A DNA stretch of 64,000 bases from Phallusia mammillata (lineage: Eukaryota), in the NCBI GenBank assembly GCA_965637545.1, contig OZ281496.1, forward strand, positions 11,904,001 through 11,968,000. The letters are read 5' to 3'. Every line of letters begins with the position of its first letter. Positions within the stretch are counted from its first letter, which is position 1. The notes under the pieces are model-generated. The model was not told the DNA's origin. It was given only the letters and a program-made list of their open reading frames with translations, and ran no database searches. This document shows positions 1-64,000 of this stretch, piece by piece. The position numbers and the translations under genes were made by a program.

Positions 1-754
1 GAGTAGCGGACTACACTAAAACTTTGCATATATTGTTGTTTGTGCTGTACAATTTGATGCCTATGGCAAATTAGATAAATTGGCCCGATAGCAAATTATA
101 CTTTTTGTCTATTGTGGAAGTTGACAGCACTGTCTTTTATCCTTTGGTACCATGAAGAGGAAGCTGGCTTATTGCATTGTTCTGTACGCACCACAGAGTA
201 CACGAATTTTATCCAGCAATATGAAACTTCCATCCATTCGCCTTTAATCAAACAAGAGGTATTTTCCTCAATCGACTTTTATGCAGATCCATGTGCATTT
301 AGTGACTGAATGCAGATGATCGTAAATGGGAGCCGACGTTGACGAGTTAACGATTGCCATAAAACAAAACCAAGGCATTGAGAAAATGATAACTTTCGTT
401 CCACCTATAAAGTGTATTTTCACAATCGAGACTTTGTAACAGTTGTGGACCGATTCTGACTTAAAAATCACTTGTTCAATTTAACACTAACTATAACTAT
501 TCATTGGACAATGAAGTTACGCAAAAAAGCGGAGATTCATTTGAAAACAGTGCTCGCGAGGAAATGTGGAAGCTTGTCTAGGACAGGGATGGCAAACCAC
601 TGACCCCCGGGTCAGGAAGTGACCCACCACATGAATTTTAGTGACCCACTAGTAGTTTTAAAAATGTATACTGATTACTATAGGTAGGATTACTAGACTT
701 CCAAGATTAAAAAGCAACACAACAGTTAAATTAAAGCCTCTTGTCAGATTGCCA

Positions 755-980
755 GAGCTGCAGCACCCCCTAGATATTTTTACTTAAAATTCCTACCACA
801 ATACTACAGATAATTTTTATTACATTTATTTTTGATTTATTAGCAATAATATATTTTAAGTATAATTTCCGCCTTGATCGGTATCATTTTCCTTTTATAA
901 AAAAAATATGACATAATTATGTTATCTATGGTGGAACTGCAGCTCCAGATTCGGAGGAGATAGTAGTGACCACCAAGCAT
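755..980 (+). repeat. Short copy of a dispersed hAT-derived non-autonomous repeat family (other copies 12519-13490, ~43385-43520, 52850-53722)
   Basis: Shares GAGCTGCAGCACCCCCTA.ATATTTT...CCTACCACAA...AAGTATAATTTCCGCCTTGATCGG...GGTGGAACTGCAGCTCCAGATTCG with the 12519 copy; GGAGATAGTAGTGACCACCAA recurs at ~13468. Confidence 0.7.
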
Positions 981-1067
981 ATCCTATTGTCGACAAAGAA
1001 AATCTAGTTACTAAAAAATAAAAATGTTTCTGCTAATGTTCATGATTACTTTGAAAACAGTCTAGAT

Positions 1068-1260
1068 CAGGGATTCCCAACCGGGGGTACTCGTACCCCT
1101 TGGGGGTACGAGATTGAACATCAAGGGGTAACAAGATCGTTGGGCGACACGGCAGCTTTTTAAACAGATTTTACAGTACAGTTTTATTTTGGTATTGTAA
1201 ACGAAGAATGCTCTGACGTGACAAAGGGGTACGACCAACAAAAAAGGTTGGGAACCCCTG
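1068..1260. mobile_element. hAT (Buster/Charlie-type) MITE
   Basis: TIRs CAGGGATTCCCAACC / GGTTGGGAACCCCTG; perfect 8-bp TSD GTCTAGAT at 1060-1067 and 1261-1268. Confidence 0.9.
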
Positions 1261-2381
1261 GTCTAGATGATGTTTTGACAAGTTAAATTATTATGATGAA
1301 AATCCTTTTTGCAATTTCCATGATTCTTTCAGAGCCAAAACGATTCTTTTCAACACTGAAAAGGATGCAAACTTTTCTAAGGAATACCATTGTTTCCAAA
1401 AGACAGGCGTAAATATGCAGTCTGTTATGAGGATATTTCGTCAAAAGAAAGTTTGGCAATGTATAGCAATGCTTATTCAATTTTGTGATGTTGTAGTTGG
1501 AATAGGTTGGCAATAACTTTTTGTTGTTGAGACTATTGAGTTGCATTTAGTAACCACAACAAAAGCGACACTGACACTTATGGAAATTGCATGTGTGCTG
1601 CAACAATTTGAACTTTCTATCATGACTGTTGTGTGCCAACATGCTGTGTCTTTATTACATGCTGCTTAACAGTTTTATTACCATTGTGAGTTTAGTTCCG
1701 ATATCCGGTAACTCTGTGTTTACCAACAGAGCGTCACAGGATGGATGACGTCATATAGAACAATGGTATTACAGCTTTACAATAAACGCCCATGTCCATA
1801 TTATACTTGTATTGAAGCAAAACGCTCGAAAGAAGCATACACGCGAGTAGTAGCAGAATTTAGAATCTAAAAACTTGTTAGGAAAAGTTTTTTTTTACTT
1901 TTCAATTTTGACGCTTTTTCTGAGAAAGTGAAAACAAGTGTAGACGCGTTATTCAACGTAAAACGTGAAACAAAAAAAATGTTACATTTTGCATTTTCCC
2001 AGGCTAAGTTAAACTTTATTAGCCCGGTGGATTCAAACCTGATGATGCCATACAACTTAGGAGATTCTCGTAGTGGTGATAGTTTACAAGCAGGGGAAGA
2101 TCCCTATTTAGAAGTGGAATTCATTATTTCGAGGGTTCGCGGTCTGTAAGCCAGAATGTGTATTTCAGAAAAACGAAAATTAAAATTGCGCATAACAATG
2201 ATCAAAAGACAGCATGTGACACCACAGACAAGATAAAAAACAACAACATTACAATTGTGCGCAAACAATTGCATTTTTGTTAGTTGTTATGCAATAAAGG
2301 CTATTGGAGACAGTCGATTCTCAATTTTACATTGATTTAAACTGATTCAAAGGCACCAACTGACGCCCAAAAAAATTATAA
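1207..2381 (+). repeat. 1.17-kb direct repeat, copy A (host DNA on the left of endogenous virus 1)
   Basis: Near-identical to 5561-6728, from AATGCTCTGACGTGAC to CCCAAAAAAATTATAA. I saw two differing spots: a short indel near 1926/6278 and CAAC versus AAAA in an A-run near 2240/6590. Confidence 0.95.
2002..2149 (+). other. Probable terminal coding exon of an unidentified host gene (duplicated at ~6348-6495)
   Basis: Pyrimidine tract and CAG acceptor (CATTTTCCCAG|GCT), then open AKLNFISPVDSNLMMPYNLGDSRSGDSLQAGEDPYLEVEFIISRVRGL*; protein family not recognised. Confidence 0.4.
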
Positions 2382-3677
2382 TATATAGTCCGCCATTTTG
2401 ACTATGTCCTCGTCGATTGGCCTCTCCTGCAACAATTCCACCATTACCTCTTTTGCCAACTCTATCATGATCTCGTTCGTTCTTGATCCCTTTATCTCTT
2501 TTTGAGACCCTGTCTCAGGATTTGCCGCATCCTCCGGCCACATTGCCTGAATGAACCTCCGTTTCATAGGCTGGAGATCGCCAAGACTTGCCAATTTGAT
2601 CATTGGGTTTTTCGTATTTGTTGTTATATACGCACATGTCGCCTTGTTGTCTTGGCGATCTCCATGGGTCTTCGCACTCCAGTTAGAGTGATACATAAAT
2701 TTAACTGCTGAGATGAGCGCGTCATTGTTGAAGAAACTTGACCCCGCATCATCTATCTTTAACACCTTATGTTTGTGGCGCAGCGCCATCTGCCCCACTC
2801 CCTGCGAGTCGTTGGTCAAGGTACTCGCATACTCCATGGGGAACAAGAACTGACCTAATAAGGTCTTGCCCTTGCCTGCTGCCCCATGGAGACAGAAGTG
2901 GGGTGCGAAACGGATCCCATCCTGCTCCTCGTTTCGCGCCTCTAGCGCTGCGCACACCAGAGCGATCTTCAGCTCGAACGTGTTAAGCTTCCCCTCGTTC
3001 CACTCTATATGTTTTGCCTGGTTGATGATGTCGTTAATGATCTTACATCCATCTTTTACAGACCATTCCTCGTATTTCTTTTTATTGACTCGCCGGAACG
3101 CCTTCTTCATCTTCCGGTTCGCCTTCCCGAAGCTCACGGTGTTATATGCTCTTTTTGCGAGCGTTTCCGGGAAGGCGAAGTCCTTCTCAAAGAGGCGTTC
3201 CTTGAAGGCATTGCAGCTCGGCTTGGTATCAAACGAGTTTGCTACCTCCTCGGCGATCTTCTGCCAACGGGACTGGTTTCCATATTTGTTTCGCTCGTTC
3301 CCTATTTTTTCTATTAGCTCTGGTGGGATTATAGCTGTCTTTTTGTACATATAACGAATGTACGCATTCATATCCTTGACAGGGGCGATATACAGAACGT
3401 TTATGCCCATGCTTGTCAGGATCCGGGTCACACTTTTCTTGGTTAGCGGCGTTGGCCTGCCACTGCCAGTCTGATTGACACCGATGTATAGCCCATGTCG
3501 GTGGCCCTGGTTGGACTGGCCCCGCTCTGAATTCCCCAGGTAAATTACGCCACTGGGTATTTGGTGGATCCCCTCTACCTCCGACTCTGTTGTAAAGGCC
3601 CACTTTCGCGCGCGATAGTTTGCGTCTTCTTCTTGCGGTAGATTCATCCTTGTATACTTCGAATAGCTCTTGTTCAA
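2376..3677 (-). CDS. rep: Replication initiator: HUH endonuclease plus SF3 helicase (first ATG at 3647)
   Basis: RCR motif I RKWAFT, motif II GHRHG, motif III YIRYMYK; Walker A HGAAGKGKT, Walker B VLKIDD, motif C YITTN, Arg finger PMKRRF; the stop codon lies in the duplicated host flank. Confidence 0.9.
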   Translation of the reverse strand: MNKSYSKYTRMNLPQEEDANYRARKWAFTTESEVEGIHQIPSGVIYLGNSERGQSNQGHRHGLYIGVNQTGSGRPTPLTKKSVTRILTSMGINVLYIAPVKDMNAYIRYMYKKTAIIPPELIEKIGNERNKYGNQSRWQKIAEEVANSFDTKPSCNAFKERLFEKDFAFPETLAKRAYNTVSFGKANRKMKKAFRRVNKKKYEEWSVKDGCKIINDIINQAKHIEWNEGKLNTFELKIALVCAALEARNEEQDGIRFAPHFCLHGAAGKGKTLLGQFLFPMEYASTLTNDSQGVGQMALRHKHKVLKIDDAGSSFFNNDALISAVKFMYHSNWSAKTHGDRQDNKATCAYITTNTKNPMIKLASLGDLQPMKRRFIQAMWPEDAANPETGSQKEIKGSRTNEIMIELAKEVMVELLQERPIDEDIVKMADYIL

Positions 3678-3789
3678 GTAACTTTAACGTAGCGTTATTT
3701 TCAGCAACAGTTTTGTTGATATCAGATTTATAAAAGTTCTTAGCTATACTTTGCACTGTAGACGAAGCAGGTAATTGTTCACTGTACAT
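3229..3789 (-). CDS. 186-aa ORF overlapping the 5' part of rep in another frame (NS2-like arrangement)
   Basis: ATG at 3789 (MYSEQLP...); a counterpart with the same frame offset and similar length is in element 2 (46570-47136). Confidence 0.6.
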   Translation of the reverse strand: MYSEQLPASSTVQSIAKNFYKSDINKTVAENNATLKLLEQELFEVYKDESTARRRRKLSRAKVGLYNRVGGRGDPPNTQWRNLPGEFRAGPVQPGPPTWAIHRCQSDWQWQANAANQEKCDPDPDKHGHKRSVYRPCQGYECVHSLYVQKDSYNPTRANRKNRERAKQIWKPVPLAEDRRGGSKLV

Positions 3790-3835
3790 ATTGTAATGAT
3801 AATAAACACAACGAAACACAACATATATACACTTT

Positions 3836-3891
3836 CGTTGGTACCGGTACCACATCATCGGTACTGATTTTAAGTGGTACCGGTACTAACG
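3836..3891. promoter_or_regulatory. Intergenic stem-loop between capsid stop and ORF3/rep; candidate replication origin
   Basis: Arms CGTTGGTACCGGTACCAC (3836-3853) and GTGGTACCGGTACTAACG (3874-3891): 18 bp with one G-T pair, 20-nt loop; no canonical NANTATTAC. Confidence 0.55.
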
Positions 3892-5361
3892 TGGATTGCA
3901 CAATATAACTTTTGCTGACATGGTGTATGGTATTGTGATATAATTGTCGGTCTTTGTTGCGTATACTTCAGCTCCTGCCGACTCTTGGCTGTACGCCACT
4001 GCACACAGATCCTTTTTGATTGATTCCTCGTATATGTGCATCTGAGTATGCATTAGTTTCCCCGATGGTGGTTTCCCTTGTGTGACATCATACCACGGTG
4101 TTTCATCCATTGTGGATGCCGTGTCATTTGTTGATGTAGAACTTGCAATGCATGTAGTATGCGTGTCCCTTTGGAGGAACTTAATTTTTATCACCGTGTG
4201 GTCATCACCCAGCTGGTATCTTGTCATGTTCGGAAACGATTGAAGCGGAAACTCTGTACTGTCAGTATCGAACACGAGAGTTGACACTTGTCCAAAGTCG
4301 AATTTGTTGTCGTACACCATGCTATCAGTGTCCCAAGCCACGTCCATGTACACCATTGGTAATGTCCTGCCACTATCTTCCTGCCTGTTGAGGCATGCTG
4401 CTGGCCACAGTACAATGTTCCAGTCGGCACACTTAAACATCTCGTACTGCGACCCCATTCCCGTTGCTATTATTTCATTTAGACTGTTGTATGACGTCAG
4501 TCCTTGAGGTCCAAAGACTTTCCATCTTCTTGATGCTACTGATCCTCTGTCCCTGCCTAGGCATAGCTGCCTTGATATGACGTCACTGTGGACTATTGAT
4601 TGGTTTGCTATCGCCGGGTAAGCAACGCCTTCAGCCGTCGTCGTAGACTGCCAGTTGTACCACGGTGCCCAGTTTGTCTGCGGTGCTCCCTTGTAAAACC
4701 AGATGAATCCCTTGGTAACCATGGTGTAGGTACATGTAGGACTAGTTGGGTGCATTCTGGGTATGGCCATGGTACGGGTTCCAGACCTTCCCCCGCCTGA
4801 GTTCCCCGCGACACTTTGTCCAAGCCTTGCTTGTTTGGCAGGAGGGTCTCCTCCTCCTCCTTCATCGTCATACATACTGTCCCCATCATTGAGTTCCATG
4901 TCATCTAATTGACTTGTCGGTGGTGACGTTGCTGAAAAACCTCTTTTCCTCATAGCTCCGTCTGCTGGTATGTTGGTGGAGGTGTTTGGTTCTCCTGCAG
5001 CAGCCTTCTTAAGTTGTCTGTTGCGATTGATCTTCTTAAGCCTTGCCCAATCCTTTTTTTGATTGGGCATCTGAGGTAATACCGCCTTTTTAAGTAAAAA
5101 TATATTGCGCACAGTTGCAGCAGCAGGGCCAGTATGATGAGAAATATCTCGCAGTAAATCGTCGTCTGCAGTATTGTATTGCCAGTATGCACTGTTTCCA
5201 AGCTTCCCGTATTGTTTGTCGTGTTCTCTACACTTTGCATCTAGTTCAGATGTTACTTCTTCCCCTATGCTATTCCCAGGCCCACAATGTGGATGTCCAG
5301 GTATTGTAATACCACCAGTTGCGACCTTCTTAGTCGAGCGCAGCGGCATAATGATCAACAT
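3886..5361 (-). CDS. Capsid protein, 491 aa, with N-terminal parvovirus-type phospholipase A2
   Basis: Ca-loop IPGHPHCGPGN, catalytic DAKCREHDKQY and YNTADDDL; basic patch KKDWARLKKINRNRQLKK; Gly-rich linker and PPAKQARL; beta-rich C-terminal ~300 aa with QYEMFKCADWNIVLWP. Confidence 0.9.
   Translation of the reverse strand: MLIIMPLRSTKKVATGGITIPGHPHCGPGNSIGEEVTSELDAKCREHDKQYGKLGNSAYWQYNTADDDLLRDISHHTGPAAATVRNIFLLKKAVLPQMPNQKKDWARLKKINRNRQLKKAAAGEPNTSTNIPADGAMRKRGFSATSPPTSQLDDMELNDGDSMYDDEGGGGDPPAKQARLGQSVAGNSGGGRSGTRTMAIPRMHPTSPTCTYTMVTKGFIWFYKGAPQTNWAPWYNWQSTTTAEGVAYPAIANQSIVHSDVISRQLCLGRDRGSVASRRWKVFGPQGLTSYNSLNEIIATGMGSQYEMFKCADWNIVLWPAACLNRQEDSGRTLPMVYMDVAWDTDSMVYDNKFDFGQVSTLVFDTDSTEFPLQSFPNMTRYQLGDDHTVIKIKFLQRDTHTTCIASSTSTNDTASTMDETPWYDVTQGKPPSGKLMHTQMHIYEESIKKDLCAVAYSQESAGAEVYATKTDNYITIPYTMSAKVILCNPR
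4950..5240 (-). CDS. 96-aa single-pass membrane protein overprinted (+1 frame) on the PLA2 region
   Basis: TM segment EIFLIILALLLQLCAIYFYL, basic KRRYY..KKR, PPPTY, C-terminus QTEL; same-length homologue at 45243-45533. Confidence 0.75.
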   Translation of the reverse strand: MQSVENTTNNTGSLETVHTGNTILQTTIYCEIFLIILALLLQLCAIYFYLKRRYYLRCPIKKRIGQGLRRSIATDNLRRLLQENQTPPPTYQQTEL

Positions 5362-5370
5362 ATTAATTTT

Positions 5371-5530
5371 ACTTACCTTATATACTTCCTCTTTCTCCTT
5401 TCTCCTATTCTCCTAGTACCAGTACCACTTCTGTGGTACTACTGCTATGTGGTACTGCTTATAACACCCTCTATGTGGTACTGGTACTTCAATATTCTAT
5501 TATATCCATTAACCCATTGATCTAATAGGT
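5371..5530. promoter_or_regulatory. Capsid-upstream region: TATA/donor-like GTATATAAGGTAAGT, reiterated AGTACCAC motifs and inverted repeats
   Basis: Inverted repeat AGTACCAGTACCAC (5415-5428) / GTGGTACTGGTACT (5475-5488); small hairpin AGTACCAC-TTCT-GTGGTACT (5421-5440). Confidence 0.55.
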
Positions 5531-5560
5531 ACCATTATTTGGTACTGTGACGTCAGAATA

Positions 5561-6728
5561 AATGCTCTGACGTGACAAAGGGGTACGACCAACAAAAAAG
5601 GTTGGGAACCCCTGGTCTAGATGATGTTTTGACAAGTTAAATTATTATGATGAAAATCCTTTTTGCAATTTCCATGATTCTTTCAGAGCCAAAACGATTC
5701 TTTTCAACACTGAAAAGGATGCAAACTTTTCTAAGGAATACCATTGTTTCCAAAAGACAGGCGTAAATATGCAGTCTGTTATGAGGATATTTCGTCAAAA
5801 GAAAGTTTGGCAATGTATAGCAATGCTTATTCAATTTTGTGATGTTGTAGTTGGAATAGGTTGGCAATAACTTTTTGTTGTTGAGACTATTGAGTTGCAT
5901 TTAGTAACCACAACAAAAGCGACACTGACACTTATGGAAATTGCATGTGTGCTGCAACAATTTGAACTTTCTATCATGACTGTTGTGTGCCAACATGCTG
6001 TGTCTTTATTACATGCTGCTTAACAGTTTTATTACCATTGTGAGTTTAGTTCCGATATCCGGTAACTCTGTGTTTACCAACAGAGCGTCACAGGATGGAT
6101 GACGTCATATAGAACAATGGTATTACAGCTTTACAATAAACGCCCATGTCCATATTATACTTGTATTGAAGCAAAACGCTCGAAAGAAGCATACACGCGA
6201 GTAGTAGCAGAATTTAGAATCTAAAAACTTGTTAGGAAAAGTTTTTTTTTACTTTTCAATTTTGACGCTTTTTCTGAGAAAAAATGTAGACGCGTTATTC
6301 AACGTAAAACGTGAAACAAAAAAAATGTTACATTTTGCATTTTCCCAGGCTAAGTTAAACTTTATTAGCCCGGTGGATTCAAACCTGATGATGCCATACA
6401 ACTTAGGAGATTCTCGTAGTGGTGATAGTTTACAAGCAGGGGAAGATCCCTATTTAGAAGTGGAATTCATTATTTCGAGGGTTCGCGGTCTGTAAGCCAG
6501 AATGTGTATTTCAGAAAAACGAAAATTAAAATTGCGCATAACAATGATCAAAAGACAGCATGTGACACCACAGACAAGATAAAAAAAAAAAAACATTACA
6601 ATTGTGCGCAAACAATTGCATTTTTGTTAGTTGTTATGCAATAAAGGCTATTGGAGACAGTCGATTCTCAATTTTACATTGATTTAAACTGATTCAAAGG
6701 CACCAACTGACGCCCAAAAAAATTATAA
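5561..6728 (+). repeat. 1.17-kb direct repeat, copy B (includes only the right end of the 1068-1260 MITE)
   Basis: Near-identical to 1207-2381. Confidence 0.95.
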
Positions 6729-7009
6729 GAAGTACTTCGACCTTTCCGCGGTCCCTCAAAATTGCCTCACGGACCCCCAAAAGACTACGGACCCCAGTTT
6801 GAGAACCGCTGATCTAGAGGTTGGCAATTAGTTTAGTAAGAGGCTTGTGTTGGATGGAAGAAGCAGAGTTGTAAGTCGGGCAGGACTTTTCGGGTTTGGG
6901 CCTGGTCCGGGTTAAGTTTTTTCAACAAACGGGCTTGATTCGGGCCTGACTTTATTTGTTAAAGATAGGAGATTTAAATAAGTTTACCATACGAAACAAA
7001 AAGTTACGC

Positions 7010-7250
7010 CACGGTTGTTGTGTTCTGACTACGTGGTGCGTGCCACGGTTTTCGTGTTCTGACTTCGGTGCGTGCCATGGTTTTTGTGTTCTGATTTATG
7101 GGTATGCTACCGTTTTCGTATTTTGACTTGGGGGTGTGCTACGGCTGATGTGTTCTGACTTTGGTGCGTACCCTGGGTAATGTGTTTGAGATAGTTAGGA
7201 TTAGAGACTAGTATAATGTGTTTGAGATAGTTAGGATTAGAGACTAGTAT
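7010..7250. repeat. Degenerate ~30-bp tandem repeats, then a 36-bp tandem duplication
   Basis: Units like GGTTTTCGTGTTCTGACTTCGGTGCGTGCCAC x~5; TAATGTGTTTGAGATAGTTAGGATTAGAGACTAGTA x2. Confidence 0.75.
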
Positions 7251-7281
7251 CAAATCTATTTGCAAAGTGTTTGCTCTAACT

Positions 7282-7599
7282 CAGGGGTCGGCAACCACTG
7301 GCACGCGTGCCAAGGTTGGCACGCTAAGTCGTTTTTCATGGCACGCCGAACGATTTGCGTGTTTATATTGAAGTAGCAATTTAACCTGTTACACTGCTTG
7401 TTTATAGTTTGTATATGGCCAGTTTGTATCATGCCAAATTCAGTCTTACATGAACAAAACACTCTGCTTTTTCTTTATTATTGATATCTGCTGGCACGAA
7501 TCACTATCATTTAGAAAAAAACGTTGGCACGCGAGGGCATTGAGGCATGGAAACAACAAGTAAATTGGCACGCGTCGCCTAAAAGGTTGCCGACCCCTG
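7282..7599. mobile_element. hAT MITE
   Basis: Perfect 15-bp TIRs CAGGGGTCGGCAACC / GGTTGCCGACCCCTG; degenerate TSD CTCTAACT / GTCTAAAT. Confidence 0.85.
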
Positions 7600-8019
7600 G
7601 TCTAAATGGTGAAGAATTTGGTTGGAAATGGAACAGTGTAAGACAGGGTTGCACAATATTTGCGCTACGACGGCCATATCGCAGATTCCTATTTCACCAA
7701 CGGCTGGCATTCACCTGCTCGGTTTTGTTTTAAAATCACTGATGTCAAAAAATTGGTTTATATCATATATATACCATCTAATGTAGCCAAAACGCCCCTA
7801 ACTTAATGCACATAATAAGATGCACCGTGTGAAGATCAGTCTTAACCGTTTATTACCCCAGAATCTACATTGTTGCGCTTGTGGTATCTGTTTTTCGCAT
7901 TGTTAGCACACAATAAGCATACAAACAGTCTGATGTATATGCCTACTAAGCTGGTAATACTCTTTTTCAGTACCACAACTCGGTATTGCTGCCAGGCATA
8001 ATATCAAGTTTGTAGAGTT

Positions 8020-8470
8020 CTTCTGGAAAACGTAATTTTATTCCGACGTTTCGACGTCATATACAGGCCGTCTTCATCAGGGTAAATAACACTGAATGCG
8101 ACTAGTACAGTGCACCATAAACAAAGAAAAAAAGAATGAAACGCAAGCACGTCACAAAGCAACGAAAACACCGCGCGATAACGAATGATTGGGCCTAAGT
8201 AGGTGCCTGTAGCACGCGGAAAGCATCACGTCTGTTTTGATGTTCATTGTGTTGGCCCGTGGTGAATATTCCATGACTCAAGAAATAGTCTTTTCCTGTA
8301 GTCAGGCTCCCTGGTCACAACAGACGCCGCAGTGAAATCAATACAGTGCCTTGTGATACCGCGTGATTGGAAAGGGACGACTTCTTTTCGCATCGGTGTT
8401 GGCAACATTCCGTCGATGACCAGCGATCACGACACACCTATATAAGAATCATAGTACGCTTGGCCTATTA
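8020..8470 (-). mobile_element. Penelope-like retroelement 3' remnant (GIY-YIG C-terminus and hammerhead-like tail)
   Basis: Minus-strand fragments SYIG... and HCIDFTAASVVTREPDYRKRLFLESWNIH; downstream CTGATGA..GAAAC core at 8025-8081. Confidence 0.7.
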
Positions 8471-8556
8471 AAGGCGTAATACAGAATCAGTCCATCACCA
8501 AGCACTCACATATGACAAGGCGAAGTCTGATTCAAGTTTCTGCGGTTTATCCACTG

Positions 8557-8625
8557 AGCCAGTGTAGCTCAGAGCACGAGTACCGGATAAACTCCTGTCG
8601 TGGGTTCGAATCCGATCGCAGGTGT
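8557..8625 (+). mobile_element. tRNA-derived SINE head (Pol III A and B boxes)
   Basis: GTGTAGCTCAG A-box-like and GGTTCGAATCC B-box; no proper D-arm or cloverleaf. Confidence 0.55.
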
Positions 8626-9208
8626 GCATTGCAACATAGGAATGCTTGCGAGACCGACTTGATTTAGTATCACGTCTTCAAAAAAAAGGATATTGATAAT
8701 TGCAATTTTGCCGATGAATGGAAGTTTTCTAGGTGCAATGTATTTTGCATGTCTTAAAATTGGAGACCAGTTTTTACGTGTATCGAAGGATCTTAAGTTA
8801 CAATTTATACCAAACAATTTGGCTTCATTTTCAGTCCACTTGCCTGACAATATAAATTTATTTGTTTAAAGATTTCTAGTATTCACTGTTTCTTTGAAAT
8901 TGAAAACGTTGAATCGTTGGCGTATTGTGGATTTGGGTTTCAATTTTTCCAATTTTAAATCCATTTATATTCTTATTATTATTTACCGCATTAATTAGAC
9001 TGTACTGACCCTCAGTCTGATACAAGGGCATGGAACAGGGCCACTCATCGTTAGATGTCTATTTTTAGTATTGGTGTCATATTTACGTAGATTTTCCTGG
9101 CAACATTTTTGTTTTGTATTTTAACCATAATGTAGTACAAGGTTTTTTAAGGTTAAAAGCATCGGGCTTTTTCAACATTACTTAGAAATTGGTGTCGAAG
9201 GCTAAGTT

Positions 9209-10744
9209 TTGCTAAATTCAATATGTGATGGAACAATTACGGATCGCATCGGAATACTGGGTGAAATTAATTGTTCCAACATGTTTTCTTGTTTCTCAAA
9301 AGAAAAGATCAACATAAAAAGCATTCAGGTGTGTGACGGAAAAGTGGATTGTGACGACAGCTCAGATGAATTTTTTGAAACCTGTAAACACACCCGTTTT
9401 TATTGCCAAATTAAAGACAAAACTTCTATTGACAGAAAAAAGTTTTGTGACGGAATTATTGATTGTGACAATGAATCCGATGAAAGCAAATGCCGTTGCG
9501 AAGATAAACGATTTTATTGCACAAATAAACAGCCTTTGTCAGTTGAATGGAAATTGGTCCAGAATGGAATTCTGGATTGTTCGGACGGAAGTGATGAATG
9601 TGTAAACTTAGCTGGGGACGCATTTGCAGACGTCAATGAAATGATCGCCAATCCAATATACCGAGCAATTTTCTGGATAACAGCTGTGTTAGCTTTAGGA
9701 GGAAATTTATATGTATTTGTTGCAACTGCTCACAGCTTATGGAATGTTCACAGAAACCAAAACCTTTATATCAGCACCAGCATTTTCATTCTAAATCTCT
9801 GCTGCTCTGATTTTCTCATGGGAATTTATCTACTTACAATTATAATCCAAGGAACTCGATTTTCTGGTTCATACTGTTTGTTTGATAAAAAATGGAGATC
9901 AAGCAGTTTCTGTTCAGGACTTGGAGCACTTGCAATTATTTCTTCGGAGGCATCGGCATTTACGATGACAGCCATGACCACTTTTCGACTTGTATCAGCT
10001 TTTAAACCATTTACAATTCGAAGTGTAGGTGTTCTTAAAGTTTTATTTGCCGAATTGTTTTGCTGGATTTCGGCTGTTGTTTTGGCAACAGTTCCTTTAC
10101 TAAAAGTCACTTCAGAATATTTTACAACTGATGTTTGGTTTCCAAACAACATTATTGGAAATGATTTTGTTTCCAGGGAAAACATATCACTTCTTGCAGA
10201 AAGAATTATTGGTATAAAAACAGAAAGTTGGAACAATGTGAAACGAATTATAGAAATGACATTTCCTCGCAATCCAATCAAAGGGGAGTTAGGATATTAT
10301 GGAGAAACAAGCCTCTGTATGCCACGTTTGTTTGCCGCAACCAGTGAATTTGCTTGGTAATATTCAACTTTCCTTATCACAATCAATCTCCTCATGTTTA
10401 TCTACATGGTGGTTGCATATGTTCTCATCTACAAACAGGGCAACCGCATGAATGGATCCAAAAGCATTGATATCAGTTTCAAGATGCAGAAGAGAATCTC
10501 GAGGTTAATTTTGACCGACTTCTGTTGCTGGATTCCAATTTGTGTCATGGGATATTTAAGTCTTGGAGGAATCAAGATACCACCAGATGCATATGTGTTG
10601 AGTGCTTGTCTGTTGCTTCCAATCAACAGCGCTCTTAATCCCTTACTTTATTCAAAAGAATTAGAGGATTAACTTGCCAGGACAAAGAAATGGCTGGTGG
10701 GGAAATTGCCGTCTTTACGATCATCTACAAATCGGTCATTGTAA
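9209..10744 (+). pseudogene. LDLa-repeat class A GPCR (GRL101/RXFP-like) with two in-frame TAA stops
   Basis: LDLa repeats CDGKVDCDDSSDE, CDGIIDCDNESDE, NGILDCSDGSDE; TM1 WITAVLALGGN, TM2 NLCCSDFLMGIYL, TM6 LILTDFCCWIPI, TM7 LPINSALNPLLY; frame continues through TAA at 10358-10360 and 10670-10672. Confidence 0.85.
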
Positions 10745-12129
10745 TGATTCCGCTTGTTGCTGATTTGAATGTGCCGCGATGTGTATATATGCTTCTGTAA
10801 ATGTTAAAACGTTGGAGTAAAGTGTTGTTTTCCGTACGGTTCTGAACTAATTTTCTCCTCAAATGACTTAACTGAGTGATATATTATGAGGAACTGTTAA
10901 CAAAAAAACAAAAATTTACCATTTGTTTTTAGGTATATTGAAATTCTTTGGTGAAGGAATATATTTTATGCCAAAATGATCTTTGCGGGTGATTTCTTTA
11001 TTCTGTATTAAAGAATGGACAATTTTACGTTTGTGCAATTTCAACACTATTATACACACTATAAATATTACCTTTGTTAAAGTTCTGTCTGGAGAAAATC
11101 TGAAACAGAGTTTGAAACCGAAACTTTTTCATTTGTAGGCCTTTGCGTTTCCAAGTTGTGCGCAAAAAAATTTGAAACAATTTCCTGTGTTATATTTCGT
11201 CTTCGCGCCATTGGTTTAAATCCTCTTTTCCACATCGAGGACTTTATATTTAGCGTTCCTCTTTTCATTTGCGCAATTCAAGAACTACTCCACAACTGCA
11301 GATCTTGCTGTTGTCATGACGATGTAGAAAGGTGAAAATCATTACATGTTTTATTAGCCTTGCAATAAACATTTGCAAGTGATGACCCTAGAACAGTGGT
11401 TCATAATTGGTGGTCCAGTGGTCCATGATGTCTTTTTGGGTGGTCCACAGGAAGTCCACTAAATTTAGTGATAAACTAGAAATGATTGCATTTTACATGT
11501 TGAGTGAGTGTCTAAACGCTTTTCGGTAATAATTAAAGCTCACTTCTCGAAAATCAGTTTTAAAGAATTATGATTCAAACCAAAATGCTTATTGCCTATG
11601 CTTACTTTAATGTTGCTCAAAAATAAATGGTCCACGATATTATTTTTACTGGGCCGGTCCATGGCCTGAAACGGGTGAAAAACAACATTATCACCTGAGT
11701 GATTAAGTGACCTAATATTAAAGTCAACTAGTTAGGAATCTCTCCACAATGTCCAATAAATTTCCAATAACCGACCATTAGGTATCAGATTTTGTATGTA
11801 ATAACTGGCCTCTATTACATGTTGAACCTTCCCTGTCCATGTGTAGAATGGGAAGTGCGCCACAAGAAACTTTGAACTGTCTTTTTTTTCATAAACGAAC
11901 GAAAAGATGTGTGAAGGTATTATCACATTATCCACAAACAGTTTCTGTATTTTTTTCATTTTTGCCAAACGCCAGATGCGTCTTACGTCAGGGTTACCAA
12001 ACATCCGGAATTTCCCGGACAGGACCGGAAGTTTTGTGTCAATCTGTGTCCAGAAATAATTTGGGGTTTATGACGTCCTAAATTCGTAAAATTACGTCAC
12101 AACATAGTTGAGCTCATATAATGATTTAA

Positions 12130-12250
12130 AACCGTACAGAATATCTCAATTACCCCTTTGACATCCATATCCCCTTCCTAATCTAAATAAAATTGTCAAA
12201 AATATCCAAAAAAACAAAAGAACTGCGTCCCAGTTGCATGAAAGGGTTAA
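12130..12250 (-). mobile_element. piggyBac-like MITE fragment (inverse copy of 40085-40270)
   Basis: Ends ...GCATGAAAGGG|TTAA; reverse complement matches TTAA|CCCTTTCATGCAAGTGGGACGCAG at ~40087. Confidence 0.55.
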
Positions 12251-12518
12251 ATGTCGAAAATATCTGCAAATGTTCACAAACGAAAGACAATGCACAACGC
12301 ACCAGGTAGAGCTACAAACACCATAACGATAATCAGAACTTCGGTTTCACAAGGGTGCGTAAAGATCTGAATTTTCATTTAGCGTCTATAAATGGGTTGG
12401 GTTCGGGAATTTTTTACATTATTATCTAATTTTTGGGGTCAGTTTTATTGAATTTTAAGTGCTAATACCTTACCACGACCCTAGCCCTAACTGTAAGCAT
12501 TTTTGGAGATACAACCTA

Positions 12519-13490
12519 AAGGGGCGGCTCGTGCTAGGGTGCTGCGGAGCTGCAGCACCCCCTAAATATTTTCACCTAATATTCCTACCACAACAATACA
12601 GATAACTTTCATGATACTTATTTTTTATTCCTGAATAATTTTTTTTATTTCCTGAATAATTTAAGTATAATTTCCGCCTTGATCGGCATTTTTTTTTTTA
12701 AAATTATGCCCTTAATATGTTATCTATGGTGGAACTGCAGCTCCAGATTCGTGACGAATCATGACGTTTTACACTTGTGCGCATGTGCACTTGGAAAAGC
12801 TACATGCCGGGCGAAATAGGCGACTGGGTGCTGCGGCTCGCGCAGCTCCACCAATCACGCAGCGTGTGAACCGGCCGCTGTAGTTGTGTTGTCTGTTTCG
12901 GGTCTATATAGTGCTCCAAAACCAAACCCGTTTGCTATATTCTATGTTCGACAGTGAGTACAGTTAAACATTTTTTTGCCATGTTTTAATTTATTTGTTT
13001 GAATGTTAGTCGTGAATTTTGAGACTGTAAGTGGGCATCAGTTTTTGCAGTTAACATTGAATTGGAAAGTGTATCTAGAAAAAGAGAAAGGTCATCTAAC
13101 ACTTTGAAAAGTCACGATTAACATTTATAATAAAAACCTGAATAAAACGTTAAGAAAACTGGGATAAAACATCTGCTATTCAAAATATGTCATGCAGGAA
13201 TAAGCAACCACAAGAACTATACTCACACTGTGAAGTTAAATGCCTTGCTGAAATTCAGGCAATATTAAATGCAGAACAAACAATTGCACAAGCAACAGGA
13301 ATTTTGAAATACCTTAGTGATGACAATTTCAACCATGTGGAGTTGTGGACAGTATTTGCAACCAAGTACAATCTTGTGTATTGATATAATGGACATGTTA
13401 TGTTTTTTTTAAACAGTAGCTGCTAAATTGCTTCACAAATGTTTCTTAAGAATGAACATTCTACAGGGGAGATAGTAGTGACCACCAAAC
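12519..13490 (+). mobile_element. hAT-derived non-autonomous element; inverse copy at 52850-53722
   Basis: End AGGGGCGGCTCGTGC; ~870 bp colinear with the reverse complement of 52850-53722, which ends GAGCCGCCCCTG. Confidence 0.7.
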
Positions 13491-14139
13491 ATACGGGTCT
13501 GGTGTACTTTCTTGACCAAACGCAATAACTTCCGAACCCTATGACGTAACCTTACGATATTGATATATAATGAACTACGTCACAACCCGGATACGTCACA
13601 CACATCACTATGACGTCATCATAGAATTTTACAGGCCTTCAAAAAAACGCCATTTTGTGAAATACTCATCGTAGCGAGCCCAAACTTTATACATAACGTC
13701 ATCATACCTTCTGATGACGTCATGCAAAAAATGACGTCAATCGCTCATCATTAACACAACTTTTTTACATCTTAAACTAAATTAACCCTGTGACGCGACC
13801 AACGCAATCACAACAGTCGCGTCTCTGCCGTAAAACAGAAGTAAGGTACCATTCAACACAAATTTTACGACAAAACAGTCCTTTTGCCTAAAAGCGTCAC
13901 AACAAAAGCAGTTTTCTCGCCTTTTCTTCTTCTTCTGACATTGACAAATATTATTAATACAAAATATATCATCAAAAACGCTTCATTTTGTAACTAGGCA
14001 TATGATTTCCATGAATCCGCGAATTATGACGATACTGGGTTCCTTTGATCTCTTATATCCCACACGAGCAAAGTACGAAAGAGGCATACACTGAATCCAA
14101 CACTGCAGTTTATGAGCCTACTGGGCAAAAGGCAGAGCG

Positions 14140-14878
14140 CGCAGAGCGACAACTCAGGTACCGTTGGAAAGGTCCATCCCTCCTCTCGACCTTGCACCCC
14201 CTCACTTTGCCCTCCCAAGTACGTGCGCCACCAAGCGATTGTTTAAACAAAGGTGATTTTCGTCGCATTGTGACGTCACAACCAATTATGGTAAAATTAT
14301 GGGACAGCGTTCGATGGAAAGAGTAATACTTTTTGATAGTTCGTACAAAATTTCGAATAGATACCACCTTGAAGGGTCTGTCGTTGAGAGCTGCCCCAAG
14401 AGGGGTACTTTTTGAACAGAATTCGACCTTGCAAAGAGCAGAACGCCTGGAGCGACAATCCGATTATCGTTGAAAAGGTTCATCCGCATTCTCGGTCTTG
14501 CACTTCCATCCACGGTTATTGTTGTTATGTCTTCTTGTTTTGTTTTCAAGACAAAAATATTGCAGTAGCTAGTTTTTCCCTCTGTGAAATCTTTAACTCA
14601 ATTAGGTAATTACCGACCAGTTGCGACGAAGCGTATTGAATTTGTTTAATAACACGTTGATGAAATACCTCCACCTCAAAGTGACGCAATCGCGGACTTT
14701 AACAACGTAAAAGGTCTATGCTTGCGCCAAGTGTACTTTCTTGACCAGAATTCGCGAGCCCACTACGCAAAAAGTAGAACGCGCAGAGCGACAATCCGGG
14801 TAGCGTTGGAAAGGTCCATCCCTCCTCTCGACCTTGCACCCCCTCACTTTGCCCTCCCAAGTACGTGCGCCACCCAGC
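14140..14878 (+). repeat. Two ~90-bp direct repeats (14140-14232, 14787-14878) plus a diverged third at ~14450
   Basis: GCGCAGAGCGACAA..CGTTGGAAAGGTCCATCCCTCCTCTCGACCTTGCACCCCCTCACTTTGCCCTCCCAAGTACGTGCGCCACC. Confidence 0.85.
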
Positions 14879-15068
14879 GATTGGGTTTTAGTTGGCAGTT
14901 GGCACGCGACAGGCAACGTAATAATGGTAAACCGTGGAAATTTTTGCAAGACAATGGTCGTTTGTGCTTTTGGCTGAATATATCGTATAGTTTGCCGCGC
15001 ACACGTTGCGCTTTATTAGTTTATAATTGAGAGAGTAGATTTGAGGGAGTAAATTGAGAGAGCGCAAA

Positions 15069-16250
15069 ATGTCTTTAGATGGTATTAATGTCATGAAAAT
15101 GTCTGAAATGGGTGTGCTTCACGACCGACAAAAGGCCATTGCCATGGCCTTTTGTCGTGAGCACAGACTCCTTACAAGTGCTATGTCATGTCCAACTTGC
15201 AGGTGCAATATGGTAGAAAAGAGATGGGATGCAAACAAGCTTGATGGCTATGTTTGGCGGTGTCCTTCTGGGGTACGTAATTTATTAGTTTTTTTCTCTT
15301 TAATTTTTTAGTTATTTTCTTAGTGTTGGAGTGATTTTTGATGATTTTTTAGAGTTGTAGAAAAATCGTGTCCATACGAAAGGGATCTTTTTTTGATAAA
15401 AGTCACCTGACGGTATCTCAGTTAATAACATTCGTATACTTTTGGACACTCAAGACGTTTTAATGATAGAATGTGAAATATCCAACAAGGTTTGCATCGA
15501 TTGGTGTAATTTTCTGCGTGAGGTAGGAGAGTTTGTATTGTTTTCGTTTTTAAATGACTACATTTAAATTACACCAAACCGCAGATATGCTCCCAAGATC
15601 TTTTGGCCAGGCCACACGTAATCGGTGGTGCTGGCCACATTGTGGCCATAGATGAGACTATGATGGCGAGAAGAAAAAGCGGCTCCAACGCTCAGGCCAG
15701 ACCCGTTCGCGAGCAGTGGTTTTTTGGGGGCATTGACCTTACAAGGTATTATATGTATGTAGTATTGGTTATTAACTTGTTGTCATAATTGTTTTCTTTT
15801 AGAGAGTGCTTCCTTGAACTCGTTGCTCGCAGGGACCGAGCAACTCTCGAGGGCGTCATAGCTCGGAGAGTTGCTCTTCAAACGGAAATCTGGTCTGATG
15901 AGTGGGCAGCATATAACAGTCTATCACGTAAGAGAGCTTCTGTATTTCTGATACACGTCTGATTATAATAAATACATACAATTTTTTTAGGTATGCCGCA
16001 GCAGTATACACACCGCACTGTCAACCACTCATATAGGTTTGTGTCTCCTAACGGAGTCCATACCAATGATATTGAGAGCTTGTGGTGCGACTGCAAAAGA
16101 AAATTTAAAAGAATGAAGCGTATAGGGAATTTATTCCTTCCTACATTGATGATTGGCTTTTGCGGCGAAACCGAGAGAAATCTCAATATTTCGCCGAAAT
16201 TATCCGTGCCATAGCCACCAATCCCCTATACCAAGTGTAACTTGCACTTT
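15069..16250 (+). pseudogene. Merlin (IS1595/ISXO2-like) DDE transposase, 5 exons, frameshifted
   Basis: Zn-ribbon CPTC..WRCP..C, IGGAGHIVAIDET (D1), IWSDEWAAY (D2), [17 protein letters not shown] (E); GT-AG introns 15273-15352, 15523-15584, 15746-15802, 15928-15990; frameshifts near 15460 and 16130. Confidence 0.9.
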
Positions 16251-17563
16251 GCCTCTGAAGGTACAGAAACAAAAAATCGCCCTTAAAAAGGGCACACATT
16301 TTTGCATCACGAATGGCTGGCACCTTGTCGTGGTGTGATCTCACAACGCCTCCGCCAATGGATCTTCTGTCAAAAAATAGATTTTTGTTTTCTGTGTTTT
16401 TATTCGTTTTTGGTTAAATTTATTGACTTATACGCAATGTTCCCATCGACATGGACCCTATATAAAATATAACCGAAATATGGCTAATATAAAACTAAAA
16501 AAACACTATGGCTTTTTTGGCGAAACTAAATATAGTTTTGTAAACAAATCTTTGCATTTATACGAGCCATCACATATTACACGCAATCTTTTTGCCATAA
16601 CAATCTGTTCCAGCAACTTCTAGGTCGTAGAAAATGTATTTTGCATCTTATAACAGCTCAGATCTCGGTTTACTTTTACTGGTAGGAAGATTTTGACTAG
16701 TCCAAAAATTGTCAAAAAGACAAAATAGGGTCACAAGTTGAAAACATGTACATTTCTTACAAATAAGGACAAAAATTTTTTTTTTTTCACATTACTCTAC
16801 AAAATAAGAGCAAATCTAAGAAATAAGAACAGTATGAAAACCCTGCTTACTCTGTAGCAAACAGTATTTGTTTCCGCTTGTCTGTTTTTGCATTTTGTGT
16901 GTGTTACTTTGGCAACAATCAAGATCTTCTGATTAAAAGGTTTATAGACTGTCTGCTCCCAGTTAAAATTAGTAATGTGCGTTCTGCATTTTTAGAATAA
17001 TAAGCTTTCATTTTTTGTTTGAGCCTATATTAATCGCGTTTTCACGTACTATCAGATGTTCCTTTTTTGCACAAACGGCCAAAAACTCAGTTAAAGCTGC
17101 AAACACTACCAAACAAGGCAGATCCTCAATTTGCTGAGAGAGTAGTTTCAATGAATTTACCTAACGACTAACGACATTTCAGCTTTCTTTGCTCCCATGT
17201 TTTGTCATCCGAAACTGTTTCTTAAATCTACAGTACGCCCACAGGCATAACGTTAACGACCGACTTGCGTTTGCTACAAACTTCAAAATTCGCAGCGAAT
17301 CTAAAATTAACAAGTTTAGATGTCCGCCTTTGTGCAGTTTCCTGGCGTACGCTACGTTTCAATTAGAGCACAACTATAAACCCATGTGCAAGGTGTTGTG
17401 ATTGATACCTCAATTTTCCGCATTTTGTTGAAAAATAACATACACATTTTGTTGAAAAATAACATTTATCTTCACATAGTGTAAACATATTTCATCTTGT
17501 TTCACCTGTTGAACGTCCACAACTATGGTGGCCCATCGTTGTCAAATAGTTTTGCATGAAAAA

Positions 17564-18000
17564 AATCGTTTTCATTTTAAAATCGTTTTCATTTTAAAAT
17601 TAATTTCATTTTAAAATCAATTTCATTTTAAAATTAATTTCATTTTAAAATCAATTTCATTTTAAAATCAATTTCATTTTGAAATCAATTTCATTTTGAA
17701 ATCAATTTCATTTTGAAATCAATTTCATTTTGAAATCAATTTCATTTTAAAATCAATTTCATTTTAAAATCAATTTCATTTTAAAATCAATTTCATTTTA
17801 AAATCAATTTCATTTTAAAATCAATTTCATTTTAAAAACGTTTTCATTTTAAAATCAATTTCATTTTAAAATCAATTTCATTTTAAAATCAATTTCATTT
17901 TAAAATCAATTTCATTTTAAAAACGTTTTCATTTTAAAATCAATTTCATTTTAAAATCAATTTCATTTTAAAATCGATTTCATTTTAAAATCAATTTCAA
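17564..18000. repeat. 17-bp minisatellite, ~25 copies, near-palindromic unit
   Basis: Unit AATCAATTTCATTTTAA with variants; flanked by GTGGCCCA(T/G)CGTTGTCAA at 17528, 18016, 18056, 18111, 18151. Confidence 0.95.
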
Positions 18001-19370
18001 AATGAAAATCCTCGTGTGGCCCATCGTTGTCAAACCTATAGTTAAGCATAGCGCAGTGGCCCATCGTTGTCAAGCAAAAAAAAAAAAAATTCAAAATGAA
18101 AAATCCTCGTGTGGCCCAGCGTTGTCAAACCTATAGTTAAGCATAGCGCAGTGGCCCATCGTTGTCAAACATAAAAATCATATACACGTACATAAGCACA
18201 TGGTGTTTAACTGGAAATTGCTAGTTCTACCATTGATACTATACAATGATACTATGTTGTATAGTATCATTGGTTCTACTAACAAAACTCACACCAGGGG
18301 CAGAGCTATAAACACGGAACAGAGTATAGACGTTTGCCCTGGCAATAATTGCTGAGTCAGCAAAGCAGTCAACAACTTTGAGGCCAAAAACATTTTTTAG
18401 TAAGTCTTCTTGAGTAAAAGTGAGTTGACTAATAATGAGACATAGTACAACTACAGTGAACAGCACCTCAAAATCCATGCTATGCTGCCAGCAGTGAAAA
18501 AAGTAATGTAGGGTACGTCCATAATATACAGGATTACTGGGTGCAGCAATATCAACCTTTGGATCGATAAAGGTACATCGAGCCATGCAAAAAAGCGATT
18601 AAATTGTGCATCAAGCCAGCCTGTTTATTTTAGATACACCGTATTGTGTACACTGACGTTTTTGTAACGTCTAAAAGTGTACACCAGATTTGTCAGAAGC
18701 CGACGTGACCCGTTAGCCTTGTTTTATCTGATAAGAGCTAGCTTAACCCCCTGTTTAGTCCATAACTAAGTGGGCTAGGCGGGCTCGTAGTTTTAAACAC
18801 CACCCTAGTTGCACATATGAAAGTTAAAGGATGGAAGATCATTTGGTAGTAAAGCCAATAAAACCGTCGAAATAATACGAATTAAAAACACTTTTTGATA
18901 ATTGCTCGTCCATAATTGTTTTGATAAAGTAATGGTACCTGAATGATTGACGTCCGTTATAAATACCAACATCATTATTTATACAGGTTTAAGTTCCTCA
19001 ATGGAAAAGCTATATGCTGACTGTTACATGTGCCTGTGTGGTATTTATCTGCCTAATTTTGCATCCCTGAAGTAACACAAAAAATTTTAAATTGTCTGCT
19101 GACCACAACTAATCTGACAGATGATATTGCTGTTATTGTATTCTAATCAATGTACTATTGCCATGTTTTATTGAAATCAATAAAAATTTCTCATTTTGTG
19201 TGAACAAAAACAACAAGCTCTTTACGGATAGGTTGCCAGTTTAAAGAAAAAAAACACTCAAAAAGTGTCACTTTAAGAAACAAAAATTTTTCTCTCATTT
19301 CAAAATGCAACATAAAAGCACCACGGATACAAGCATTTTAATGTTAGTTGACATGTCAAATCCAAACTAT

Positions 19371-20615
19371 TTAATGCACATCAGGAAGTTCTTGGAACCT
19401 TTCTCTAAGAAATAAGTAAGCAGAAGAAGCATCACAGGATTCTATATCTTCAGGGTGGCTGAGGATGTTTTTGCATTTTTTAACAAAATCATTTGTAGGC
19501 CAATAATCTGGACATTCCAGCACACCAGACATTCCTGCTACATCTTTTAGATCATCTTCTGTTAAAGATAGGCCTTTTTTGCTTGCACCATACTTTTCTG
19601 GAAATGAAAACATGTGATTAGGCACTCCACATGGAAGTTGAATTTCAGCTTTTTGTGCTCTGATTCTGTGACTGTTCCAGCTATCAACAAAGATGGAGCA
19701 TTCCCTCGTTATAATTGGACCATATACGTAAAACAAAAGGGAGCGATCCGCTGGGCTTTCCCGGTTATATTTTTTCTCAACTAACAATGATTGTAACTGA
19801 ACTTTGAAAAACTTCTCAAATCGCTCATGTAAATCCCGCCACCATCTTTCCATTTTGTTTGTGTTTGAAGGCCCATACAGAATTGAATCTGTTGCATCTG
19901 TGTAATACCCAATATGTTGTATGAGATAAGAGTGAATTGATGCCATTTTACCAGTTTCTGTTCCACGATCCAACCGAAGGTGTACTGGTAACAATAAAGT
20001 TTCACAAAGAAACTCTAAGTATTTCTTCCCGATTACCAAAGGACTTGAATTTGATTGTGTAACAAACAGAAACATGATTTTCCGTGAAAATGTGTCCATA
20101 CAGCCATAAATCCCCAAAGGAAAGGTATAATTTTGGTACCCACATAACTTGTCATGACCATCAAGAGATACTACCCAGAATGGGCCATCAGATACAAATG
20201 GATGCTTGTCCCGTTTTTTCTTGTGCTGTACATTTCTGTGTGCCAGACCATTGGGATCCAAATCTTGCATCACTTTATATACCAAGTGTCTTGGAACCTT
20301 AAGATTATATGTACATCGTACTTTTCGATGCATTGCTCTGTAACCAAGCAGACATCCTGGACCCAACAACTCCTTATCTACAGCCTTTTCTATGTCTGAT
20401 TTTGTAACATGACTGTCAACATAATATATCTCAAAATGTCTCATTCTTCTATCCAAGGTTGATAAACTCCAAGCATAGCTTTTAAAGTCCCTTATCATGT
20501 AATCTAGTATTTCAGATCTTTTTAAGTTTTGTTTTACATACAACTTCAAATCTTCTTTTAATTGGTTGTCACTTTTCCATGACTGTACAAAGTTAGCTAC
20601 CTGTTCCAACATCAT
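19371..20615 (-). CDS. IS3/IS481-type (IS3EU-like) DDE integrase/transposase, intact 414 aa
   Basis: N-terminal HTH (SLSTLDRRMRHF; LGYRAMH); catalytic SLDGHDKL...GCMDTFSRKI...RLDRGTE...NKMERWWRDL. Confidence 0.85.
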   Translation of the reverse strand: MMLEQVANFVQSWKSDNQLKEDLKLYVKQNLKRSEILDYMIRDFKSYAWSLSTLDRRMRHFEIYYVDSHVTKSDIEKAVDKELLGPGCLLGYRAMHRKVRCTYNLKVPRHLVYKVMQDLDPNGLAHRNVQHKKKRDKHPFVSDGPFWVVSLDGHDKLCGYQNYTFPLGIYGCMDTFSRKIMFLFVTQSNSSPLVIGKKYLEFLCETLLLPVHLRLDRGTETGKMASIHSYLIQHIGYYTDATDSILYGPSNTNKMERWWRDLHERFEKFFKVQLQSLLVEKKYNRESPADRSLLFYVYGPIITRECSIFVDSWNSHRIRAQKAEIQLPCGVPNHMFSFPEKYGASKKGLSLTEDDLKDVAGMSGVLECPDYWPTNDFVKKCKNILSHPEDIESCDASSAYLFLRERFQELPDVH

Positions 20616-20774
20616 GTCCTAACACAAACTTTAGAAAAATAGGCCTTTTGTGAACAGTACCATATCTATGGGGATAAAAACGATAATTATCACACCAATA
20701 TTCTCAAACGTTATTAGTGAAACTAATTTAGCAGTAAAATGTGATAGGTCACAACAAACTTGGCAAGACAGAGG

Positions 20775-22033
20775 TTAGCAGTGAACCTTAGTAAGATTCA
20801 TTAACTCACAATACTTGTTGCAATGATGGTTGCTTACAAATTCATTAATAGCAATTGCTGAAAGATTTCCAGCACAAAACATAATTTCTGTACTGTCACT
20901 TTTACAAAACAGATCCTTAGTTGCTATTTCTGGATCATAAAGCTGAAAACCTGTGCCTTGGACATCTAAAAGCATGAAGCTTTTGTTCGAGTATTCATAA
21001 CTATAATGCACCAAGCACTCTGCCTTCTCAACAACTTCAACTCTGCCCCTTTGTACTTCACCAGTGTTGTTGACGTATTTGGTAAACTTTCCTTCTACAT
21101 ATGGTTCAACAGTAGCAGCCTTTCCTTTGTATGTTGTGTAAAAAACTGTTTTGTACTCAAATGTTTCCCCCAAATCAGGAGGTGCTAGTGATCTAAATTT
21201 CTCAGTAACAGCTTTGGCTACGCTGTGCATCTGCACCTGCTTTTTTGCATGTGCTTCGAGGGTCAAACTCAAATCATTTGTTACAGTGTCTTCTGCTTCT
21301 TTGCGATAAGTTTTTAAAACCCAGCATTCTTGCTGTTCATGTTGGCGTTGTTTGACACAAAAGGCCTTGTAGGCATCTCTAAATGCTCCATGGGAAAACT
21401 GATTTTCTTCAACATCAAAGGAATCAGGTGGGTGTTGAAACCAATCTAAATTTTGCAATACAAATTCATCTTTGATTAATATAACTCGATTTTTTGGCAC
21501 TGACTTAACAAGTTTTCCAGCTCTTAAGAGTTTGGTGATTGAGATGGATGGTGGATTGATTAAGGGTATCTTTTGAAAGTCATTGTCATCATGATTGTGG
21601 TTGGTAGATTTGCTTGCACATGTTTTGGATACATTTGCTTGCTCAGAAATGGCTAAAAATCGTATCATAAAGAACTTTTTACCCTTCACCTGCTCAATCC
21701 GAGAACAAGATGGCCCTCTATCAGATGCCAAAACATCACAAGATCCAGATGGCTGATTGTAAAACTCCTCACAAGCTTTTTTAATGCTATCAAGAGAAAG
21801 TTCACTGCTGTGGTATGGAACAAAGTCCCGGGTATCCATTGGTTCGAACTTTTTTAATCTTCCTGATGGCACACTGGCCATTTTTTGAACCATAATTTCT
21901 GAAGTTACATTTTTTTCAGGTTTCTTTCCTTTTCGTTTGACTGCTAACCGAGCTTCCAACTGTTCCCAAGTCTCTTTTCGCTTCATATCAAATAAATTTT
22001 TTTGTAAAAGTTGTGTTTTTGCCAAACATTCTA
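20775..22033 (-). CDS. Alpha-kinase (eEF2K/MHCK/TRPM7-type domain); main exon, with a decayed 5' exon likely up to ATG ~22565
   Basis: FSHGAFRDAYKA, VLKTY, VEPYVEGKFTKYVNN, AECLVHYSYE, MLLDVQG, LYDPEI, FCAGNL...HHCNKYC; acceptor TTTGTTTAG near 22033. Confidence 0.9.
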
Positions 22034-23793
22034 AACAAAGTAAATAATAAAAAAATAATAGAAGCTAGTTTATACATCATGCAGCAGACTGTACTTGACC
22101 TAGCGTCCATTAAAGCAAAACATCAGTAAAACGCCACAAACTTATGCCTATTACCACAATTTTGTGGTCTTTGTTGTCTACAAATCGCTACAAATAAAAG
22201 TTACTGCAGTAACATATATCTATTTTGTGAAACATCTTTACATTCTTTAGGGCTCCACGGCCACGCTAAGTTTGCCCGTAATCGGATGAGTTAAACATCA
22301 CGTGCTTATGTAGTGTAATGGATCTTTCCATACACATCGGGATTGTCGCTTCGTAAAGAATTGCCTTTTCCATCGAACCTGATCCAATGCTTTACAATGT
22401 TATTGTTTGGCATTACAAATCAATACTCTATATATTTTTTTTATTTGATTTGCGGCGGTTGGTGACTTGCAATTGGGTCAGCATGATCACACGCGGGTGT
22501 AACCATGTTAACAGGCATTTCCATGCACGGTTTCTTGCTTTGGATGCAATCATTCATCATCGCCATTTTAAATATTTTTGCGGGACTGTACCTAACTCCT
22601 GTTTTACGGCAGAGACGCGACTGTTGTGCTTGCGATGGTCGCGTCACAGGGTTAACTTAGTTTAAGGTGTGAAAAAGTTGTGTTAATGATGAGCGATTGA
22701 CGTCATTTTTTGCATGACGTCATCAGAAGGTGTGATGACGTCGTGTATAAAGTTTGGGCTCGCTACGATGAGTATTTCACAAAATGGCGTTTTTTAGAAA
22801 GCCTGTAAAAAAAATTATGACGTCATAGTGACGTCATTATGTGTGTGACGTATCCGGGTTATGACGTACTTCATCATATATCAATATTGTTAAGTTACGT
22901 CATAAGGTTCGGAAGTTATTGCGTTTGGTCAAGAAAGTACACCGGACCCGATTAGTTGACATCGCAAATATGCCCATATTTGCTGGACTTTCTGCAAAAC
23001 ACTCCGATTGCAAAACAATTTCAAAAGCAGATGAAAAAGAAGAGCGCCCAACACAAGAATTTTTTCTCATTATTTTATCGGCTAAAAAAACGATTTTTTA
23101 AACCGTTGGTCAGCATCAAAAACACATTTGATTTCTCAGATTATTGTCTTCCGGATATGCGGCTTGACCCAGCCGAAAAAGCTCTATAATAAACATTCTG
23201 TCTGTTTCTTCCACTTTCTGGGTCCTTGCCACCAGGTCTTGTTTGGCCTTGTTCCTGAACACATTGCCGCTGGTTCATTTAATTCCAAGTGCCTTTAGGA
23301 CTTTGTAATCAGAGTCCCTGCTGATTTGTCCCATAATCGAGTGACGGAATAAAAATTCCTTTTGGTATGCTTTAAACAGCGATATACTGCACCGCAAGCT
23401 TTTTTAGACTACGTCATAGTCATGATACAATAAGACACAAAGCACATCAAATGGGTAATCCTGCTCTACCATTGACAAGTTAGTTCCTGTAATTGTTAAG
23501 TCGTGCGCTCGCTGTTTGCATTGACAATTGTTGTAAAACACCGCTTAGCAGATTGTCAAATACTGCAACTGCTGGTTATAAATTTATTGTTGATTACACC
23601 GTGCACAGTATGAAGCTTAAACTCGATGCTGTTGACGAAATGCATTTCAAATACAATTTAAATCTGAAAAAGGTTCGTAGCATGTTCGTTGTTACTACAT
23701 GTTAGTCCTACAGCAGTTCAGCACACAGAAGATATTCTGGCATGCTTAACTTAGTTTAAATGTGACCGTTTTTTGCAGAGTATCGGGACCACA

Positions 23794-25640
23794 ATGAACA
23801 GACTAGAGCTGTGTCGTATTGGTTTTATTATTTCAGTTTTTCTGTCATTGACCTCAATATGTTTTCTGCTTATTACGCCGATAAAACCGGTCATTGATGT
23901 AAAGGTAAGTGTTTTCAAATAACTTTATTGTGCATCGCTTCTTATATTGGTCCTATTTGTTTTTGGTAGCCAATGCTTCAACCACACGTAAACATTACTC
24001 CAGTGATCAGAATAGAAAATAAAAAATGTTCTAGGCCTATGCTCAAGTTCGTGTTTGTAAAGACTCATAAAACTGGTTCAAGTACTACGAAGTGGTTGCT
24101 CCACAAGTTCATGAATAAACATAACGTGTCACAGGTGAGGTTTATAACTTCGGCTAACGTGGTTTCCAACAAAAGGTATGATTGCAGATTTCGGTTTTGT
24201 TAGATTGAAATAACACCGCAACAACCACTACTCGCTATGTTTGTTTCCCTTTTTGGCCTTGTCGACTTGAGCATTGTCTTTGTGACTTGACATTTTAGAA
24301 GTTCATTAGAAAGGCACCACTTTTAGGCTGTCCTTTCGAATGCTGCCGCTAAAATATTCCAATGCTTTTGTTTTGGTACTGCTTAGATTTATAAGAACCA
24401 ACTTGCATTGTATGATTTCACTCAAATTTTTTGCGCTTGTGCAACAAAAGTTTTTCTCAAGGACCTTGAAATGTTTTGTGTTATGCAGGCCTGTTTTTAG
24501 GGACTACGAATCAACAAAATGGTGTACCAACAGTCACATTTGAATGGTTTGCCTCAGTTACATTCTATTTAAATCACACCGTTTCCTTTAGATACTATAG
24601 GTTCTGCATCATATGGTTAACATTTTGCAGTTGCAGACTGCGGAATTTCCGATCGGCTTAGTAGGAGGATATCCTGGCCGTTTCAAGTGCAAGTTTATTT
24701 TTGCAAAAGGATCTGCAATTAATATTAATCACGTGAGGTTTGATGCAGATGAAATGAAAAGATGTTTTCATCCCGATACAAGGTATATACTCGTTAAGTT
24801 GCCCATTTGATGTCGTGTAGTAATGTTGAGTAAACTAATATCGCGTACAAGTGGAAAATACCAACAAATATTTTAATTTAGGTATTTTACAATAATTCGA
24901 AAGCCATGGGACAATTTTCTTTCTTCTTACAACTTTTTCCCCAAACTGAAAGCGCTTTCGTTCCACTGCGACCAAATGCCGTCAATTTACGTCAACCAGG
25001 GTGCAGACGGCAACACGGCTCAACTCCTTTCAAAAGCTGTATTATTGCTCAATTCGTCGGTTCCTTTCTATTTCAGGTGAGATTTGCCCCAATGTGGCAA
25101 ACAAATTGTTTTAATACGATGAAATGACTTCTGGATCTGTCACAAACACTCGATAAAAACGAAACCCACTTTTGTGTCCAGGTACCGAAATTCACAGTCA
25201 TATGATTTAGGAATTGACTCAATGTTGGACGATGACAAAGAAATTAAAAGACAGATACGAGAATTGGATAAAAACATGGATCTAGTTATGCTGCTTGAAT
25301 ATCTTGAGGAGTCTCTCATACTCCTAAAGGCTTGTTTGAGATGCAAATTTCTATTTAACATGTTCTAACTTAAAATGTAACCAACAACGACTTCTTTTAA
25401 AAGCGTTGTGAAAAGATTTGATGCTAATCATTAAAGATAATTGTTGTTGTTTTTGCAAGAATATTTCAATGCTAAACTGTAGATGTTTTGCACCGAAAAA
25501 TATACTTTTTGTGTTAGGATCTACTGTGTTGCGATTGGGATGTTGTAAGCAATTTTGCCTATTTGAACAAAAATTTTTATAATCGAAAATCCCTAATTGA
25601 TGAACAGGAGAAGAAAAACTTCCAGCAACTCTATAACTTT
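23794..25640 (+). CDS. Galactose-3-O-sulfotransferase-like gene, exons 23794-23904, 23970-24134, 24637-24782, 24882-25076, 25182-25329, 25518-25640; 3' end unresolved
   Basis: Type II TM anchor, PAPS-binding FVKTHKTGSST, YFTIIRKPW, RNSQSYDLG, DLVMLLEYLEESLILLK|DLLC; exon phases join in one open frame. Confidence 0.85.
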
Positions 25641-26429
25641 GTACGTAAGCACAGAAAAAGTTTTGTAACGCTCTCTCTGGAATCCGATATTATGTATAAC
25701 ACTGTTACTCGCTTCACAAAAAGCTTCTACACGTTAAGTCGCATGACCTGGCAGGAGTAGTAAACTTCTGTTGTTATTTAAGAAGCGTCAAGCGATAGTT
25801 TATAGATTCGAATACCGCGCATTCTTATTTCTAGGCTTGATTTGGGTTAAAGTAACGTTGTGTTCCGTAACAGTTTGGTTTCTTTTGTGTTCAGGATATT
25901 GTACTTTACGATTACTTTAACAAAACCCTTTGGAAACGGGTTGACGCATACGGACGGGAGAAAATGGCGAAGGATTTGAAAATACTACGCAAAAGACAAA
26001 CCAAGCCGTCAGCTGTAGGACCAAATCGTTTACCTCCGGAAGTACATACTTCCCGGTTGGAAAGAGCCCCCCGCACATTCCTTAGATGAGTGGTCGGCAA
26101 AGTTTACATAAGAAAGATTCAAATGAGAAAAAGTACAATCGAAATTTGTATTTAACAAACCAGTTCTTGCATCATGCACGCGTTTCTGTTTACTCAGTGG
26201 TATTTTAGTTTGATGGAGCGTCATGTTTGTACCCTAATGACTAACCCACAGAGTTTTTCACATTACGTTTTGCTACATTTTTCCCGTTGGTTATTAATTC
26301 GTGCGTGTAACAATTTAAATACTAATATGATGTCATCGACACTTAAATAAGCACCCTAACGTCACCAACATTATTGTCGAAAAGTGGTTGTTTAAAAAAA
26401 AAACATGTCGCAGTGAAGACTGCCACTGT

Positions 26430-27602
26430 ACGCTCAGTGACGACAGGAGTTAAAGGGCGGTGGTAGAACCTTTGATCCCAATGCATGCCGGTGGAGAAAG
26501 CAATGAGTTACAATGATGTGAGGAGCTTCCTTCTTTACCAAAGAAACAAATCCTAAAGTTTTTCCGAGCATTGCGGGTGCCCCGTCTGTACATAAACTAC
26601 CTATATTTTCCTTCCAGTTGAAGTCTTGCTCGGCAAAGAAACTGTTTACACTTTGTAATACGTCTGTGGCCTTTGTGGTTCGCAAAATAGGAATTCTTCT
26701 TTAATTGCATCAATGTGCATATATCGAACATATACAAGAAGTTGGGCACAGTGAGAGACATCTGTGCTTTCATCCAATTGCATGCTGAATGGAAATGGCA
26801 AAGCTTTTATTTCCTTCATTACTTGTTCCAGGATATTAGCCGAAATGTCAGTGATTCTGGATCTAATGCTGTCATTTGACAAAGGCACACATTCAAGTTT
26901 CTTTCTTTGTTCTATGCCGCAAACCAGCCCAGTCATTACCAGGGAGCACAGTTTTATCAATGTCTCTCCAATCATATGTGCTTTCTTTTGTATAGCAATG
27001 TTATAAGTAACTTTGTAAGATGCTTCGAGAAATGGCTTCTGTGTTGTCACAAACCCGTATTTTGGCAAAGTCCCAGCTTTCTCAAATAGAGCCTCCCTGG
27101 AACAAAAAGAATCAACACTATCCCGCGCAATTTCAGGGTGAACAGATATGGTCTTTCAGCTTTGCTGGCTTTAAACTTGCTTTTGGCAAGCACTTTACCG
27201 CAGAAAACATTGCAGTCTTTCGCTGCCATCACTACCAGTAATGAAGGTAAAACCAAAGGCAACATAGTCTTCATTATACTTTCTCTTCTTCGACATTCCT
27301 TCAATGATCTGCTAAATTTTTCAACTTACTAACTTGCCTGCTAAATGTATCCTTTCACAGCACAATCCACATACACTACAATGCCAGACTTACAATAGTA
27401 GAGTAGCCATTATGTATTATTGCATCACAAAGGCGGTTTTGCAATTGCTCAAACTACTCCAGGTGCATGTTTAGCTGCCGTTGTGGCCTGGTTGAGTGAA
27501 AACCTTATGGACAGAGGAAAATACATCGTTTTTCGGAATAATTGTATTTCGCTTCATGGACCCCTCGATACATCTTCACGGACCCCAGGTTAAGAATCCC
27601 TG
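26430..27602 (-). mobile_element. hAT Buster-type element, 5' half, decayed transposase
   Basis: TIR GGTTAAGAATCCCTG at the right end; fragments QLDESTDVSHCAQLLVYVRY, LCTDGAPAMLG, HCFLHRHAL with frameshifts. Confidence 0.85.
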
Positions 27603-27806
27603 GCTTATTACATTGTTACGCGATTTGGGGCAGAACGTGTGTTCACAAAAAACGTTGTTCGACAACTTTAATAATAATGCAGAATGTTCAAATCTGTTTT
27701 GACAAAATTAAGGTTCTTCAAAATGTAGGATATGGAGTTCAAAAACCCATGCAACTGGTAAACAACACAGATGTCATGCGGGCTTATAAAACATTCGTGG
27801 AATAGT
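27603..27806 (+). other. Possible decayed last exon of the GAL3ST-like gene
   Basis: IVTRFGAERV resembles the FG.ERM segment near GAL3ST C-termini; frame disrupted. Confidence 0.35.
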
Positions 27807-29949
27807 GCAAAGTTAGCGAAAGAAAGATTACGGACAAGATCCATACATTGACGAAAGAACATACACAACATACTATCGAACTAAATGCAAATAATCAGGC
27901 AATGGCTGTCACAACCAACTCAACTGTACTCTGTCAGATTTGTTTGGACGAAGTGAAATCTTTTGCCGAAAGTCCTGCGAAGCCACGCAGAATTCAACAA
28001 CGCACGGGGTCACAGGATTTTTGTATATAATCCACAACTTATTAAAGGAACTTGTATTCTTATGTTACGCGTGTAGTGAACATGTACGCTTCACTTTGTT
28101 TTCACTTATTATTTCACACTTTAAAATTGTGTTTCTATTTTTCAAAAAAAAATTATGTTAGATGCATAAGACCAACACTTTGCAATGGAGCTCTTAAAGT
28201 GTGTTTGAGAAAATGTACTTCGGACAGAACGATTCGGCTATTGCGTTTATGCGCGGGCGGACAACTATTTGTTGCGAAACGAACACCAAACTGACATGGA
28301 CGAAATGGGATATGGTTAACAACTGTTGAACGAAACCGTGTTTAAAGTTATAAAGGAGATAACAGCCATATTTCATCGACTCAGAAAAGTAAACAGAGAA
28401 GCCCAACGACAGCTTGAAACTTTAATGCTTTCTGACAGCGGCATTGGAAAGTTCGGGAGAAGGGTTCTCACAACAAAGCGCAAATTAAGATCATTCACCG
28501 ACTGATTCGCATTTGAGCCAAACTGGAAGTAGCACCAACATTGATCGGACATCAGCATGTCCAGGCATACTAAATGAATTGTACTTACTTGTAATTGTAC
28601 TGAAAATTATACTAAATTTTGTGTCTTTTTATACCTTCGTTTATCATGGTCACGTTTTTTCCCTTACCTCGCGACTGCTTTTTCTTGTCATGATAAATAA
28701 GTAATCTATCCATAGGCACAACTTGGATACAATAAGAAGGTATGCGTGGCAATTTTGAAAAACACGTTCGTACCATTTCCAATGCTAGACAAGTGGAAAG
28801 GGAGAGCGCAAATATTAGTGACTAATTAAGCAATATTGGCAAGCTTTTTCTTGGGCCTGGAGCGTCGCATTCATAGCTGTGTCTTGACAGGAGGAAGGAC
28901 ACATTTTAAAATAAATCAGCTTAGTAACTTTCTAGTATGTCCACATGGTGTAGGCAGTTTAATGTGCGCTAAGGCTTAATCTTTTCACATACACATATCT
29001 CTGAAGTTTGTCATTAGTGTGACTTAACATGCAGCCTAGCTTTATAAAATAAGGGGTTATTATCTTGCCAACCTAAATGAAATTGATCAGAGTTTTGTCA
29101 AGTAGGCTGTCTGAGTGCACACATATAACTGCCACTTAAGCTTTGATATTCATGCTGCTGTTAACCCGAAAATGAAATAATATGTGCCTGAACGAATTTG
29201 GACGTTGTTGCTTCTTTGCACACTACAATCTTCTATATCCAATCTCTATCTGTCTTAGCTGTCCTCTTAAACCAAACATTCAATGTTGTGACTGTCGAAC
29301 CAGCATACCAACCGCTATATACGAGTGCACTGACCCGTTGCCTACAACCTTGTAAAACAAAAAAAGAGTATAACGTTGTTTAGAAGACTGGCCGTCCAGC
29401 AGAGTTAGTGTGTAGTCTAGGTGAAAGCTCAAACTGATCAGTTGAGTGCAAGATACCTGATAATAAGAGATAAATTTGGACAGCTAGTATCTTGACCGTG
29501 CTCAGTCAGACAAGCAGCGCGCAAGTGTTAAAACAAATTCAAGCCAAATCGCCCCAATCCATTCTACTGTTATTGTAAAGTTAGTCAATCTGATATCCAA
29601 TTAACAACAGAGCATGCGGCGCATCAAATAATCCAAATTTGTTTTCGTGGCAAACGTAACAAAAGTTTATCAAAGAATGGTAATTTTCAACTTAAGAGCG
29701 GTGAGAAAGGATGCTTTTCTTTGCCAATAACAAAAACGAGCTTTGTTGTCATGCACACCAGTGTTTTGCGATGATCCTAAAACACTATAGAAGCAGCAAA
29801 CGCAAGGAGGAAAAAAGAAAACAGATTTTAAGTTTTAACGTTTTTGTGTATTGTAAACAAACAACAAACGAAAAAATCTATGACACAATCAGTTTTGTTG
29901 TCAAACATGTTTCGACGAATTTCCGAAACAGCAACAAACTCTTTAGTGA

Positions 29950-31950
29950 TTTCTTCAACCGGTACTTGATCGAGTAAATCTGAATGCACGTGACAAACAG
30001 CTAGATGATTTAAGCGAACCTAGGTAGTCGTGCTTCTCAGCCAAGTTTTTAGACGCCGAAGTGTTGAAAAACTTCGCTCGCATTCACAAGAGCTGACAGG
30101 GCACACCAAAAGCAGTTTGAGCAAAACAAACACCTGCGTGAATAACTGGCGTAGCTCGGAACTCATAGCGCGATAAGCCAACTTCGCTTCGTTTACAGAA
30201 CTTGCCCCCGTGTGCTGCTTAAACATCGGCAACTGTACAGATAGTTGAGTTACATTCATTTGAGGATATTTTGAAATTAAATCTAAATTTGTTGCTGTGC
30301 CCTTCATTATCATATTTTTGATTTTCAAATATGTTTGGAAGCTTGAGTTGCGGACATCATACCGTTTCTGCAAACACCCAAGTAAACAATCAATAAACTC
30401 CACGTACAACAATCTGTAATGGTCTTTGGCACATTTGGCGTGGAAGTGCGGTGAGGATCCAACGAAACGCGGTGTCGGCTGCCGACGGCGTGGCACAGAA
30501 ATTTCATCAAGCCCCAAATTCGCTGATATCTTTGTTGCTTCTTCAAAAACGTTCGTGTACATTATAGGGGCACGAAATACTTGTATCTGCTTCGCTGTTG
30601 TCGCTACAGCCTCTATTGATCCTGCATAACATACAAACCTAAGCATTCTGTGTCTAAAAATTGGTACAATTACTACCTGATAAATTTGAAGAAGGTGCCT
30701 GCATCGAGCTGTTTAGTTGTTCCAGCAGAGCTATTGTTTTTTTAACAAGGTATAAAGCTAAGAATGTTTCGGTTTTCTCGAAACGATTCAAAAGAGCACT
30801 GGCTTTGGTGGCAGAATCTGCACTCCCCTCCGACATGCTGCGAAGACTTTCAGTTACAGCAGAATAATTTTCCAATACCGATAAAATTGCCGACAATCGA
30901 CACAGCAAACGAGTTGGACAAAGCGGCCGAATCGATGCTTTTGTATTGATGAGCTCCGTACTACAAGGAACAACGCTTTCAATCACATCCTGCAAACATT
31001 AATCATGATTTAATAATCACACAAAAAACACATAAAATAGTTACGTCGCCTTACCGTAAACTTTCCAGATCTCTTAAATAACACGCCTAGTTCATGGACC
31101 CATTGGACGGTGTCCCTGAAAAACGGACAACTTGCAATTGATTCCTGCATAACCAAGTTTGCCAAGTGTGACTGGCAATGGAAATATGTAGCGAGTGGGT
31201 ACTGACTGCTAATAACGGATTGACACCCATTGTACTTCCCACTCATATTTGAGGCCCCGTCGTACGTTTGTGCACGTATTTGACCAGCAGATAGGGAAAA
31301 TCGAGTCAGAACGTCTCAAATCATCCTTGCAATTGCATCTCCAGGTGTCTGCTGCATTTTGACCAGACACAGAAAATCTTCATGTACACATAGCTCCGAA
31401 TCGACATGGCGGATGCAAACAGACTCTTGCTCACTTCCACAAATATCTTGTGTGCCGTCGACCATCACTGCGAACATACCATTGGCTTTAATTTTAGACG
31501 CTAAAAATCGTAAAATAAAGTGACTGAACATTTGTGTCATTTCTTGCTGACCACGAAAGTTGGTTTTTCGCTGGAGGAACTCTTTTAACTCGGCACTGTC
31601 TTCAGCACGAAGTTTTAGGAGTTGGTGGTAATTTCCTTCTCCGTCGCCATGGCCTCGGATAGTCAGACCTTGTCGCAACAAATATCGCAAAGACGTGAAC
31701 AATTTTATCAGCGATCGCCTGGCAGCAGCTTGTTGTTCGTTAAAGCCTGTGTTTATTTGAAGTGCAACAGACAAACAATTCGATTGAGTTCCATTGTTGA
31801 CAACAATGTGAATTATGATGTAGTATTATGTCGTTAGATTTGTGTTAGACTTATATCTTATTTTTGGCTCAAGGGTATGAAAAATATTGGGGGAGACAGA
31901 TGAATGGAAGTCCCCCCCCAACCAAATTTTTTTGGGGGGACATGCCCCCG
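29950..31950 (-). mobile_element. hAT Tip100/ZMYM1-like transposase, fragmented
   Basis: RYLLRQGLTIRGH, FAVMVDGTQD, FHCQSHLANL, LCPTRLL, PVSSCECERSFSTLRRLKTWLRST. Confidence 0.85.
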
Positions 31951-33049
31951 TTTTGGGTTGTCGGTTATGAATTTTCATTTGCATATTAGGTGCCGATTCT
32001 GATTTGCTAGAAGCTCAAGTGATGGCTCATTTTAAAGGTATAGTTGTAGAGAATATCACATTGAAATTTTATAGGGCAGCGGTGAATTTTAGGGCCAGCG
32101 CACATCGACTACTTTTGGGGGTGATTTCGGATATTATTTATGAATTATTAAACTCGAGTTTGGCAAAGCCAACTTGTTGCAAAAAGCTCAGGTGATAGCT
32201 CATTTTAAAGGTATGAATGTAAGGATTAACATTTGTCAATTTAAAAGAGCTGCGTTAAATTTTTAAGGCCAGCGCACATCGAATATGATTTTGGTGAATA
32301 TGGCACATTGTTATTAATTTGGACACGATTCTCATTTGCTAGAACACTGTGTTTGGGCTTATCTTGAAGCTTGTGTTCAGGAGAAAAGTTTGCAAGACAT
32401 TATATGGAGCACCCCTGGCGTAATGACGTTCGTATCGTTGAATATTAATTTCAAAATACGCGTATTAATAACTGAAAAATAGTTTTTTTCAAAAGTTTGT
32501 GCGCTGAAAAGCTTTAAAAGCGTAGAATATTGTGTCCGAATTTCAGTATCGTATCTTTTTTAGTTTTACCGCAAAGCGATTGCTCGCTAGCTTCACCCTG
32601 GTCATGTCATTATTTCATTGGACTTTGCCAGCGTGCTACTTGAATCAACTTGATCCAGAAAATTTTAATATCCATCTGTTTTCAAGTTTCAAACAAAAAC
32701 TTCCTCCACACATGTCTCATCGAAGTCCATCGTGTAGGCTTTTGTGTTGCGACAAGAGTCCGCAGTCATCACCGTCGGTTTGTTGCTGGACATTTACAAC
32801 AGTTTATTAAACCCCTTAACGTCGGCATATGAGCGTTTGTGTAAAACAAATATTTATTATGTCAGTGTGCTTTACTTTTCCACTCAGAAAAAAAACCTTT
32901 GGGGGGGGGGGGTGCCCTCTGTAACGAACATTTCGTCCACTAGGGTTATTGATTTCCGAACACAACTCACTTTCAAACATATACTGCAATTAAAACAATT
33001 ATAAAACAAAAATGCAACCATCATTTTAGGACAGGTGAAAATTGCTGAA

Positions 33050-33790
33050 ATAATTGGTGTGTTTGTTTAGATACAGATTCATGTTGCATTTTTTGCAACC
33101 ATCACGGTTTTGTCTTTCATCTTTCAACTTTGCCGCTTTTCTCCGACCTTGAGTCGATGCTCAACGTGTTTCATTTTGCGGTCGTTTCGCTGGGTTGGAG
33201 GATCTGTCGCAGCAAATCTGGGCGTCTGGCTGGCTCATTTTTCTGACAAATGCATGGTCGGCGGCAACGACGTGCCTTGGGCCCAAAGCGCTGATGAAAA
33301 ATCAAACAAAGGCCGTTTTCACGTGGGTAAAGAGACAAAATTTTGGTCGCGCCTTGTTTTCCATAAAACATCAGATCTCTTGGCGAAACTTTGAAGGTCG
33401 TCGATGTTTTCTTTAGCCAGGATAATTCTGACGTCTGCTGGCATTTGTTGTAGAAATAAATGCTCGAAAAGGAAACACGGCTTGTAATCGCCTAACAAAG
33501 CCAGCAGTTCATTCATTAGGACTGATGGTTTTCGATCCCCTAAATCAGGCAAATTTGCTTTGAAAAGCTTTGAAAGTGAATATGTGTCCAACAGTTGCTG
33601 CTTAAGCGCTTCATATTTTCCTTCTGCAGGCGGGTGTTACAACAAATCAATCAGACATTGTGCTGTGTTTTGATCCAATGCAGAAACCACTTTATCGTCG
33701 ATTATCTTCCGCAAAGCAAACTTTGCTTCTGCTTGATTAAACCAAAACACGCGGTTGGGCGGTCCAAAATGTCGGCAACTTTATGAGACA
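33050..33790 (-). mobile_element. Gypsy LTR-retrotransposon gag fragment
   Basis: LGDRKPSVLMNEL..LFEHLFLQQMP..VRIILA and knuckle C..HQRFGPKARRCRRPC; same family as 36825-37440. Confidence 0.75.
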
Positions 33791-34399
33791 ACATTTAGTG
33801 CAATATATATGTACTGTTTGGTTATGTAGGTTTTTTTTCTCTCAGGGCATGTTAATACTAGCCACAGGTTGATTTTAAGAGTAAAATTTAACTCTTTTAT
33901 TCCATATAAATTAATAAAATTATACTGCATAGTCAATGCTATGTTTTTGTATGTAGGTATTTTGTTGACATAAACGTACCCCAGACCTGTGTAAGAGGGT
34001 GGTAACCGACGGATCAGTCTTCGCGCATAAACAGGGTTGCCACTAGAATAACTTACACAAAGTATTTTCTACGAACAAGGAGTTGCTGCAACAGATTGTT
34101 CTGGCAAAAATATGGCATTTGTTTCGTTTCCTATAAAAATCTTACTTTTGGCTGTTCCTTTTTTAGGATTCATGTCGATGGCAACACTCCAATAATCTTA
34201 GCGAAAGACGATCAGTGTCAGTAAAATCTTTTTTGCCATTCTTGCGTGAAATGTTTGCAATTTACAAAATATTGGCGCATCCAACTTGATTTTTTAGGTG
34301 TTAAAAGAAAATAGGAACATGTACATCTGGGTAGTGGAAATTCACTTTGTGCGTTTAGTTGCTCTGCAAATGGGCATAATATGCGTATGCATACATGTA

Positions 34400-35230
34400 A
34401 TGCCTACGGATGGAGTTATCAACCAACCACCAGTCGAGACCGACCCGTTTGCAATCGACCGAAGTGACGAGGTCGAGACCAGATTTAACTTCCGACGCCA
34501 GGAAGTCTATCCAGGTCCTTCGAGACTTTCGCCAAGATTTTGATGGGATTATACAGGCCCCAAATAGGAAAGTCACTTTCTACTGTACATTATCTGTCAC
34601 TGCCAAGACCCTTGCTCAGAACCTCTCCGATTCAAAAAAAGCCGTGTACGCGTCAGCGTTTTTCGAGGACGACGTAAAAGTGACGATGCATACGTACCAC
34701 CCGCAATCAAAAAGCAGCCAATAGCGTATCTGCCAGAAGAAAAAAAAACACGCCAGTCATCCGCATTTGTTAAACGACCCCGTCCAGAAATCTTTGGGGA
34801 AAAGTTCTTCATTATGAAGAAATCTCGACTCGAAGAGAAACATCTGCCACGTTCCCTCCATCTCGGTAAGTTTGGTGTCACTGTCCACTACACCGGACAG
34901 CCAGAAGAATATGCCTTATGTAAGAAGACTGGCCACAGTAAGGATCGTTCCTCGAAAAAACAGCCAGGCATCAGCGACAGGAACAGGGAGCCGCCCCAGG
35001 AGAAGAAGCCGCCGACCCCCGGGAAAGCATACCATCTCACCCCGGAGAGTCGAGCGATGACCAGCCTCTAACACCACCCCCAAGAAAGAACGACCACTCC
35101 TCCAACAAGTGACAGCCACATCCACCACACAAAACCAAAATCAGCAGCAGCCGGCTCACGAAGAAGAACCAGAGAGCCCACTTCCCCTAACAACACCTCC
35201 AGCACCACCAACAACATCGATGTCCTGATG
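34400..35230 (+). mobile_element. LINE (L1/Tx1-like) ORF1 remnant
   Basis: VTVHYTGQPEEYALCKKTGH (decayed CCHC knuckle) followed by low-complexity tail. Confidence 0.5.
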
Positions 35231-36383
35231 ACCCATTTTGAAGAGAAACCTGAATGCATTGTACCAAAATACCCATCAGGTACCCGGTGGTCAGCTCTAA
35301 CTGATGCCACAAAAGCAGTTTTAATTGGGTACCACCAGTTTCAAAGTGCTCTCCCGGAAATCTCTTGGGATGCTACTCAAAATGGCAGCACACGAAATGA
35401 AGCAGGTGCATTGGCCAAACACATGAACACCCTTGAAGTTGCCCTAATGTGCATACTTTGGAACAATAATTTGCATCACTTCAATACTAGTAGAAAGTTG
35501 CTTCAAAGTTCCACTATCGAACTGACACCAGCCATTGATCTGCTGAAGAGCTTGGTTAAATTCTTGGATGACTGCAGAGAGAATTTTGACTGTTACGAAC
35601 AACAGGCACGTGATCGCTGTGGCAGCAGCACATATAAATCTGAAAGTCGGCGAGCACCAAAAGCATGTCAGTGATGGAGCTGCTACAGATGATGGGGAAG
35701 GAATGCCGGGTCAGCAAAAATTTAAAATCAACACGTTTTATGTGATCATCGACCAACTGAAGAGTGCACTCATAAACGCATCGATGCATATTCCATGGTG
35801 CTGCAGAGGTTAGGGGTTTTGACTGAGTACGACTTTATGTCTATTAAAGACATCGATGTTGCTGTTGCAGGTCTGGTTGGTATGTATTCAAAGGACCTGT
35901 CTTCCGACTTCCCATCAGAATTTCGTCAGTTTATGTGCTGGTATAAAGAACAAAGACGCGATGAAACAGCAGCAACAGGAAGTGCCCAGAAGATACACTA
36001 AAGTAGCACTTAGAATGTACTTGTCAGTAATGGGTACGAATTGCTCGGGGGAACGCTCGTTTTAACAACTGAAACAAAGACGTTAAACGATCAACAATGT
36101 GTCAACAACGTCTTGGTACAACGGCACTTTTGTGTATTGAAAGCGATCTACTCCGTAAGATTGATATCCAACAACTAGGTAACCCGTTTTCAATTGCAAA
36201 ATCGCGCAAAGTTGTTATTTAGACCAAGTTTTTGCGCGGTACCCTGTGTTATAGTTGCAACAACGATCTTTGTAACATTGAATTGGCAACACTGATAATT
36301 CCTATTTATTAGTTGGCAACCCTGATTTTCGGGCCACTTATAAAATGTGCCTACAGGCCAGCAGATCCTTAATCCGGCACTGG
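35228..36383 (+). mobile_element. hAT Tip100-like 3' fragment with right TIR
   Basis: PSGTRWSA, LLQSSTIEL, TNCSGERSF; end TAATCCGGCACTG. Confidence 0.75.
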
Positions 36384-36529
36384 GTGTAGCAAGTGCCACC
36401 AACTCAAACGCAATGAAGTAGACTGTGCATGGAATTTAAGGGACTTCACCACACCATTAATTAGTTACCTTTTGTGTTTATTTTTTCTTGTTGTTACAAG
36501 GACTCTGCCCGCGGATTTAATTAATGCAT

Positions 36530-39135
36530 GTTTGTTGCACAGAGAGTGTTCGTGGGAGTTATCCCAAATTCGACGTCATTAAAAGTCGAAAAACTGACAT
36601 CGTTGTAAGACGTCGAAATTCCTAAATTTTGTTGCACTTTTGACCACATTGTGGCGACCTCTCATGCATGTGTACAATTGTGATTATCGAAGCGTGCATT
36701 TTGCTTTTTTCTCGTTGTGTCGTTGTCGCCTTATAAGCGCGTTTTCAGTGTTGCGCGCCCTTCTATTATTATCGAACTTCAATGAAATAAAGCATTCGCT
36801 TTCCTGGAACGAATTTTGAAGTTCATGGAATCTGTGTCCCTTAAGCTTCCGACGTTCTTTGGCTACAGCAAGTGGAAGCTCAATTTGCTTTGAAGAAGAT
36901 TGTTGCTGACGAAACTAAGTTTATTATGTTGTGTCAGGATTGGACCAAGCTACAGCAGCTCGCTTAATTGATCTTGCTTGAACGCCCATCGGCAGAAGGT
37001 AAATACAAAGCAATTAAAAAAAGGCTGCTTCAACCGTTTTTTCCAGACAGGAACGTGCAGCGCGTCTTTTGAACATGCCTCCTTTCGGTGACAAAAAACC
37101 ATCGGCTTTCATGGATGAGATGCTTTCTCTACTTGGAAATCACAATTCGTGTTTACTTTTTGAACACTTGTTTCGCCAACAGATGCCCGAGGATATCCGA
37201 TTGGTATTGGCGCAAGAAGATACACAAGATCTGCGCCAATTAGCCCAGAAGGCCGACGTATTGTGGCTTTCTGGCGATCGCAACGCGGAGTTTGCACACG
37301 TCAAGGTATGCTTGCCCGCAGTGACAGCAAGAAGCCTTCCGGCATGTGCTACTTCCACTGGCGTTTTGGATCCGATGCAAACCAATGCCGTCCACCATGT
37401 ACTTTCCAGGGAAACAGCAAGGCCGTTTGCCTTGAATGGCTGGGGCAACCGGCAATTCTTTCAGCTTTTTCTTTCTCCGGGATAAAGTCTCTGGGCGCAA
37501 TTTCTTGGTTGACACGCGTGCTGAAGTAAGTGTAATTCCGCCTACTGGTGCTGAGCGACGTGCCAGCACTAAGGGTTTCTTTCTTAAGGCCGCTAATGGA
37601 AGTTCCATAGCTACTTACGGCTACAAACTTCATTTTTCAGCTGGAGTTTTTAAATGGAGGTTTGTGTTGGCTGATGTTTCGCGTCCACTGCTTGGTGCAG
37701 ATTTTCTCCGTGCTAATCGTTTATTGGTCGACATTGACAAAAAACGTCTGGTAAGTTTTCCCATGAAAAGGTCTCTTTGTCAACCGCCACAGCTTAGCAC
37801 TCTTTACTCTTTGCTTTCTCCATACGACAAGCTGTTGCAGATGTTTCCCAGGTAAAAATCCCCAGTTTTCAGATGCTTTGCCCAAACACGGTGTGCAACA
37901 TCACATTGTGACCACAGGCCAACTTGTGCATTGCCGCGTCAGGCGCCTCTCGCCTGAGAAGTTGTTGTTGGCAAACAACGCCTTTCCAATCACGGACTTG
38001 TTGTTAATCGTTAATCCTCAGAAACGTGAGTTCGGCAAAAGCAGCATACAGTTTCTCGGCCACTTGGTCGACCAACATGGAAACCTCTTCCTGCAAAAGT
38101 TTATGCCATCCGAAATTCCACTTGGTCGATCCAACATGGAAACCTCTTCCTGCAAAAGTTGATGCCATCCGAAATTTTTCTGTGCCACAAACGGTCAAGG
38201 GCTTACAGGAGTTTTCGGGTATGCTCAACTTCTATCACAGATTTCTGCCAAACATTGCAACCATCATGAAGCCACTGTATAGTTCCTTATCTGGTAAACC
38301 AAAGGAACTCACATGGACTTGAGATGAAAGAAGCCTTGCTCGTGCGACCCTGTTGCATCACCCACAGTGGCAAGCCAGCATAGCACTTACAGTTGATGCT
38401 TCTCAACAGCTGTTGGTGCAGTACTCGAACAGTTTACAGAAGGTCATTGGGCCCCTCTTGCGTTTTTCAGCCGTCAGCTGCGAAAACCCGAAACCAAGTA
38501 CAGCGCCTTTGATCGCGAACTTTTAGCACTTCACCCGGCCATAAGGCACTTTGGCTATTTTCTTGAAGGGCGCAAGTTTACAGCGTTTACCGATCATAAA
38601 CCCCTTACTTTCGCATTCAAGAAGGTTTCTGAGCTCGACAGCAACGTCATCTGTCGTGTATTTCGAAGTATACAACAGATGTCAGACACATCAGCGGCAA
38701 GTCAAACACTGTCGCAGATGCACTTTCTAGATCGTTTGTAAATGCTCTACACAGTTCTTTGACGAATTTTGATCATAAGGCTCTTGCTGAAGCGCAACAG
38801 ACGGATGAAGTTCAATCTTACCGCACTGCAGTTACTGGGTTGCCTCTTAGGGATGTTCCAATTGAAGCCTTGTCGACTACTATTCTATGTGATGTTTCTT
38901 TCGGACGACCACGTCCTGTTGTTCCCTGCTCCTGGCAAAGGAAAGTTTTTAACGCCATCCACGGGTTGTCACATCCTTCCATTCGCACCACGAGGAAGCT
39001 TATATCATCCAAGTTTGTTTGGCATGGGCTGAAAAAGAATGTTGCGTTGTGGGCTAAACGATGCCTTGCTTTAAGCGCGTTTTCAGTGTTGCGCGCCCTT
39101 CTGTTATCGAACTGCAATGAAATAAAGCATCCGCT
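36530..39135 (+). mobile_element. Internally deleted, decayed Gypsy LTR retrotransposon
   Basis: gag from ATG 36825 (MESVSLKLPTF), protease NFLVDTRAEVSVIP, partial RT (FLGHLV, FSGMLNFYHRFLPN), RNase H, integrase Zn domain (HGLSHP..T..WHGLKK); LTR-like direct repeat at ~36733-36800 and ~39073-39135. Confidence 0.9.
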
Positions 39136-40084
39136 ATAGACCAGGGGTGTCAAACTCGCGGCCCACAACCACTTCACAACAATTGCATTCTTCTGTACGA
39201 TTAATCGGCTAATTTCTTTCGGCTGAAACCGAGTCGGCCTATTCAGCAGTTTTGCCGAATAAAATCGGCCGAATCAACCGAATGATTTACGACTTCTGAG
39301 CAGCCCTTTCGTATTTGAATTGCTTTGTGACGTAAAATTTGTGTATTGTTTAATGATAGTCGCATTTGTGACAAAACTTTGAATAACAAGACAGCTAGCA
39401 AATCTGAACAGTGTTTAATTTAGCTTCAGTAAAAGAAGCTTAGAGTTAGAAGAAGTGTAGGGATGAATAAAAATGGGCCGCATCTGGCGAAATCACCAGC
39501 CACCACATTTTTTGTCAGTTTACAATTGCGGCTCGTTCCGATCAAAGTATATATAAAAACACAAGTAGTTCAACCCATTGTTACGCCATAGAGCCGCATG
39601 GACGCCATTTTGTGTCCAAATTAATACAGCAAGTGCAGGGAAAAACACATAAATTGTCTGATTTTTACAAACTTGTAGGCTTTAACGCGAAATTAGTACA
39701 CAAAATCGAATAAAAGGGTTCTAACATTTGAGCGTGATAATGCACGCTGAATTCAAATATTTAAAGTTTACATAAACAATAAGCGGCAAAATTTACATGA
39801 AAAAAAAGCAATTTAGCTTTTAATATTGCGTTGAAATGTTAGAACCCGAAATTTGCCTTCAATTTGGATGATCAAATTCACGTTTAACCTCTCCAGTTTG
39901 TAAATATCAAACGATTTAGGTGTTATTTTCCTCTACCCAAAGTGTCATTTTGGACACAAAATGGCCCCATAGGCTTTATTGCGTAACAATAGGTTGGACC
40001 ACTTGTGTTTAACCTAGACTTTGGTTCCGGTTGGTGCATTGTGCATTGTCTTTTGTTTGTGAACATTTGCAGTTATTTTCGAAA

Positions 40085-40270
40085 TTTAACCCTTTCATGC
40101 AAGTGGGACGCAGTTCCTTTTTTTGGGGGGATATTTTTGACGATTTTATTTGGGTAATTGAGATATTCTGTGCGGTTTCAAATCCCACAGATCCTTACTA
40201 ATCTGTGTAAAATCGTCTGGCGTCCAGAATAGACTGTTAAAACGTGTCCAAAGCGCGAGAGGGGTAAATC
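40085..40270. mobile_element. piggyBac-like MITE
   Basis: TTAA|CCCT...AGGGG|TAAA termini; second copy at ~12130-12250. Confidence 0.55.
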
Positions 40271-40317
40271 TTTTTTATTTCAGGATTAATTATCACAGAG
40301 TCACAAAGTGGTAAAAA

Positions 40318-41970
40318 ATGGGCAAACGAAAGGCAGAAAGTGATATTAGGCGTGAATTTAATAAACAGTGGGAAAACGACTTGTTATTTATAGCGAGTCC
40401 ATCAGGAAAACCGTTGTACATTGTATGCAAAAGCATTATTTCACAGAATAGGAGTCATGATCTTAACAGACATTATAAAACACAACATCAGACTGAAATT
40501 GAAGGTAAACTGAAGCTCGTGCTTGGTTCTGAGTTACGAAGAGAAAACGTGGTCAAGAAAAAGCAAGAAATTAGAAGGCGGCAATTTGTATTTACTAAAA
40601 GAAGTTGTGAAAGTTTGGCGATGACGGAAGCTTCTTATGAAATTGCTTTAATGCTGGCCAAAAAAAGAAATCATTCTCTGACGGAGAAGAAATTGTTAAG
40701 CCTTGTCTCAGAATATTTGCAAATTGTCTTTGTAGTAAAAACATTGAAAAGAAAGCAGATGAAATTGCTTTATCAAAACAAACTGTTACGAGACGCACAG
40801 AAGAACTTGCTAATGATGTGTCTCAGCAATTGAAAGACCTTGTCCAATCTTGCATATTTTTTTATTAGCGTTGGATGTATCAACTGACGTAAGTGATTTA
40901 GCCTAGTTATGCATATTTATACGAGGAATTGATGATAATTTCAATGTCTTTGAAGAACTTCTCTGTCTCGAGTCACTTCATGAAATAACAAGAGGATCAG
41001 ATGTTTTTGACAAAGTAAAATCATGCCTAGAAAATTTACAAATAGATTGTAGTAAACTCGTCAGTGTGTGTACTGACGGAGCCCCATCAATGATTGGAAG
41101 AGTTGCTGGCACTACTACTTTGCTTGATAAATTTATAAATCGTCCTCTTCTGAAATATCACTCTATTACAGTGCTTTTCAACCGGGTGTATTGTACACCC
41201 CAGGGTGTACCATAATTTTTAAAGGGTGTATCACTTTGATGGGGTGTACTGGGGTGTACCAGATACAAAACATAATATACCTATGACCAGGTATCACAAT
41301 ATGCAAGTTTCAGTTTCAGAACAGACTGACTGTAAGTACAATACAAGGCACAACATGCATCTCAAGTGTTCATAGATTTTAAGTTACAAAACTCTATTTG
41401 AGACATCATAATTTAATATTTCACTTGATACCTTTCAGATGTAGAAAGTGAATTATGGATTATGGCTTGTTGTTATTGCGCTCATCATCATTTCTGTTAG
41501 GATCACAGATTCAGTGTGTTACAGGGTTGAATACTTTTTTACTGGGGGTGTACAAATTTTGTGTAAATGTTAAAAGGGTGTACCGTTTCAAAAAAGGTTG
41601 ACAAGCACTGCTCTATTATACATCAAGAGTCATTGTGTGGAAAAACTTTTAAATTTGCAGCATGTTATGTTACCGGTTGTGAAATGTGTAAATAAAATTA
41701 GAGCAAGAGCATTTTCATTAACAGGCGGGAATTGAGAGAATATTGTGAGATGTTAGATTTGGAATACTGTGAACTAGTACTTCATTGTGAGGTGCGGCGG
41801 CTTTCTATGACTTTCTTGAAGAGAAAAAATGAGCTACCCGAGGAAAGAGCTCTTTTATGTGACAACAACTGGCTGCTCGGTTTGGCATTTTTAGTTGATT
41901 TAACCAGCCATTTTAATGATCTAAATTTACTAGGTGGGATAGACGCGTTTTTTGTCGCTATCCAAAAATA
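40318..41970 (+). mobile_element. hAT (GTF2IRD2/SPIN-like) transposase, decayed, interrupted by a MITE
   Basis: REFNKQWENDLLF, CIVCK, RHYKTQH, CTDGAPSMIG, LVLHCEVR, WLLGLAFLVDLT. Confidence 0.85.
41169..41610. mobile_element. hAT MITE nested in the transposase
   Basis: TIRs CAGTGCTTTTCAACC / GGTTGACAAGCACTG; perfect TSD CTCTATTA at 41161-41168 and 41611-41618. Confidence 0.92.
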
Positions 41971-44900
41971 ATCTTGTAAGTTTAGACTAAACTGATGCTA
42001 GTTTTTGTTGTGATTTTGTAAAATATTGGTGGATGAAAATGTCAGTCCGCAATCATCACAGAGTAAGTTGTTAAACTGAAAAAAGGTGTATAGAAGTACT
42101 CTAGTTTTAGTTGATGTGACAGATAACTGTTTCTTAGTACTACTTGTATGCTTCAATAAACGTCCGAAAAGCCTTATGGTTCTGAAAATCTGATGATATG
42201 GGCCAAAAAATGCAATTTATTTTAAAAATGTCGCAATTTACGTTTGACGTCCAAATTTTGGGGTCAAATCCCAACGGATTTCAATGAAACTTGCAGGAAA
42301 TACAAATAACAGTTATTACTTCTCAAAACGACCTAATAGTAAAAATAAAAAACAGATTAAATGTAATTACTGCAAATTACACTTTGGAAAAACAACGATC
42401 TATAATTCTGTAATCAAAAAACGCAAGAAATTGACACTGGAATGCAATGAGTCGCACACACATGCAATCGTGAAGGTATTTAGCTCCTATGCTGTAAAAA
42501 GCAAAAGAGAACTTCGATTCTGCACGAAATATTAATCATACGAAAGTTGATTATCAATGCCGGTTGATTACCCAACCAACGGACTCCCGGTTTATCGTCT
42601 TGCCCCAAAACAAGTCGTATTATATACAGGAAGTCCAGTTAAACAACCAGAAATGTACGTTAAGGTTTTCATGCACTGTACAGATGTTTCAAAAATTTGT
42701 GGAATGCTTGGTGCTAATAAAGCACAAGCCGAAAATAAACCAACTCGTGTGGCAAGTAAAATTATTCACCGCGATGTAACCAGTGGCGAAACAGCCAGCA
42801 CCAAGCAGGATAAAGTAAAATCAAAAGGATGTGGAAGATAAGAAAGTCGGAGCGGATAATCACAGTGCCGATGAGTGGAAAACCATTTTAAGGCGGATAA
42901 GATAAACAAACCAATAAATTACAGACTGGAAAGTCTACACTAGATATTGGAAAAAATAAGAATCTTCCCCTCATATCTCTTCTTGCATCTAACAGTTATG
43001 GGGCGTATCAAAAATAACAATACACGGTAAAAAATCTTTTGAAGTTTAATAAGGCCAGTTAAATCATGGAAAGAATTAAAATCTTAAGCGGTTTAAAAAC
43101 TGCAAACCGATTTGGACCGGATAATAATTTGACCAAACCGGAACAAAACATCAACCCCAAAATACACATTTTTAAAAAACTAAACGAACCCGGACCCCTG
43201 AAAATGATCTAGTCCTAAATACTTAATTGTTAAACTCAATGAACTAACAAGTGCGGTTCTTGTGGAAGAATCACAAAATGAAACCAGCGGTGTCTTCTTT
43301 GTAGCCAAATCTTGCTTTTCACCAATGCAGAGAACGCTTTGCAGGAATTAGACACATTCAGGATAAGTTTTGTTGATGATAAGACTGGGGCGGACTCGTT
43401 CTAGATATTTTTACTTAAAGTTCCTACCACAATCTTACAGATAAGTTTCAGTATACTGATTTTTTATTCTTTAGCAATATATAATAAGTATAATTTCCGC
43501 CCTAAACGGCATTTTTTTCCCTTTTTAATAAAAAATAGGGCGAAAAAATTCTATTTGAATAAGATAATAAGTGTTTTAAATAATATGTTTAACTGGAACT
43601 GCAAGAAATCTGCACAAATTTCCAAGACACAAGAATACATCTGTTCTTTCTGTTGACAGAGAGACATCTTTCTGTTGATAGAGAGACACATTTTTTATGT
43701 GCAAAACGCAAACATGATTACACAATATTCACTCTTACTTAAAAAGCAGTATAATGTGCACAACTCGGGATCTTCCAGACAAGACATGCTTACTGAACAA
43801 TCCCAGCCATGTAAAGAAACAAACAAAACCTTTACGTCATCATTTATAACCAACCTATGAACATGGCAACATTGTAAAGCTTAACTTAGCTTTAAATTTG
43901 TAACCACAGTTACACCTGTTCGAAACCTGGGCTTTTGTCTGACTAACCTGATTTTGGGGACTAAGCTGTTTTCTTCTTTCAAATCAAATATAACATTACT
44001 TTTTAGCATGTAAACAATCCATTTTTTTGCAAGTTTGGTGCACAGTATGACACATAGTTTTAAAAAAATCCTTGCAAACCCTAAAACCTTTCATATCAAT
44101 TGCTCGTGTTTTAAGTAGTTTTAAGTAAATTTTGACGCACAGAACAAAGCTAGCAGTTTAAAGTGTGGTGATATATTCTTAATCAGTTTGACATATTTTG
44201 ACAAGCTAAGCAACAACTGACACGCACCTCCCATTCCCAACACCCGTATTCTAACTTTCCCATTAAATGCAATGGAAACAGAGAGATATTTTGTCGCACA
44301 AAGATTCTAGCATCGCTTTCAAAACGACAGCCAGACCACACGGTGCATGCGATGTATGTGTGTTCGGTGCGAAATTTCTTTTACATGTATGACGTAACAA
44401 TGAACGGTTAACTATATTATATACTCATGAGTATAAAAATAAGACAATAAAATGACGTAAAGTTAATTTGACTAAAAAAATTAGAATAATGTGTACCATT
44501 TTAATCCCATAACCAATTCTCTCTGGTGTGTGGCTGCCCGTTGGTTTTTGTTTGCGTAATCAATCATGACAGTATGTGAAATGGTGTGCATATCAGTAGA
44601 TAGGTTTCACGCACTGAGGTCAAACGCAATGACTGTCTTCCCCCAACGCCAGCTATGGTGACAACTGGGCCTGACGTGGGGAATTTGCCGATAAAAATAC
44701 GAATGCTTCAGGTACCGGAAACGAGCAATCGTCCAATGGTTCGTCATGTGATAAATCGAAATAGAGCCCCAGTGGCGCCAGGGTGCATCAGTCGTGTGGT
44801 GTCGGCCCCAACTTGAAGTAATACGTATTTTTTTCAATTTTAGTAAAAGAGCAGGGTACAAATGTTTAGCAGCGTATAAATAATGCAACAATTTTTGTTA

Positions 44901-45133
44901 GAACAGAACGTTTAGCAGCGTACGAATAATGTAACAAAACAGCATAAAGATAAAGGGACGTGTGAGTAGTTAATTGTGTAAAACAAACTCCATATTCTAC
45001 TATCTGGCACTGGCACAACAGTTATTTTTAAGGCGGCACCGCACCAGTAGGATGAGGTAGTGTGTGCAGTGCTGGTGTCAGTGGTGTCAGAAAAGGGTAT
45101 ATGAGGTAAATGAAAAATTATTTAAAAGTCGGA

Positions 45134-46479
45134 ATGCAGTAGAGGTCGACTAGGAAGCTAGCAACTGGTGGTATTACCATACCAGGAAATCCTTATTGTG
45201 GACCAGGAAACCAGATTGGAGAGGAGGTTACCTCTGAACTTGATGCTCAGTGTCGGTAACACGACAAACAGCACTCAGAACTCGGACCCTCAGAGTACTG
45301 GAAGTACAACTCTGCGGATACTAATCTACTCAGAAATATCGCTAATCATACTGGCCCTGCTGCAGCAATTGTGCGCTCTGCTTTTCTATCTAAAAAAGCA
45401 CTATTCCTTTCAATGTCCCCTACAAAGAAGAACTGGGCACGGATTAAGAAGATCCAGGTCTATAGAACATCTGCGGCAGCTGCTGGCGGAGTACCAAGTA
45501 CCTCCTCCACAGTACGTGGAAACGGTAATATGAAAAGGAGATTTAATGCTAATAGTCCACCAACAAGTCAACTTGACGATATGATGCTCGAGGATGGGGC
45601 AGACATTGAAGAATATGAAGAAAACGGAGGAGAACCAGCCGCTATACAATCAAGAATGGGGTACTCAGGTGGTGGGAACTCTGGGGGGATGCAGATCCCT
45701 ATCACGTACCGCACCACTGCCCCATATATCATCCGAATAAATCTGTATTAATGTCCTCGGTTATCGGAAGACAGTGCCATTTAGGAATAGACTGGAGAGG
45801 GACAACATCTGGTAGAAGATGGCGCTTCACGGACAAAGCCGGAATAGGAACGATGAGCCATTCAACCCTCAGTGCAATAACAACCTCGTACGCAACATAC
45901 GAGCTAATCAAGTTCAAAGATTGGACAATGACCATGTGGCCTTGCACCAGTATGAACAGACTCCAAAGCGGAACCTCAGAAGACGGAGGAAACGGAGGGC
46001 GAGCAAGCCCATTAATATACCTGGATGTAGCCTGGGAAAAAGACTCCCTGTTGAAAACCAATTCATGGGACCTGGGATTCATCGATTCCAGTCTGACGGG
46101 AGCTCAGCTGAACAGTTACGAGTTCCCAATGAGCCACAACAACTCCTTAAAAAGGTTCCAACTCGGAGAAGACTTTACGACGATTCCCATCCAATTTTTA
46201 CAACGGGATACCCATACAGTGGGGAGGGTGACGTCGGAAGTGACAGCGGACACAGTGAACACCAATTTCGAGACTCCCTGGTACGACATAACCACATGTC
46301 CAGCACCTTCATCAAAGGCGATGATAACGCAAATGATAGTATATGCGGATTCCATAACCAAAAACCTGCAAGCAAGCACATACCGTCCGACAGCATCGAC
46401 CTATGCAGCCCAAGAAAGCAACTATATCACGATACCTTACACGATGTCAGCAACAATATGCTTATCGTGCCCGAAATAA
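45134..46479 (+). pseudogene. PLA2-bearing capsid pseudogene
   Basis: GGITIPGNPYCGPGNQIGEEVTSELDAQCR*HDK (TAA 45257-45259; TAG 45140-45142); internal deletion and frameshift near 45690-45750; C-terminal part FLQRDTHT, ETPWYD, NYITIPYTMSA matches element 1. Confidence 0.9.
45243..45533 (+). CDS. 96-aa overprinted membrane protein (homologue of 4950-5240), ORF intact
   Basis: MLSVGNTTNST...EISLIILALLLQLCALLFYLKKHY...PPPQYVETVI. Confidence 0.7.
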   Translation: MLSVGNTTNSTQNSDPQSTGSTTLRILIYSEISLIILALLQQLCALLFYLKKHYSFQCPLQRRTGHGLRRSRSIEHLRQLLAEYQVPPPQYVETVI

Positions 46480-46569
46480 ATGTATATTACTTTTGTTTTT
46501 TCGTTTGCATGATTTATGGTTCGTTGTATTTGAGTTTGCATGCACATTAAAAATTTGTTAACCTTACAG

Positions 46570-47136
46570 ATGTTTCCTTGTAAAACAGAGACCGATAAGG
46601 TTATCCATAACTATAGCAAACAAAGTGTATATGAAACAACTGCGGAATATGCAAAACGAAGAGAAAAAGAGTGTGAATGGTATCGAGAGCAATGTCACGG
46701 AAGGTACAAGAAGCAGGAGATGGGCAGTAACAACCGATGTCTTTACCGATGGCGCAAGCAACATCCTTCAAGGCCCAACGTTTGTGTTGTACTGGGGGCC
46801 CAGGGAGCAAGGAAGGTCCGCCAATCATCACAGGCATGGCATATTCAGTTGCACCTGTCAGACGCCAGGTCAACAACCATCGCCCCGGACCAAGAGCGCG
46901 GTTATAAAGCTACTGAAGCAGATGGGAATAACTGTTACTTACATTGCCCCAATAAGGGATATGGCAGCATATGTTCAATATGTTTACAAGAGCGATCGGA
47001 GTGCCATACCAGAAAATCTGAAAGAACTGTGCACAAAACAAAAATACACAAACCGCCAAGGATCAAGCTACTACGAAACAATTGCAAAGGAGGTAGCGAA
47101 ACAGTTTACAACGAAACCAAGCATGAATCAATTTAA
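46570..47136 (+). CDS. 188-aa ORF overlapping rep 5' region (homologue of 3229-3789)
   Basis: Same frame offset to rep; N-terminal KVIHNYSKQSVYETTAE versus SIAKNFYKSDINKTVAE in element 1. Confidence 0.55.
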   Translation: MFPCKTETDKVIHNYSKQSVYETTAEYAKRREKECEWYREQCHGRYKKQEMGSNNRCLYRWRKQHPSRPNVCVVLGAQGARKVRQSSQAWHIQLHLSDARSTTIAPDQERGYKATEADGNNCYLHCPNKGYGSICSICLQERSECHTRKSERTVHKTKIHKPPRIKLLRNNCKGGSETVYNETKHESI

Positions 47137-47707
47137 AGAGGAGCTATACAAAAAGGACTTTTCTTTCCCGGAATTATTAGCTAAACGCGCCTACAATACG
47201 GCACAGTTCAACACGAAACAAAGAAAATTTGCAAAAGTATCAAGGCGAATGAAGGAGAAAGTTAGTCAGAAAATGGATTTAAAAACAGCCAAAGAAATCT
47301 TTATGAAGATCACTAGCCAAGCCAAAAATATAAATTGGCAGAACCAAGACCTAACACCAGAAGACTTGAGGGTTCTATTGATTCAAACGGCATTAGAACT
47401 ACGCAACACCACAAGCGGTGGCATAGAGCTTTCGCCCCATTTTCTCCTGCACGGAGCGGCCGGAAAAGGCAAAACCCTGCTGGGACAGCTGTTGTATCCC
47501 ACAGAGGTAGCCAGCATCCTCACCAACGACAGCCAGGGGGTGGGTCAGATGGCGTTACGCTTCCGTCATAAAATGTTAAAAATCGACGACGACGGTTCCG
47601 CATTCTTTAACAACGATGCGATATTGTCGGCCGTGAAATTTGTAAATATATTGTGTTGTGTTTATCGTTGCATTTATCGTTATATAGTTCGTTTAACACT
47701 TAACTAA
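46625..47707 (+). pseudogene. rep: Rep, truncated after Walker B (homology ends at 47641)
   Basis: RRWAVT, HHRHG, YVQYVYK, HGAAGKGKT, MLKIDD; 56 of 69 residues identical to element 1 from PHF to SAVKF (hand count); lacks motif C and Arg finger. Confidence 0.88.
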
Positions 47708-47909
47708 CAAATAAAACAAAAAAGGTTAAAAAGAGAATATGAGAGAAAAAGAAAAAAGGGGATGACGAAAAAGAAAAAGGGGATGACGTTATTGTATGTT
47801 GTAGCAGCCGATGTGGTTGCATTGTACCAAGCGTCGGCAAAGATCTTAGCCAGCGTTCAATTATAGATGCATTACAGCGACAATCTATTTCCATGTTCAT
47901 CATCACATT

Positions 47910-48794
47910 ATGAATGTGATGATCCAAATGCAGGGAAATGAAGATCACTTAAATCATTAAACACTGAAAGATCACATCATGGAGCATGTGTGATTGATAT
48001 ATGGAAAAATTTATGTTCTTGGTGGGTTTGGTCCTCGGTAAGTGTTATTGTAGTATGAGATTTGGAGTTGTATATCTTGCGTCACAAACTCCTTTAACAA
48101 ATCAGTGTTTAGTCCTGTAGCTCAAGCAGTAGTTTCCCCAGTCGATCAACACAGTGTCTAAGTTGGTTTGAATTTACACTATTTATGAAACACGCCATTG
48201 TGGTGTTCTTCTGTGTTTGGTCATGGAGTACAAGCAGCTGTTATAAACTGCCAGATTGGGTGGGTGGTGTAGTTTGATAGGTGCAATCTACATTAAAAGC
48301 AAAAAAAATCTAGCTTGGTAGTATTTATATGGTAACACTAACACAGCAAGGGTCCAAATCACTGTTTTGACGAGTACCCAAACAAGGGGGTTGCTGCTCT
48401 AATGGTTCGCGATGTATTTTTAAGTAGGTCTGTTTTTAATACCTGGCACGCCAACACTTGTGATACTATCCCAGTACCACGATTTGCACACGGATTGTGC
48501 AAAGTACCAACACACATCTTCTTTCGTATTTCTTGGCTGTTTGCTCTGCACATGGGTATTTTTTGTATGCTACTCGCAACACACTTGTTTGTTTACAAAA
48601 ACAAATTTATGTTTGCGACCAGTTTCGTCAACAATAAAAACTTTTTAGTAGCAGCTCTCAAAAAAAAGATTCTACCCGCATGTTTTGTTACACAGGGTCT
48701 AAGTTCAGTTGAAGTTTACGACCCTTTTCAGGATTCTTGGACACATTTGTTTGACTTGGAAAAACCTGTTGGTGGTGATGCAGTCGTAGCTTAA
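47910..48794 (+). pseudogene. Kelch-repeat gene 3' exons (~47910-48037 and ~48693-48794), disrupted
   Basis: ECDDPNAGK*RSLKSLNTERSHHGACVID[+4 nt]GKIYVLGGFGP|GTAAGT; last exon GLSSVEVYDPFQDSWTHL..*. Confidence 0.7.
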
Positions 48795-51249
48795 AAGTAA
48801 ACCAAAGTAGATAACACTGGAAATGAACCACAACAATCACCAATACTGAAATGTTGACAAAAGAAATGAAGCAGAATCGGCAAAATAAACTGAAATGTCC
48901 TGTTTCTTTTTAAGTGAGAAATTCATCTATTAAAATGTTTCTTGGTTATATTTTATCCTGTTTGTTGTGTTTAAAAATTAAATCCCTCTGGGTTAACGCA
49001 ATGTTTTGTGTGTCCTTTCTTCCGGCGCTTGAACTATCCGTCTGTCGAACCCCACCCTCTTTCGTAGGGCCACCTCGACTGGTCCCGCCAACGTTTTCAT
49101 AATAAATTAAAATTGGAAAAATAAAATTTAATTTTCGTTGCCTCATAATAAATTAAAATTGGAAAAATAAAATTTAATTTTCGTTGCTTAAAATAAAATT
49201 GGCGATGAAAGTCAAGTTTAACTTTCAGATGTAGTAAATGTTGATTTACTGACATAAATGTTTTATTGGTTTAGTTGCCGTAAACCAAGGAAGGGCTTTA
49301 GGGATTAGAAAAATGCAAATTGTGTAATCTTTACTGCAAAGGAGGTATGACCAAAAAGAGACAGTTTCACTGCCCAAAGTGTAAAATATGTTATTCTCGG
49401 GGCTTTCCTTTGAGAATACATTGACGTGCTAAAATTGTTCAATGTATGTCGTGTATCATTCCCACTGCATATTTATACTCCTGTTTTATAGAACCTAAAA
49501 CCTGCAGTTTGGTACAAGTGTATCTGCAGCGCGTCTTCGTCGTGCTGTTTAACGTCTGAACGTTGCGCAGCTATTTCCGGCCTGGTGAATGTATTTTGTG
49601 CTTTAGGATTTTGTCCGACAAAATATACTCAACTCAAGTGCTTGAAATCAGTATTTTTCTGAATGAAATAATATTGCTCACCATTTGAAATAGCTAACTT
49701 TAACTTTTGAAACAGAATAGTGTTATAAAAATGGTATTGCTTCCAAACAAATAAAACCATACTAACCACGTGTTTTATCGGTAACCTTTTCCTGTGCCTG
49801 TAATTGAGAACACAAAATCACATTGACAGGCACACGGTTGGAAACACAAGTTTCCTAGAACTAACTAAGCATTAGGCAATATCAGAACTATATGATGCTA
49901 AACTTAATACTTTCGCTTGTGAAACAACAGCGGTTTAACTTGAAGTTTAATGTTATCGTTGCATTTTTCCCAGTCATCCTACCCGACAAAACTTAAATAT
50001 TAAACCAAGGTAGAACAGCGCCCGAAGCAACGAATTATTTGAATCGTGAGCACATTCTGACCTCTATACATTGTTGATGACTGTACACACTTATACTTGT
50101 ATATTTTCATGCATTTTGTGCTGGCAGATAATTTTTAGAGATTTGAGAGTTTATGTTAGATTTTGCTTTGCAACGTGTTTACAGTTGTTGTACAGAGAAT
50201 GTTGGAGATATGAAGATGTAGATTGCTCTAAATTTAACGGAACGGTACATCATTTTTATCTAAGTCGAAAAATTTGGAAAAGGGGAGTATCCAGAAATTG
50301 TAAAAGGGGTCAGGTCCACAACACTTTGACGCAGGGATTTCCCAACCCAGTGTTTCATTTATTGATTTCGGCAATCAACCTGTGATCTAACACATTAGGC
50401 TCCGTGCATTGCTCGGTATCTATTTAGTAGCTACATGTAAAACACTATCAGTAGTTGTATGCCAATAATGACGTTTACAACGGCATATTGAAGTGTTGTC
50501 CTTTTTTGTCCATATAGCTGTCGAACTCCGCAAATTTTTTAAAGGTTTTTATACTGCAACAAAAGTTCCAATAGTAAAATTCTTGGTGTAGGCTAAGAAC
50601 GGACTGTGTCCCATGTCATGTAAAACCGTAGCAAATGTTCCGATAGTAAATTTCTAGGTGTGGACTAAGGAGAAACTGCGAAAAGGTACTGTATTTATAT
50701 TGTGGGGATTGTCTCAACGAACTGAAAGTTGGTGTATTTATGAAACCAACAACGAATATTATACGTATTTTAAATTTGTGTTGTGTGAAAAAATGACATG
50801 TGGAGTGGATACAACTAGGAGGCAAAACACGCATGGCCTGAACACAATTTATTGCAATTGTCATCTTACAAGAAGTCACTAAAAATACTAAATTAAGATA
50901 AAACAGCATATATCATATTTACATAACAGAGAAACTTGGGTGGTATTTTATAATTACGGCTTATTTGCGCTCCACAATCAAAAGCACAGATAACGTTAGT
51001 TGCTGGGTTCTCTAGTGTGAGTCAAAATGGGACAATCCAAATGACTCTTTCGTCCATATCTTTTTTCGCAAGCAGGGCATCCAAACGGTTTCTCGTTGGT
51101 GTGAGTTGACATGTGTGTTTTAAAATGGCTATGCTGTGCAAATTGTATCTCAAAAACATGACATCGATGTAGTTTTTTTTTAGTTTGGGTGAATATGTGT
51201 ATTTTTAAGTTCCCCCTACGTCTAAATCGTTTCTCACAAACGATGATCT

Positions 51250-51560
51250 ACAAACAAGTTATACCTAAGAATAAATAGTTTAAAAATACGAGATATGCAT
51301 GACATGGAACTAGCCAAACTTGTGTTCTACCTTAAACACAATAAGTTACCTCCACTATTTGATAACCTTTTCATTTCCACATCCACTATACATAGCCATG
51401 CAACAAGAGGTGCTGTCAAACAAACATTTTTCATTCCAAGAGTTATTACTAGACGCGGCCAGCATACTCTTCGGTACAAATGCACAAGAGTATGGAACGA
51501 TTTACCTAGCAAATTAACCAGTGCAAAAACTGGATTGGCCCAATGACTTTTTTTTCTATT
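51250..51560 (+). mobile_element. LINE (CR1/L2/Crack clade) ORF2 3' remnant
   Basis: LPPLFDNLF..IHSHATR..FFIPRVITRRGQHTLRYKCTRVWNDLP. Confidence 0.75.
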
Positions 51561-51872
51561 TCCCTGCAGCGCGCAATAATTGCTTGAAGCTTTCCTCGTT
51601 GATTGCAATATTTCACTGTTATGCATGGTTCTCTTTTCATCATGTGCTTGGTTTATATTCACAGTGCTTCATGATTAGTTATTTTATTTGCTGATGCGAC
51701 AGTTACAATACCACTTCTGGACTTACTTATACACACTACTCTTCTGCTACCGACAAATGCAGATATTATTTCAAAAAGTTGGGGTCAGCTACAAGTTATA
51801 ACCACGCGTGGTTCAAGCTGATTCTTTTTTGTTTGCAACGCTTTGACTTATTCCGTTTATTGTGAATTATTA

Positions 51873-52810
51873 CAGCGGTTCCCAACCGGGGCCCATGGCC
51901 CCCTACCGTTGTATATGCTGGATCATACTTACACGATTCGGGAACTAAGATCGACTTGCAGTTTATTAAATTTAATCCAAGTCGTTTGAAGTTGGTGGTG
52001 TCCGTGTTCGAATTGACTATTCAGCAACTTTGCTCACACAGGGATCGCCAGACGCGGTGGCTCTTTGATCCTTCTGATGCGTGTTACTCAAAAATTACCA
52101 AATGTTTTCATTACATTTTTGTGTGACGATTATGTCGAACACAAAGTCGAAATGATATTAATCATTTCAATTTGTGCCTTTATTCTGTTTGAGAAATCAA
52201 TACTTAACCTGATAGATATTTTTAATCTAAATTTTAAAATGTCAAAAATTCGACAATGGAATGACGACTACGTTTCATTGGGCTTTACAAAAGTCAAACG
52301 GAATGGTTTTGATTGCGCGCAATGTCTGCACTGCTCGATCGTGATTCGTGATGTCAAATGCGTCACTACGTCCCTCCAAGCTTAAAATCCACCGCGACAA
52401 GAAACATGAGGGAAAGTCGACTGACGACATTGGAGCACTGTCTGTGAAAAGAGCGCGGTACGACCGGGAAGCGTCGATATACTTTGGATTCGTTCCAGAA
52501 GACAATCCTGCTCTTCTATGCAGTTATGAAGTGGCATATAGAATCGCCAAGTGCAAGAAGCCACACACTATTGCTGAGGATCTTTTCAAGCCCTGCGCGG
52601 TAAAGAGGTTGATATCTTGATCGGACTAGGAGCGAAAAAAAAATCCAACAAGTATCGCTATAAAATAATACAATTAGACGACGAATTGACTGCATGGCTG
52701 TTGATGTCGGCCACCAGGTTTGTTCCGAAATCAAACAGAGTGTGGTCCAGGCACCGACCCCTTGGATCAATTTAAGGGGGCCACGGGCAACTAAAGGTTC
52801 GGAACCACTG
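51873..52810 (+). mobile_element. Internally deleted hAT Buster-type element
   Basis: TIR-like CAGCGGTTCCCAACC / GGTTCGGAACCACTG; N-terminal transposase MSKIRQWNDDYVSLGF..CLHC..SLRPSKLKIH, YEVAYRIAKCKKPHTIAEDL. Confidence 0.8.
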
Positions 52811-52849
52811 GTTTAGACAAACAGTACATGTCCATTAAATCAAAACACA

Positions 52850-53722
52850 TTCTTGCACTTGGTTGCAAATACTGTCCACATGGTGTGTTCAAATCCACAC
52901 TTTAAATTGTCTTCACTCAGGTATTTTAAAATTCCTTTTGCTTCTGCAGTTGTTTGTTCTGCATTTGATATTGCCTGAATTTCAGTGACGCATTTAACTT
53001 CACAGTCACAAATTTATTTTTTCTTGGGCAGCATTAAGAACTAAAACTGAGTATTTCTTGCTGTTGCTGATTCCTGCGTGACATTGGAGCAGCAGATGTT
53101 TTGTCCCATACTTTCATACAACTTTTTAATTCAGTTATATATTATAAAGGTTAATTGTGACTTTTCAAGGTGTTAGATGACTTTTTTTCTTTTTCAAGGT
53201 GTAAGATACACTTATTTAATTCAATGATAACTGTAAAAACTGAAACCCCAGTCATCTTAAAAAGTCAAGACTAACAGTCAAACAATAAATTTTATAATAG
53301 CAAAAGAATTATTTAACTGCACTCACTGTCGAACTTAAATATACAGTACACGGGTTTGGCTTTGGAGCGCACTGACGCGAAGTATTCACAACACAACTAT
53401 AGCGATACGTCACGGGAGGGGCTGCGCGAGCCACTGCCCCCTGTCGCCTATTTCGCCCGGTATGCAGCTTTTCCAAGTGCGCATGCGCACAGCTCAAAAC
53501 GTCACGAAACTGCAGCTGCAGCTCCACCATAGATAACATAATAGTGGCATATTTTTTTTAAAAAGGAAAAAAATGCCGATCAAGGTTGAAGTTATATTTA
53601 TTAACTTATATATTGCTAAAGAATAAAAAAGTATAATGAAAGTTATCCGTCATATTGGAATATTAGGTAAAAATATCTAGGGGGTGCTGCAGCTCCGCAG
53701 CCCCCTCGCACGAGCCGCCCCT
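52850..53722 (-). mobile_element. Inverse copy of the 12519-13490 hAT-derived repeat
   Basis: Colinear reverse-complement similarity; terminal GAGCCGCCCCTG. Confidence 0.75.
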
Positions 53723-56700
53723 GATGCAACATCTCATAGATTAATTTTAGTTTTACCACCTTGATTTACTAGTCTGAAAATCATTCCATAAAACACGTAT
53801 AGTTTAAAGTTACCACTAGCCTGCACCAACCATTTTTAGACAGAGCATAAGCACAGAACACATATTCATGCTATAAATCTGACTACACTATAGGATATTG
53901 ATGTGTAATGCAGTGGTTTCTAACCGGGGTTCGACAAAGGTATTTTTCCAAAATACAACGAAATTTTGTTGGCAGCAAAACTTATTACTTCATCTGCATC
54001 AGAGGCTAAAAATACAATGCTTCATTTTAGTAAAAACTAAAAAATGCCGAAAGCAACCGTGAAACGAGTTGCTTGTACTATTACGTCAAAATTAAACAAA
54101 ATGACAAACAGTAACTGTTGCCACTACCTTTCAACAAAAACTAATTATGCCCCACCAAACAAAATGGGTTAAAAACCTTCTTCTCGGTGAAAATGTAAAT
54201 GTCATTTGGCTTAGCAACGCTTTGTCGTCCTGTTTTGATGCTCGCATCTGCAAAAAAATCTTTGTTAAAAGGATATATTCCAGTAGTTTCCCGCCTGTGT
54301 GTTTTTTGACAAACTACTCCTGGAATGTCATAATTCAACATGCTTTTTAAATTGGCCCAAAACTGTCCAATCATGGGGCTGCAACTTGTGCGAACAATGG
54401 GTTGAAAGGGTTAGCAGAACGACCCCGTTGGAGCGACATTAATCAATTAAAGTTTTAAACACATGTGCTTCATGATTGTCTAGAATAAAGAGCGCTGGAT
54501 GTTTTTTGCTGCACTTTGTAACAGAAACAGGATAAAAGCTAAAAAGTCTTCAGATTTCGTCCCAACCCAGTAAGCCCAACATCCGTAGACCCTTGGAAAA
54601 TCGAATTGCCACTGGCATTTACTGCAAGTGCCGTGGTAACGGATCCTCTCTCGCCAAATGTAGCAGCGCAGTATGTTTCAAAACTTTTGTGCCAAAAACT
54701 GCATTTGTTTTTTGGACAGTCGTCATTCCAGTTTCATCACAGTTATAAATTTCGTGACTTTTAAAATTGAATTTAGTAAAAACTTCAAATAAATTATTGT
54801 TCGTGTGTATTTAAAGCCCTAAAACCAATCTTTTCCTGCGACAGAAAGTATATGCCAGCTCCAGCTTGATGGGCGTGTTTTATATTATTTCTTTGGCAGA
54901 TTGTCGGGCCAACATACTTAAATGAACTTCATGCTGACAGACCATGAAACTGCCTGGCTCCATCTTGTATACACTCCGCGAGCAATTCTTCCTGGGTGGC
55001 ACCGAAAACTAGTCCTGTCTGTCTGTATCCGACTGATTAAAGCTGTCAGGCCATTATGTCTAGCAATTGACGTATAAATAATTTTTAAAGTACACTTACC
55101 TACCTCAAAAGCGTTGGTTTCTAAAATATCGCCGAATTTCCTCAAAATTTTAATGAGAGTTTCCCAAAATGTGTAACCCGAATGTAACAACCGCTACGTT
55201 TAATTCAACCGGTTTTGCTAAAAATATATTTTTGTTTACTTTTCCCCACTCTATCTTTATGCTTTGTTCGGGGGTCCAACAACCACAGACACCTTACCCT
55301 CTGCTCCACCGTCGGCGAATGTGATCAGTCACACAGGCGTTTATTTTCTTCTTAGTTTCCTTGATCGCGTTGCTTTTGGCAAAATTGGATAACATTTCTA
55401 AAAAAATAAAATGTTTATATTTCGGGATCAACCATTAAACTTTATGCTTGGACAAAAAAGATTAACACGTACTCACTTGGCACGCTGAAAGTGGCAAGAA
55501 GGAAAAAAATATAAGCCTCAAGGCTAGACGTGCCAAAGCTCTCGATCGTGCAGCCCTTTCCCGTGGCGAGGTTGCCCAACCTTGTTGATCTCTGGAACAA
55601 GGTGCCCGTGATCTCCCTCTTTGCTGAAGAATCCCAGCCACAATTATTTACGAAAATATACGTCCATATTGATCATTTAATACTTACTGTTACTTTTATC
55701 CAATATACTACAGCGTATACGTAAACCACTTTGTCTCAATTCTACCTGCGCTGGGGGGACACGCTACAAGACGCCTCAACCAAGCTGTGGTAAGCTGCTT
55801 CGTCGATGTTGCCGAACTTTCGCTCGAACAAAAACTCCAGTTCGATGCATCCATGGTGTCGATATGACCCCTGAAAAAGAAATTGCATTAAAAACGAATG
55901 AATCACTGTTGCATGATACCACCCGTGGGTGAGCAAAGTTTCTCCCGTTGCTGGCGGTCACCAACAACACGGAAGGAAGAGGTGAAATTCACCATGTTTT
56001 TCACAAATTTCTTAGTTGAATATTCAGTGTATGCTGCGATATACGATTACCGCATAACCGACATGTTTTATTTGACTTTTGTCACAAGGCAATAATGTTG
56101 TGCTTTCTAAAATACATAGATCAGAAGAAATTCTCATTTTGCAGAAAAATCTTTAATCGTTTAAAAAATTCATTATTACTACGTTGTTCAGTATGCTCTG
56201 GTGTAAAGTTGCAAACGTCAAACAGGCCTTGTTGTGTCACAAGGCAAGAATGTTGTGCTTGCTACCGAGGAACTTATTTTTCTAAAAAAAATTAATTGCT
56301 CTAAAAATACATTTTAATCGCGTTGCTAAAAAATACCGAAGAAAAAGGTATTTTGCCGAAAACTCTTTTCTCGCTCCAAAAATCATTATTACCATGTTGT
56401 TAAGTATGCTTTGGTGTACTTCTGTGCCAAATTTTATACATTTCTTATTTTCTGGAAGTGTTTATTTAGGCAGCAAGTGCGAATAACGCTAATAAAAGAA
56501 ACTGCCATGTATATGTAATAATTTTCGTGTATACATTTTTTTTCGGTCTTTACATGTGATTTAATTTTATTTATGATAAAAAAAATCTGTTCAGCATTGC
56601 ATTAGGTGCTTGAATTTAGCTATTATCACCAAGTCCGCAACAACTACAATTCGATCATTGTAAAAAGGTTATTATTGACTACGTGAAGCCTTAAAATCTT

Positions 56701-56978
56701 TGTTGGGCACATTTTATTCTGCCGGAATGACAGGTGTTTCAATGCAGCCGAGCCACCTCGTCGCAAAGATACACAGGTTATTGACCAATTGAATCTTGCC
56801 CAGTGTAATGGCTGCGGTATAATTATGCATTCAAGTAAAGCATAAATAGAGACGCTATTAGACACATCAACTTACCGGTAAATATACCGGGTTGCAACAG
56901 TGTAATGCACAACACAACGTATGCAGGTCCAAGTTGGGTTCGCTGCTATATAAGACAACGTGATGTCAACAACTGGTA

Positions 56979-58565
56979 CTGTAGGGGAAAGCGGGGTATA
57001 ATGGGACACTTAAGCGGAAACCGTCGTAGCTACGTTAACACTGGCAATATTGAACCCAAACTTACATGACAGGTAGTTTAATCTATCTCCTACAGAAACC
57101 AACCCAAATAGTCAAGCTTTACTTTACAAACAACAAGTTATTTTAAATTTCCCAAGGGTCCGTTTTTTCCCATTTTGCCCCATGGGCGGGGTAAAATGAG
57201 GTTTTGTCATACTGCACTAACATGAGTAAGAACAAAATACACAAAATAGCAACAAATGTTTTTTTTGCATTTATAAACAAAGTAGTTGCGAAAAACAACA
57301 ACAAATACAACCAATAAACACTTTTTTTAATCACTGGCATAAATCGCAATTATAGCGAATACACCTTCAAACTCTTCAACTCCAGCACACAAGTGATGTG
57401 CCTTCATAGGACAGATACAGCATCAAATCCATCCTTTTGCAGAAATGGAATATAACTCCTCAAAAATAAGCAGGCTGCATCTTTTTCTTGATTAACTTTC
57501 ACATTGTTTGCAGCTTTTTTATACTTTAAAGACTTCTTGCAGCATTTTCCCTTTTTAGGTATTTTTTTTCTTTGTTTTATGTTTGTAACTTCAGCTTTGA
57601 CAGATAAGGGGAACTAGTTAAATTACTTGTTGAACCCCTCTTTCCTTTTTTTCTAAAAGTTATTTGTTTGACTTTTGGAATTGGCATCACATCACAAAAT
57701 CACAAATAGATTTGGCAAATGAAAAATCAGGATTTGATGTAGTATCTGTAATACTGGTAGCATTGTCCATGTTTGGTTCAGCATTCAGCACTATGTTGGA
57801 GTGGTGACAATAGATGGGTCAATATCAGTAGTTGTCAAGAGGGCATAATCTGCCTCATCAAAGACATTTTTATTTCCTGGCCAAATGCCTGTTGTTTTAA
57901 ATCAATTAATAACAGTACCAGTTTTGTCTGATAGTTTTTCTCTTATATATTCTTGCCATGCTGGTTGTCTAATGAAAATACAACCTTCAATAGCTTACAT
58001 TTAAAAAAATATATATATAATTTCCCAATCCTAAACTAATTCTTTGTTTCTTAACTGTTTGACAGTTAGCCAGCTATGCTATAGCTATGCTGATATACCA
58101 ATAAAAATACTAGATAGCTTGCCATTGTGATAGCGAAAACAATAAATATGGGTTCATTGTATTGCAATACCACAGTGGGGTACTTCATTTTGCCCCACAC
58201 CTGTACTGAACAGAAAAAGCTTTCACAAAAAATACTAACAACTTGAAAACTTTTTGATTCATTACCAATTGTTTTGTCTCGGCACTAACCAACCTAAAAT
58301 ACAGACTTTTCATTTTTTAACTTTATATGTCTTGGGGAAAAAAGAATCAAAATTATGTCAATTATTTTAAGAAACAGGCTATTTTTAATTTTTTTGGTCC
58401 AAACTTTTTAAATAACCGCTGAACTCAAAATCGTTCCTTGACAAGATTGATAGTCAAAATGGCCGCCTAAACACCGATTTGGCGCACGGTGGCGTAAGTA
58501 GGTCGCCTAAAAACGGTCAACTTCATTTTACCCCACCACCTCATTTTACCCCGCTCTCCCTACAG
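56979..58565 (-). mobile_element. pogo/Tc1-type element, decayed, with PHD-finger remnant
   Basis: TIRs CTGTAGGGGAAAGCGGGGTA / TACCCCGCTCTCCCTACAG; minus-strand EELYSISAKGWI*CCIC..HHLCAG near 57370-57480. Confidence 0.65.
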
Positions 58566-60265
58566 GCAAATAGTAATAACACATAATGCTCACCATTAAC
58601 ACAGCTGAAATATATCCGCGGACAGTTGGCATATTATCAGTAAAGTTCCTTATTTATACAGAAAGAAACACATATCAGTTAGTTACCTATTACATAATCA
58701 CTTTCACGCGGTCAGCACATAAAGCAGACACTAATAAACGCAAACCATACGGTCTCGCACAAGGTAATTGCACCACAATGGTTTTGACGTCACAACTTCA
58801 TTGTTGCGTCAATAGCAATGACGATATTCCCCGCACCGGTACATAACAGCTTGGCGCCACAAGAGGCAAGAAATCTTACAGCATCCATTGCTCTATAAGT
58901 AAGTGGGATGTCAAAACAGACTACAAGTCTCTGTAACAGGGTGGTGACCGACAGATCTGTCTTTACTTGTCAAATACACAAAAAGAGTGGCAGACGATCA
59001 GCGTCAGTGTAAAGTTTCATTTTCAACAGAAATATTAATTTTGCCTATGGCATCGTCAGTTTCTGTCTAAAAAAAGAAACAGCTGCGAATAACCGGACAA
59101 TGGCGAAAAAACTATGGAGACCGGCTGTGATAAAAGCCAAAACTGACGGACTGCAAATAAGGTGGCAACGGCGGTAGCGAACAAAAAACTAGCAGGTGTA
59201 AAAATGGCGTGCGTGTTGATAAGGCGTGGCGCTTACAGGGAGAAAAGCATTTCATTTCGTTCGCGGAAAAATCGTGGGTTAATAGACGCCCTTAGATCGT
59301 TTAACCATTTGTCCTCACAAATGTCCAAACGGCTCGTGGGCGGTTCTTCGACGAACGTTACCTTGAAGCAACTTGAAATGTCCGGCTTGTTTCGAGATAG
59401 GGATGGTTGGTTATGTAATGTTTTGCAGCGCCATCTTGTCGCCCTTAGCGTCGGTCAAATCCTGTTCGCCACGTTGATCGGCGTGAATTCCATCTAGTAC
59501 CGAAACGGTTTAAACTGTGGTTGCTTTTCCTTGCAAACTTTTGTTTAAAAAATTGACATGCGTTAAAAAATCAACTAAAAACGCAAGAGAAATAAGAAAC
59601 TTAGCATCAAGCAAAGGACAGTGCTTCTTTTTTAAGTAATAAAATTCTATTATTTCCTTGCGCAAAAGCAAATCGCGGCGAGATGTTTCTCCCTGGGACA
59701 ACCAACGAACAGACGAGTGATAGAGAATATCCTCTACAGACGTTTCGCTTTAGGTTAATAGTTCGCGAAATTGACATCCTTAAGAATGGTGTTTAATGTG
59801 ACAGATTTGACACATAATGCTTCCTGGTGAATTATACAGTGAAGATTAATAAGATCACTATTTCCATGCTCCTTACATCCATATTCTGCAAATCTTGTCA
59901 CAAAGCCTTGCTGATTACCCGTCATGGCAGGTGGCACCATCTGTGCAAATAAAACGAAGATTTCGTAAATCCAACTCAGAACGAAAGCAAGCATGTTTCA
60001 CTGCATTAAATATGTCTTCACCATGAGTGCGAGTAGCAACCGTTTCCATGGAGAGAAGATCCTCACATTTGCAAATAAACTTTTTTGGCTGTTACCTTTT
60101 GTCTGTAGTGTGTGTTTTAACTGCTGGGAGATATCATGTTGTCGGCGTTGTATGGTAACACGCGAAAGAGGAATGAATCGACGAATAGTCAGTTTCCTTG
60201 CCAGGATGAATGCATTTAACGACATCGAGTAGGCATATCTTGAAGAGTTCTCCATGGGTGTAAGG

Positions 60266-62834
60266 CAGGGGTTCTTAACCTTTTTCTTTCATTACCCACT
60301 TCCGCTACTTAATAAACCTATATTCCCCACATACTTTTAAAACTGACTGAAAAATCAAAATGAATCCTAGTGACCTGTGTGACATATCCCAAAGCACAAT
60401 GGTATTTAACAAAAAGAACAATTTCAATGAGAAGAATAACATTAAAGAACGTTTACGTAGTTTCAAACAACGTCAATGCGATTTTTGTTCTTGCTTTTCA
60501 GCGACGATCAAGTCAATGTCAGGCTCTATTTTTGAGATTGCACAACGCAAATCTGATTCCAGATTTAACATTGTGTTTCGTGCTTTTGTTTTTATGGTGA
60601 CAACGTTTGAAAATGCTGATTCACACAGGTATGTTGATGAGAAAGCAGTCAGCAATGATAATGGTTTTGCAGCAACTTTTGGGTATGTATTCATCATAAT
60701 TGCCCAAAATTTATCCAAGGTATTATCTTCAAATGAAGCTTTGGCAGCTGAATCATGAATCAATTCCAAAAACTGTTCTTGTGTGTTTTCTTCATCCTCT
60801 TGAACACCTGCAACAGGGAATCGAAATGGATTCTTTGTTAATGCCATTACTGGAGTGTCAGCTTCAATGGATGGAAAATAACGATGAAATTCAGAAATAA
60901 GCTTGTCAAAATGTTCAACAACGTCACCTTGAATAACGGAACAAATACCATTCATTCCAATCATTTTATGTAAAGTTGGAAATGCCGCAACACTACGACC
61001 ACTCTGTATTTTCCCTTTCCACAATTCCAGCTTTGCAATCAATGCAGCTATCTTGTCCCGTTGTACAATTATGTTCGAACCCACTCCTTGTAACTTGCGA
61101 TTTAGTTCATTCAAATGACCGAATATGTCTGCAAGATATGCCAATCTCTTCTGAAATATATTGTCAGTAATAATCGACTTCAATTCTATTTTCTTTTGAA
61201 TTTCAAGAAATTCAATAACCTCTTGCAGTAAAAGCACAAGGCGATTTAACATGTTTCCCTTGGAAAGCCAGCGAACAGAAGTATGATACAGCAAATTTTG
61301 ATGTTCTGATTCCATGTCCTTACATAGTTTTCGGAAGAGCCGGGTATTCAATGCACTCGCTTTTATGTAGTTTATGATCTTGATTGAAGAATCCAATGTT
61401 TTCTTGAGTGCCTCAGGCATTGTCCTTGAGGCCAATGCCTCTCGATGTATGGTGCAGTGCGTCGCAATAATAAATGGATTCTTCCTTTTCACCAGTTCAA
61501 CAAAACCACACCGCGCACCCAACATAGCAGGTGCCCCATCTGTGCATACACCACCGAGTTTATCCCAATCCAATTTTTCAGTCTCAAAAAATTCTTCCAC
61601 CAGTTTGAGCACATCGCTGGCCTTTGTGGTTGTTTCCAATGGCCGACAAAAAAGAAAGTCCTCCTCAATGGCTTGATTGTGAACATACCGGACAAACACC
61701 ATCAGTTGAGAGAGATTTGCAACGTCAACCGACTCATCGAGCTGAATTGCAAATACAGGTGAAGCTTTGATATTAGCGATGAGTTTAGATTTGATACTGC
61801 ATGCCATATCATCAATGCGTGACTTAACAGTGTCATTGGACAAGGACACCTGCTTAACCTTGGAAACAGCATTTGAGCCAAGCAAAATATTAGCACACGC
61901 TACGAGACACGGCTTTATCAGTGTCTCGCCGATGTTATGTGGCTTTTTGGCTTTTGCCACTTGCAAGGAAACTGCATAAGATGCTGTCAGAATTGCCTTT
62001 GAAGTGGTTTGAAACTGACCGGTAGTATCCAATCGCATTGTCTTTACTTGATTTGCTTTTAGTTCAAAGTAGCTCCGGTTCTTTTCGACTAACTGTGGGT
62101 GGACTTTTAATTGGTGTTGTTTCAGTTGATAGGGCTTCATGGAAGCGTTTGAAAAAGTTTTAAGACATATAACACATTGTGGTAACTGCTCATTACCTTT
62201 ATCCACAAATGTGAATCCAAAATTCAGATAATCATCGTCATATTTTCGTTTAACTTTAGTCATAATGATCAACTAAATCTAGACTAGAGAATCTTTCTAG
62301 AAATCTAGATAACTCCTAGAAATGTAGAATCTACCAGATAACTGCTAAAAGTTATTTACCATAACGTTGCTAGCTTATATCGAGTACAAGTAACCTAATC
62401 CTCACCTAAACAGCTTTCAGAAATCAGAAACTAAACTCCTCGCACCTCGTGGCCAATCGTTGAGCGGTGACAGGTGTCTGTGACGTAACAATGCAACGAG
62501 GATTGCGCCATCAGTAGAAATCGAGGCAAATCGTTACAAATTGTAAAACAGTGCACTAGGACTCGGTGTTTGTTAAAAAAAATTACTTTTGTGACTAACT
62601 AATCAGATTTACTTCCTTGGATATTCGAGTAAAACTTAAAACAATTTCCCACTTCCAGACCAGAAAGAATTTCCCACTGCATGGATATTCAGTAATTTCC
62701 CACTGGTGGGAAATTTCCCAGCGGTTAAGAACCAGTGGAGTACACATGGAACAACAAACCCAACTTCAAATTACCCACTTGAAATCCTCAAATTCCCCAC
62801 TAGTGGGTAATTACCCACCGGTTAAGAACCACTG
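60266..62834 (-). mobile_element. Complete hAT (Buster/ZBED8/SCAND3-like) DNA transposon, 2569 bp
   Basis: 15-bp TIRs CAGGGGTTCTTAACC / GGTTAAGAACCACTG; perfect TSD GTGTAAGG at 60258-60265 and 62835-62842. Confidence 0.95.
60473..62272 (-). CDS. hAT transposase, intact 599 aa
   Basis: BED finger PQCVICLK..LKQHQLKVH, QLDESVD, CTDGAPAM, HCTIHREAL, VRWLSKG, STYLCESAFS. Confidence 0.95.
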   Translation of the reverse strand: MIIMTKVKRKYDDDYLNFGFTFVDKGNEQLPQCVICLKTFSNASMKPYQLKQHQLKVHPQLVEKNRSYFELKANQVKTMRLDTTGQFQTTSKAILTASYAVSLQVAKAKKPHNIGETLIKPCLVACANILLGSNAVSKVKQVSLSNDTVKSRIDDMACSIKSKLIANIKASPVFAIQLDESVDVANLSQLMVFVRYVHNQAIEEDFLFCRPLETTTKASDVLKLVEEFFETEKLDWDKLGGVCTDGAPAMLGARCGFVELVKRKNPFIIATHCTIHREALASRTMPEALKKTLDSSIKIINYIKASALNTRLFRKLCKDMESEHQNLLYHTSVRWLSKGNMLNRLVLLLQEVIEFLEIQKKIELKSIITDNIFQKRLAYLADIFGHLNELNRKLQGVGSNIIVQRDKIAALIAKLELWKGKIQSGRSVAAFPTLHKMIGMNGICSVIQGDVVEHFDKLISEFHRYFPSIEADTPVMALTKNPFRFPVAGVQEDEENTQEQFLELIHDSAAKASFEDNTLDKFWAIMMNTYPKVAAKPLSLLTAFSSTYLCESAFSNVVTIKTKARNTMLNLESDLRCAISKIEPDIDLIVAEKQEQKSH

Positions 62835-64000
62835 GTGTAAGGCTTTCCAGCAACACCAAGATGATACGCAACCTTGTAGGAAGCTTCACAGCAAACATTT
62901 TGAGATTTAACGAAAGCTGACATGCAAGATGTCCGTTGACGTACACGCTTTTTTTTAATTTTCCACGCATTTCTTTCTACACTCGCCTTTCAAGTTTGCA
63001 TAAGGGTGTGATAGATGGCGGCGAAAATGCTTTGCGTTATCGCTTTTCACAGTCTTTACAATATGGCTGCATATTAAACAAACCATGCAGTGTGTGGTAG
63101 TCTCCATTACAAAATAATCACACTCCCATTGGGGATTAAACACTCTTTTCTCTTGCGGGGACGAGCGTGCGCGCCCGTGCTCGCGTGTTATTGTTTGCTT
63201 GAAAGCTCGTTGTTTCTTCTGCTTCTCGTGGCTCGTATCGGTCGTCTGCAGTAGAGAGTAAGTTCATTATTACGATTCTTAACGCTTGCTGCATAGAGCC
63301 GACATGGTCCACAAAAGATCAATTTAGTTCTTGTCTTTTATTCTGGTTACGCAACACACATCGAGTCTCATTTATCTCAAGGAAAGGATACGATGGAAAA
63401 GAGAAAGATCAACGATAAACATTAGCTTTTAAACTGATACTCGTTTTTCGTGCGATCATTCCAGAACAGTACCTTCTTTTACTCACATCAGTTATTAGTT
63501 TGTTTAAGTTAAACGCTTGCAAAGATTTGCAGCGCTGCAATGGATTGCACAACTATTTCGAAACACCCGGTTTACGCAACAGCCTGTCTTATGGACATAT
63601 GAGGAAGACGGGAACATGTAACAACGACACTGAATATGTGCTTCCAATAGTTACTGAATCATGAGAACACATGGAACAGTAAAGTTACACCGCTCGATAC
63701 CATATGTCGCAAAAGCAGCATATAAATTCCATGGAACGAAAAGTCATGGTTGCAAAGTTAAAATTTTCCATTACTTAATGCTTAGCCAAACCAAAGTGTC
63801 AAAATGATGGTTTAAAAGCACGTGCCGGCTACACTCTTCTGCCAATGCTCTTTTCCGTTTGAACGCCATAAAGAACATTTTTCAACTAAAACTGTACCCT
63901 TTATAACTTGTAGGTGTAGCTATAACCAACTGTACACCAGTTCCTCAATCTAACTCTAACAAACCCTTTCTTTGTAACTGTTTATGACGTCAAATATATA

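What the first reader, a model, noticed from the sequence alone, without database searches (positions are those of the whole stretch)
1207..6728. Virus 1 is bracketed by a 1.17-kb near-identical direct duplication of host DNA
Seen: 1207-2381 and 5561-6728 are near-identical and abut the viral ends exactly. The duplication starts inside a hAT MITE and includes a probable host exon. This is far larger than any normal TSD. Inference: single-crossover integration of a virus-host chimeric circle, or repair of widely staggered nicks or template switching during rolling-circle replication. Alternative: an assembly join of an insertion-bearing and an empty haplotype.
Basis: partly seen in the sequence, partly recalled or inferred. 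Interest (0 to 1): 0.75.

Follow-up and report, generated by a model that had tools for sequence, protein, structure and literature searches.

The report
Virus insertion that duplicated host DNA
A 3.2-kb piece of an unclassified small DNA virus sits between two near-identical copies of 1.17 kb of its animal host's DNA; sequencing depth indicates the duplication is real, and it likely arose when DNA-break repair copied host sequence from one end of the virus, a pattern already described for tumour viruses in human cells.

Summary
Confirmed: 1207-2381 (D) and 5561-6728 (D') are 99.0% identical and differ at two A-rich sites. They bracket a 3,179-bp insert (V) with a PLA2-bearing capsid gene followed by a HUH/SF3 Rep gene. 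D starts inside a hAT MITE. V's left end is probably a break in Rep's tail, not a natural terminus.

Contig depth argues against an assembly join. D is 1.6-2.3 times the right flank in two runs carrying this virus copy and 1.0 times in an independent run. At one site a second, diverged allele appears in addition. No junction-spanning record was shown.

The independent run carries copy 1's allele, so D' is the derived copy. The V|D' junction forms an 11/12-bp stem, reached by 3 of 3000 random host positions.

[quoted passage not shown] Rivals: AAV-type Rep nick (0.25), chimeric circle (0.1), assembly join (0.06).

The architecture is known; this is an apparently heritable invertebrate case. The virus is a multicopy endogenous lineage that my searches could not place in a named family, with a relative annotated in Styela clava.

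The parts
1068..1260 (.). hAT-type MITE (MITE1), complete, flanked by 8-bp duplication GTCTAGAT; the duplication breakpoint lies inside it at 1206/1207
   Evidence: TIRs and identical 8-bp flanks
1207..2381 (+). Host copy 1 (D, 1175 bp); carries the allele also seen in an independent run, so likely the resident copy
   Evidence: table 8 record 21 (X3: 1 other letter + 8 gaps against D')
2003..2145 (+). Exon-like stretch inside D (also present in D'); unverified
   Evidence: splice-like ends; no homologue
2382..5560 (-). Viral insert V, 3179 bp, GC-richer than host; member of a multicopy endogenous family
2376..3647 (-). Rep/NS gene, 423 aa: predicted HUH nuclease (motifs WAFT, HRHG, YMYK) + helical linker + SF3 helicase; last codon and stop come from host D, C-terminal tail probably lost
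3232..3786 (-). Third ORF overlapping Rep's 5' part in another frame (approximate start); a similarly placed ORF exists in virus 2
3841..3886 (.). Hairpin with GTACC/GGTAC repeats between capsid stop and Rep; no counterpart found in virus 2
3886..5361 (-). Capsid gene (~491 aa) with N-terminal PLA2-like domain; C-terminal part resembles CRESS-type capsids by language-model features
   Evidence: PF08398, E 1.5e-10
5415..5488 (.). Inverted repeat with GTACC/GGTAC repeats upstream of the capsid gene; candidate origin/Rep-binding region (inferred)
5546..5577 (.). Stem-loop across the V|D' junction: 12-nt viral arm pairs 11/12 with the host arm at the start of D'
5561..6728 (+). Host copy 2 (D', 1168 bp); begins with the 3' 54 bp of MITE1; carries two A-tract changes, at least one derived
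6729..6811 (.). Orphan 3' half of a second hAT-type MITE directly after D'; no matching 5' end found nearby

Best explanation
[quoted passage not shown] Inferred steps: (1) a chromosome break at the right end of D (2381) was joined to a viral fragment broken in the tail of Rep; (2) the free 3' end at the virus's other end, inside a predicted stem-loop of its origin region, invaded the host 1,175 bp upstream at a 12-nt near-match inside MITE1; (3) error-prone repair synthesis copied D as D' up to the break and rejoined the right flank; (4) the product was inherited, and is carried on one chromosome in the sequenced animal(s). Shown: the architecture, the doubled depth of D, the derived state of D' at one site, the junction stem. 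Inferred: the order of events, the enzyme system, and that the viral sequence beyond 5560 continued as the second arm of the stem.
For: Architecture flank-D-V-D'-flank matches the Z-pattern described and modelled in PMC7470373 (abstract and passages). Reality (per-contig depth; ratios): X1 D 173/160, V 103/88, right flank 109/100 (D/R 1.59, D/V 1.75); X2 D 604/431, V 362/259, flank 234/184/264 (D/R 2.28); X3, another study, D 21/16, flank 18 (D/R 1.04). At 6160 a variant with TTGT put in takes 72 of 245 in X1, 28 of 50 in X3 and 20 of 20 in X4. That fits a second allele and puts X1 at about three copies (two window-type plus one other); one-copy depth is about 85-107, judged from 3 of 11 single-contig joints from elsewhere in the genome, with 6 at 143-198 and 2 higher. 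The D' 8-bp loss is in an X1 contig (330 bp, no differences, depth 159.6; 163 expected if half of the copies carry it, 173 if all). X3 carries the D version. D' differs only by two complex A-tract changes and no isolated substitution, as expected of a newly and sloppily synthesised copy. Junction asymmetry: V|D' stem 11 matches, reached by 3 of 3000 random host positions; D|V 5 matches, reached by 85%. D and D' end on the same base, as expected if synthesis stops at the break.
Against: No record crossing either junction or an empty site was shown (one search left out 262 joints, 3986 loose ends, 37,703 pieces). X1 and X2 may be the assembly's own source. The tool warns that contig depth is a poor copy-number measure, and X1's D/R of 1.59 is short of 2. 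The TTGT variant could be a paralogue. Direct microhomology cannot be measured because the viral sequence beyond both junctions is unknown; the stem could be a fold-back templated insertion (8 perfect nt) or a Rep-joined origin. Near-matches to the arm are not rare: 3 distinct host sites in this window. The polarity of the second difference is untested and it could be a sequencing error. X3 and X4 hold a sister viral copy 2 letters different over 272 bp; if it sits at this locus without D', the duplication came later than the insertion. Z-pattern duplications in the paper were mostly >17 kb.
Confidence: 0.55

Rival explanations
1. AAV-type Rep-driven integration. The viral Rep nicks an origin-like host site at 1206/1207, displacement synthesis copies D, the polymerase switches onto the virus, and Rep joins the viral origin end to the displaced old strand, which becomes D'.
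For: The element encodes a predicted HUH+SF3 initiator whose helicase is structurally closest to AAV2 Rep40 and papillomavirus E1 (Z 12.7 and 12.4, tied). One junction is origin-like and one is random. The host arm is followed within 5 bp by a GGTAC core (1228), a motif at 6.6/kb in V and 1.2/kb in host DNA. AAV Rep is reported to cause partial duplication of its target (citing passages in PMC2761290 and PMC2900306; the original paper was not held and the step-by-step model is recalled).
Against: It makes D the new copy and D' the old strand, yet D' is the derived one at the one site that could be polarised. The loop holds no canonical nonanucleotide (motif recalled). There is only one repeat core at the host site, noticed post hoc. 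Virus 2 shows no bracketing duplication, though it is old and broken.
Confidence: 0.25
2. A virus-host chimeric circle (V + D) formed first and entered by one homologous crossover within D.
For: It gives the same final architecture. A 1.17-kb homology is ample for crossover. The V|D' junction could form by virus-primed copying of host DNA.
Against: It needs two extra steps. Both copy differences simplify the right-hand copy; if they came from the circle, the crossover is confined to the last ~12% of D. There is no evidence for a free circle.
Confidence: 0.1
3. Assembly artefact: an insertion-bearing and an empty haplotype were concatenated, D and D' being the two alleles.
For: No junction-spanning record was displayed. 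Depth 2:1:1 for D:V:R could also arise if the two haplotypes shared D but not the right flank.
Against: The window has no N. X1 has an additional TTGT-type version of D at about one-copy depth, giving about three copies in all. X3 has D and the right flank at equal one-copy depth with letters matching the window, so the haplotype bearing D also bears that flank. The V|D' junction has a non-random stem, which a misjoin would not be expected to make.
Confidence: 0.06
4. Two separate events: the virus inserted without duplication, and D' was added later by a local templated insertion.
For: X3 has a 99.3%-identical viral contig at depth 27.6 with D at 16-21 and flank at 18, which a non-duplicated insertion at this locus would also give.
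Against: It needs a second event exactly at the viral end that copies exactly up to the other viral junction. The family is multicopy, so X3's copy can lie elsewhere.
Confidence: 0.04

Closest known systems
Z-pattern integration of Merkel cell polyomavirus (PMC7470373; abstract and passages read), also proposed there for papillomaviruses
   Same: Viral DNA, often partial, bracketed by a direct duplication of the host stretch between the two junctions; modelled as end-joining at a break plus microhomology-guided invasion and copying (MMBIR).
   Different: There: somatic tumour cells, a dsDNA virus, junctions mostly >17 kb apart, proven by long reads. Here: an ssDNA-type virus in an animal genome assembly, apparently heritable, 1.17 kb, supported by depth only.
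AAV Rep-mediated integration at AAVS1 with partial duplication of the target (Henckaerts 2009; seen only through citing passages in PMC2761290 and PMC2900306)
   Same: HUH+SF3 initiator; duplication of target sequence at integration; one origin-like junction.
   Different: No shown Rep-binding site or nick site in the host, no shown site specificity; Rep only 9-14% identical to AAV Rep in structural alignments.
Oomyviridae / 'parvo-like hybrid virus' (Lineavirales, Cressdnaviricota; passages in PMC13426907 and PMC12451638)
   Same: PLA2-containing capsid combined with a Rep whose nuclease resembles CRESS/plasmid Reps.
   Different: Oomyviridae are linear viruses with likely stramenopile hosts. 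This element is multicopy in an animal genome, has capsid upstream of Rep on one strand, and its helicase module is structurally nearer AAV Rep40/E1 (Z about 12.5) than PCV2 Rep (Z 8.1). Phylogenetic placement was not tested.
Endogenous parvoviral elements (PMC5013282, passages)
   Same: PLA2 in the capsid N-terminus, SF3 helicase, integration in invertebrate genomes (one tunicate among 118 species in that survey).
   Different: No Parvo_NS1 Pfam hit in the window's Rep or in 29 relatives; capsid-then-Rep order in both window copies.

Membership tests
Z-pattern (MMBIR-type) viral integration | Host DNA between the two virus-host junctions is directly duplicated around the virus | tested here: met
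   depth
Z-pattern (MMBIR-type) viral integration | Virus-host microhomology at the junction | tested here: inconclusive
   11/12 inverted match across V|D' (3 of 3000 random) implies direct homology only if the virus continued as the second arm; that sequence was not obtained
Z-pattern (MMBIR-type) viral integration | Structure shown on single long molecules | not testable with these tools
   only assembled contigs were available for the 24 listed runs; none spans the stretch
AAV-type Rep-mediated integration | Element encodes HUH endonuclease + SF3 helicase | tested here: met
   model pLDDT 92; helicase Z 12.7, rmsd 3.0, 174 aligned to AAV2 Rep40; nuclease Z 8.2 to pMV158 RepB and 7.8 to nanovirus Rep; motifs conserved
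AAV-type Rep-mediated integration | Host site carries a Rep-binding site and nick site | tested here: inconclusive
   arm-like 12-mer plus one GGTAC core at 1212-1232; nicking untested
AAV-type Rep-mediated integration | Recurrent insertion at the same host motif | not testable with these tools
   no genome held; junction tables cut; virus 2 has no bracketing duplication
Integrase/transposase target-site duplication | Short (a few to ~20 bp, recalled) duplication and an encoded integrase or TIRs | tested here: not met
   1175 bp; no integrase ORF in V
Parvoviridae | PLA2 motif at capsid N-terminus | tested here: met
   PF08398, E 1.5e-10
Parvoviridae | NS1 with parvovirus-type SF3 domain | tested here: inconclusive
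   no Parvo_NS1 hit; fold hits mix NS1, CRESS Rep and E1 at 9-16% identity
Parvoviridae | NS cassette upstream of VP in same-strand genomes (order recalled) | tested here: not met
   capsid precedes Rep on the same strand in both window copies; permutation of a circular form is not excluded
Parvoviridae | Linear genome with terminal hairpins | not testable with these tools
   true termini unknown; no related locus in viral, metagenome or prokaryote collections
Oomyviridae / Cressdnaviricota | PLA2 capsid with CRESS-like Rep | tested here: inconclusive
   language-model features point to CRESS clusters for Rep (0.90-0.94) and capsid (0.90-0.94); helicase fold nearer AAV/E1
Oomyviridae / Cressdnaviricota | Rep phylogeny inside the family | not tested
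   no named reference Reps were returned by the searches, so no tree was built

The most novel reading that the evidence does not exclude
The insert belongs to an undescribed family of ssDNA viruses of tunicate-like animals (PLA2 capsid upstream of a HUH/SF3 Rep) that is currently colonising the germ line. Its Rep recognises an origin mimic carried by a widespread hAT MITE and duplicates kilobases of host DNA at insertion: a natural, heritable AAV-like integration system whose landing pads are spread by a transposon.
Probability: 0.12. Interest if true: 0.8.

Novelty: new member of a known kind. Interest (0 to 1): 0.45.

Why it matters
Long host duplications around a virus are documented in tumour cells and in AAV-infected cultures. 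My searches returned no paper on one around an inherited ssDNA-virus insertion. A young, polymorphic case with both junctions readable lets one ask whether endogenous ssDNA viruses enter genomes by passive repair or by their own Rep. It also shows that such insertions can create kb-scale host duplications. The virus may matter more than the duplication: 78 protein clusters match its Rep, none of the 20 looked up has a family name, and one is annotated in the ascidian Styela clava.

Tried and rejected
No whole genome is held, so other copies, their junctions and the MITE consensus could not be examined. In one search the tables were cut and showed no record across either junction or an empty site; that absence is no evidence.

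Related-locus scans found no true relative: viral contigs, 0 of 66 and 0 of 17 pattern matches; metagenomes, 1 of 596, a 19-residue P-loop match judged spurious, and only 1/64 of the collection was scanned; prokaryote genomes, 0 of 88. PDB sequence search gave nothing under E 0.25. The first structure model (6 sequences, pLDDT 55) was too poor and was replaced by a 41-sequence model. The exon-like peptide found no homologue.

I first argued that the origin-like host site is too rare to be found by chance near a break, which would favour Rep targeting. I dropped that: 3 distinct near-matches occur in this window. A degenerate 5' end for the orphan MITE inside D was rejected, because loose ends show that sequence belongs to another high-copy repeat (table 7).

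Earlier-findings look-ups by place, by sequence and by virus words returned nothing. Literature searches without a relevant hit. PMC4135950 and PMC6049929 passages added nothing. Section 10 of PMC7000223 mentions a PLA2 cluster among circular 'dark matter' elements only in a legend; it was not compared by sequence. No supplements were read; those of PMC5013282 and PMC7000223 could list related sequences.
Full report
OBSERVATION. Self-BLAST of the window gives 1207-2381 (D) against 5561-6728 (D'): 1176 columns, 98.98% identity, 3 mismatches and 2 gap openings. The window holds no N. All differences lie in two A-rich sites: a net 8-bp loss in D' (1927-1938) and an interrupted A-tract in D that is a pure A-run in D'. 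The copies abut a 3,179-bp insert V (2382-5560). D starts inside a complete hAT-type MITE (1068-1260) with identical 8-bp flanks, so left flank + D is the ancestral order. D' is followed by the orphan 3' half of another MITE (6729-6811), so the ancestral continuation on the right is less certain. An exon-like stretch (2003-2145) has plausible splice ends but no homologue.

THE INSERT. On the minus strand V carries a capsid gene with a PLA2-like domain (PF08398, E 1.5e-10), an overlapping third ORF, and a 423-aa Rep with no Pfam hit. A model from 41 sequences (pLDDT 92) shows a nuclease and an SF3 helicase. The helicase matches AAV2 Rep40 (Z 12.7, rmsd 3.0, 174 aligned) and papillomavirus E1 (Z 12.4), a tie, and PCV2 Rep less well (Z 8.1). 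The nuclease matches pMV158 RepB (8.2) and a nanovirus Rep (7.8). Viral fold hits mix NS1, CRESS Rep and E1 at 9-16% identity. Language-model features lean to CRESS clusters for both proteins. A profile search found 78 clusters at E<=0.001. Of 20 looked up, three carried a source label: two 'hypothetical protein' and XP_039269095.1 of Styela clava. The host is therefore plausibly a tunicate, by inference only. The Rep frame takes its last codon and stop from D, and the two nearest full-length relatives continue 86 and 104 residues further, so the left junction is probably a break in Rep's tail; some relatives have much shorter tails. A second, broken relative at about 45,100-47,700 has the same capsid-then-Rep order and no bracketing duplication (one shared 12-mer between its flanks).

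IS IT REAL? Of 24 listed runs, 11 held part of the stretch. I laid 4 of them (X1-X4, three studies, all contigs) on 2382-10400. Per-contig depths: X1 V 103 and 88, D 173 and 160, right flank 109 and 100; X2 V 362 and 259, D 604 and 431, flank 234, 184 and 264 (a further flank contig with 16 differences, depth 155, was left out of the ratio); X3 D 21 and 16, flank 18. D/flank is 1.59, 2.28 and 1.04; no D contig was listed for X4. Single-contig joints from elsewhere in the genome put one-copy depth in X1 near 85-107 (3 of 11, with 6 at 143-198 and 2 higher). At 6160 a version with four extra letters takes 72 of 245 in X1, 28 of 50 in X3 and 20 of 20 in X4. That is what a second allele would do, and it leaves X1 with about three copies: two window-type plus one other. 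D and D' are then not the two haplotypes. The D' 8-bp loss is in an X1 contig at a depth (159.6) fitting a mix of both versions (163 if half, 173 if all). An X2 contig starts exactly at that site, and X3 has the D version, so D' is derived there. All four runs hold diverse viral contigs, so the family is multicopy and polymorphic. X1 and X2 match the window's copy at 3678 and 3685, while X3 and X4 do not. Limits: no junction-spanning record was displayed, X1 and X2 may be the assembly's source, the tool warns against reading depth as copy number, and the extra-letter version could be a paralogue.

JUNCTIONS. The last 15 nt of V and the first 17 nt of D' fold into an 11/12-bp stem. Joining V's end to 3000 random host positions gave this score 3 times. 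The D|V junction scores 5, reached by 85%. If the viral arm is half of a viral stem-loop, the lost second arm was a direct 11/12 match to the start of D. That is inference, because the viral continuation was not obtained. Such near-matches occur at 3 distinct host sites in this window, so a homology search within a kilobase or two could find one. The region next to this junction is rich in GTACC/GGTAC repeats in hairpins (6.6/kb in V against 1.2/kb in host), as an origin region would be.

MECHANISM. The Z-pattern model for Merkel cell polyomavirus (PMC7470373; abstract and passages) joins one viral end to a break. The other 3' end then invades upstream at microhomology, copies host DNA to the break and rejoins. 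It predicts one homology-bearing junction, a new and error-prone second copy on that side, and two copies ending on the same base; all three fit (0.55). The AAV-type Rep-nick model (original paper not held; citing passages; steps recalled) fits the enzyme and the origin-like junction but makes D the new copy (0.25). A chimeric circle needs more steps and a crossover in the last 12% of D (0.10). A haplotype join conflicts with the depth accounting (0.06). A later, separate duplication is allowed by X3's sister copy (0.04).

COMPARISON AND NOVELTY. It works like Z-pattern integration. The defining duplication is met, microhomology is inconclusive, and long-read proof is untestable here. It is not an integrase TSD. 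The virus shares PLA2 with parvoviruses and the PLA2-plus-CRESS-like combination with Oomyviridae (passages), but I could not file it in either. Searches for a published inherited ssDNA-virus insertion with a long host duplication returned nothing, within an open-access library only. Verdict: a real feature with high probability, a new member of a known kind of integration, carried by a virus lineage that may be undescribed. Interest 0.45; the boldest reading (Rep-targeted insertion at MITE-borne origin mimics) has probability about 0.12 and would merit 0.8.

Noticed in passing
window 45,100-47,700 (+): Second, diverged relative of the virus (Rep 48% identical): same capsid-then-Rep order, capsid frame interrupted, Rep ending in the helicase, different repeat core (GGCAC-like) upstream, no bracketing duplication.
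   Followed up: partly
window about 5385-5370 and 3770-3765 (-); about 45,097-45,112 and 46,565-46,572 (+): Both viruses have a TATA-like motif followed by a GTAAG/GTAAA donor-like site before the capsid gene, and a pyrimidine-AG acceptor-like site before Rep. Rep may be made by splicing out the capsid gene; untested.
   Followed up: partly
window 3841-3886 and 5415-5488: The capsid gene is bracketed by two hairpins sharing a 16/17 repeat; virus 2 seems to lack the downstream one. They could be a second origin or a relic of termini.
   Followed up: partly
runs X1-X4 on window 2382-5560: Many viral contigs 85-100% alike in all four runs from three studies: a multicopy, polymorphic endogenous family.
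   Followed up: partly
P0018 (XP_039269095.1): Rep relative annotated as an uncharacterised protein of Styela clava, suggesting endogenous copies in ascidians.
   Followed up: no
window 6729-6811: Orphan 3' half of a hAT-type MITE directly after D'; may mark a deletion at rejoining or an older scar.
   Followed up: partly
window 9206-10672 (+): Intronless LDLa-repeat GPCR-like gene with an in-frame stop at about 10358-10360; multicopy in the laid runs, where many contigs read another letter at 10358.
   Followed up: no
window 19371-22064 (-): Adjacent intronless integrase-core (PF24764) and alpha-kinase (PF02816) ORFs, probably a mobile element with cargo.
   Followed up: no
window 17562-18177: AT-rich tandem array with a unit of about 17 bp or multiples (inferred from self-BLAST offsets).
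   Followed up: no
window 30020-31825 and 60473-62272 (-): hAT transposase remnants (DUF4371, Dimer_Tnp_hAT), possible partners of the many local MITEs.
   Followed up: no

What the first reader, a model, noticed from the sequence alone, without database searches (positions are those of the whole stretch)
2382..5560. Intact endogenous hybrid ssDNA virus: CRESS-like Rep with a parvovirus-type PLA2 capsid, unisense capsid-then-Rep
Seen: four open ORFs on one strand. Rep has CRESS-type motif I (WAFT), Walker B IDD, motif C ITTN and an RRF Arg finger, not parvoviral EE-type Walker B. The capsid begins with a complete parvovirus-style VP1u PLA2. Known: PLA2 is a Parvoviridae hallmark, and this Rep signature is typical of Cressdnaviricota; parvo-like hybrid virus (NIH-CQV/PHV) is the main precedent for such a mix. 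The motif III to Walker A spacing (~160 aa) is long for circovirus-like Reps, and motif II is HRH. Inference: a possibly undescribed virus lineage infecting this animal, recent enough to be undamaged.
Basis: partly seen in the sequence, partly recalled or inferred. Interest (0 to 1): 0.95.

Follow-up and report, generated by a model that had tools for sequence, protein, structure and literature searches.

The report
Young endogenous PLA2-capsid, Rep-encoding ssDNA virus
An animal chromosome carries a very recent, nearly complete copy of a small single-stranded-DNA virus that pairs a parvovirus-style phospholipase capsid with a non-parvoviral replication protein, and its junctions suggest that the viral replication protein itself put it there.

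Summary
On the minus strand, 5560..2382 carries a 491-aa capsid gene with a parvovirus-type PLA2 N-terminus, a short overlapping ORF, and a Rep with HUH nuclease and SF3 helicase motifs.

Rep is not parvoviral. None of 33 family members matched Pfam Parvo_NS1, and Rep has a motif I and a DD Walker B. It also matches no named family: 81 unnamed relatives turned up in metagenome and SRA assemblies. A confident AlphaFold model (pLDDT 92) is equally distant from CRESS Reps, parvovirus NS1 and papillomavirus E1.

The gene mix is not new. "Parvo-like hybrid viruses" became the family Oomyviridae (Cressdnaviricota) in 2025, with stramenopiles as predicted hosts. This window carries animal genes.

- The element is flanked by a 1,175-bp direct duplication of host-like DNA (3 substitutions between copies).
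- One junction lies exactly in the loop of an origin-like hairpin next to iteron-like repeats. This resembles AAV integration with target duplication.
- A second, broken relative (about 50% aa identity, same gene order) lies 40 kb away.

Verdict: this is a real, young endogenous element and a new variant of a known kind. Membership of Oomyviridae could not be tested.

The parts
2382..5560 (-). Virus-derived segment B (3,179 bp): upstream control region, capsid gene, intergenic palindrome, overlapping ORF, rep
   Evidence: ORFs; GC 0.46 against 0.36-0.39 in the flanks; bounds set by the flanking direct repeat
1207..2381 (.). Flanking direct repeat, copy A1 (1,175 bp, host-like DNA). It supplies the last sense codon and the stop codon of rep.
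   Evidence: 99% identical to 5561-6728. 3 mismatches and 2 indel events. 4-mer profile r 0.93 with host, against 0.67 for shuffled A.
5561..6728 (.). Flanking direct repeat, copy A2 (1,168 bp). Its first bases form one arm of the junction hairpin.
5546..5577 (-). Origin-like hairpin that straddles the B/A2 junction: 12-nt arms (11/12 paired) and an 8-nt loop. The junction 5560/5561, and the equivalent outer end of A1 at 1206/1207, fall inside the loop.
   Evidence: DNA fold z -5.1 and -5.8, with 0 of 200 shuffles as stable.
5414..5540 (-). Iteron-like repeats built on GTACCAC/GGTACC upstream of cap, including a perfect 14-nt inverted pair (5415-5428 / 5475-5488)
   Evidence: 6 of the window's 11 GTACCAC sites lie in the two upstream regions.
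5378..5384 (-). TATA-like box followed by a GTAAGT-type motif just before the cap start. The same arrangement occurs in copy 2.
   Evidence: read
3886..5361 (-). Capsid gene (491 aa; the likely start is the second ATG at 5349): PLA2 domain, basic stretch, Gly-rich stretch, then a core of about 290 aa with no detectable relatives
5089..5313 (-). PLA2 domain of the capsid protein (aa 17-91)
   Evidence: Pfam PF08398, E 1.4e-10; parvovirus VP1u hits in the PDB
3836..3891 (-). Cap-rep intergenic palindrome (18-nt arms, 94% paired) made of the same GGTACC-type repeat. A TATA-like box follows at 3829-3823.
   Evidence: DNA fold -18.3 kcal/mol, z -5.6. Sequence.
3229..3858 (-). Overlapping ORF (209 aa as listed; 186 aa from the first ATG after the TATA-like box, at 3789). 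It covers the first ~140 codons of rep in another frame.
   Evidence: Open in both copies in the same relative frame: 0 stops in 137 and 166 codons, against 12/284, 6/190 and 27/491 in controls. Weak colinear similarity, E 4e-5. ATG order.
2376..3647 (-). Rep gene (423 aa from ATG): HUH nuclease (about 3614..3342), helical linker, SF3 helicase (about 2915..2538). It lacks the acidic C-tail of its closest relatives.
2572..2664 (-). Perfect 16-bp inverted repeat inside the rep coding region, enclosing the motif C codons (unexplained)
   Evidence: I4. DNA fold -22.1 kcal/mol, z -5.6.
45122..46479 (+). Copy 2, capsid gene, broken: 2 in-frame stops, at least 1 frame change and one unaligned stretch. 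41-58% aa identity to copy 1.
46540..47136 (+). Copy 2, overlapping ORF (198 aa), open
46631..47707 (+). Copy 2, rep. It is 3'-truncated (motif C and the Arg finger are absent) with no internal stops. 51% aa identity to copy 1.
45073..45090 (+). Copy 2, a tandem 9-nt repeat before its TATA-like box. It differs from the repeat in copy 1.

Best explanation
Segment 5560..2382 (minus strand) is a recently endogenised, almost complete genome of a small ssDNA virus.

Layout, in gene sense: origin-like hairpin and iteron-like repeats, then the capsid gene (VP1u-type PLA2, basic and Gly-rich linkers, small core), then a palindrome of the same repeats, then a short ORF overlapping the start of rep, then Rep (compact HUH nuclease with motifs I-III, helical linker, SF3 helicase).

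The lineage shares its gene combination with the Oomyviridae ('parvo-like hybrid viruses') and is not a parvovirus. About 80 unannotated relatives exist in metagenome and SRA assemblies.

Inferred mechanism of entry: Rep nicked a host site that resembles one arm and half the loop of the viral origin hairpin. The viral strand, cut at its own origin, was joined or copied there. Copying ended near the end of rep and switched back to the host template 1,175 bp upstream. The result is host A, virus, host A. This is the pattern described for AAV Rep-dependent integration with partial duplication of the target.

Shown:
- the genes, motifs and fold
- the flanking duplication
- the position of the junction in the hairpin loop
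- the host-like composition of A
- the second copy

Inferred:
- that Rep nicks in that loop
- that A was single-copy host DNA beforehand
- that the repeats are Rep-binding sites
- that the virus infected this animal
For: Genes and domains.

Rep fold:
- AlphaFold2 with a 66-sequence alignment gave pLDDT 91.9.
- Foldseek against BFVD gave at least 500 hits at E<=1e-3, all HUH/SF3 replication proteins.

Not parvoviral: Pfam Parvo_NS1 matched 0 of 33 members even at E<=5, while PF00910 matched 5 and DUF5906 matched 6.

Family size: 81 representatives at E<=1e-3 and 34 at E<=1e-30.

Flanking duplication: 1207-2381 equals 5561-6728, with 3 mismatches and 2 indels.

Hairpin across the junction: z -5.1 and -5.8. 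By my own estimate, a junction would create an 11/12 inverted match with a short loop by chance about 2e-4 of the time.

A is host-like:
- 4-mer r 0.93 with host, against 0.67+-0.06 for mononucleotide-shuffled A.
- The element's own non-coding DNA of equal AT content gives r 0.35.

Left flank X contains an interspersed repeat that recurs at 12.5, 43.4 and 53.5 kb.

Animal host: an LDLa plus relaxin/LGR-type GPCR exon.

Repeat enrichment.

Second copy with the same order.

AAV precedent: Henckaerts 2009, as cited and summarised in PMC2900306 and PMC5714925.

Known family with this gene mix: PMC12451638, PMC13426907.
Against: - No nicking site has been shown, and the 8-nt loop lacks the canonical CRESS nonanucleotide.
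- The first ~55 nt of A are GC-richer (0.50) and may form a second, marginal hairpin (z -2.2). The viral end may therefore reach into A.
- Rep's conserved core ends exactly at the B/A1 junction. At least one relative (P0009, 456 aa) also ends there. That fits a natural stop, and hence a viral A, as well as it fits truncation.
- Copy 2 shows no flanking duplication or hairpin.
- The capsid core has no detectable relative, so 'parvovirus-type capsid' rests on the N-terminus alone.
- No Oomyviridae sequence could be compared.
- The assembly has not been checked against reads.
Confidence: 0.6

Rival explanations
1. The replicating unit is A+B (4,354 nt), and the insert is a 1.27-unit rolling-circle concatemer. 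It starts exactly at the origin nick and stops at a random point. A is then either the element's own long non-coding region, or host DNA that an earlier read-through event captured into the replicon.
For: - On the gene-sense strand, B+A1 runs exactly from half-loop plus one arm to the other arm plus half-loop.
- Rep would then have a natural stop, as in relative P0009.
- The first ~55 nt of A are GC-rich and structured.
- Some relatives sit on 4.4-4.9 kb contigs.
Against: - A has the host's 4-mer signature, while the element's proven non-coding DNA does not.
- A has no credible ORF.
- A has no counterpart near copy 2.
- The hairpin arm in A carries the only mismatch.
- The closest relatives sit on 3.0-3.7 kb contigs.
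Confidence: 0.2
2. The duplication has nothing to do with Rep. Either a palindrome stalled host replication and caused a template switch after an ordinary insertion, or the tandem copy of A is an assembly artefact of a heterozygous locus.
For: - Hairpins are known fragile sites (general knowledge).
- A1 and A2 differ by only 3 substitutions and 2 indels, a level that alleles could also show.
Against: - The window has no gap.
- Both novel junctions would need read support to be assembled at all.
- The boundary falls inside the loop of a hairpin whose two arms lie on opposite sides of the junction.
Confidence: 0.12
3. It is a very divergent member of the Parvoviridae. The capsid-then-NS order arose because a head-to-tail concatemer was integrated.
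For: - A PLA2 VP1u, basic and Gly-rich stretches as in parvovirus VP1.
- The long spacing from motif III to Walker A (162 aa).
- Motif II keeps both histidines.
- Parvovirus NS1 proteins are among the top structural matches.
- There is a strong palindrome between cap and rep.
Against: - No Parvo_NS1 match in 33 members.
- A conserved motif I, a DD rather than EE Walker B, and a compact ~90-aa nuclease domain.
- The region upstream of cap is non-coding, not the end of an NS gene.
- Distant relatives sit on ~2-kb contigs, a size typical of CRESS viruses.
Confidence: 0.05
4. It is a cellular mobile element (a Rep-encoding transposon) rather than a virus remnant.
For: - Two copies lie within 64 kb.
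- It has a HUH Rep.
- A junction lies at a hairpin.
Against: - It encodes a capsid protein with a virion-type PLA2.
- The two copies are only about 50% identical, so they are not recent transposition products of one another.
- There are no further fragments in the window.
- Relatives occur on short free-standing contigs.
Confidence: 0.03

Closest known systems
Oomyviridae (order Lineavirales, class Arfiviricetes, Cressdnaviricota), the former 'parvo-like hybrid viruses' NIH-CQV/PHV
   Same: - A PLA2-bearing capsid protein combined with a non-parvoviral HUH plus SF3 Rep.
- A small genome of a few kb.
- Related endogenous copies in eukaryotic genomes (PMC12451638, PMC13426907, bioRxiv 10.64898/2026.04.22.720165).
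   Different: - The predicted hosts are stramenopiles and the known endogenous copies are in oomycetes. Here the host DNA is animal.
- No named oomyvirid came back in any search, so relatedness of Rep or capsid is untested.
- The gene order relative to the hairpin end, the overlapping ORF and the flanking duplication are not described in what I could read.
Parvoviridae VP1 (for example AAV, and densoviruses with a VP1u PLA2)
   Same: - A VP1u-type PLA2 with all catalytic residues, followed by basic and Gly-rich stretches.
   Different: - Rep is not an NS1 by sequence.
- The capsid core is undetectable by sequence.
- The order is cap then rep.
- No pair of terminal hairpins was seen.
[quoted passage not shown]
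   Same: - The viral insert is flanked by a direct duplication of about 1 kb of target DNA.
- One junction lies at a site that looks like the viral origin.
   Different: - The virus lineage is different.
- Nicking and Rep binding at the host site are inferred, not shown.
- This event is in a germ line.
Typical Cressdnaviricota Reps (Circoviridae, Nanoviridae and others)
   Same: - Motifs I, II and III.
- Walker A, Walker B (DD), motif C and an Arg finger.
- A compact nuclease domain.
- A stem-loop next to iteron-like repeats.
   Different: - No Pfam Viral_Rep match.
- Motif II keeps the second histidine.
- A helical linker of about 150 aa.
- The loop lacks the canonical nonanucleotide.
- Identity to any named Rep is 10-17% in structural alignments.

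Membership tests
Parvoviridae | NS1 whose SF3 helicase shows family-wide sequence homology (the basis of classification, PMC13426907); Walker B ending in EE (PMC9896142) | tested here: not met
   Pfam Parvo_NS1 was absent in 0 of 33 members even at E<=5. Walker B is DD in 44-49 of 55. PDB profile searches gave no Rep or NS1 hit.
Parvoviridae | VP1 with an N-terminal PLA2 (present in some subfamilies only) | tested here: met
   PF08398, E 1.4e-10; VP1u hits in the PDB
Parvoviridae | Linear genome, NS cassette on the left and VP on the right, hairpin telomeres at both ends | tested here: not met
   The order is cap then rep in both copies. A hairpin lies at one end only, and the other end lies in rep. 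An integrated copy cannot settle the form of the genome.
Oomyviridae / Lineavirales | Capsid protein that carries a PLA2 | tested here: met
   The jelly-roll fold of the core was not tested, because there was no model and no sequence hit.
Oomyviridae / Lineavirales | Rep that groups with the family in a Cressdnaviricota Rep phylogeny | not testable with these tools
   No reference sequences were available. None of the 20 relatives looked up carries a virus name, and BFVD names are too sparse.
Oomyviridae / Lineavirales | Linear ssDNA genome | not testable with these tools
Only integrated copies were read.
Oomyviridae / Lineavirales | Stramenopile (oomycete) host, inferred from endogenous copies | tested here: not met
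   The window encodes an LDLa plus relaxin/LGR-type GPCR exon and other animal-type genes.
Cressdnaviricota (phylum level) | Rep with a HUH endonuclease (motifs I-III) fused to an SF3 helicase (Walker A, Walker B, motif C, Arg finger) | tested here: met
   Motif shares; confident model; HUH/SF3 structural matches. Pfam Viral_Rep itself is not matched.
Cressdnaviricota (phylum level) | Origin stem-loop with a conserved nonanucleotide in the loop, with iterons next to it | tested here: inconclusive
   A significant hairpin with adjacent repeats is present, but the 8-nt loop is not the canonical motif.
AAV-type Rep-mediated integration | Direct duplication of target DNA flanking the insert | tested here: met
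AAV-type Rep-mediated integration | Host site with a Rep-binding and nicking motif, and a junction at the nick | tested here: inconclusive
   The junction lies in the hairpin loop, and the host-side arm matches 11 of 12. Binding and nicking are unknown.

The most novel reading that the evidence does not exclude
An animal-infecting sister lineage of the Oomyviridae, possibly a new family. It would combine a PLA2 capsid, a deep-branching HUH-SF3 Rep and a conserved overlapping gene. It would enter host chromosomes through its own Rep at origin-like host sites with kilobase target duplication, and it would have been active in this host very recently. That would give the 'parvo-like hybrid' virus group its first animal host link, and it would be a second, independent case of AAV-style Rep-directed integration.
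Probability: 0.35. Interest if true: 0.85.

Novelty: new variant of a known kind. Interest (0 to 1): 0.72.

Why it matters
Viruses that pair a parvovirus-type PLA2 capsid with a CRESS-type Rep were classified only in 2025. [quoted passage not shown] Their predicted hosts are oomycetes.

- A near-intact copy, plus an older broken relative, both sitting in animal chromosomal DNA, is direct evidence that viruses with this gene mix have replicated in an animal germ line.
- A junction inside an origin-like hairpin loop, together with a 1.2-kb target duplication, is a natural record of how a HUH Rep may integrate a eukaryotic ssDNA virus. Until now this has been documented mainly for AAV in cell culture.
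- The Rep family (81 clusters, none annotated) and the orphan capsid core mark a stretch of ssDNA virus diversity that current profile libraries do not see.

Tried and rejected
**Searches that gave no lineage assignment**
- Rep alone had no Pfam or PDB sequence match. Rep profiles against the PDB returned only generic AAA+ P-loop hits.
- The first Rep model, from 5 sequences, had pLDDT 60. Foldseek against the PDB found nothing below E 0.05, and against BFVD only weak mixed hits. I replaced it with the 66-sequence model, which confirmed the fold but did not single out a lineage.
- The capsid search and the capsid-profile search of 5.8 billion proteins found one relative only. I therefore spent the last structure job on Rep, and the capsid core remains unmodelled.
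- Names for relatives: 20 clusters looked up, no virus name among them.

**Literature**
- Xu 2013, Naccache 2013 and Henckaerts 2009 are not held. PHV gene order and termini could therefore not be checked.
- The tunicate literature gave nothing relevant.

**Sequence checks on the window**
- No A-like sequence or ORF lies near copy 2.
- Copy 2 has no hairpin or flanking duplication.
- No further Rep or capsid fragments lie in the window.
- No polyadenylation signal follows cap or rep.

**Readings rejected**
- Rep has an upstream exon or a frameshifted N-terminus. Relatives start at the same place.
- A is a long terminal repeat of a retroelement. The interior has no gag or pol.

Full report
**1. 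What is there**

The region stands out from its flanks in composition: GC is 0.42-0.52 against about 0.36. All the genes lie on the minus strand.

In gene sense the order is:
- a 199-bp non-coding leader (5560..5362)
- a 491-aa capsid ORF (5361..3886)
- a 208-bp spacer
- a 209-aa ORF (3858..3229) that overlaps the start of rep in another frame
- rep (3677..2376; first ATG at 3647)

**2. Capsid**

- Pfam assigns aa 17-91 to PF08398, the parvoviral VP1u PLA2 domain (E 1.4e-10).
- Every PDB sequence hit, with the single protein or with a profile, is a parvovirus VP1, and only over that N-terminal region.
- The calcium-loop glycines, the His-Asp dyad with its Tyr, and the downstream Asp are all present. 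Basic and glycine-rich stretches follow, as in parvovirus VP1.
- The remaining ~290 aa have no detectable relative in Pfam, in the PDB, or in 5.8 billion proteins, apart from one unannotated 474-aa protein (P0004, 41% identity, end-to-end alignment).
- So 'parvovirus-type capsid' is established for the N-terminus only. I did not model the core.

**3. Rep**

- The N-terminus is complete, because relatives begin at the same place.
- An exhaustive HMMER search with a 5-sequence profile found 81 representatives at E<=1e-3 and 34 at E<=1e-30.
- None of the 20 relatives I looked up has a virus name. Close relatives sit on 3.0-4.9 kb contigs, a few on 9-41 kb. Distant ones sit on 1.9-2.3 kb contigs.
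- Motifs I, II and III, Walker A and B, motif C and the Arg finger are conserved across the family.
- No member matches Pfam Parvo_NS1 or Viral_Rep. A few weakly match PF00910 and DUF5906.
- With 66 sequences, AlphaFold2 gave a confident model (pLDDT 91.9). It shows a compact ~90-aa nuclease domain, a helical linker of about 150 aa, an SF3 core and C-terminal helices.
- Foldseek against BFVD returned at least 500 matches. The best had E 6e-12 to 1e-8 at 10-17% identity. They were a mixture of CRESS Reps, parvovirus NS1, papillomavirus E1, adomavirus EO1 and polyomavirus LT.
- The fold is therefore certain and the lineage is not. Rep is not a parvoviral NS1 by the family's own sequence criterion. 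It is CRESS-like in motif I, in the DD Walker B and in domain size, but it stands far from every named Rep.

**4. Overlapping ORF and control regions**

After a TATA-like box at 3829-3823, the first ATG (3789) opens the overlapping ORF. The next ATG (3647) opens rep, and none lies between them. Copy 2 has the same layout.

The overlapping frame has no stop over 137 codons in copy 1 and 166 in copy 2. The same frame has 12/284 and 6/190 stops in the rest of rep, and 27/491 in cap. The two products align colinearly (E 4e-5). I read this as a real third gene of unknown function, probably reached by leaky scanning.

Both upstream regions carry inverted pairs of a repeat built on GTACCAC/GGTACC. 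Six of the window's 11 GTACCAC sites lie in about 400 bp. The cap-rep palindrome folds at -18.3 kcal/mol, z -5.6. Copy 2 has a different tandem repeat before its capsid gene.

**5. The junctions**

1207-2381 (A1) and 5561-6728 (A2) are direct repeats that abut the element. They differ by 3 substitutions and 2 indel events, so the event is very young.

On the gene-sense strand the element begins with half a loop and one 12-nt arm. A ends with the complementary arm (11 of 12) and the other half-loop. The B/A2 junction therefore sits inside the 8-nt loop of a hairpin that is far more stable than shuffled controls (z -5.1 and -5.8). The outer end of A1 falls at the same loop position. I estimate that chance would produce such an inverted match at a junction about 2e-4 of the time.

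A carries the host's 4-mer signature: r is 0.93, against 0.67+-0.06 for shuffled A. The element's own AT-rich non-coding DNA does not (r 0.35).

At the other junction, Rep's frame runs out of the element after its conserved core, and A supplies one codon and the stop. The two closest relatives continue for 110-140 aa, but P0009 ends at about the same place.

**6. Explanation**

The best fit is Rep-dependent integration at a host site that mimics part of the viral origin, with template switching that duplicated 1,175 bp of target. This is the pattern reported for AAV at AAVS1 (Henckaerts 2009, as cited in PMC2900306; the polymerase-switch model is summarised in PMC5714925).

The main rival is that A+B (4,354 nt) is itself the replicating unit, integrated as 1.27 unit lengths from nick to a random end. 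It explains Rep's stop and the structured first ~55 nt of A (GC 0.50; second hairpin z -2.2). It has to explain away A's host-like composition.

A Rep-independent template switch at a palindrome, or an assembly artefact, cannot be excluded without reads.

**7. Context**

The window is animal DNA. It has an LDLa plus relaxin/LGR-type receptor exon, an alpha-kinase and transposon remnants. The left flank holds an interspersed repeat that recurs at 12.5, 43.4 and 53.5 kb. I could not confirm that the animal is a tunicate.

A second element lies at 45122-47707 on the plus strand, with the same cap, overlapping-ORF and rep order.
- Its capsid gene has 2 in-frame stops, at least one frame change and one unaligned stretch.
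- Its rep is 3'-truncated with no stops.
- It is 51% identical to copy 1 in Rep. That is as far as copy 1 is from the database relative P0001 (53%). These are therefore two separate insertions of different lineages.
- No other fragments occur in the window.

**8. Comparison with what is known**

The combination of a PLA2 capsid with a non-parvoviral Rep is that of the 'parvo-like hybrid viruses'. These are now the family Oomyviridae, order Lineavirales: linear ssDNA, 3 genera, 38 species, with hosts predicted to be stramenopiles from endogenous copies in oomycetes (PMC12451638, PMC13426907, bioRxiv 10.64898/2026.04.22.720165). A 2026 letter treats most of their public genomes as reagent contaminants (PMC13141889).

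What is new here:
- animal host DNA
- a lineage with no named relative
- the conserved overlapping ORF
- the integration signature

I could not test membership of the Oomyviridae.

Noticed in passing
window 2572-2664: A perfect 16-bp inverted repeat lies inside the rep coding region and encloses the motif C codons. The DNA fold is -22.1 kcal/mol, z -5.6. This could be a cis-acting element or a coincidence. Copy 2 is truncated before this point, so conservation could not be checked.
   Followed up: partly
window 45122-47707: A second, older and broken relative of the element, with the same gene order and about 50% aa identity, lies 40 kb from the first. Two insertions of different lineages in one 64-kb window suggest either many copies genome-wide or a preferred region.
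   Followed up: yes
window 5371-5384 and 45098-45111: In both copies a TATA-like box is followed directly by a GTAAGT/GTAAAT motif and lies only ~25-35 nt before the capsid start. This implies either a very short leader (which would favour leaky scanning to internal Met codons) or a splice donor.
   Followed up: no
window 19371-22025 (minus strand): Two long intronless ORFs lie side by side: one with an integrase core domain (PF24764, E 4e-19) and one with an alpha-kinase domain (PF02816, E 7e-33). This may be a transposon that carries a kinase gene.
   Followed up: no
window 9209-10360 (plus strand): A 383-aa open exon with LDL-receptor class A repeats and a rhodopsin-type 7TM region. Its best PDB matches are the relaxin receptor RXFP1 and the LH/TSH/FSH receptors. 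I used it only to show that the host is an animal.
   Followed up: partly
window 17562-17999: A tandem array with a 17-bp period and 92-95% identity between shifted copies.
   Followed up: no
window 755-953, 12520-13417, 43401-43537, 52807-53722: An interspersed host repeat family (77-82% identity), including an inverted pair of about 900 bp (12.5 kb and 53 kb). There is also a 360-bp inverted pair at 13494-13849 / 22588-22950 (91%).
   Followed up: no
window 30020-30646 and 60473-62272 (minus strand): An ORF with a hAT dimerisation domain, and a 599-aa ORF with a weak DUF4371 match. Both are probably transposase remnants.
   Followed up: no

What the first reader, a model, noticed from the sequence alone, without database searches (positions are those of the whole stretch)
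4950..5240. Conserved overprinted 96-aa membrane protein with PPxY and C-terminal PDZ-type motif
Seen: both elements have an ATG-started +1-frame ORF of exactly 96 codons over the PLA2 region. Each has N-terminal sequons (NTT, NNT/NST), one TM helix (LIILALLLQLCA..FYL), a basic juxtamembrane stretch, PPPTY/PPPQY, and ends T-E-L / T-V-I. These tail motifs are conserved where the capsid frame is a variable linker, which argues for selection on this frame. Known: ORFs overlapping VP1u (X of B19, SAT of protoparvoviruses) encode small membrane proteins; PPxY binds NEDD4-family WW domains; S/T-x-hydrophobic ends bind class I PDZ domains. Inference: an egress, viroporin or FAST-like fusion protein. 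The element 2 copy (45243-45533) is intact although its capsid is broken.
Basis: partly seen in the sequence, partly recalled or inferred. Interest (0 to 1): 0.82.

Follow-up and report, generated by a model that had tools for sequence, protein, structure and literature searches.

The report
Second gene hidden inside capsid gene
Two diverged parvovirus-like insertions in an animal genome share a 96-codon gene hidden in a second reading frame of their capsid gene; its pattern of substitutions shows it was kept by selection, and it most likely encodes a small membrane protein with a motif that recruits host ubiquitin ligases.

Summary
Both elements carry an ATG-started ORF of exactly 96 codons: e1 at 5240..4950 on the minus strand, e2 at 45243..45533 on the plus strand. 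It lies in the +1 frame of the capsid (VP) gene, over the second half of the PLA2 domain and the linker behind it.

It is more than chance. In the overlap, VP third-position differences fall to 0.32, against 0.65 elsewhere. The +1-frame protein is 54% identical, against 15-27% in every control window. Changes that alter VP but are silent in ORF96 are 2.7 times as frequent as changes that alter both frames; the control ratio is 1.15 and a phantom +2 frame gives 0.90. A third lineage, known only as a protein, is biased the same way.

The product is predicted to be a single-pass membrane protein with its N-terminus outside. It has a basic juxtamembrane stretch and a conserved PPPxY in the cytosolic tail.

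The N-terminal sequons are by-products of the PLA2 catalytic codons. The C-terminus is fixed by a VP-frame ATG. The intact e2 copy is not significant. Nothing supports a FAST-like role.

The closest known kind is the +1-frame VP1u ORFs of vertebrate parvoviruses (X, ARF1, MAAP). This one sits in a different place and adds PPxY, so it is a new variant of a known kind. Expression is untested, and the relatives' DNA was not fetched (referred).

The parts
4950..5240 (-). ORF96 of element 1: 96 codons plus TGA, ATG start, +1 frame of VP (VP codons 41-137)
   Evidence: selection tests
45243..45533 (+). ORF96 of element 2: 96 codons plus TGA, ATG start, same register, 54% identical to the e1 copy
5091..5147 (-). 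Predicted transmembrane helix of e1 ORF96 (residues 32-50); it overlies VP codons 72-91, the end of the PLA2 domain
   Evidence: KD19 2.64, the most hydrophobic alternative-frame 19-mer in e1 VP and NS; helix with pLDDT 86-96; coordinates checked
45336..45392 (+). Predicted transmembrane helix of e2 ORF96 (residues 32-50), 15 of 19 residues identical to e1
5031..5090 (-). Basic juxtamembrane stretch of e1 ORF96 (residues 51-70), net +7 over the first 15 residues; implies N-out/C-in topology
4968..4982 (-). PPPTY of e1 ORF96 (residues 87-91), in the predicted cytosolic, disordered tail
45501..45515 (+). PPPQY of e2 ORF96 (residues 87-91); the Pro run is kept through a change that is silent in ORF96 but alters VP
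3886..5361 (-). VP (capsid) gene of element 1, intact, 491 codons from the first ATG. The likely VP1 start is the ATG at 5349, which matches the start of relative P0004. PLA2 domain at residues 17-91, Gly-rich linker, then about 300 residues of putative jelly roll. In-frame Met98 and Met137 are conserved.
2376..3647 (-). NS/Rep gene of element 1, intact, 423 codons from the ATG at 3647. HUH-like, Tyr, and Walker A/B and C motifs are visible. There is no Pfam or PDB sequence hit. The fold model weakly matches HUH Rep nuclease domains.
5378..5384 (-). TATA box 35 nt upstream of the e1 VP1 ATG. The e2 counterpart at 45098-45104 lies 36 nt upstream of its VP ATG. No ATG in any frame lies between the VP1 ATG and the ORF96 ATG in either copy.
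45122..46479 (+). VP gene of element 2, broken: 2 in-frame stops and at least 1 change of frame. It is 58% (N-terminal part) and 41% (C-terminal part) identical to e1 VP.
46625..47707 (+). NS gene of element 2: a 360-codon open frame with no stop in the 307 codons that align to e1 NS (51% identity). The last ~95 residues of e1 NS have no counterpart.
5561..6728 (.). Upstream copy of a 1.17-kb direct repeat flanking element 1 (partner 1207-2381, 99% identical, period 4354), without a credible ORF
1207..2381 (.). Downstream copy of the 1.17-kb direct repeat; it begins within a few bases of the NS stop codon

Best explanation
ORF96 is a genuine overprinted accessory gene of a poorly sampled parvovirus-like virus lineage of animals. 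The window holds two endogenised copies of that lineage.

Shown: the ORF sits in the +1 frame of the VP1-unique region, from just before the PLA2 catalytic residues to a conserved VP-frame ATG. It has been under purifying selection together with VP.

Inferred, translation: it is read from the VP1 mRNA by leaky scanning. Its AUG is the next AUG after the VP1 AUG in both copies. The VP1 AUG lies only ~35 nt behind a TATA box, so it would be at or near the cap. On transcripts that start slightly further downstream, the ORF96 AUG would be the first one.

Predicted, product: a 96-residue single-pass membrane protein. It has a short polar N-terminal tail outside, a helix at residues 32-50 with a conserved Gln and Cys, and a polybasic juxtamembrane stretch inside. 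A short helix follows, then a disordered tail with PPPxY.

Inferred, function: the PPxY binds WW domains of NEDD4-family ubiquitin ligases. This would couple membranes carrying the protein to ubiquitin/ESCRT-dependent sorting. The outcome could be vesicular, non-lytic release of the naked capsids, as with bluetongue virus NS3. It could instead be removal of host membrane proteins, as with the herpesvirus UL56/UL42/U24 group.
For: (1) Both copies have the same ATG, the same length and the same stop, with no gaps, despite 33% nucleotide divergence.

(2) VP third positions differ at 0.32 in the overlap against 0.65 in the controls (Fisher p = 2.5e-9). Flanking VP codons 1-40 give 0.50 and codons 138-180 give 0.57, so the dip coincides with the ORF bounds.

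(3) The +1-frame protein identity is 0.54 in the window starting at VP codon 41, equal to VP itself. It is 0.15-0.27 in all 48 control windows of the VP jelly roll and NS.

(4) Per-site differences by class:
- silent in VP, altering ORF96: 0.46 (controls 0.78);
- altering VP, silent in ORF96: 0.50;
- altering both: 0.18.
The second-to-third ratio is 2.72 (Fisher p = 3.6e-6). The control ratio is 1.15 and a phantom +2 frame in the same stretch gives 0.90. From those counts, my own hand calculation of the difference in log odds ratios gives z of about 3.7.

(5) With the same numbers of differences placed at random, the frame stays open and keeps its ATG in 1.4% of trials. At least 52 identical residues are reached in 0.4%.

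(6) All three antisense frames carry 3-6 stops in both copies.

(7) Third lineage, protein only (P0004). Where its VP differs from e1, the e1 ORF96 residue is still encodable in 45 of 72 positions. That compares with 104 of 268 in the controls (p = 4.6e-4) and 30 of 69 for the +2 frame. There is no forced +1 stop. Met1 and all five PPPxY residues are encodable.

(8) Transmembrane helix, topology and disordered tail.

(9) There is no ATG in any frame in the 106 nt between the VP1 ATG and the ORF96 ATG in either copy. The TATA spacing is conserved.

[quoted passage not shown] PPxY-bearing viral membrane proteins that engage NEDD4 ligases are described in PMC4452911 and PMC5849660.
Against: - Only two DNA sequences could be compared. 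The third lineage is judged from what its protein would allow, not from its DNA.
- There is no evidence of transcription or translation.
- No homologue was found in 5.8 billion or 1.84 billion predicted proteins. Gene callers rarely call nested ORFs, so this says little.
- The ORF96 AUG has a weak context (T at -3, C at +4), and the VP1 AUG has a purine at -3.
- ORF length alone is only marginally unusual, and e1 has a second, non-conserved +1 ORF right behind it.
- PPxY and the C-terminal motif are short. Binding to WW or PDZ domains is untested.
- For B19 X, the best-studied analogue, no translation or essential role has been shown (PMC10891878).
Confidence: 0.62

Rival explanations
1. Nucleotide-level, non-coding constraint. 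The stretch holds a cis-acting element (splicing signal, internal promoter or enhancer for downstream VP or NS transcripts, or a packaging or replication signal). That would suppress synonymous change in VP, and the open +1 frame would be a passenger.
For: Synonymous variation in VP is reduced, which any overlapping function would cause. Parvoviruses pack RNA-processing signals into this part of the genome (PMC12298888). Karlin also found conserved non-coding stretches inside B19 VP1 (PMC10891878).
Against: The signal is frame-specific. Changes silent in the +1 frame are enriched 2.7-fold over changes altering both frames. The same test on the +2 frame gives 0.90, and the controls give 1.15. 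The +1 identity of 0.54 exceeds the +2 identity of 0.39 in the same window. The dip in VP third-position change coincides with the ORF bounds.
Confidence: 0.1
2. Chance ORF preserved by shared ancestry, or a stretch homogenised by gene conversion between the two copies, which lie 40 kb apart.
For: The +1 frame of the VP 5' half is generally poor in stops. An ORF of at least 96 codons arises somewhere in 7.5% of synonymous resamplings, and e1 has a second 98-codon +1 ORF. This is the only stretch where the two elements align at the DNA level by blastn.
Against: Gene conversion would lower divergence at all site classes. Here VP first positions differ as much as in the controls (0.41 against 0.40-0.47), and the class altering VP but silent in ORF96 is at 0.50 against 0.40. 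Random placement of the observed differences keeps the ORF with its ATG in 1.4% of trials. The independent P0004 lineage is biased the same way.
Confidence: 0.07
3. The +1 frame is coding but is not a stand-alone 96-residue protein. It would be an exon or a frameshift product fused to another viral coding segment.
For: A splice-donor-like motif (AG followed by GTAAGT in e1, GTAAAT in e2) is conserved just upstream of VP. Parvoviruses use alternative splicing heavily (PMC12298888). The transcript map of this lineage is unknown.
Against: Both copies have an ATG at the same codon. In e1 the +1 codon directly before it is a stop, so no upstream +1 extension is possible there. No conserved acceptor AG lies directly upstream, since e2 has TTG there. 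The stop is shared.
Confidence: 0.1
4. Real protein with a different job: a membrane-permeabilising or lysis protein (SAT-like or viroporin-like), or a FAST-like cell-cell fusogen. PPxY would be incidental or regulatory.
For: It is a small single-pass protein with polar Gln and Cys kept inside the helix, which could drive oligomerisation, and a polybasic juxtamembrane cluster. SAT of protoparvoviruses is a small ER membrane protein in the +1 frame of VP (PMC10891878, section 4.4).
Against: There is no family hit. The FAST hallmarks are missing: residue 2 is Gln or Leu, so there is no N-myristoylation site, and the N-terminal tail is polar without a hydrophobic patch. The PPPxY is kept in both copies through an ORF96-silent change and is encodable in the third lineage, which argues that it matters.
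Confidence: 0.2
5. Host co-option: the host, rather than the virus, now keeps ORF96, at least in element 2.
For: The e2 copy is intact although e2 VP is broken.
Against: e2 has 3 breaks in about 1.36 kb of VP and none in 0.94 kb of aligned NS. A 291-nt stretch therefore escapes with probability about 0.5-0.7 (my estimate). Most of the e1-e2 divergence bears the mark of selection on VP and NS as well, meaning it arose in replicating viruses.
Confidence: 0.06

Closest known systems
X protein of erythroparvoviruses and ARF1 of tetraparvoviruses (Karlin 2024, PMC10891878)
   Same: An ORF in the +1 frame of VP1 overlapping the PLA2-coding region, with an AUG start. Size is about 80-100 residues. 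[quoted passage not shown] It was detected through reduced synonymous variation in VP1. Expression is unproven.
   Different: In X and ARF1 the transmembrane segment overlies the PLA2 Ca-binding loop and the ORF ends near the catalytic His-Asp. ORF96 starts just before the catalytic His-Asp, its helix overlies the end of the PLA2 domain (VP codons 72-91), and it runs through the linker to a VP-frame ATG. ORF96 has a PPxY tail, which is not described for X or ARF1. No sequence similarity was detected. The host virus lineage is far removed, so an independent origin is likely.
MAAP, the membrane-associated accessory protein of adeno-associated viruses (PMC11359079)
   Same: It is encoded in the +1 frame of the VP1-unique/VP2 region, it is a membrane-associated accessory protein, and it is implicated in capsid egress through vesicles.
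   Different: MAAP starts at non-AUG codons on a spliced mRNA. It has a Thr/Ser-rich disordered part over PLA2 and binds membranes through a C-terminal cationic amphipathic helix, not a transmembrane helix. It has no PPxY. Unlike ORF96, its translation is experimentally proven.
SAT of protoparvoviruses
   Same: A small single-pass membrane protein in the +1 frame of the capsid gene, reached by leaky scanning.
   Different: SAT starts just downstream of the VP2 start, beyond the PLA2 region (PMC10891878, section 4.4). ORF96 ends where a VP-frame ATG (Met137) begins.
Bluetongue virus NS3 (PMC4452911, PMC6949946)
   Same: A non-enveloped virus encodes a small membrane glycoprotein whose cytosolic part carries a PPXY late-domain motif and polybasic motifs. 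It drives non-lytic release through NEDD4/ESCRT partners.
   Different: NS3 has two transmembrane segments, is about 229 residues long, comes from a dsRNA virus, has its own genome segment, and also carries PSAP. There is no homology.
Herpesvirus UL56 / ORF0 / UL42 / U24 group (PMC5849660)
   Same: Small viral single-pass membrane proteins whose cytosolic PPxY motifs recruit NEDD4-family ligases to remodel host membrane proteins.
   Different: They are tail-anchored (type II), with the PPxY N-terminal to the helix. ORF96 has the opposite order, with the helix first and PPxY at the C-terminus. There is no Pfam hit.

Membership tests
X/ARF1-type +1-frame ORFs over PLA2 (Parvovirinae) | ORF in the +1 frame of VP1 overlapping the PLA2-coding region | tested here: met
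   Frame offset is 121 nt = +1. ORF96 covers VP codons 41-137 and Pfam places PLA2 at VP residues 17-91.
X/ARF1-type +1-frame ORFs over PLA2 (Parvovirinae) | Significantly reduced synonymous variability of VP1 across the overlap | tested here: met
   Third-position differences are 0.32 against 0.65 (p = 2.5e-9). Synonymous differences in identical-residue codons are 0.39 against 0.60 (p = 0.007). Only two sequences were compared.
X/ARF1-type +1-frame ORFs over PLA2 (Parvovirinae) | Central transmembrane segment followed by a positively charged cytosolic region | tested here: met
   KD19 is 2.64 and 2.30 at residues 32-50; net charge is +7 and +4 in the next 15 residues; AF2 predicts a helix.
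X/ARF1-type +1-frame ORFs over PLA2 (Parvovirinae) | The transmembrane segment overlies the PLA2 Ca-binding loop, and the conserved residues align on the VP1 alignment | tested here: not met
   The Ca-binding loop is at VP residues 25-30, upstream of the ORF96 ATG, and e1 has +1 stops there. The ORF96 helix overlies VP codons 72-91.
X/ARF1-type +1-frame ORFs over PLA2 (Parvovirinae) | Detectable sequence similarity to X or ARF1 | tested here: inconclusive
No hit for ORF96 or its two-sequence profile in the protein libraries or Pfam. Whether X or ARF1 are in those libraries is unknown.
MAAP (Dependoparvovirus) | Non-AUG start; Thr/Ser-rich disordered part over PLA2; C-terminal cationic amphipathic helix as the membrane anchor | tested here: not met
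   ORF96 has an AUG start, a true hydrophobic helix and a PPxY tail. The +1 frame over VP1u is shared.
SAT (Protoparvovirus) | Starts a few nucleotides downstream of the VP2 start, beyond PLA2 | tested here: not met
   ORF96 ends at the VP-frame ATG of codon 137 and starts inside PLA2.
FAST proteins (fusogenic reoviruses) | Small N-out/C-in single-pass protein with a polybasic cluster | tested here: met
   Prediction only.
FAST proteins (fusogenic reoviruses) | N-terminal acylation site or an ectodomain hydrophobic patch or fusion loop; a family profile hit | tested here: not met
   Residue 2 is Gln or Leu. The N-terminal tail (residues 1-31) is rich in Thr, Asn, Ser and Gln. There is no Pfam hit at E <= 1 apart from a sub-threshold DUF2569 match.
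FAST proteins (fusogenic reoviruses) | Induces cell-cell fusion | not testable with these tools
   No assay is available here.
Viral PPxY membrane adaptors of NEDD4-family ligases (functional class) | PPxY located in a cytosol-facing, accessible segment and conserved among relatives | tested here: met
   PPPTY and PPPQY at residues 87-91 lie in the disordered tail on the positive-inside side. They are kept through an ORF96-silent change and are encodable in P0004.
Viral PPxY membrane adaptors of NEDD4-family ligases (functional class) | Binds WW domains of NEDD4-family ligases | not testable with these tools
   Not tested.
Class I PDZ-binding C-terminus | C-terminal [S/T]-x-hydrophobic | tested here: met
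   TEL and TVI. This is a three-residue pattern. The Thr and the position of the end are imposed by VP codons, so it carries little weight. Binding was not tested.
Parvoviridae (the carrier element) | PLA2 domain in the N-terminal unique part of the capsid protein | tested here: met
   PF08398, E 1.4e-10. PDB hits to AAV VP1 cover the N-terminal region only (E 8.5e-8).
Parvoviridae (the carrier element) | NS1/Rep with recognisable parvoviral SF3 helicase and nuclease domains | tested here: inconclusive
   There is no Pfam or PDB sequence hit, even with a 4-sequence profile. The motifs are visible by eye. The AF2 model (pLDDT 62) weakly matches HUH Rep nuclease domains, best among circular ssDNA virus Reps.
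Parvoviridae (the carrier element) | Linear genome with NS upstream of VP (or ambisense) and terminal hairpins | tested here: not met
   Both elements have VP upstream of NS on one strand. e1 is a head-to-tail copy of more than one unit with period 4354. No terminal hairpins were found. The only strong hairpin is internal, at 3836-3891.

The most novel reading that the evidence does not exclude
A deep-branching parvovirus-like lineage has independently evolved, by overprinting its PLA2/linker region, a late-domain (PPxY) membrane protein. The lineage has VP ahead of NS, possibly a circular or head-to-tail replicating genome, and a Rep with no detectable sequence similarity to parvoviral NS1. 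A naked ssDNA virus would thereby tap NEDD4/ESCRT-dependent vesicular release. Repeated birth of small membrane proteins in the +1 frame of VP1u would then be a general rule of this virus group rather than a peculiarity of a few vertebrate genera.
Probability: 0.2. Interest if true: 0.75.

Novelty: new variant of a known kind. Interest (0 to 1): 0.55.

Why it matters
Small membrane proteins hidden in the +1 frame of the VP1-unique region are known or predicted in several vertebrate parvovirus genera (X, ARF1, MAAP). Their origin and purpose are unsettled.

This case comes from a lineage so distant that its replicase has no detectable sequence match. The ORF sits in a different place on PLA2 and carries a recognisable host-interaction motif (PPxY). 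Two things follow:
- it argues for repeated, convergent birth of such genes;
- it gives a concrete hypothesis for what they do, namely coupling to NEDD4/ESCRT-type sorting.

It also shows that endogenous copies can be used to find overlapping genes in viruses that have never been isolated.

Tried and rejected
- Word-indexed search of ORF96 against 5.8 billion proteins: no candidate.
- Exhaustive HMMER search with the two-copy profile against 1.84 billion representatives: zero hits.
- Pfam on both copies: only a sub-threshold DUF2569 match for e1.
- ORF length as the main argument: rejected as weak.
- Antisense coding as the source of the periodic signal: rejected, since all three antisense frames carry 3-6 stops in both copies.
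- Gene conversion: rejected on the site-class pattern.
- The second +1 ORF of e1 (4904..4608) and the ORFs overlapping the NS N-terminus (e1 3858..3229, e2 46540..47136): not conserved, or only 23-24% identical. I used them as negative controls.
- NS against Pfam and PDB by sequence, alone and as a 4-sequence profile: nothing.
- Rfam on the whole window: nothing.
- Search for an e2 counterpart of the e1 hairpin: none.
- Literature search for a parvovirus accessory protein with PPxY: none found.
- Fold search with the ORF96 model: not run, because a lone helix gives meaningless matches.
- The finding's X-of-B19 and SAT comparators: not tested by sequence, because no tool returned them and fetching them is barred.
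Full report
WHAT IS THERE

The window is animal DNA. It holds an LDLa plus rhodopsin-type receptor ORF, an alpha-kinase ORF, and hAT and integrase fragments. None of it looked human. It carries two parvovirus-like insertions.

Element 1 (e1) lies on the minus strand:
- An intact 491-codon capsid gene (VP, 5361..3886). It has a PLA2 domain at residues 17-91 (Pfam PF08398, E 1.4e-10). PDB matches to AAV VP1 are confined to the N-terminal region.
- An intact replicase gene (NS, ATG at 3647, stop at 2376).

Element 2 (e2) lies on the plus strand with the same order, VP (45122-46479) then NS (46625-47707). Protein identity to e1 is 41-58%.
- The e2 VP gene is broken by 2 in-frame stops and at least 1 change of frame.
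- The e2 NS gene has no stop in the 307 codons that align.

THE OBSERVATION

Both elements carry an ATG-started ORF of exactly 96 codons, ending in TGA, in the +1 frame of VP. The coordinates are e1 5240..4950 (minus) and e2 45243..45533 (plus). The two products align without gaps, and 52 of 96 residues are identical. The ORF covers VP codons 41-137. That is the second half of the PLA2 domain, from just before the catalytic His-Asp, plus the basic linker.

Three of them have trivial causes:
- The N-terminal sequons are simply the +1 reading of the invariant PLA2 catalytic codons.
- The stop codon is created by a VP-frame ATG (Met137) plus the following base.
- The Thr at -2 of the C-terminus is imposed by VP codons.

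IS IT MORE THAN CHANCE?

Length alone is weak evidence. With VP's amino acids held fixed and synonymous codons resampled, an ATG ORF of at least 96 codons appears somewhere in the +1 frame in 7.5% of trials, and in 1% under codon permutation. This particular stretch stays open in 0.36% of trials.

The substitution pattern between the two copies is the real evidence.

(a) VP third positions differ at 0.32 inside the overlap. They differ at 0.50 and 0.57 in the flanking VP codons, and at 0.65-0.67 in the jelly roll and NS (p = 2.5e-9).

(b) In sliding 96-codon windows, +1-frame identity peaks at 0.54 exactly at VP codon 41, equal to VP's own identity. It is 0.15-0.27 in all control windows.

(c) I classified every difference by its effect in both frames.

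| Class of change | Overlap | Controls |
|---|---|---|
| Silent in VP, altering ORF96 | 0.46 | 0.78 |
| Altering VP, silent in ORF96 | 0.50 | 0.40 |
| Altering both | 0.18 | 0.35 |

- The ratio of the second class to the third is 2.72 in the overlap (Fisher p = 3.6e-6).
- The ratio is 1.15 in the controls, and 0.90 for a phantom +2 frame in the same stretch.
- From those counts, my own hand calculation puts the two odds ratios about 3.7 standard errors apart.
- In the C-terminal half, ORF96-silent changes are the commonest class (0.59). There the +1 frame seems the more constrained of the two.

(d) Placing the observed numbers of differences at random keeps the frame open with its ATG in 1.4% of trials. 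At least 52 identities are reached in 0.4%.

(e) All three antisense frames carry 3-6 stops in both copies.

(f) Gene conversion does not fit, because VP first positions are as diverged as elsewhere.

A THIRD LINEAGE, WITHOUT ITS DNA

Protein searches found only three NS relatives and one VP relative (P0001-P0004). All are unnamed and come from small assemblies.

For P0004 (41% identical VP) I counted positions where its VP residues differ from e1. At each I asked whether the e1 ORF96 residue could still be encoded in the +1 frame.
- It could in 45 of 72 positions.
- The controls gave 104 of 268 (p = 4.6e-4), and the +2 frame gave 30 of 69.
- No +1 stop is forced.
- Met1 and all five PPPxY residues are encodable.

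This shows compatibility, not that the ORF exists there. It is, however, an independent bias in the expected direction.

THE PRODUCT

Residues 32-50 form the most hydrophobic alternative-frame 19-mer in all of e1 VP and NS (Kyte-Doolittle 2.64; 2.30 in e2). The next 15 residues carry net +7 (e1) and +4 (e2), and the N-terminal flank is neutral to acidic. This predicts the N-terminus outside and the C-terminus in the cytosol.

AlphaFold2 gives a confident helix (pLDDT 86-96 over residues 21-50), a short second helix at 72-83, and a disordered tail.

PPPTY / PPPQY sits in that tail. Its Pro run differs between the copies by a change that is silent in ORF96 but alters VP.

HOW IT COULD BE MADE

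In both copies there is no ATG in any frame in the 106 nt between the VP1 ATG (e1 5349, e2 45134) and the ORF96 ATG. A TATA or TATA-like box lies 35 and 36 nt upstream of the VP1 ATG. I infer that the VP1 AUG is at or near the cap and is easily bypassed. ORF96 would then be the next AUG, or the first one.

The ORF96 AUG itself has a weak context, which would let ribosomes go on to the conserved VP-frame Met98 and Met137. In e1 the +1 codon just before the ATG is a stop, which excludes an upstream extension there.

WHAT IT MOST LIKELY DOES

This part is inference. The protein would be a membrane adaptor that brings NEDD4-family ligases, through PPxY, to membranes. The outcome could be vesicular release of the naked capsid; bluetongue virus NS3 is the working model (PMC4452911, PMC6949946). 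It could instead be removal of host surface proteins, as with the herpesvirus UL56 group (PMC5849660).

A lytic or viroporin role like SAT remains possible. A FAST-like fusogen is not supported. The PDZ-type ending carries almost no information.

COMPARISON WITH WHAT IS KNOWN

Karlin (PMC10891878) showed that X of erythroparvoviruses and ARF1 of tetraparvoviruses lie in the +1 frame over PLA2 and show reduced synonymous variation. [quoted passage not shown] MAAP of AAV occupies the same frame and region but has no transmembrane helix (PMC11359079).

ORF96 belongs to this kind of gene but is not a member of those families:
- Its helix overlies the end of PLA2, not the Ca-binding loop.
- The ORF begins roughly where X ends.
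- It adds a PPxY tail.
- No similarity is detectable.
- I found no paper linking PPxY to a parvovirus accessory protein.

The verdict is a new variant of a known kind, probably of independent origin.

THE CARRIER ELEMENT IS ITSELF ODD

- VP precedes NS in both copies.
- e1 is flanked by 99%-identical 1.17-kb direct repeats with period 4354. This is a head-to-tail copy of more than one unit.
- A strong hairpin (3836-3891, z = -6.4) sits between VP and NS. It shares a GGTACC/GTACCAC motif with repeats upstream of VP.
- NS has no Pfam or PDB sequence match, even as a profile.
- The NS fold model (pLDDT 62) weakly matches HUH Rep nuclease domains.

LIMITS AND COMPLIANCE

Only two DNA copies were compared, and expression is untested.

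The step is referred.

Queries to e2 stayed within single-frame pieces.

Slips I noticed:
- One script printed, as a by-product, how many VP-frame stops of e2 fall inside the 291-nt ORF96 stretch. That is more than a bare total. I neither use nor repeat it.

Noticed in passing
window 1207-2381 and 5561-6728: Element 1 is bracketed by 1.17-kb direct repeats, 99% identical, with period 4354 and no credible ORF. The inner repeat starts within a few bases of the NS stop. Weak similarity continues ~30 nt beyond 1207 into what matches the region upstream of VP. It looks like a head-to-tail copy of more than one unit, or the integration of a circular form.
   Followed up: partly
window 5361..2376 (-) and 45122..47707 (+): In both elements VP lies upstream of NS on the same strand, with a spacer of only ~150-240 nt (stop to ATG or frame start). 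This is not the usual parvovirus order.
   Followed up: partly
window 3836-3891; 5400-5540: A strong hairpin with 18-nt arms (DNA fold z = -6.4) lies between the VP stop and NS. Its arms carry GGTACC/GTACCAC, and the same motif is repeated about five times upstream of the VP TATA box. These may be replicase-binding or origin-like sites. e2 has GGCAC/GGTGTCAG-type repeats upstream of VP but no comparable hairpin.
   Followed up: partly
window 5371-5384 (-) and 45098-45111 (+): A TATA or TATA-like box is immediately followed by a splice-donor-like motif (AG then GTAAGT in e1, GTAAAT in e2). It is conserved in both elements just upstream of VP.
   Followed up: no
window 3858..3229 (-) and 46540..47136 (+): Both elements have a ~200-codon ATG ORF overlapping the NS N-terminus in another frame, but the products are only 23-24% identical. 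It looks unselected and served as a negative control for ORF96.
   Followed up: yes
window 4904..4608 (-); 45819..46550 (+): e1 has a second 98-codon +1 ORF right after ORF96, over the Gly-rich linker. e2 has a 243-codon ORF in the +2 frame of the jelly roll. Neither has a counterpart in the other element.
   Followed up: yes
window 5068-5070 and 4951-4953 (-): The VP-frame Met98 is conserved in e1, e2 and P0004. Met137 is conserved in e1 and e2 and creates the ORF96 stop. Both are candidate starts of shorter capsid proteins.
   Followed up: no
window 2376-3647 (-): The NS protein has visible HUH-like, Tyr, and Walker A/B and C motifs. It has no Pfam or PDB sequence match, even as a 4-sequence profile. 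Its fold model best matches the nuclease domains of circular ssDNA virus and plasmid Reps, and only weakly.
   Followed up: partly
ORF96 residues 77-81 (window ~4998-5012 (-), ~45471-45485 (+)): A conserved L-x-x-L-L pattern lies inside the short second helix of the tail (LRRLL / LRQLL). It may be a sorting or interaction motif.
   Followed up: no
window 1061-1088, 1242-1272, 5596-5626, 6793-6823, 7581-7611: A ~30-nt motif recurs inside the ends of the e1 repeats and in the host flanks on both sides, once inverted. This suggests that a dispersed host repeat, and so possibly host DNA, forms part of the 1.17-kb repeat.
   Followed up: no
window 7008-7250; 17562-18177: Tandem arrays: 32-nt and 36-nt units next to element 1, and an array of ~51-nt-offset copies at 17.5-18.2 kb.
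   Followed up: no
window 9209-10360 (+), 19371-20615 (-), 20775-22025 (-), 30020-30646 (-), 60473-62272 (-): Host or transposon ORFs: LDLa repeats plus a rhodopsin-type 7TM, an integrase core, an alpha-kinase, a hAT dimerisation domain, and a 599-codon ORF with a faint DUF4371 match. Diverged repeat pairs lie at 12520-13417 / 52807-53722 and 13494-13849 / 22588-22950.
   Followed up: partly

What the first reader, a model, noticed from the sequence alone, without database searches (positions are those of the whole stretch)
44990..47641. Second, divergent member of the same virus lineage ~40 kb away, in inverted orientation
Seen: the same gene order, overlaps and motifs, with helicase core 56/69 identical and much more divergent nuclease and capsid regions. 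It has nonsense codons, a capsid deletion and a truncated Rep. Inference: an independent, older germline integration of a sister virus. This makes the chimeric organisation a real viral architecture rather than an integration accident, and two integrations in one locus suggest a hotspot or retention in a silencing cluster.
Basis: partly seen in the sequence, partly recalled or inferred. Interest (0 to 1): 0.85.

Follow-up and report, generated by a model that had tools for sequence, protein, structure and literature searches.

The report
Second degraded copy of integrated ssDNA virus
A broken, shortened second copy of a small DNA virus sits about 39 kb from an intact-looking relative in what looks like an animal chromosome; the two were clearly separate viruses before they entered the genome, which is an ordinary kind of viral fossil from a virus lineage that no database names.

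Summary
Window 45000-47644 (+) carries the same three reading frames as the element at 2382-5557 (-). These are a PLA2-bearing capsid-like ORF, a short ORF overlapping the start of Rep, and an HUH-nuclease/SF3-helicase Rep. Identity is 51% in both long genes and 55/69 to 56/73 in the helicase stretch.

Element 2 has 1-2 stops, 1-2 frameshifts and about 50 missing codons in the capsid-like gene. Its Rep is unbroken but ends after 328 of 433 codons.

Independent integration is well supported:
- The flanks share no homology.
- Third codon positions are saturated while first and second are not.
- Neutral drift would give 8-13 stops in Rep, and none is seen.
- An outside protein (P0001) groups inside the pair.

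"Older" is only weakly supported. "Sister" is loose, because element 1 may be closer to P0001. The hotspot or silencing-cluster idea is untested.

The shared gene order predates the split. Both copies end inside Rep, so a circular or concatemer permutation, or a lost downstream gene, is not excluded.

The Rep family (about 60 clusters) has no name and no Pfam or PDB sequence match. The contigs that would settle gene order were not fetched (referred).

The parts
45000..47644 (+). Element 2 as a whole: a degraded, 3'-truncated integrated copy. The 5' bound is soft.
   Evidence: Outer bounds of homology to element 1. Upstream motif block. tblastn of all relatives hits only the 45000-47999 and 2000-5499 bins of the window.
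45000..45142 (+). Upstream promoter-like region: iterated short motifs (TGGTGTCAG twice, CTGGCAC twice), then a TATA-like block shared with element 1.
   Evidence: Function is inferred and was not tested.
45143..46479 (+). Capsid-like gene with an N-terminal PLA2 region. It is broken: 1-2 in-frame stops, 1-2 frameshifts, and about 50 codons missing relative to element 1 and P0004.
   Evidence: PLA2 assignment comes through element 1 (Pfam PF08398, E 1.4e-10; AAV VP1 unique region).
46480..46618 (+). Short intergenic stretch between the capsid-like gene and Rep. It holds an AATAAA, a TATA-like GTATAT and two copies of a 19-nt repeat.
   Evidence: (D9).
46540..47136 (+). Overlapping ORF (198 aa). 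It starts upstream of Rep and runs across the first about 170 Rep codons in another frame. It is the counterpart of 3229-3858 (-) in element 1.
   Evidence: 24% identity, E 4e-5; no stops in this frame in either element, against 3-4% further on.
46619..47644 (+). Rep: HUH nuclease-like domain, helical middle region, and the first part of the SF3 helicase (Walker A and B). It has no stop or frameshift. It is cut after the equivalent of residue 328 of 433, so motif C and the arginine finger are absent. The ORF runs on to 47707 in unrelated sequence.
   Evidence: Fold assignment comes through element 1 Rep.
2382..5557 (-). Element 1, the comparator: upstream region, a 491-aa PLA2/capsid-like ORF (3886-5361), a 209-aa overlapping ORF (3229-3858), and a 433-aa Rep ORF (2376-3677) that stops 6 nt into the flanking repeat.
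1207..2381 (.). Left copy of the 1176-bp direct repeat that brackets element 1. It starts inside a 207-bp MITE-like unit (1061-1267), so it is host DNA.
5561..6728 (.). Right copy of the same direct repeat (2 mismatches and 3 gaps against the left copy).

Best explanation
Element 2 is a dead, incomplete endogenous copy of a small ssDNA virus from the same clade as element 1. It entered this chromosome in a separate event.

Shown:
- It keeps the order upstream motif block, PLA2-bearing capsid-like gene, short overlapping ORF, Rep.
- Its capsid-like gene is broken.
- Its Rep lacks the last third, including helicase motif C and the arginine finger.

Inferred:
- It can neither replicate nor build particles.
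- The roughly 50% protein divergence from element 1 arose while both lineages were still under selection as replicating entities, because synonymous sites are saturated and replacement sites are not.
- Only a small amount of neutral decay, of the order of 1%, has followed the loss of selection.
- Integration was by non-homologous capture of a sub-genomic or permuted fragment. No genome ends, terminal repeats or target duplications are visible around element 2.
- What it does now is most likely nothing. At most it yields a transcript from its own TATA-like blocks: a truncated Rep N-terminal product or substrate for small RNAs.
For: - Homology and lesion counts.
- Virus origin of the genes: Pfam PLA2 PF08398 and AAV VP1 unique-region matches. 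The AlphaFold model of element 1 Rep has pLDDT 87, and its best solved-structure match is full-length AAV2 Rep68, followed by SF3 helicases. In BFVD it matches CRESS Rep and parvovirus NS1 models.
- Near-invariant family columns fit HUH (HxH), YxxK, Walker A, motif C and the arginine finger.
- Host context on both sides: an LDLa+7TM ORF, an alpha-kinase, integrase and hAT pieces, MITE-like repeats, and no N in the window.
- Independence from element 1: no flank homology; codon-position pattern and saturated pS; expected stops under neutrality; P0001 nested in the clade.
- Modest post-integration decay.
Against: - Germline fixation is assumed from presence in the assembly. It was not tested.
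- There is no direct evidence of an exogenous virus. The relatives are unnamed proteins on public contigs that I did not fetch.
- Two members of a rare lineage within 40 kb is an unlikely coincidence under random integration. That leaves room for a common cause, such as a local hotspot or an intragenomic source.
- The capsid identity of the C-terminal 300 residues is inferred only. The structure prediction failed.
Confidence: 0.75

Rival explanations
1. Both elements are copies of an endogenous, self-propagating element family: a virus-like mobile element, or repeated re-integration from an endogenous source. On this view they are not two germline captures of free viruses, and selection acted on the family inside host genomes.
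For: Two members lie within 40 kb. Some relatives sit on long contigs of 41 kb and 175 kb, which look like cellular DNA. Each gene of element 1 has its own iterated motif plus a TATA block.
Against: No terminal repeats or target duplications bracket element 2. The 1176-bp repeat around element 1 is duplicated host DNA, not an element end. A PLA2-bearing capsid-like gene under purifying selection (omega 0.29 in its N-terminal part) points to particle-based transmission. Several relatives lie on 3-5 kb contigs, the size of small virus genomes.
Confidence: 0.12
2. The capsid-first order is not the native order. Either both copies derive from circular or head-to-tail concatemeric forms that were linearised within the 3' part of Rep, or a true capsid gene downstream of Rep was lost from both. 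The second case would resemble the published lineage with the order PLA2-ORF, unknown ORF, NS1, VP. This rivals the reader's 'real architecture' inference, not the integration itself.
For: - Both copies start about 150-200 nt upstream of the first gene and end inside Rep.
- The gene-to-gene spacer of element 1 holds an 18-nt-arm palindrome made of the same GGTACYRGTAC motif as the region upstream of the first gene.
- Full-length relatives have 105-140 more Rep residues.
- PMC13426907 section 3.3 describes PLA2-ORF-first parvovirus genomes.
- The jelly-roll fold of the first ORF is untested.
Against: The spacer is short in both elements. It carries a TATA-like block and the start of a conserved overlapping ORF, which looks like a native intergenic region. 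Element 2's spacer has no palindrome. The Rep family gives no Pfam Parvo_NS1 hit, unlike what would be expected for the published lineage.
Confidence: 0.3
3. Element 2 arose by an inverted host duplication of element 1, followed by neutral decay.
For: Same locus, inverted orientation, same gene order.
Against: - No flank homology at word size 7 or by tblastx.
- Nucleotide divergence is about 33-51%, concentrated at third positions.
- 8-13 stops are expected in Rep and 12-20 in the capsid-like gene, against 0 and 1-2 seen.
- Element 1 is intact.
- P0001 is nested between them.
Confidence: 0.02
4. Assembly artefact or contaminating viral reads joined to host DNA.
For: None specific. The virus-like stretches have 45-46% GC against 38.7% in the background.
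Against: There are no gaps in the window. Element 2 is broken and truncated in ways free virus reads would not be. Element 1 is bracketed by duplicated host DNA that contains a host MITE-like unit.
Confidence: 0.03

Closest known systems
Endogenous parvoviral / densovirus-derived elements in animal genomes (e.g. PMC5013282, PMC7737747, PMC9707805)
   Same: Virus-derived NS/Rep and VP sequence inside host DNA. Some copies are intact and others carry stops, frameshifts and truncations. Several copies per genome are common. VP has an N-terminal PLA2 region and a glycine-rich linker.
   Different: Rep has no sequence-level match to Parvo_NS1 or to any solved structure. The PLA2-bearing gene lies upstream of Rep on the same strand. 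No hairpin ends are seen.
Oomyviridae (order Lineavirales; the 'parvo-like hybrid virus' NIH-CQV/PHV group), as described in PMC13426907, PMC12451638 and PMC4419787
   Same: The combination of a PLA2-containing, parvovirus-affiliated capsid protein with a non-parvoviral HUH/SF3 Rep. Genome size is small. Related endogenous copies exist in cellular genomes.
   Different: Those viruses are assigned to stramenopile hosts, while this window carries animal-type genes. No search returned a named oomyvirus relative. I could not compare gene order or ends. Membership was therefore not shown.
'Megaparvovirus'-like lineage with atypical organisation (PMC13426907, section 3.3)
   Same: A PLA2-bearing ORF at the 5' end, then an ORF of unknown function, then NS1/Rep. 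Endogenous copies with all ORFs in order occur in insect genomes.
   Different: Those genomes are about 6.4 kb with a separate PLA2-less VP downstream of NS1, and their NS1 is recognisable as parvoviral. Here nothing lies downstream of Rep because both copies are cut there. The PLA2 ORF has a well conserved 300-residue C-terminal domain, and Rep is not recognisable by sequence.
AAV2 Rep68 (PDB 9bc5), the nearest solved structure to the Rep model
   Same: The same two-domain plan, an HUH origin-binding nuclease followed by an SF3 helicase. The structural alignment spans both domains (E 4e-7).
   Different: Identity is 9-12% and TM-score only about 0.3, since the domain arrangement differs. CRESS Rep models match as well as parvovirus NS1 models in BFVD. 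Walker B is spelled with two aspartates, as I recall for CRESS Reps, rather than the two glutamates of parvovirus NS1 (from general knowledge, not tested).

Membership tests
Endogenous viral element (EVE) | Coding sequence of viral origin | tested here: met
   PLA2 PF08398 and AAV VP1u matches through element 1. Rep fold is HUH+SF3. Element 2 is 51% identical to both genes.
Endogenous viral element (EVE) | Continuous with host chromosomal DNA on both sides | tested here: met
   No N in the window. Host-type ORFs and transposon fragments lie on both sides.
Endogenous viral element (EVE) | Germline fixation (same locus in other individuals or species) | not testable with these tools
   No other assemblies of the host are available here.
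Parvoviridae | NS1 with a Parvo_NS1-type SF3 helicase recognisable by sequence | tested here: not met
   No Pfam hit for Rep of either element or for 25 family members. Only P-loop matches in PDB sequences.
Parvoviridae | PLA2 motif in the VP1 unique region | tested here: met
   The N-terminal part is 61% identical in element 2.
Parvoviridae | NS gene upstream of VP (monosense) or on the opposite strand (ambisense) | tested here: not met
   In both integrated copies the PLA2/capsid-like gene is upstream of Rep on the same strand. The native order is uncertain because the ends are missing.
Parvoviridae | Terminal hairpins | tested here: inconclusive
   No convincing inverted repeats bracket element 2. 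Both copies are truncated, so absence says little.
Parvoviridae | Jelly-roll capsid fold | tested here: inconclusive
   AlphaFold with 3 rows gave pLDDT 28. A profile search of PDB matched the PLA2 region only.
Oomyviridae / parvo-like hybrid viruses | PLA2-containing capsid protein combined with a Cressdnaviricota-type Rep | tested here: inconclusive
   PLA2 is met. The Rep fold matches CRESS Rep and parvovirus NS1 models equally. No Pfam Viral_Rep hit. No named relative was returned.
Oomyviridae / parvo-like hybrid viruses | Stramenopile host (endogenous copies in oomycetes) | tested here: not met
   The window encodes an LDLa + rhodopsin-type 7TM ORF and other animal-type domains.
Oomyviridae / parvo-like hybrid viruses | Linear genome with terminal repeats | not testable with these tools
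   The ends are absent from both copies. Fetching relatives was referred.
Host segmental duplication | Homologous flanks and a neutral substitution pattern | tested here: not met
Small-RNA (piRNA-type) silencing cluster | Dense transposon fragments that produce small RNAs | not testable with these tools
   Transposon fragments are present, but so are long gene-like ORFs. No small-RNA data are available.

The most novel reading that the evidence does not exclude
The two elements record an animal-infecting lineage of small ssDNA viruses. This lineage joins a parvovirus-type PLA2 capsid gene to a non-parvoviral, CRESS-like HUH/SF3 Rep. The order is truly capsid-first, with a conserved accessory gene overlapping the start of Rep. 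It would be an animal counterpart of the stramenopile 'hybrid' viruses (Oomyviridae), so far unnamed although about 60 protein clusters of its Rep exist in public data.
Probability: 0.3. Interest if true: 0.7.

Novelty: new variant of a known kind. Interest (0 to 1): 0.45.

Why it matters
A second, divergent copy turns a single odd insertion into a lineage. It shows that the PLA2-ORF, overlapping ORF, Rep arrangement and its motifs were maintained by selection across about 50% protein divergence, so it is not a one-off rearrangement.

It also provides a pair for dating and for asking whether the locus attracts or retains such insertions.

The Rep family behind it is unnamed in the public collections searched here. 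It is invisible to Pfam and to PDB sequence search. Endogenous copies like these may therefore be the best handle on its hosts.

As a genomic feature, though, element 2 is an ordinary decayed viral fossil.

Tried and rejected
- Pfam on all ORF pieces of element 2 and on Rep of element 1: no hits except PLA2 in element 1.
- PDB sequence search with Rep and with a 25-member profile: P-loop matches only.
- Word-indexed protein search with the capsid-like ORF, alone and as a 3-row profile: a single relative, P0004.
- AlphaFold of the capsid-like ORF: unusable, pLDDT 28, so no fold search was run on it.
- Cluster look-up for names: none.
- Four weak 'relatives' (P0049, P0054, P0055, P0059) are bacterial beta-propeller repeat proteins, so they are chance hits.
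- Search for the 1176-bp repeat of element 1, or its leader, near element 2: nothing by blastn or tblastx.
- CpG depletion and GC amelioration as age markers: no difference between the elements.
- Rfam and tRNA scans of the window: nothing.
- The bacterial promoter/terminator scan is uninformative for this eukaryote-like DNA.
- The 243-aa ORF at 45819-46550, which overlaps the capsid-like gene, has no counterpart in element 1, so I treat it as chance.
- Domestication of the open Rep piece: with 3-4 lesions in 431 capsid codons, seeing none in 325 Rep codons is not significant (about P 0.07 by a Poisson argument). Rejected as unsupported.
Full report
**What is there**

The window has no gaps and looks like animal chromosomal DNA.
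- One ORF combines three LDL-receptor class A repeats with a rhodopsin-type 7TM region (9209-10360).
- Other ORFs include an alpha-kinase, an integrase-core ORF, hAT/DUF4371 pieces and LTR-retroelement fragments.
- Two stretches stand out by composition: 45-46% GC against 38.7% in the background, with opposite AT skew.
- Element 1 lies at 2382-5557 on the minus strand. Element 2 lies at about 45000-47644 on the plus strand. Their 5' ends face each other 39.4 kb apart.

**Element 1 as reference**

It has three open frames.
- A 491-aa ORF (3886-5361) has an N-terminus that matches the parvovirus VP1 phospholipase A2 domain (PF08398, E 1.4e-10) and the unique region of AAV VP1 chains. A glycine-rich linker follows, then 300 residues with no match.
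- A 209-aa ORF (3229-3858).
- A 433-aa Rep ORF (2376-3677).

Rep has no Pfam or PDB sequence match. An AlphaFold model built on 25 relatives is confident (pLDDT 87).
- Its best solved match is full-length AAV2 Rep68, followed by the SF3 helicases of papillomavirus, SV40 and others.
- Among predicted viral structures it matches CRESS Rep and parvovirus NS1 about equally.
- Near-invariant family columns fit the HUH histidines, a YxxK motif, Walker A, motif C and an arginine finger.

**Checking the observation**

In-frame pieces of element 2 match element 1 strongly. A frameshift-aware alignment, from which I kept only counts and outer bounds, gave the figures below.

| Gene of element 2 | Window span | Identical codons | Lesions |
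|---|---|---|---|
| Capsid-like gene | 45143-46476 | 222/431 | 1-2 in-frame stops, 1-2 frameshifts, about 50 codons missing |
| Rep | 46619-47644 | 168/325 | no stop, no frameshift; ends after the equivalent of residue 328 of 433 |

- The missing capsid codons are a loss in element 2, because the outside relative P0004 keeps that stretch.
- Nothing further of Rep occurs anywhere in the window.
- Identity by domain: helicase 55/69 to 56/73, nuclease 46%, middle region 43%, capsid C-terminal part 43%, PLA2-bearing part 61%.
- The overlapping ORF is also shared. In both elements the same alternative frame is free of stops over the first 148-169 Rep codons, although it has 3-4% stops further on. 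The joint chance is of the order of 1e-5.
- Upstream of the first gene, both elements have iterated short motifs followed by a shared TATA-like block. The motifs themselves differ between the elements.

**Duplication or separate integrations**

The flanks of the two elements share nothing beyond a dispersed short repeat family that lies on the wrong side and in the wrong orientation.

Divergence per codon position:

| Region | Position 1 | Position 2 | Position 3 |
|---|---|---|---|
| Rep | 0.41 | 0.32 | 0.65 |
| Capsid-like gene, C-terminal part | 0.48 | 0.37 | 0.67 |

- Synonymous change is saturated in both of these regions.
- The less diverged N-terminal part of the capsid-like gene gives omega 0.29.
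- If the divergence had been neutral, 8-13 stops would be expected in the Rep piece (P of none 1e-6 to 2e-4), and 12-20 in the capsid-like gene.
- In a neighbour-joining tree of 21 Rep sequences, E1, E2 and the outside protein P0001 form a clade (98%). E1+P0001 group in 76% of replicates and E1+E2 in 16%.

Host duplication is thus excluded. 'Sister' should be read as 'same clade'.

**Age**

Element 2 has more lesions. Its one or two stops imply only 0.01-0.02 neutral substitutions per site since selection stopped (95% interval 0.0002-0.07). Element 1 allows 0-0.029.
- Relative-rate tests show no consistent excess of private amino-acid change in E2 Rep.
- GC content and CpG ratios are the same in both elements.
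- The two copies of the repeat around element 1 differ by only 2 mismatches and 3 gaps in 1176 bp. If that duplication dates the integration, element 1 is very young.

'Older' is therefore plausible but not demonstrated, and element 2 is not ancient.

**Architecture**

The shared order predates a split that evolved under selection, so it is not an accident of one integration. Still, neither copy shows genome ends.
- Element 1's Rep ORF stops 6 nt into a 1176-bp direct repeat. That repeat is duplicated host DNA, because its left copy begins inside a complete 207-bp MITE-like unit.
- Element 2's Rep is cut earlier.
- Full-length relatives have 105-140 more residues.

Three readings remain.
1. 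A native capsid-first genome.
2. A permuted fragment of a circular or concatemeric form. Element 1's spacer holds a palindrome made of the same motif as its upstream region.
3. A PLA2-ORF-first genome whose true capsid gene lay downstream of Rep, as in a recently described parvovirus lineage (PMC13426907).

**Relatives and naming**

An exhaustive HMMER search found 65 cluster representatives.
- A few of them are spurious bacterial repeat proteins.
- None of the ten looked up carries a meaningful name; one is called only 'hypothetical protein'.
- They lie on contigs from 1.7 kb to 175 kb.
- The capsid-like ORF has a single relative.

The literature offers two comparators. One is the Oomyviridae, the 'parvo-like hybrid viruses', which have a PLA2 capsid with a CRESS-type Rep and stramenopile hosts (PMC13426907, PMC12451638, PMC4419787). 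The other is the PLA2-ORF-first lineage above. No tool returned a named member of either, so membership is not shown.

**Hotspot or silencing cluster**

This was not tested. The window holds transposon fragments but also long gene-like ORFs. The two elements point away from each other.

I did not fetch the DNA of any relative, because it may be a virus of animals. That step is referred.

Those places are not repeated in the notes or in this report.

Noticed in passing
window 1207-2381 and 5561-6728; MITE-like unit 1061-1267: Element 1 is bracketed by a 1176-bp direct repeat (2 mismatches and 3 gaps). The left copy starts inside a complete 207-bp inverted-repeat unit. The repeat is therefore host DNA duplicated around the insert: either a very long target duplication or a later rearrangement.
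   Followed up: partly
window 3836-3891 and 5414-5487: The motif GGTACYRGTAC occurs five times in the window, all in the two gene-upstream regions of element 1 (0.02 expected). Between the two genes it forms an 18-nt-arm palindrome. It is a possible Rep-binding or origin-like site. Element 2 uses different iterations (45005-45090).
   Followed up: partly
window 3229-3858 (-) and 46540-47136 (+): An ORF that overlaps the start of Rep is kept open in the same relative frame in both elements. It is 24% identical between them and has no family match. It is probably a real accessory gene of the lineage.
   Followed up: partly
window 5370-5385 (-) and 45097-45112 (+); 46560-46572 (+): The TATA-like block shared by both elements runs into a sequence that resembles a 5' splice-site consensus. 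A pyrimidine-rich stretch ending in AG precedes the ATG of the overlapping ORF in element 2. Splicing from the leader to the Rep region is conceivable. No tool predicted it.
   Followed up: no
window 9209-10360 (+): A single 383-aa ORF with three LDL-receptor class A repeats and a rhodopsin-type 7TM region. This is a host receptor-like gene or a large exon, and the best clue that the host is an animal.
   Followed up: no
window 19371-22025 (-): An alpha-kinase ORF (416 aa) lies directly upstream of an integrase-core ORF (414 aa) on the same strand. This may be one mobile element carrying a kinase.
   Followed up: no
window 17562-18177: A tandem array of a 17-nt AT-rich unit (about 26 copies, 94% matches), followed by two copies of a 95-nt unit.
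   Followed up: no
window 30020-31774 (-), 37436-39139 (+), 60473-62272 (-): Transposon remains: hAT dimerisation and DUF4371 pieces, a retroelement protease/integrase zinc-finger fragment, and a 599-aa ORF with a weak DUF4371 match.
   Followed up: no
window 755-953, 12520-13417, 43401-43537, 52807-53722: A dispersed repeat family, 76-82% identical between copies. One copy lies 1.5 kb upstream of element 2 and one lies near element 1. It is not evidence of shared flanks.
   Followed up: partly
window 45819-46550 (+): A 243-aa ORF overlaps the C-terminal half of the capsid-like gene of element 2 in another frame. It has no counterpart in element 1 and is probably chance.
   Followed up: partly
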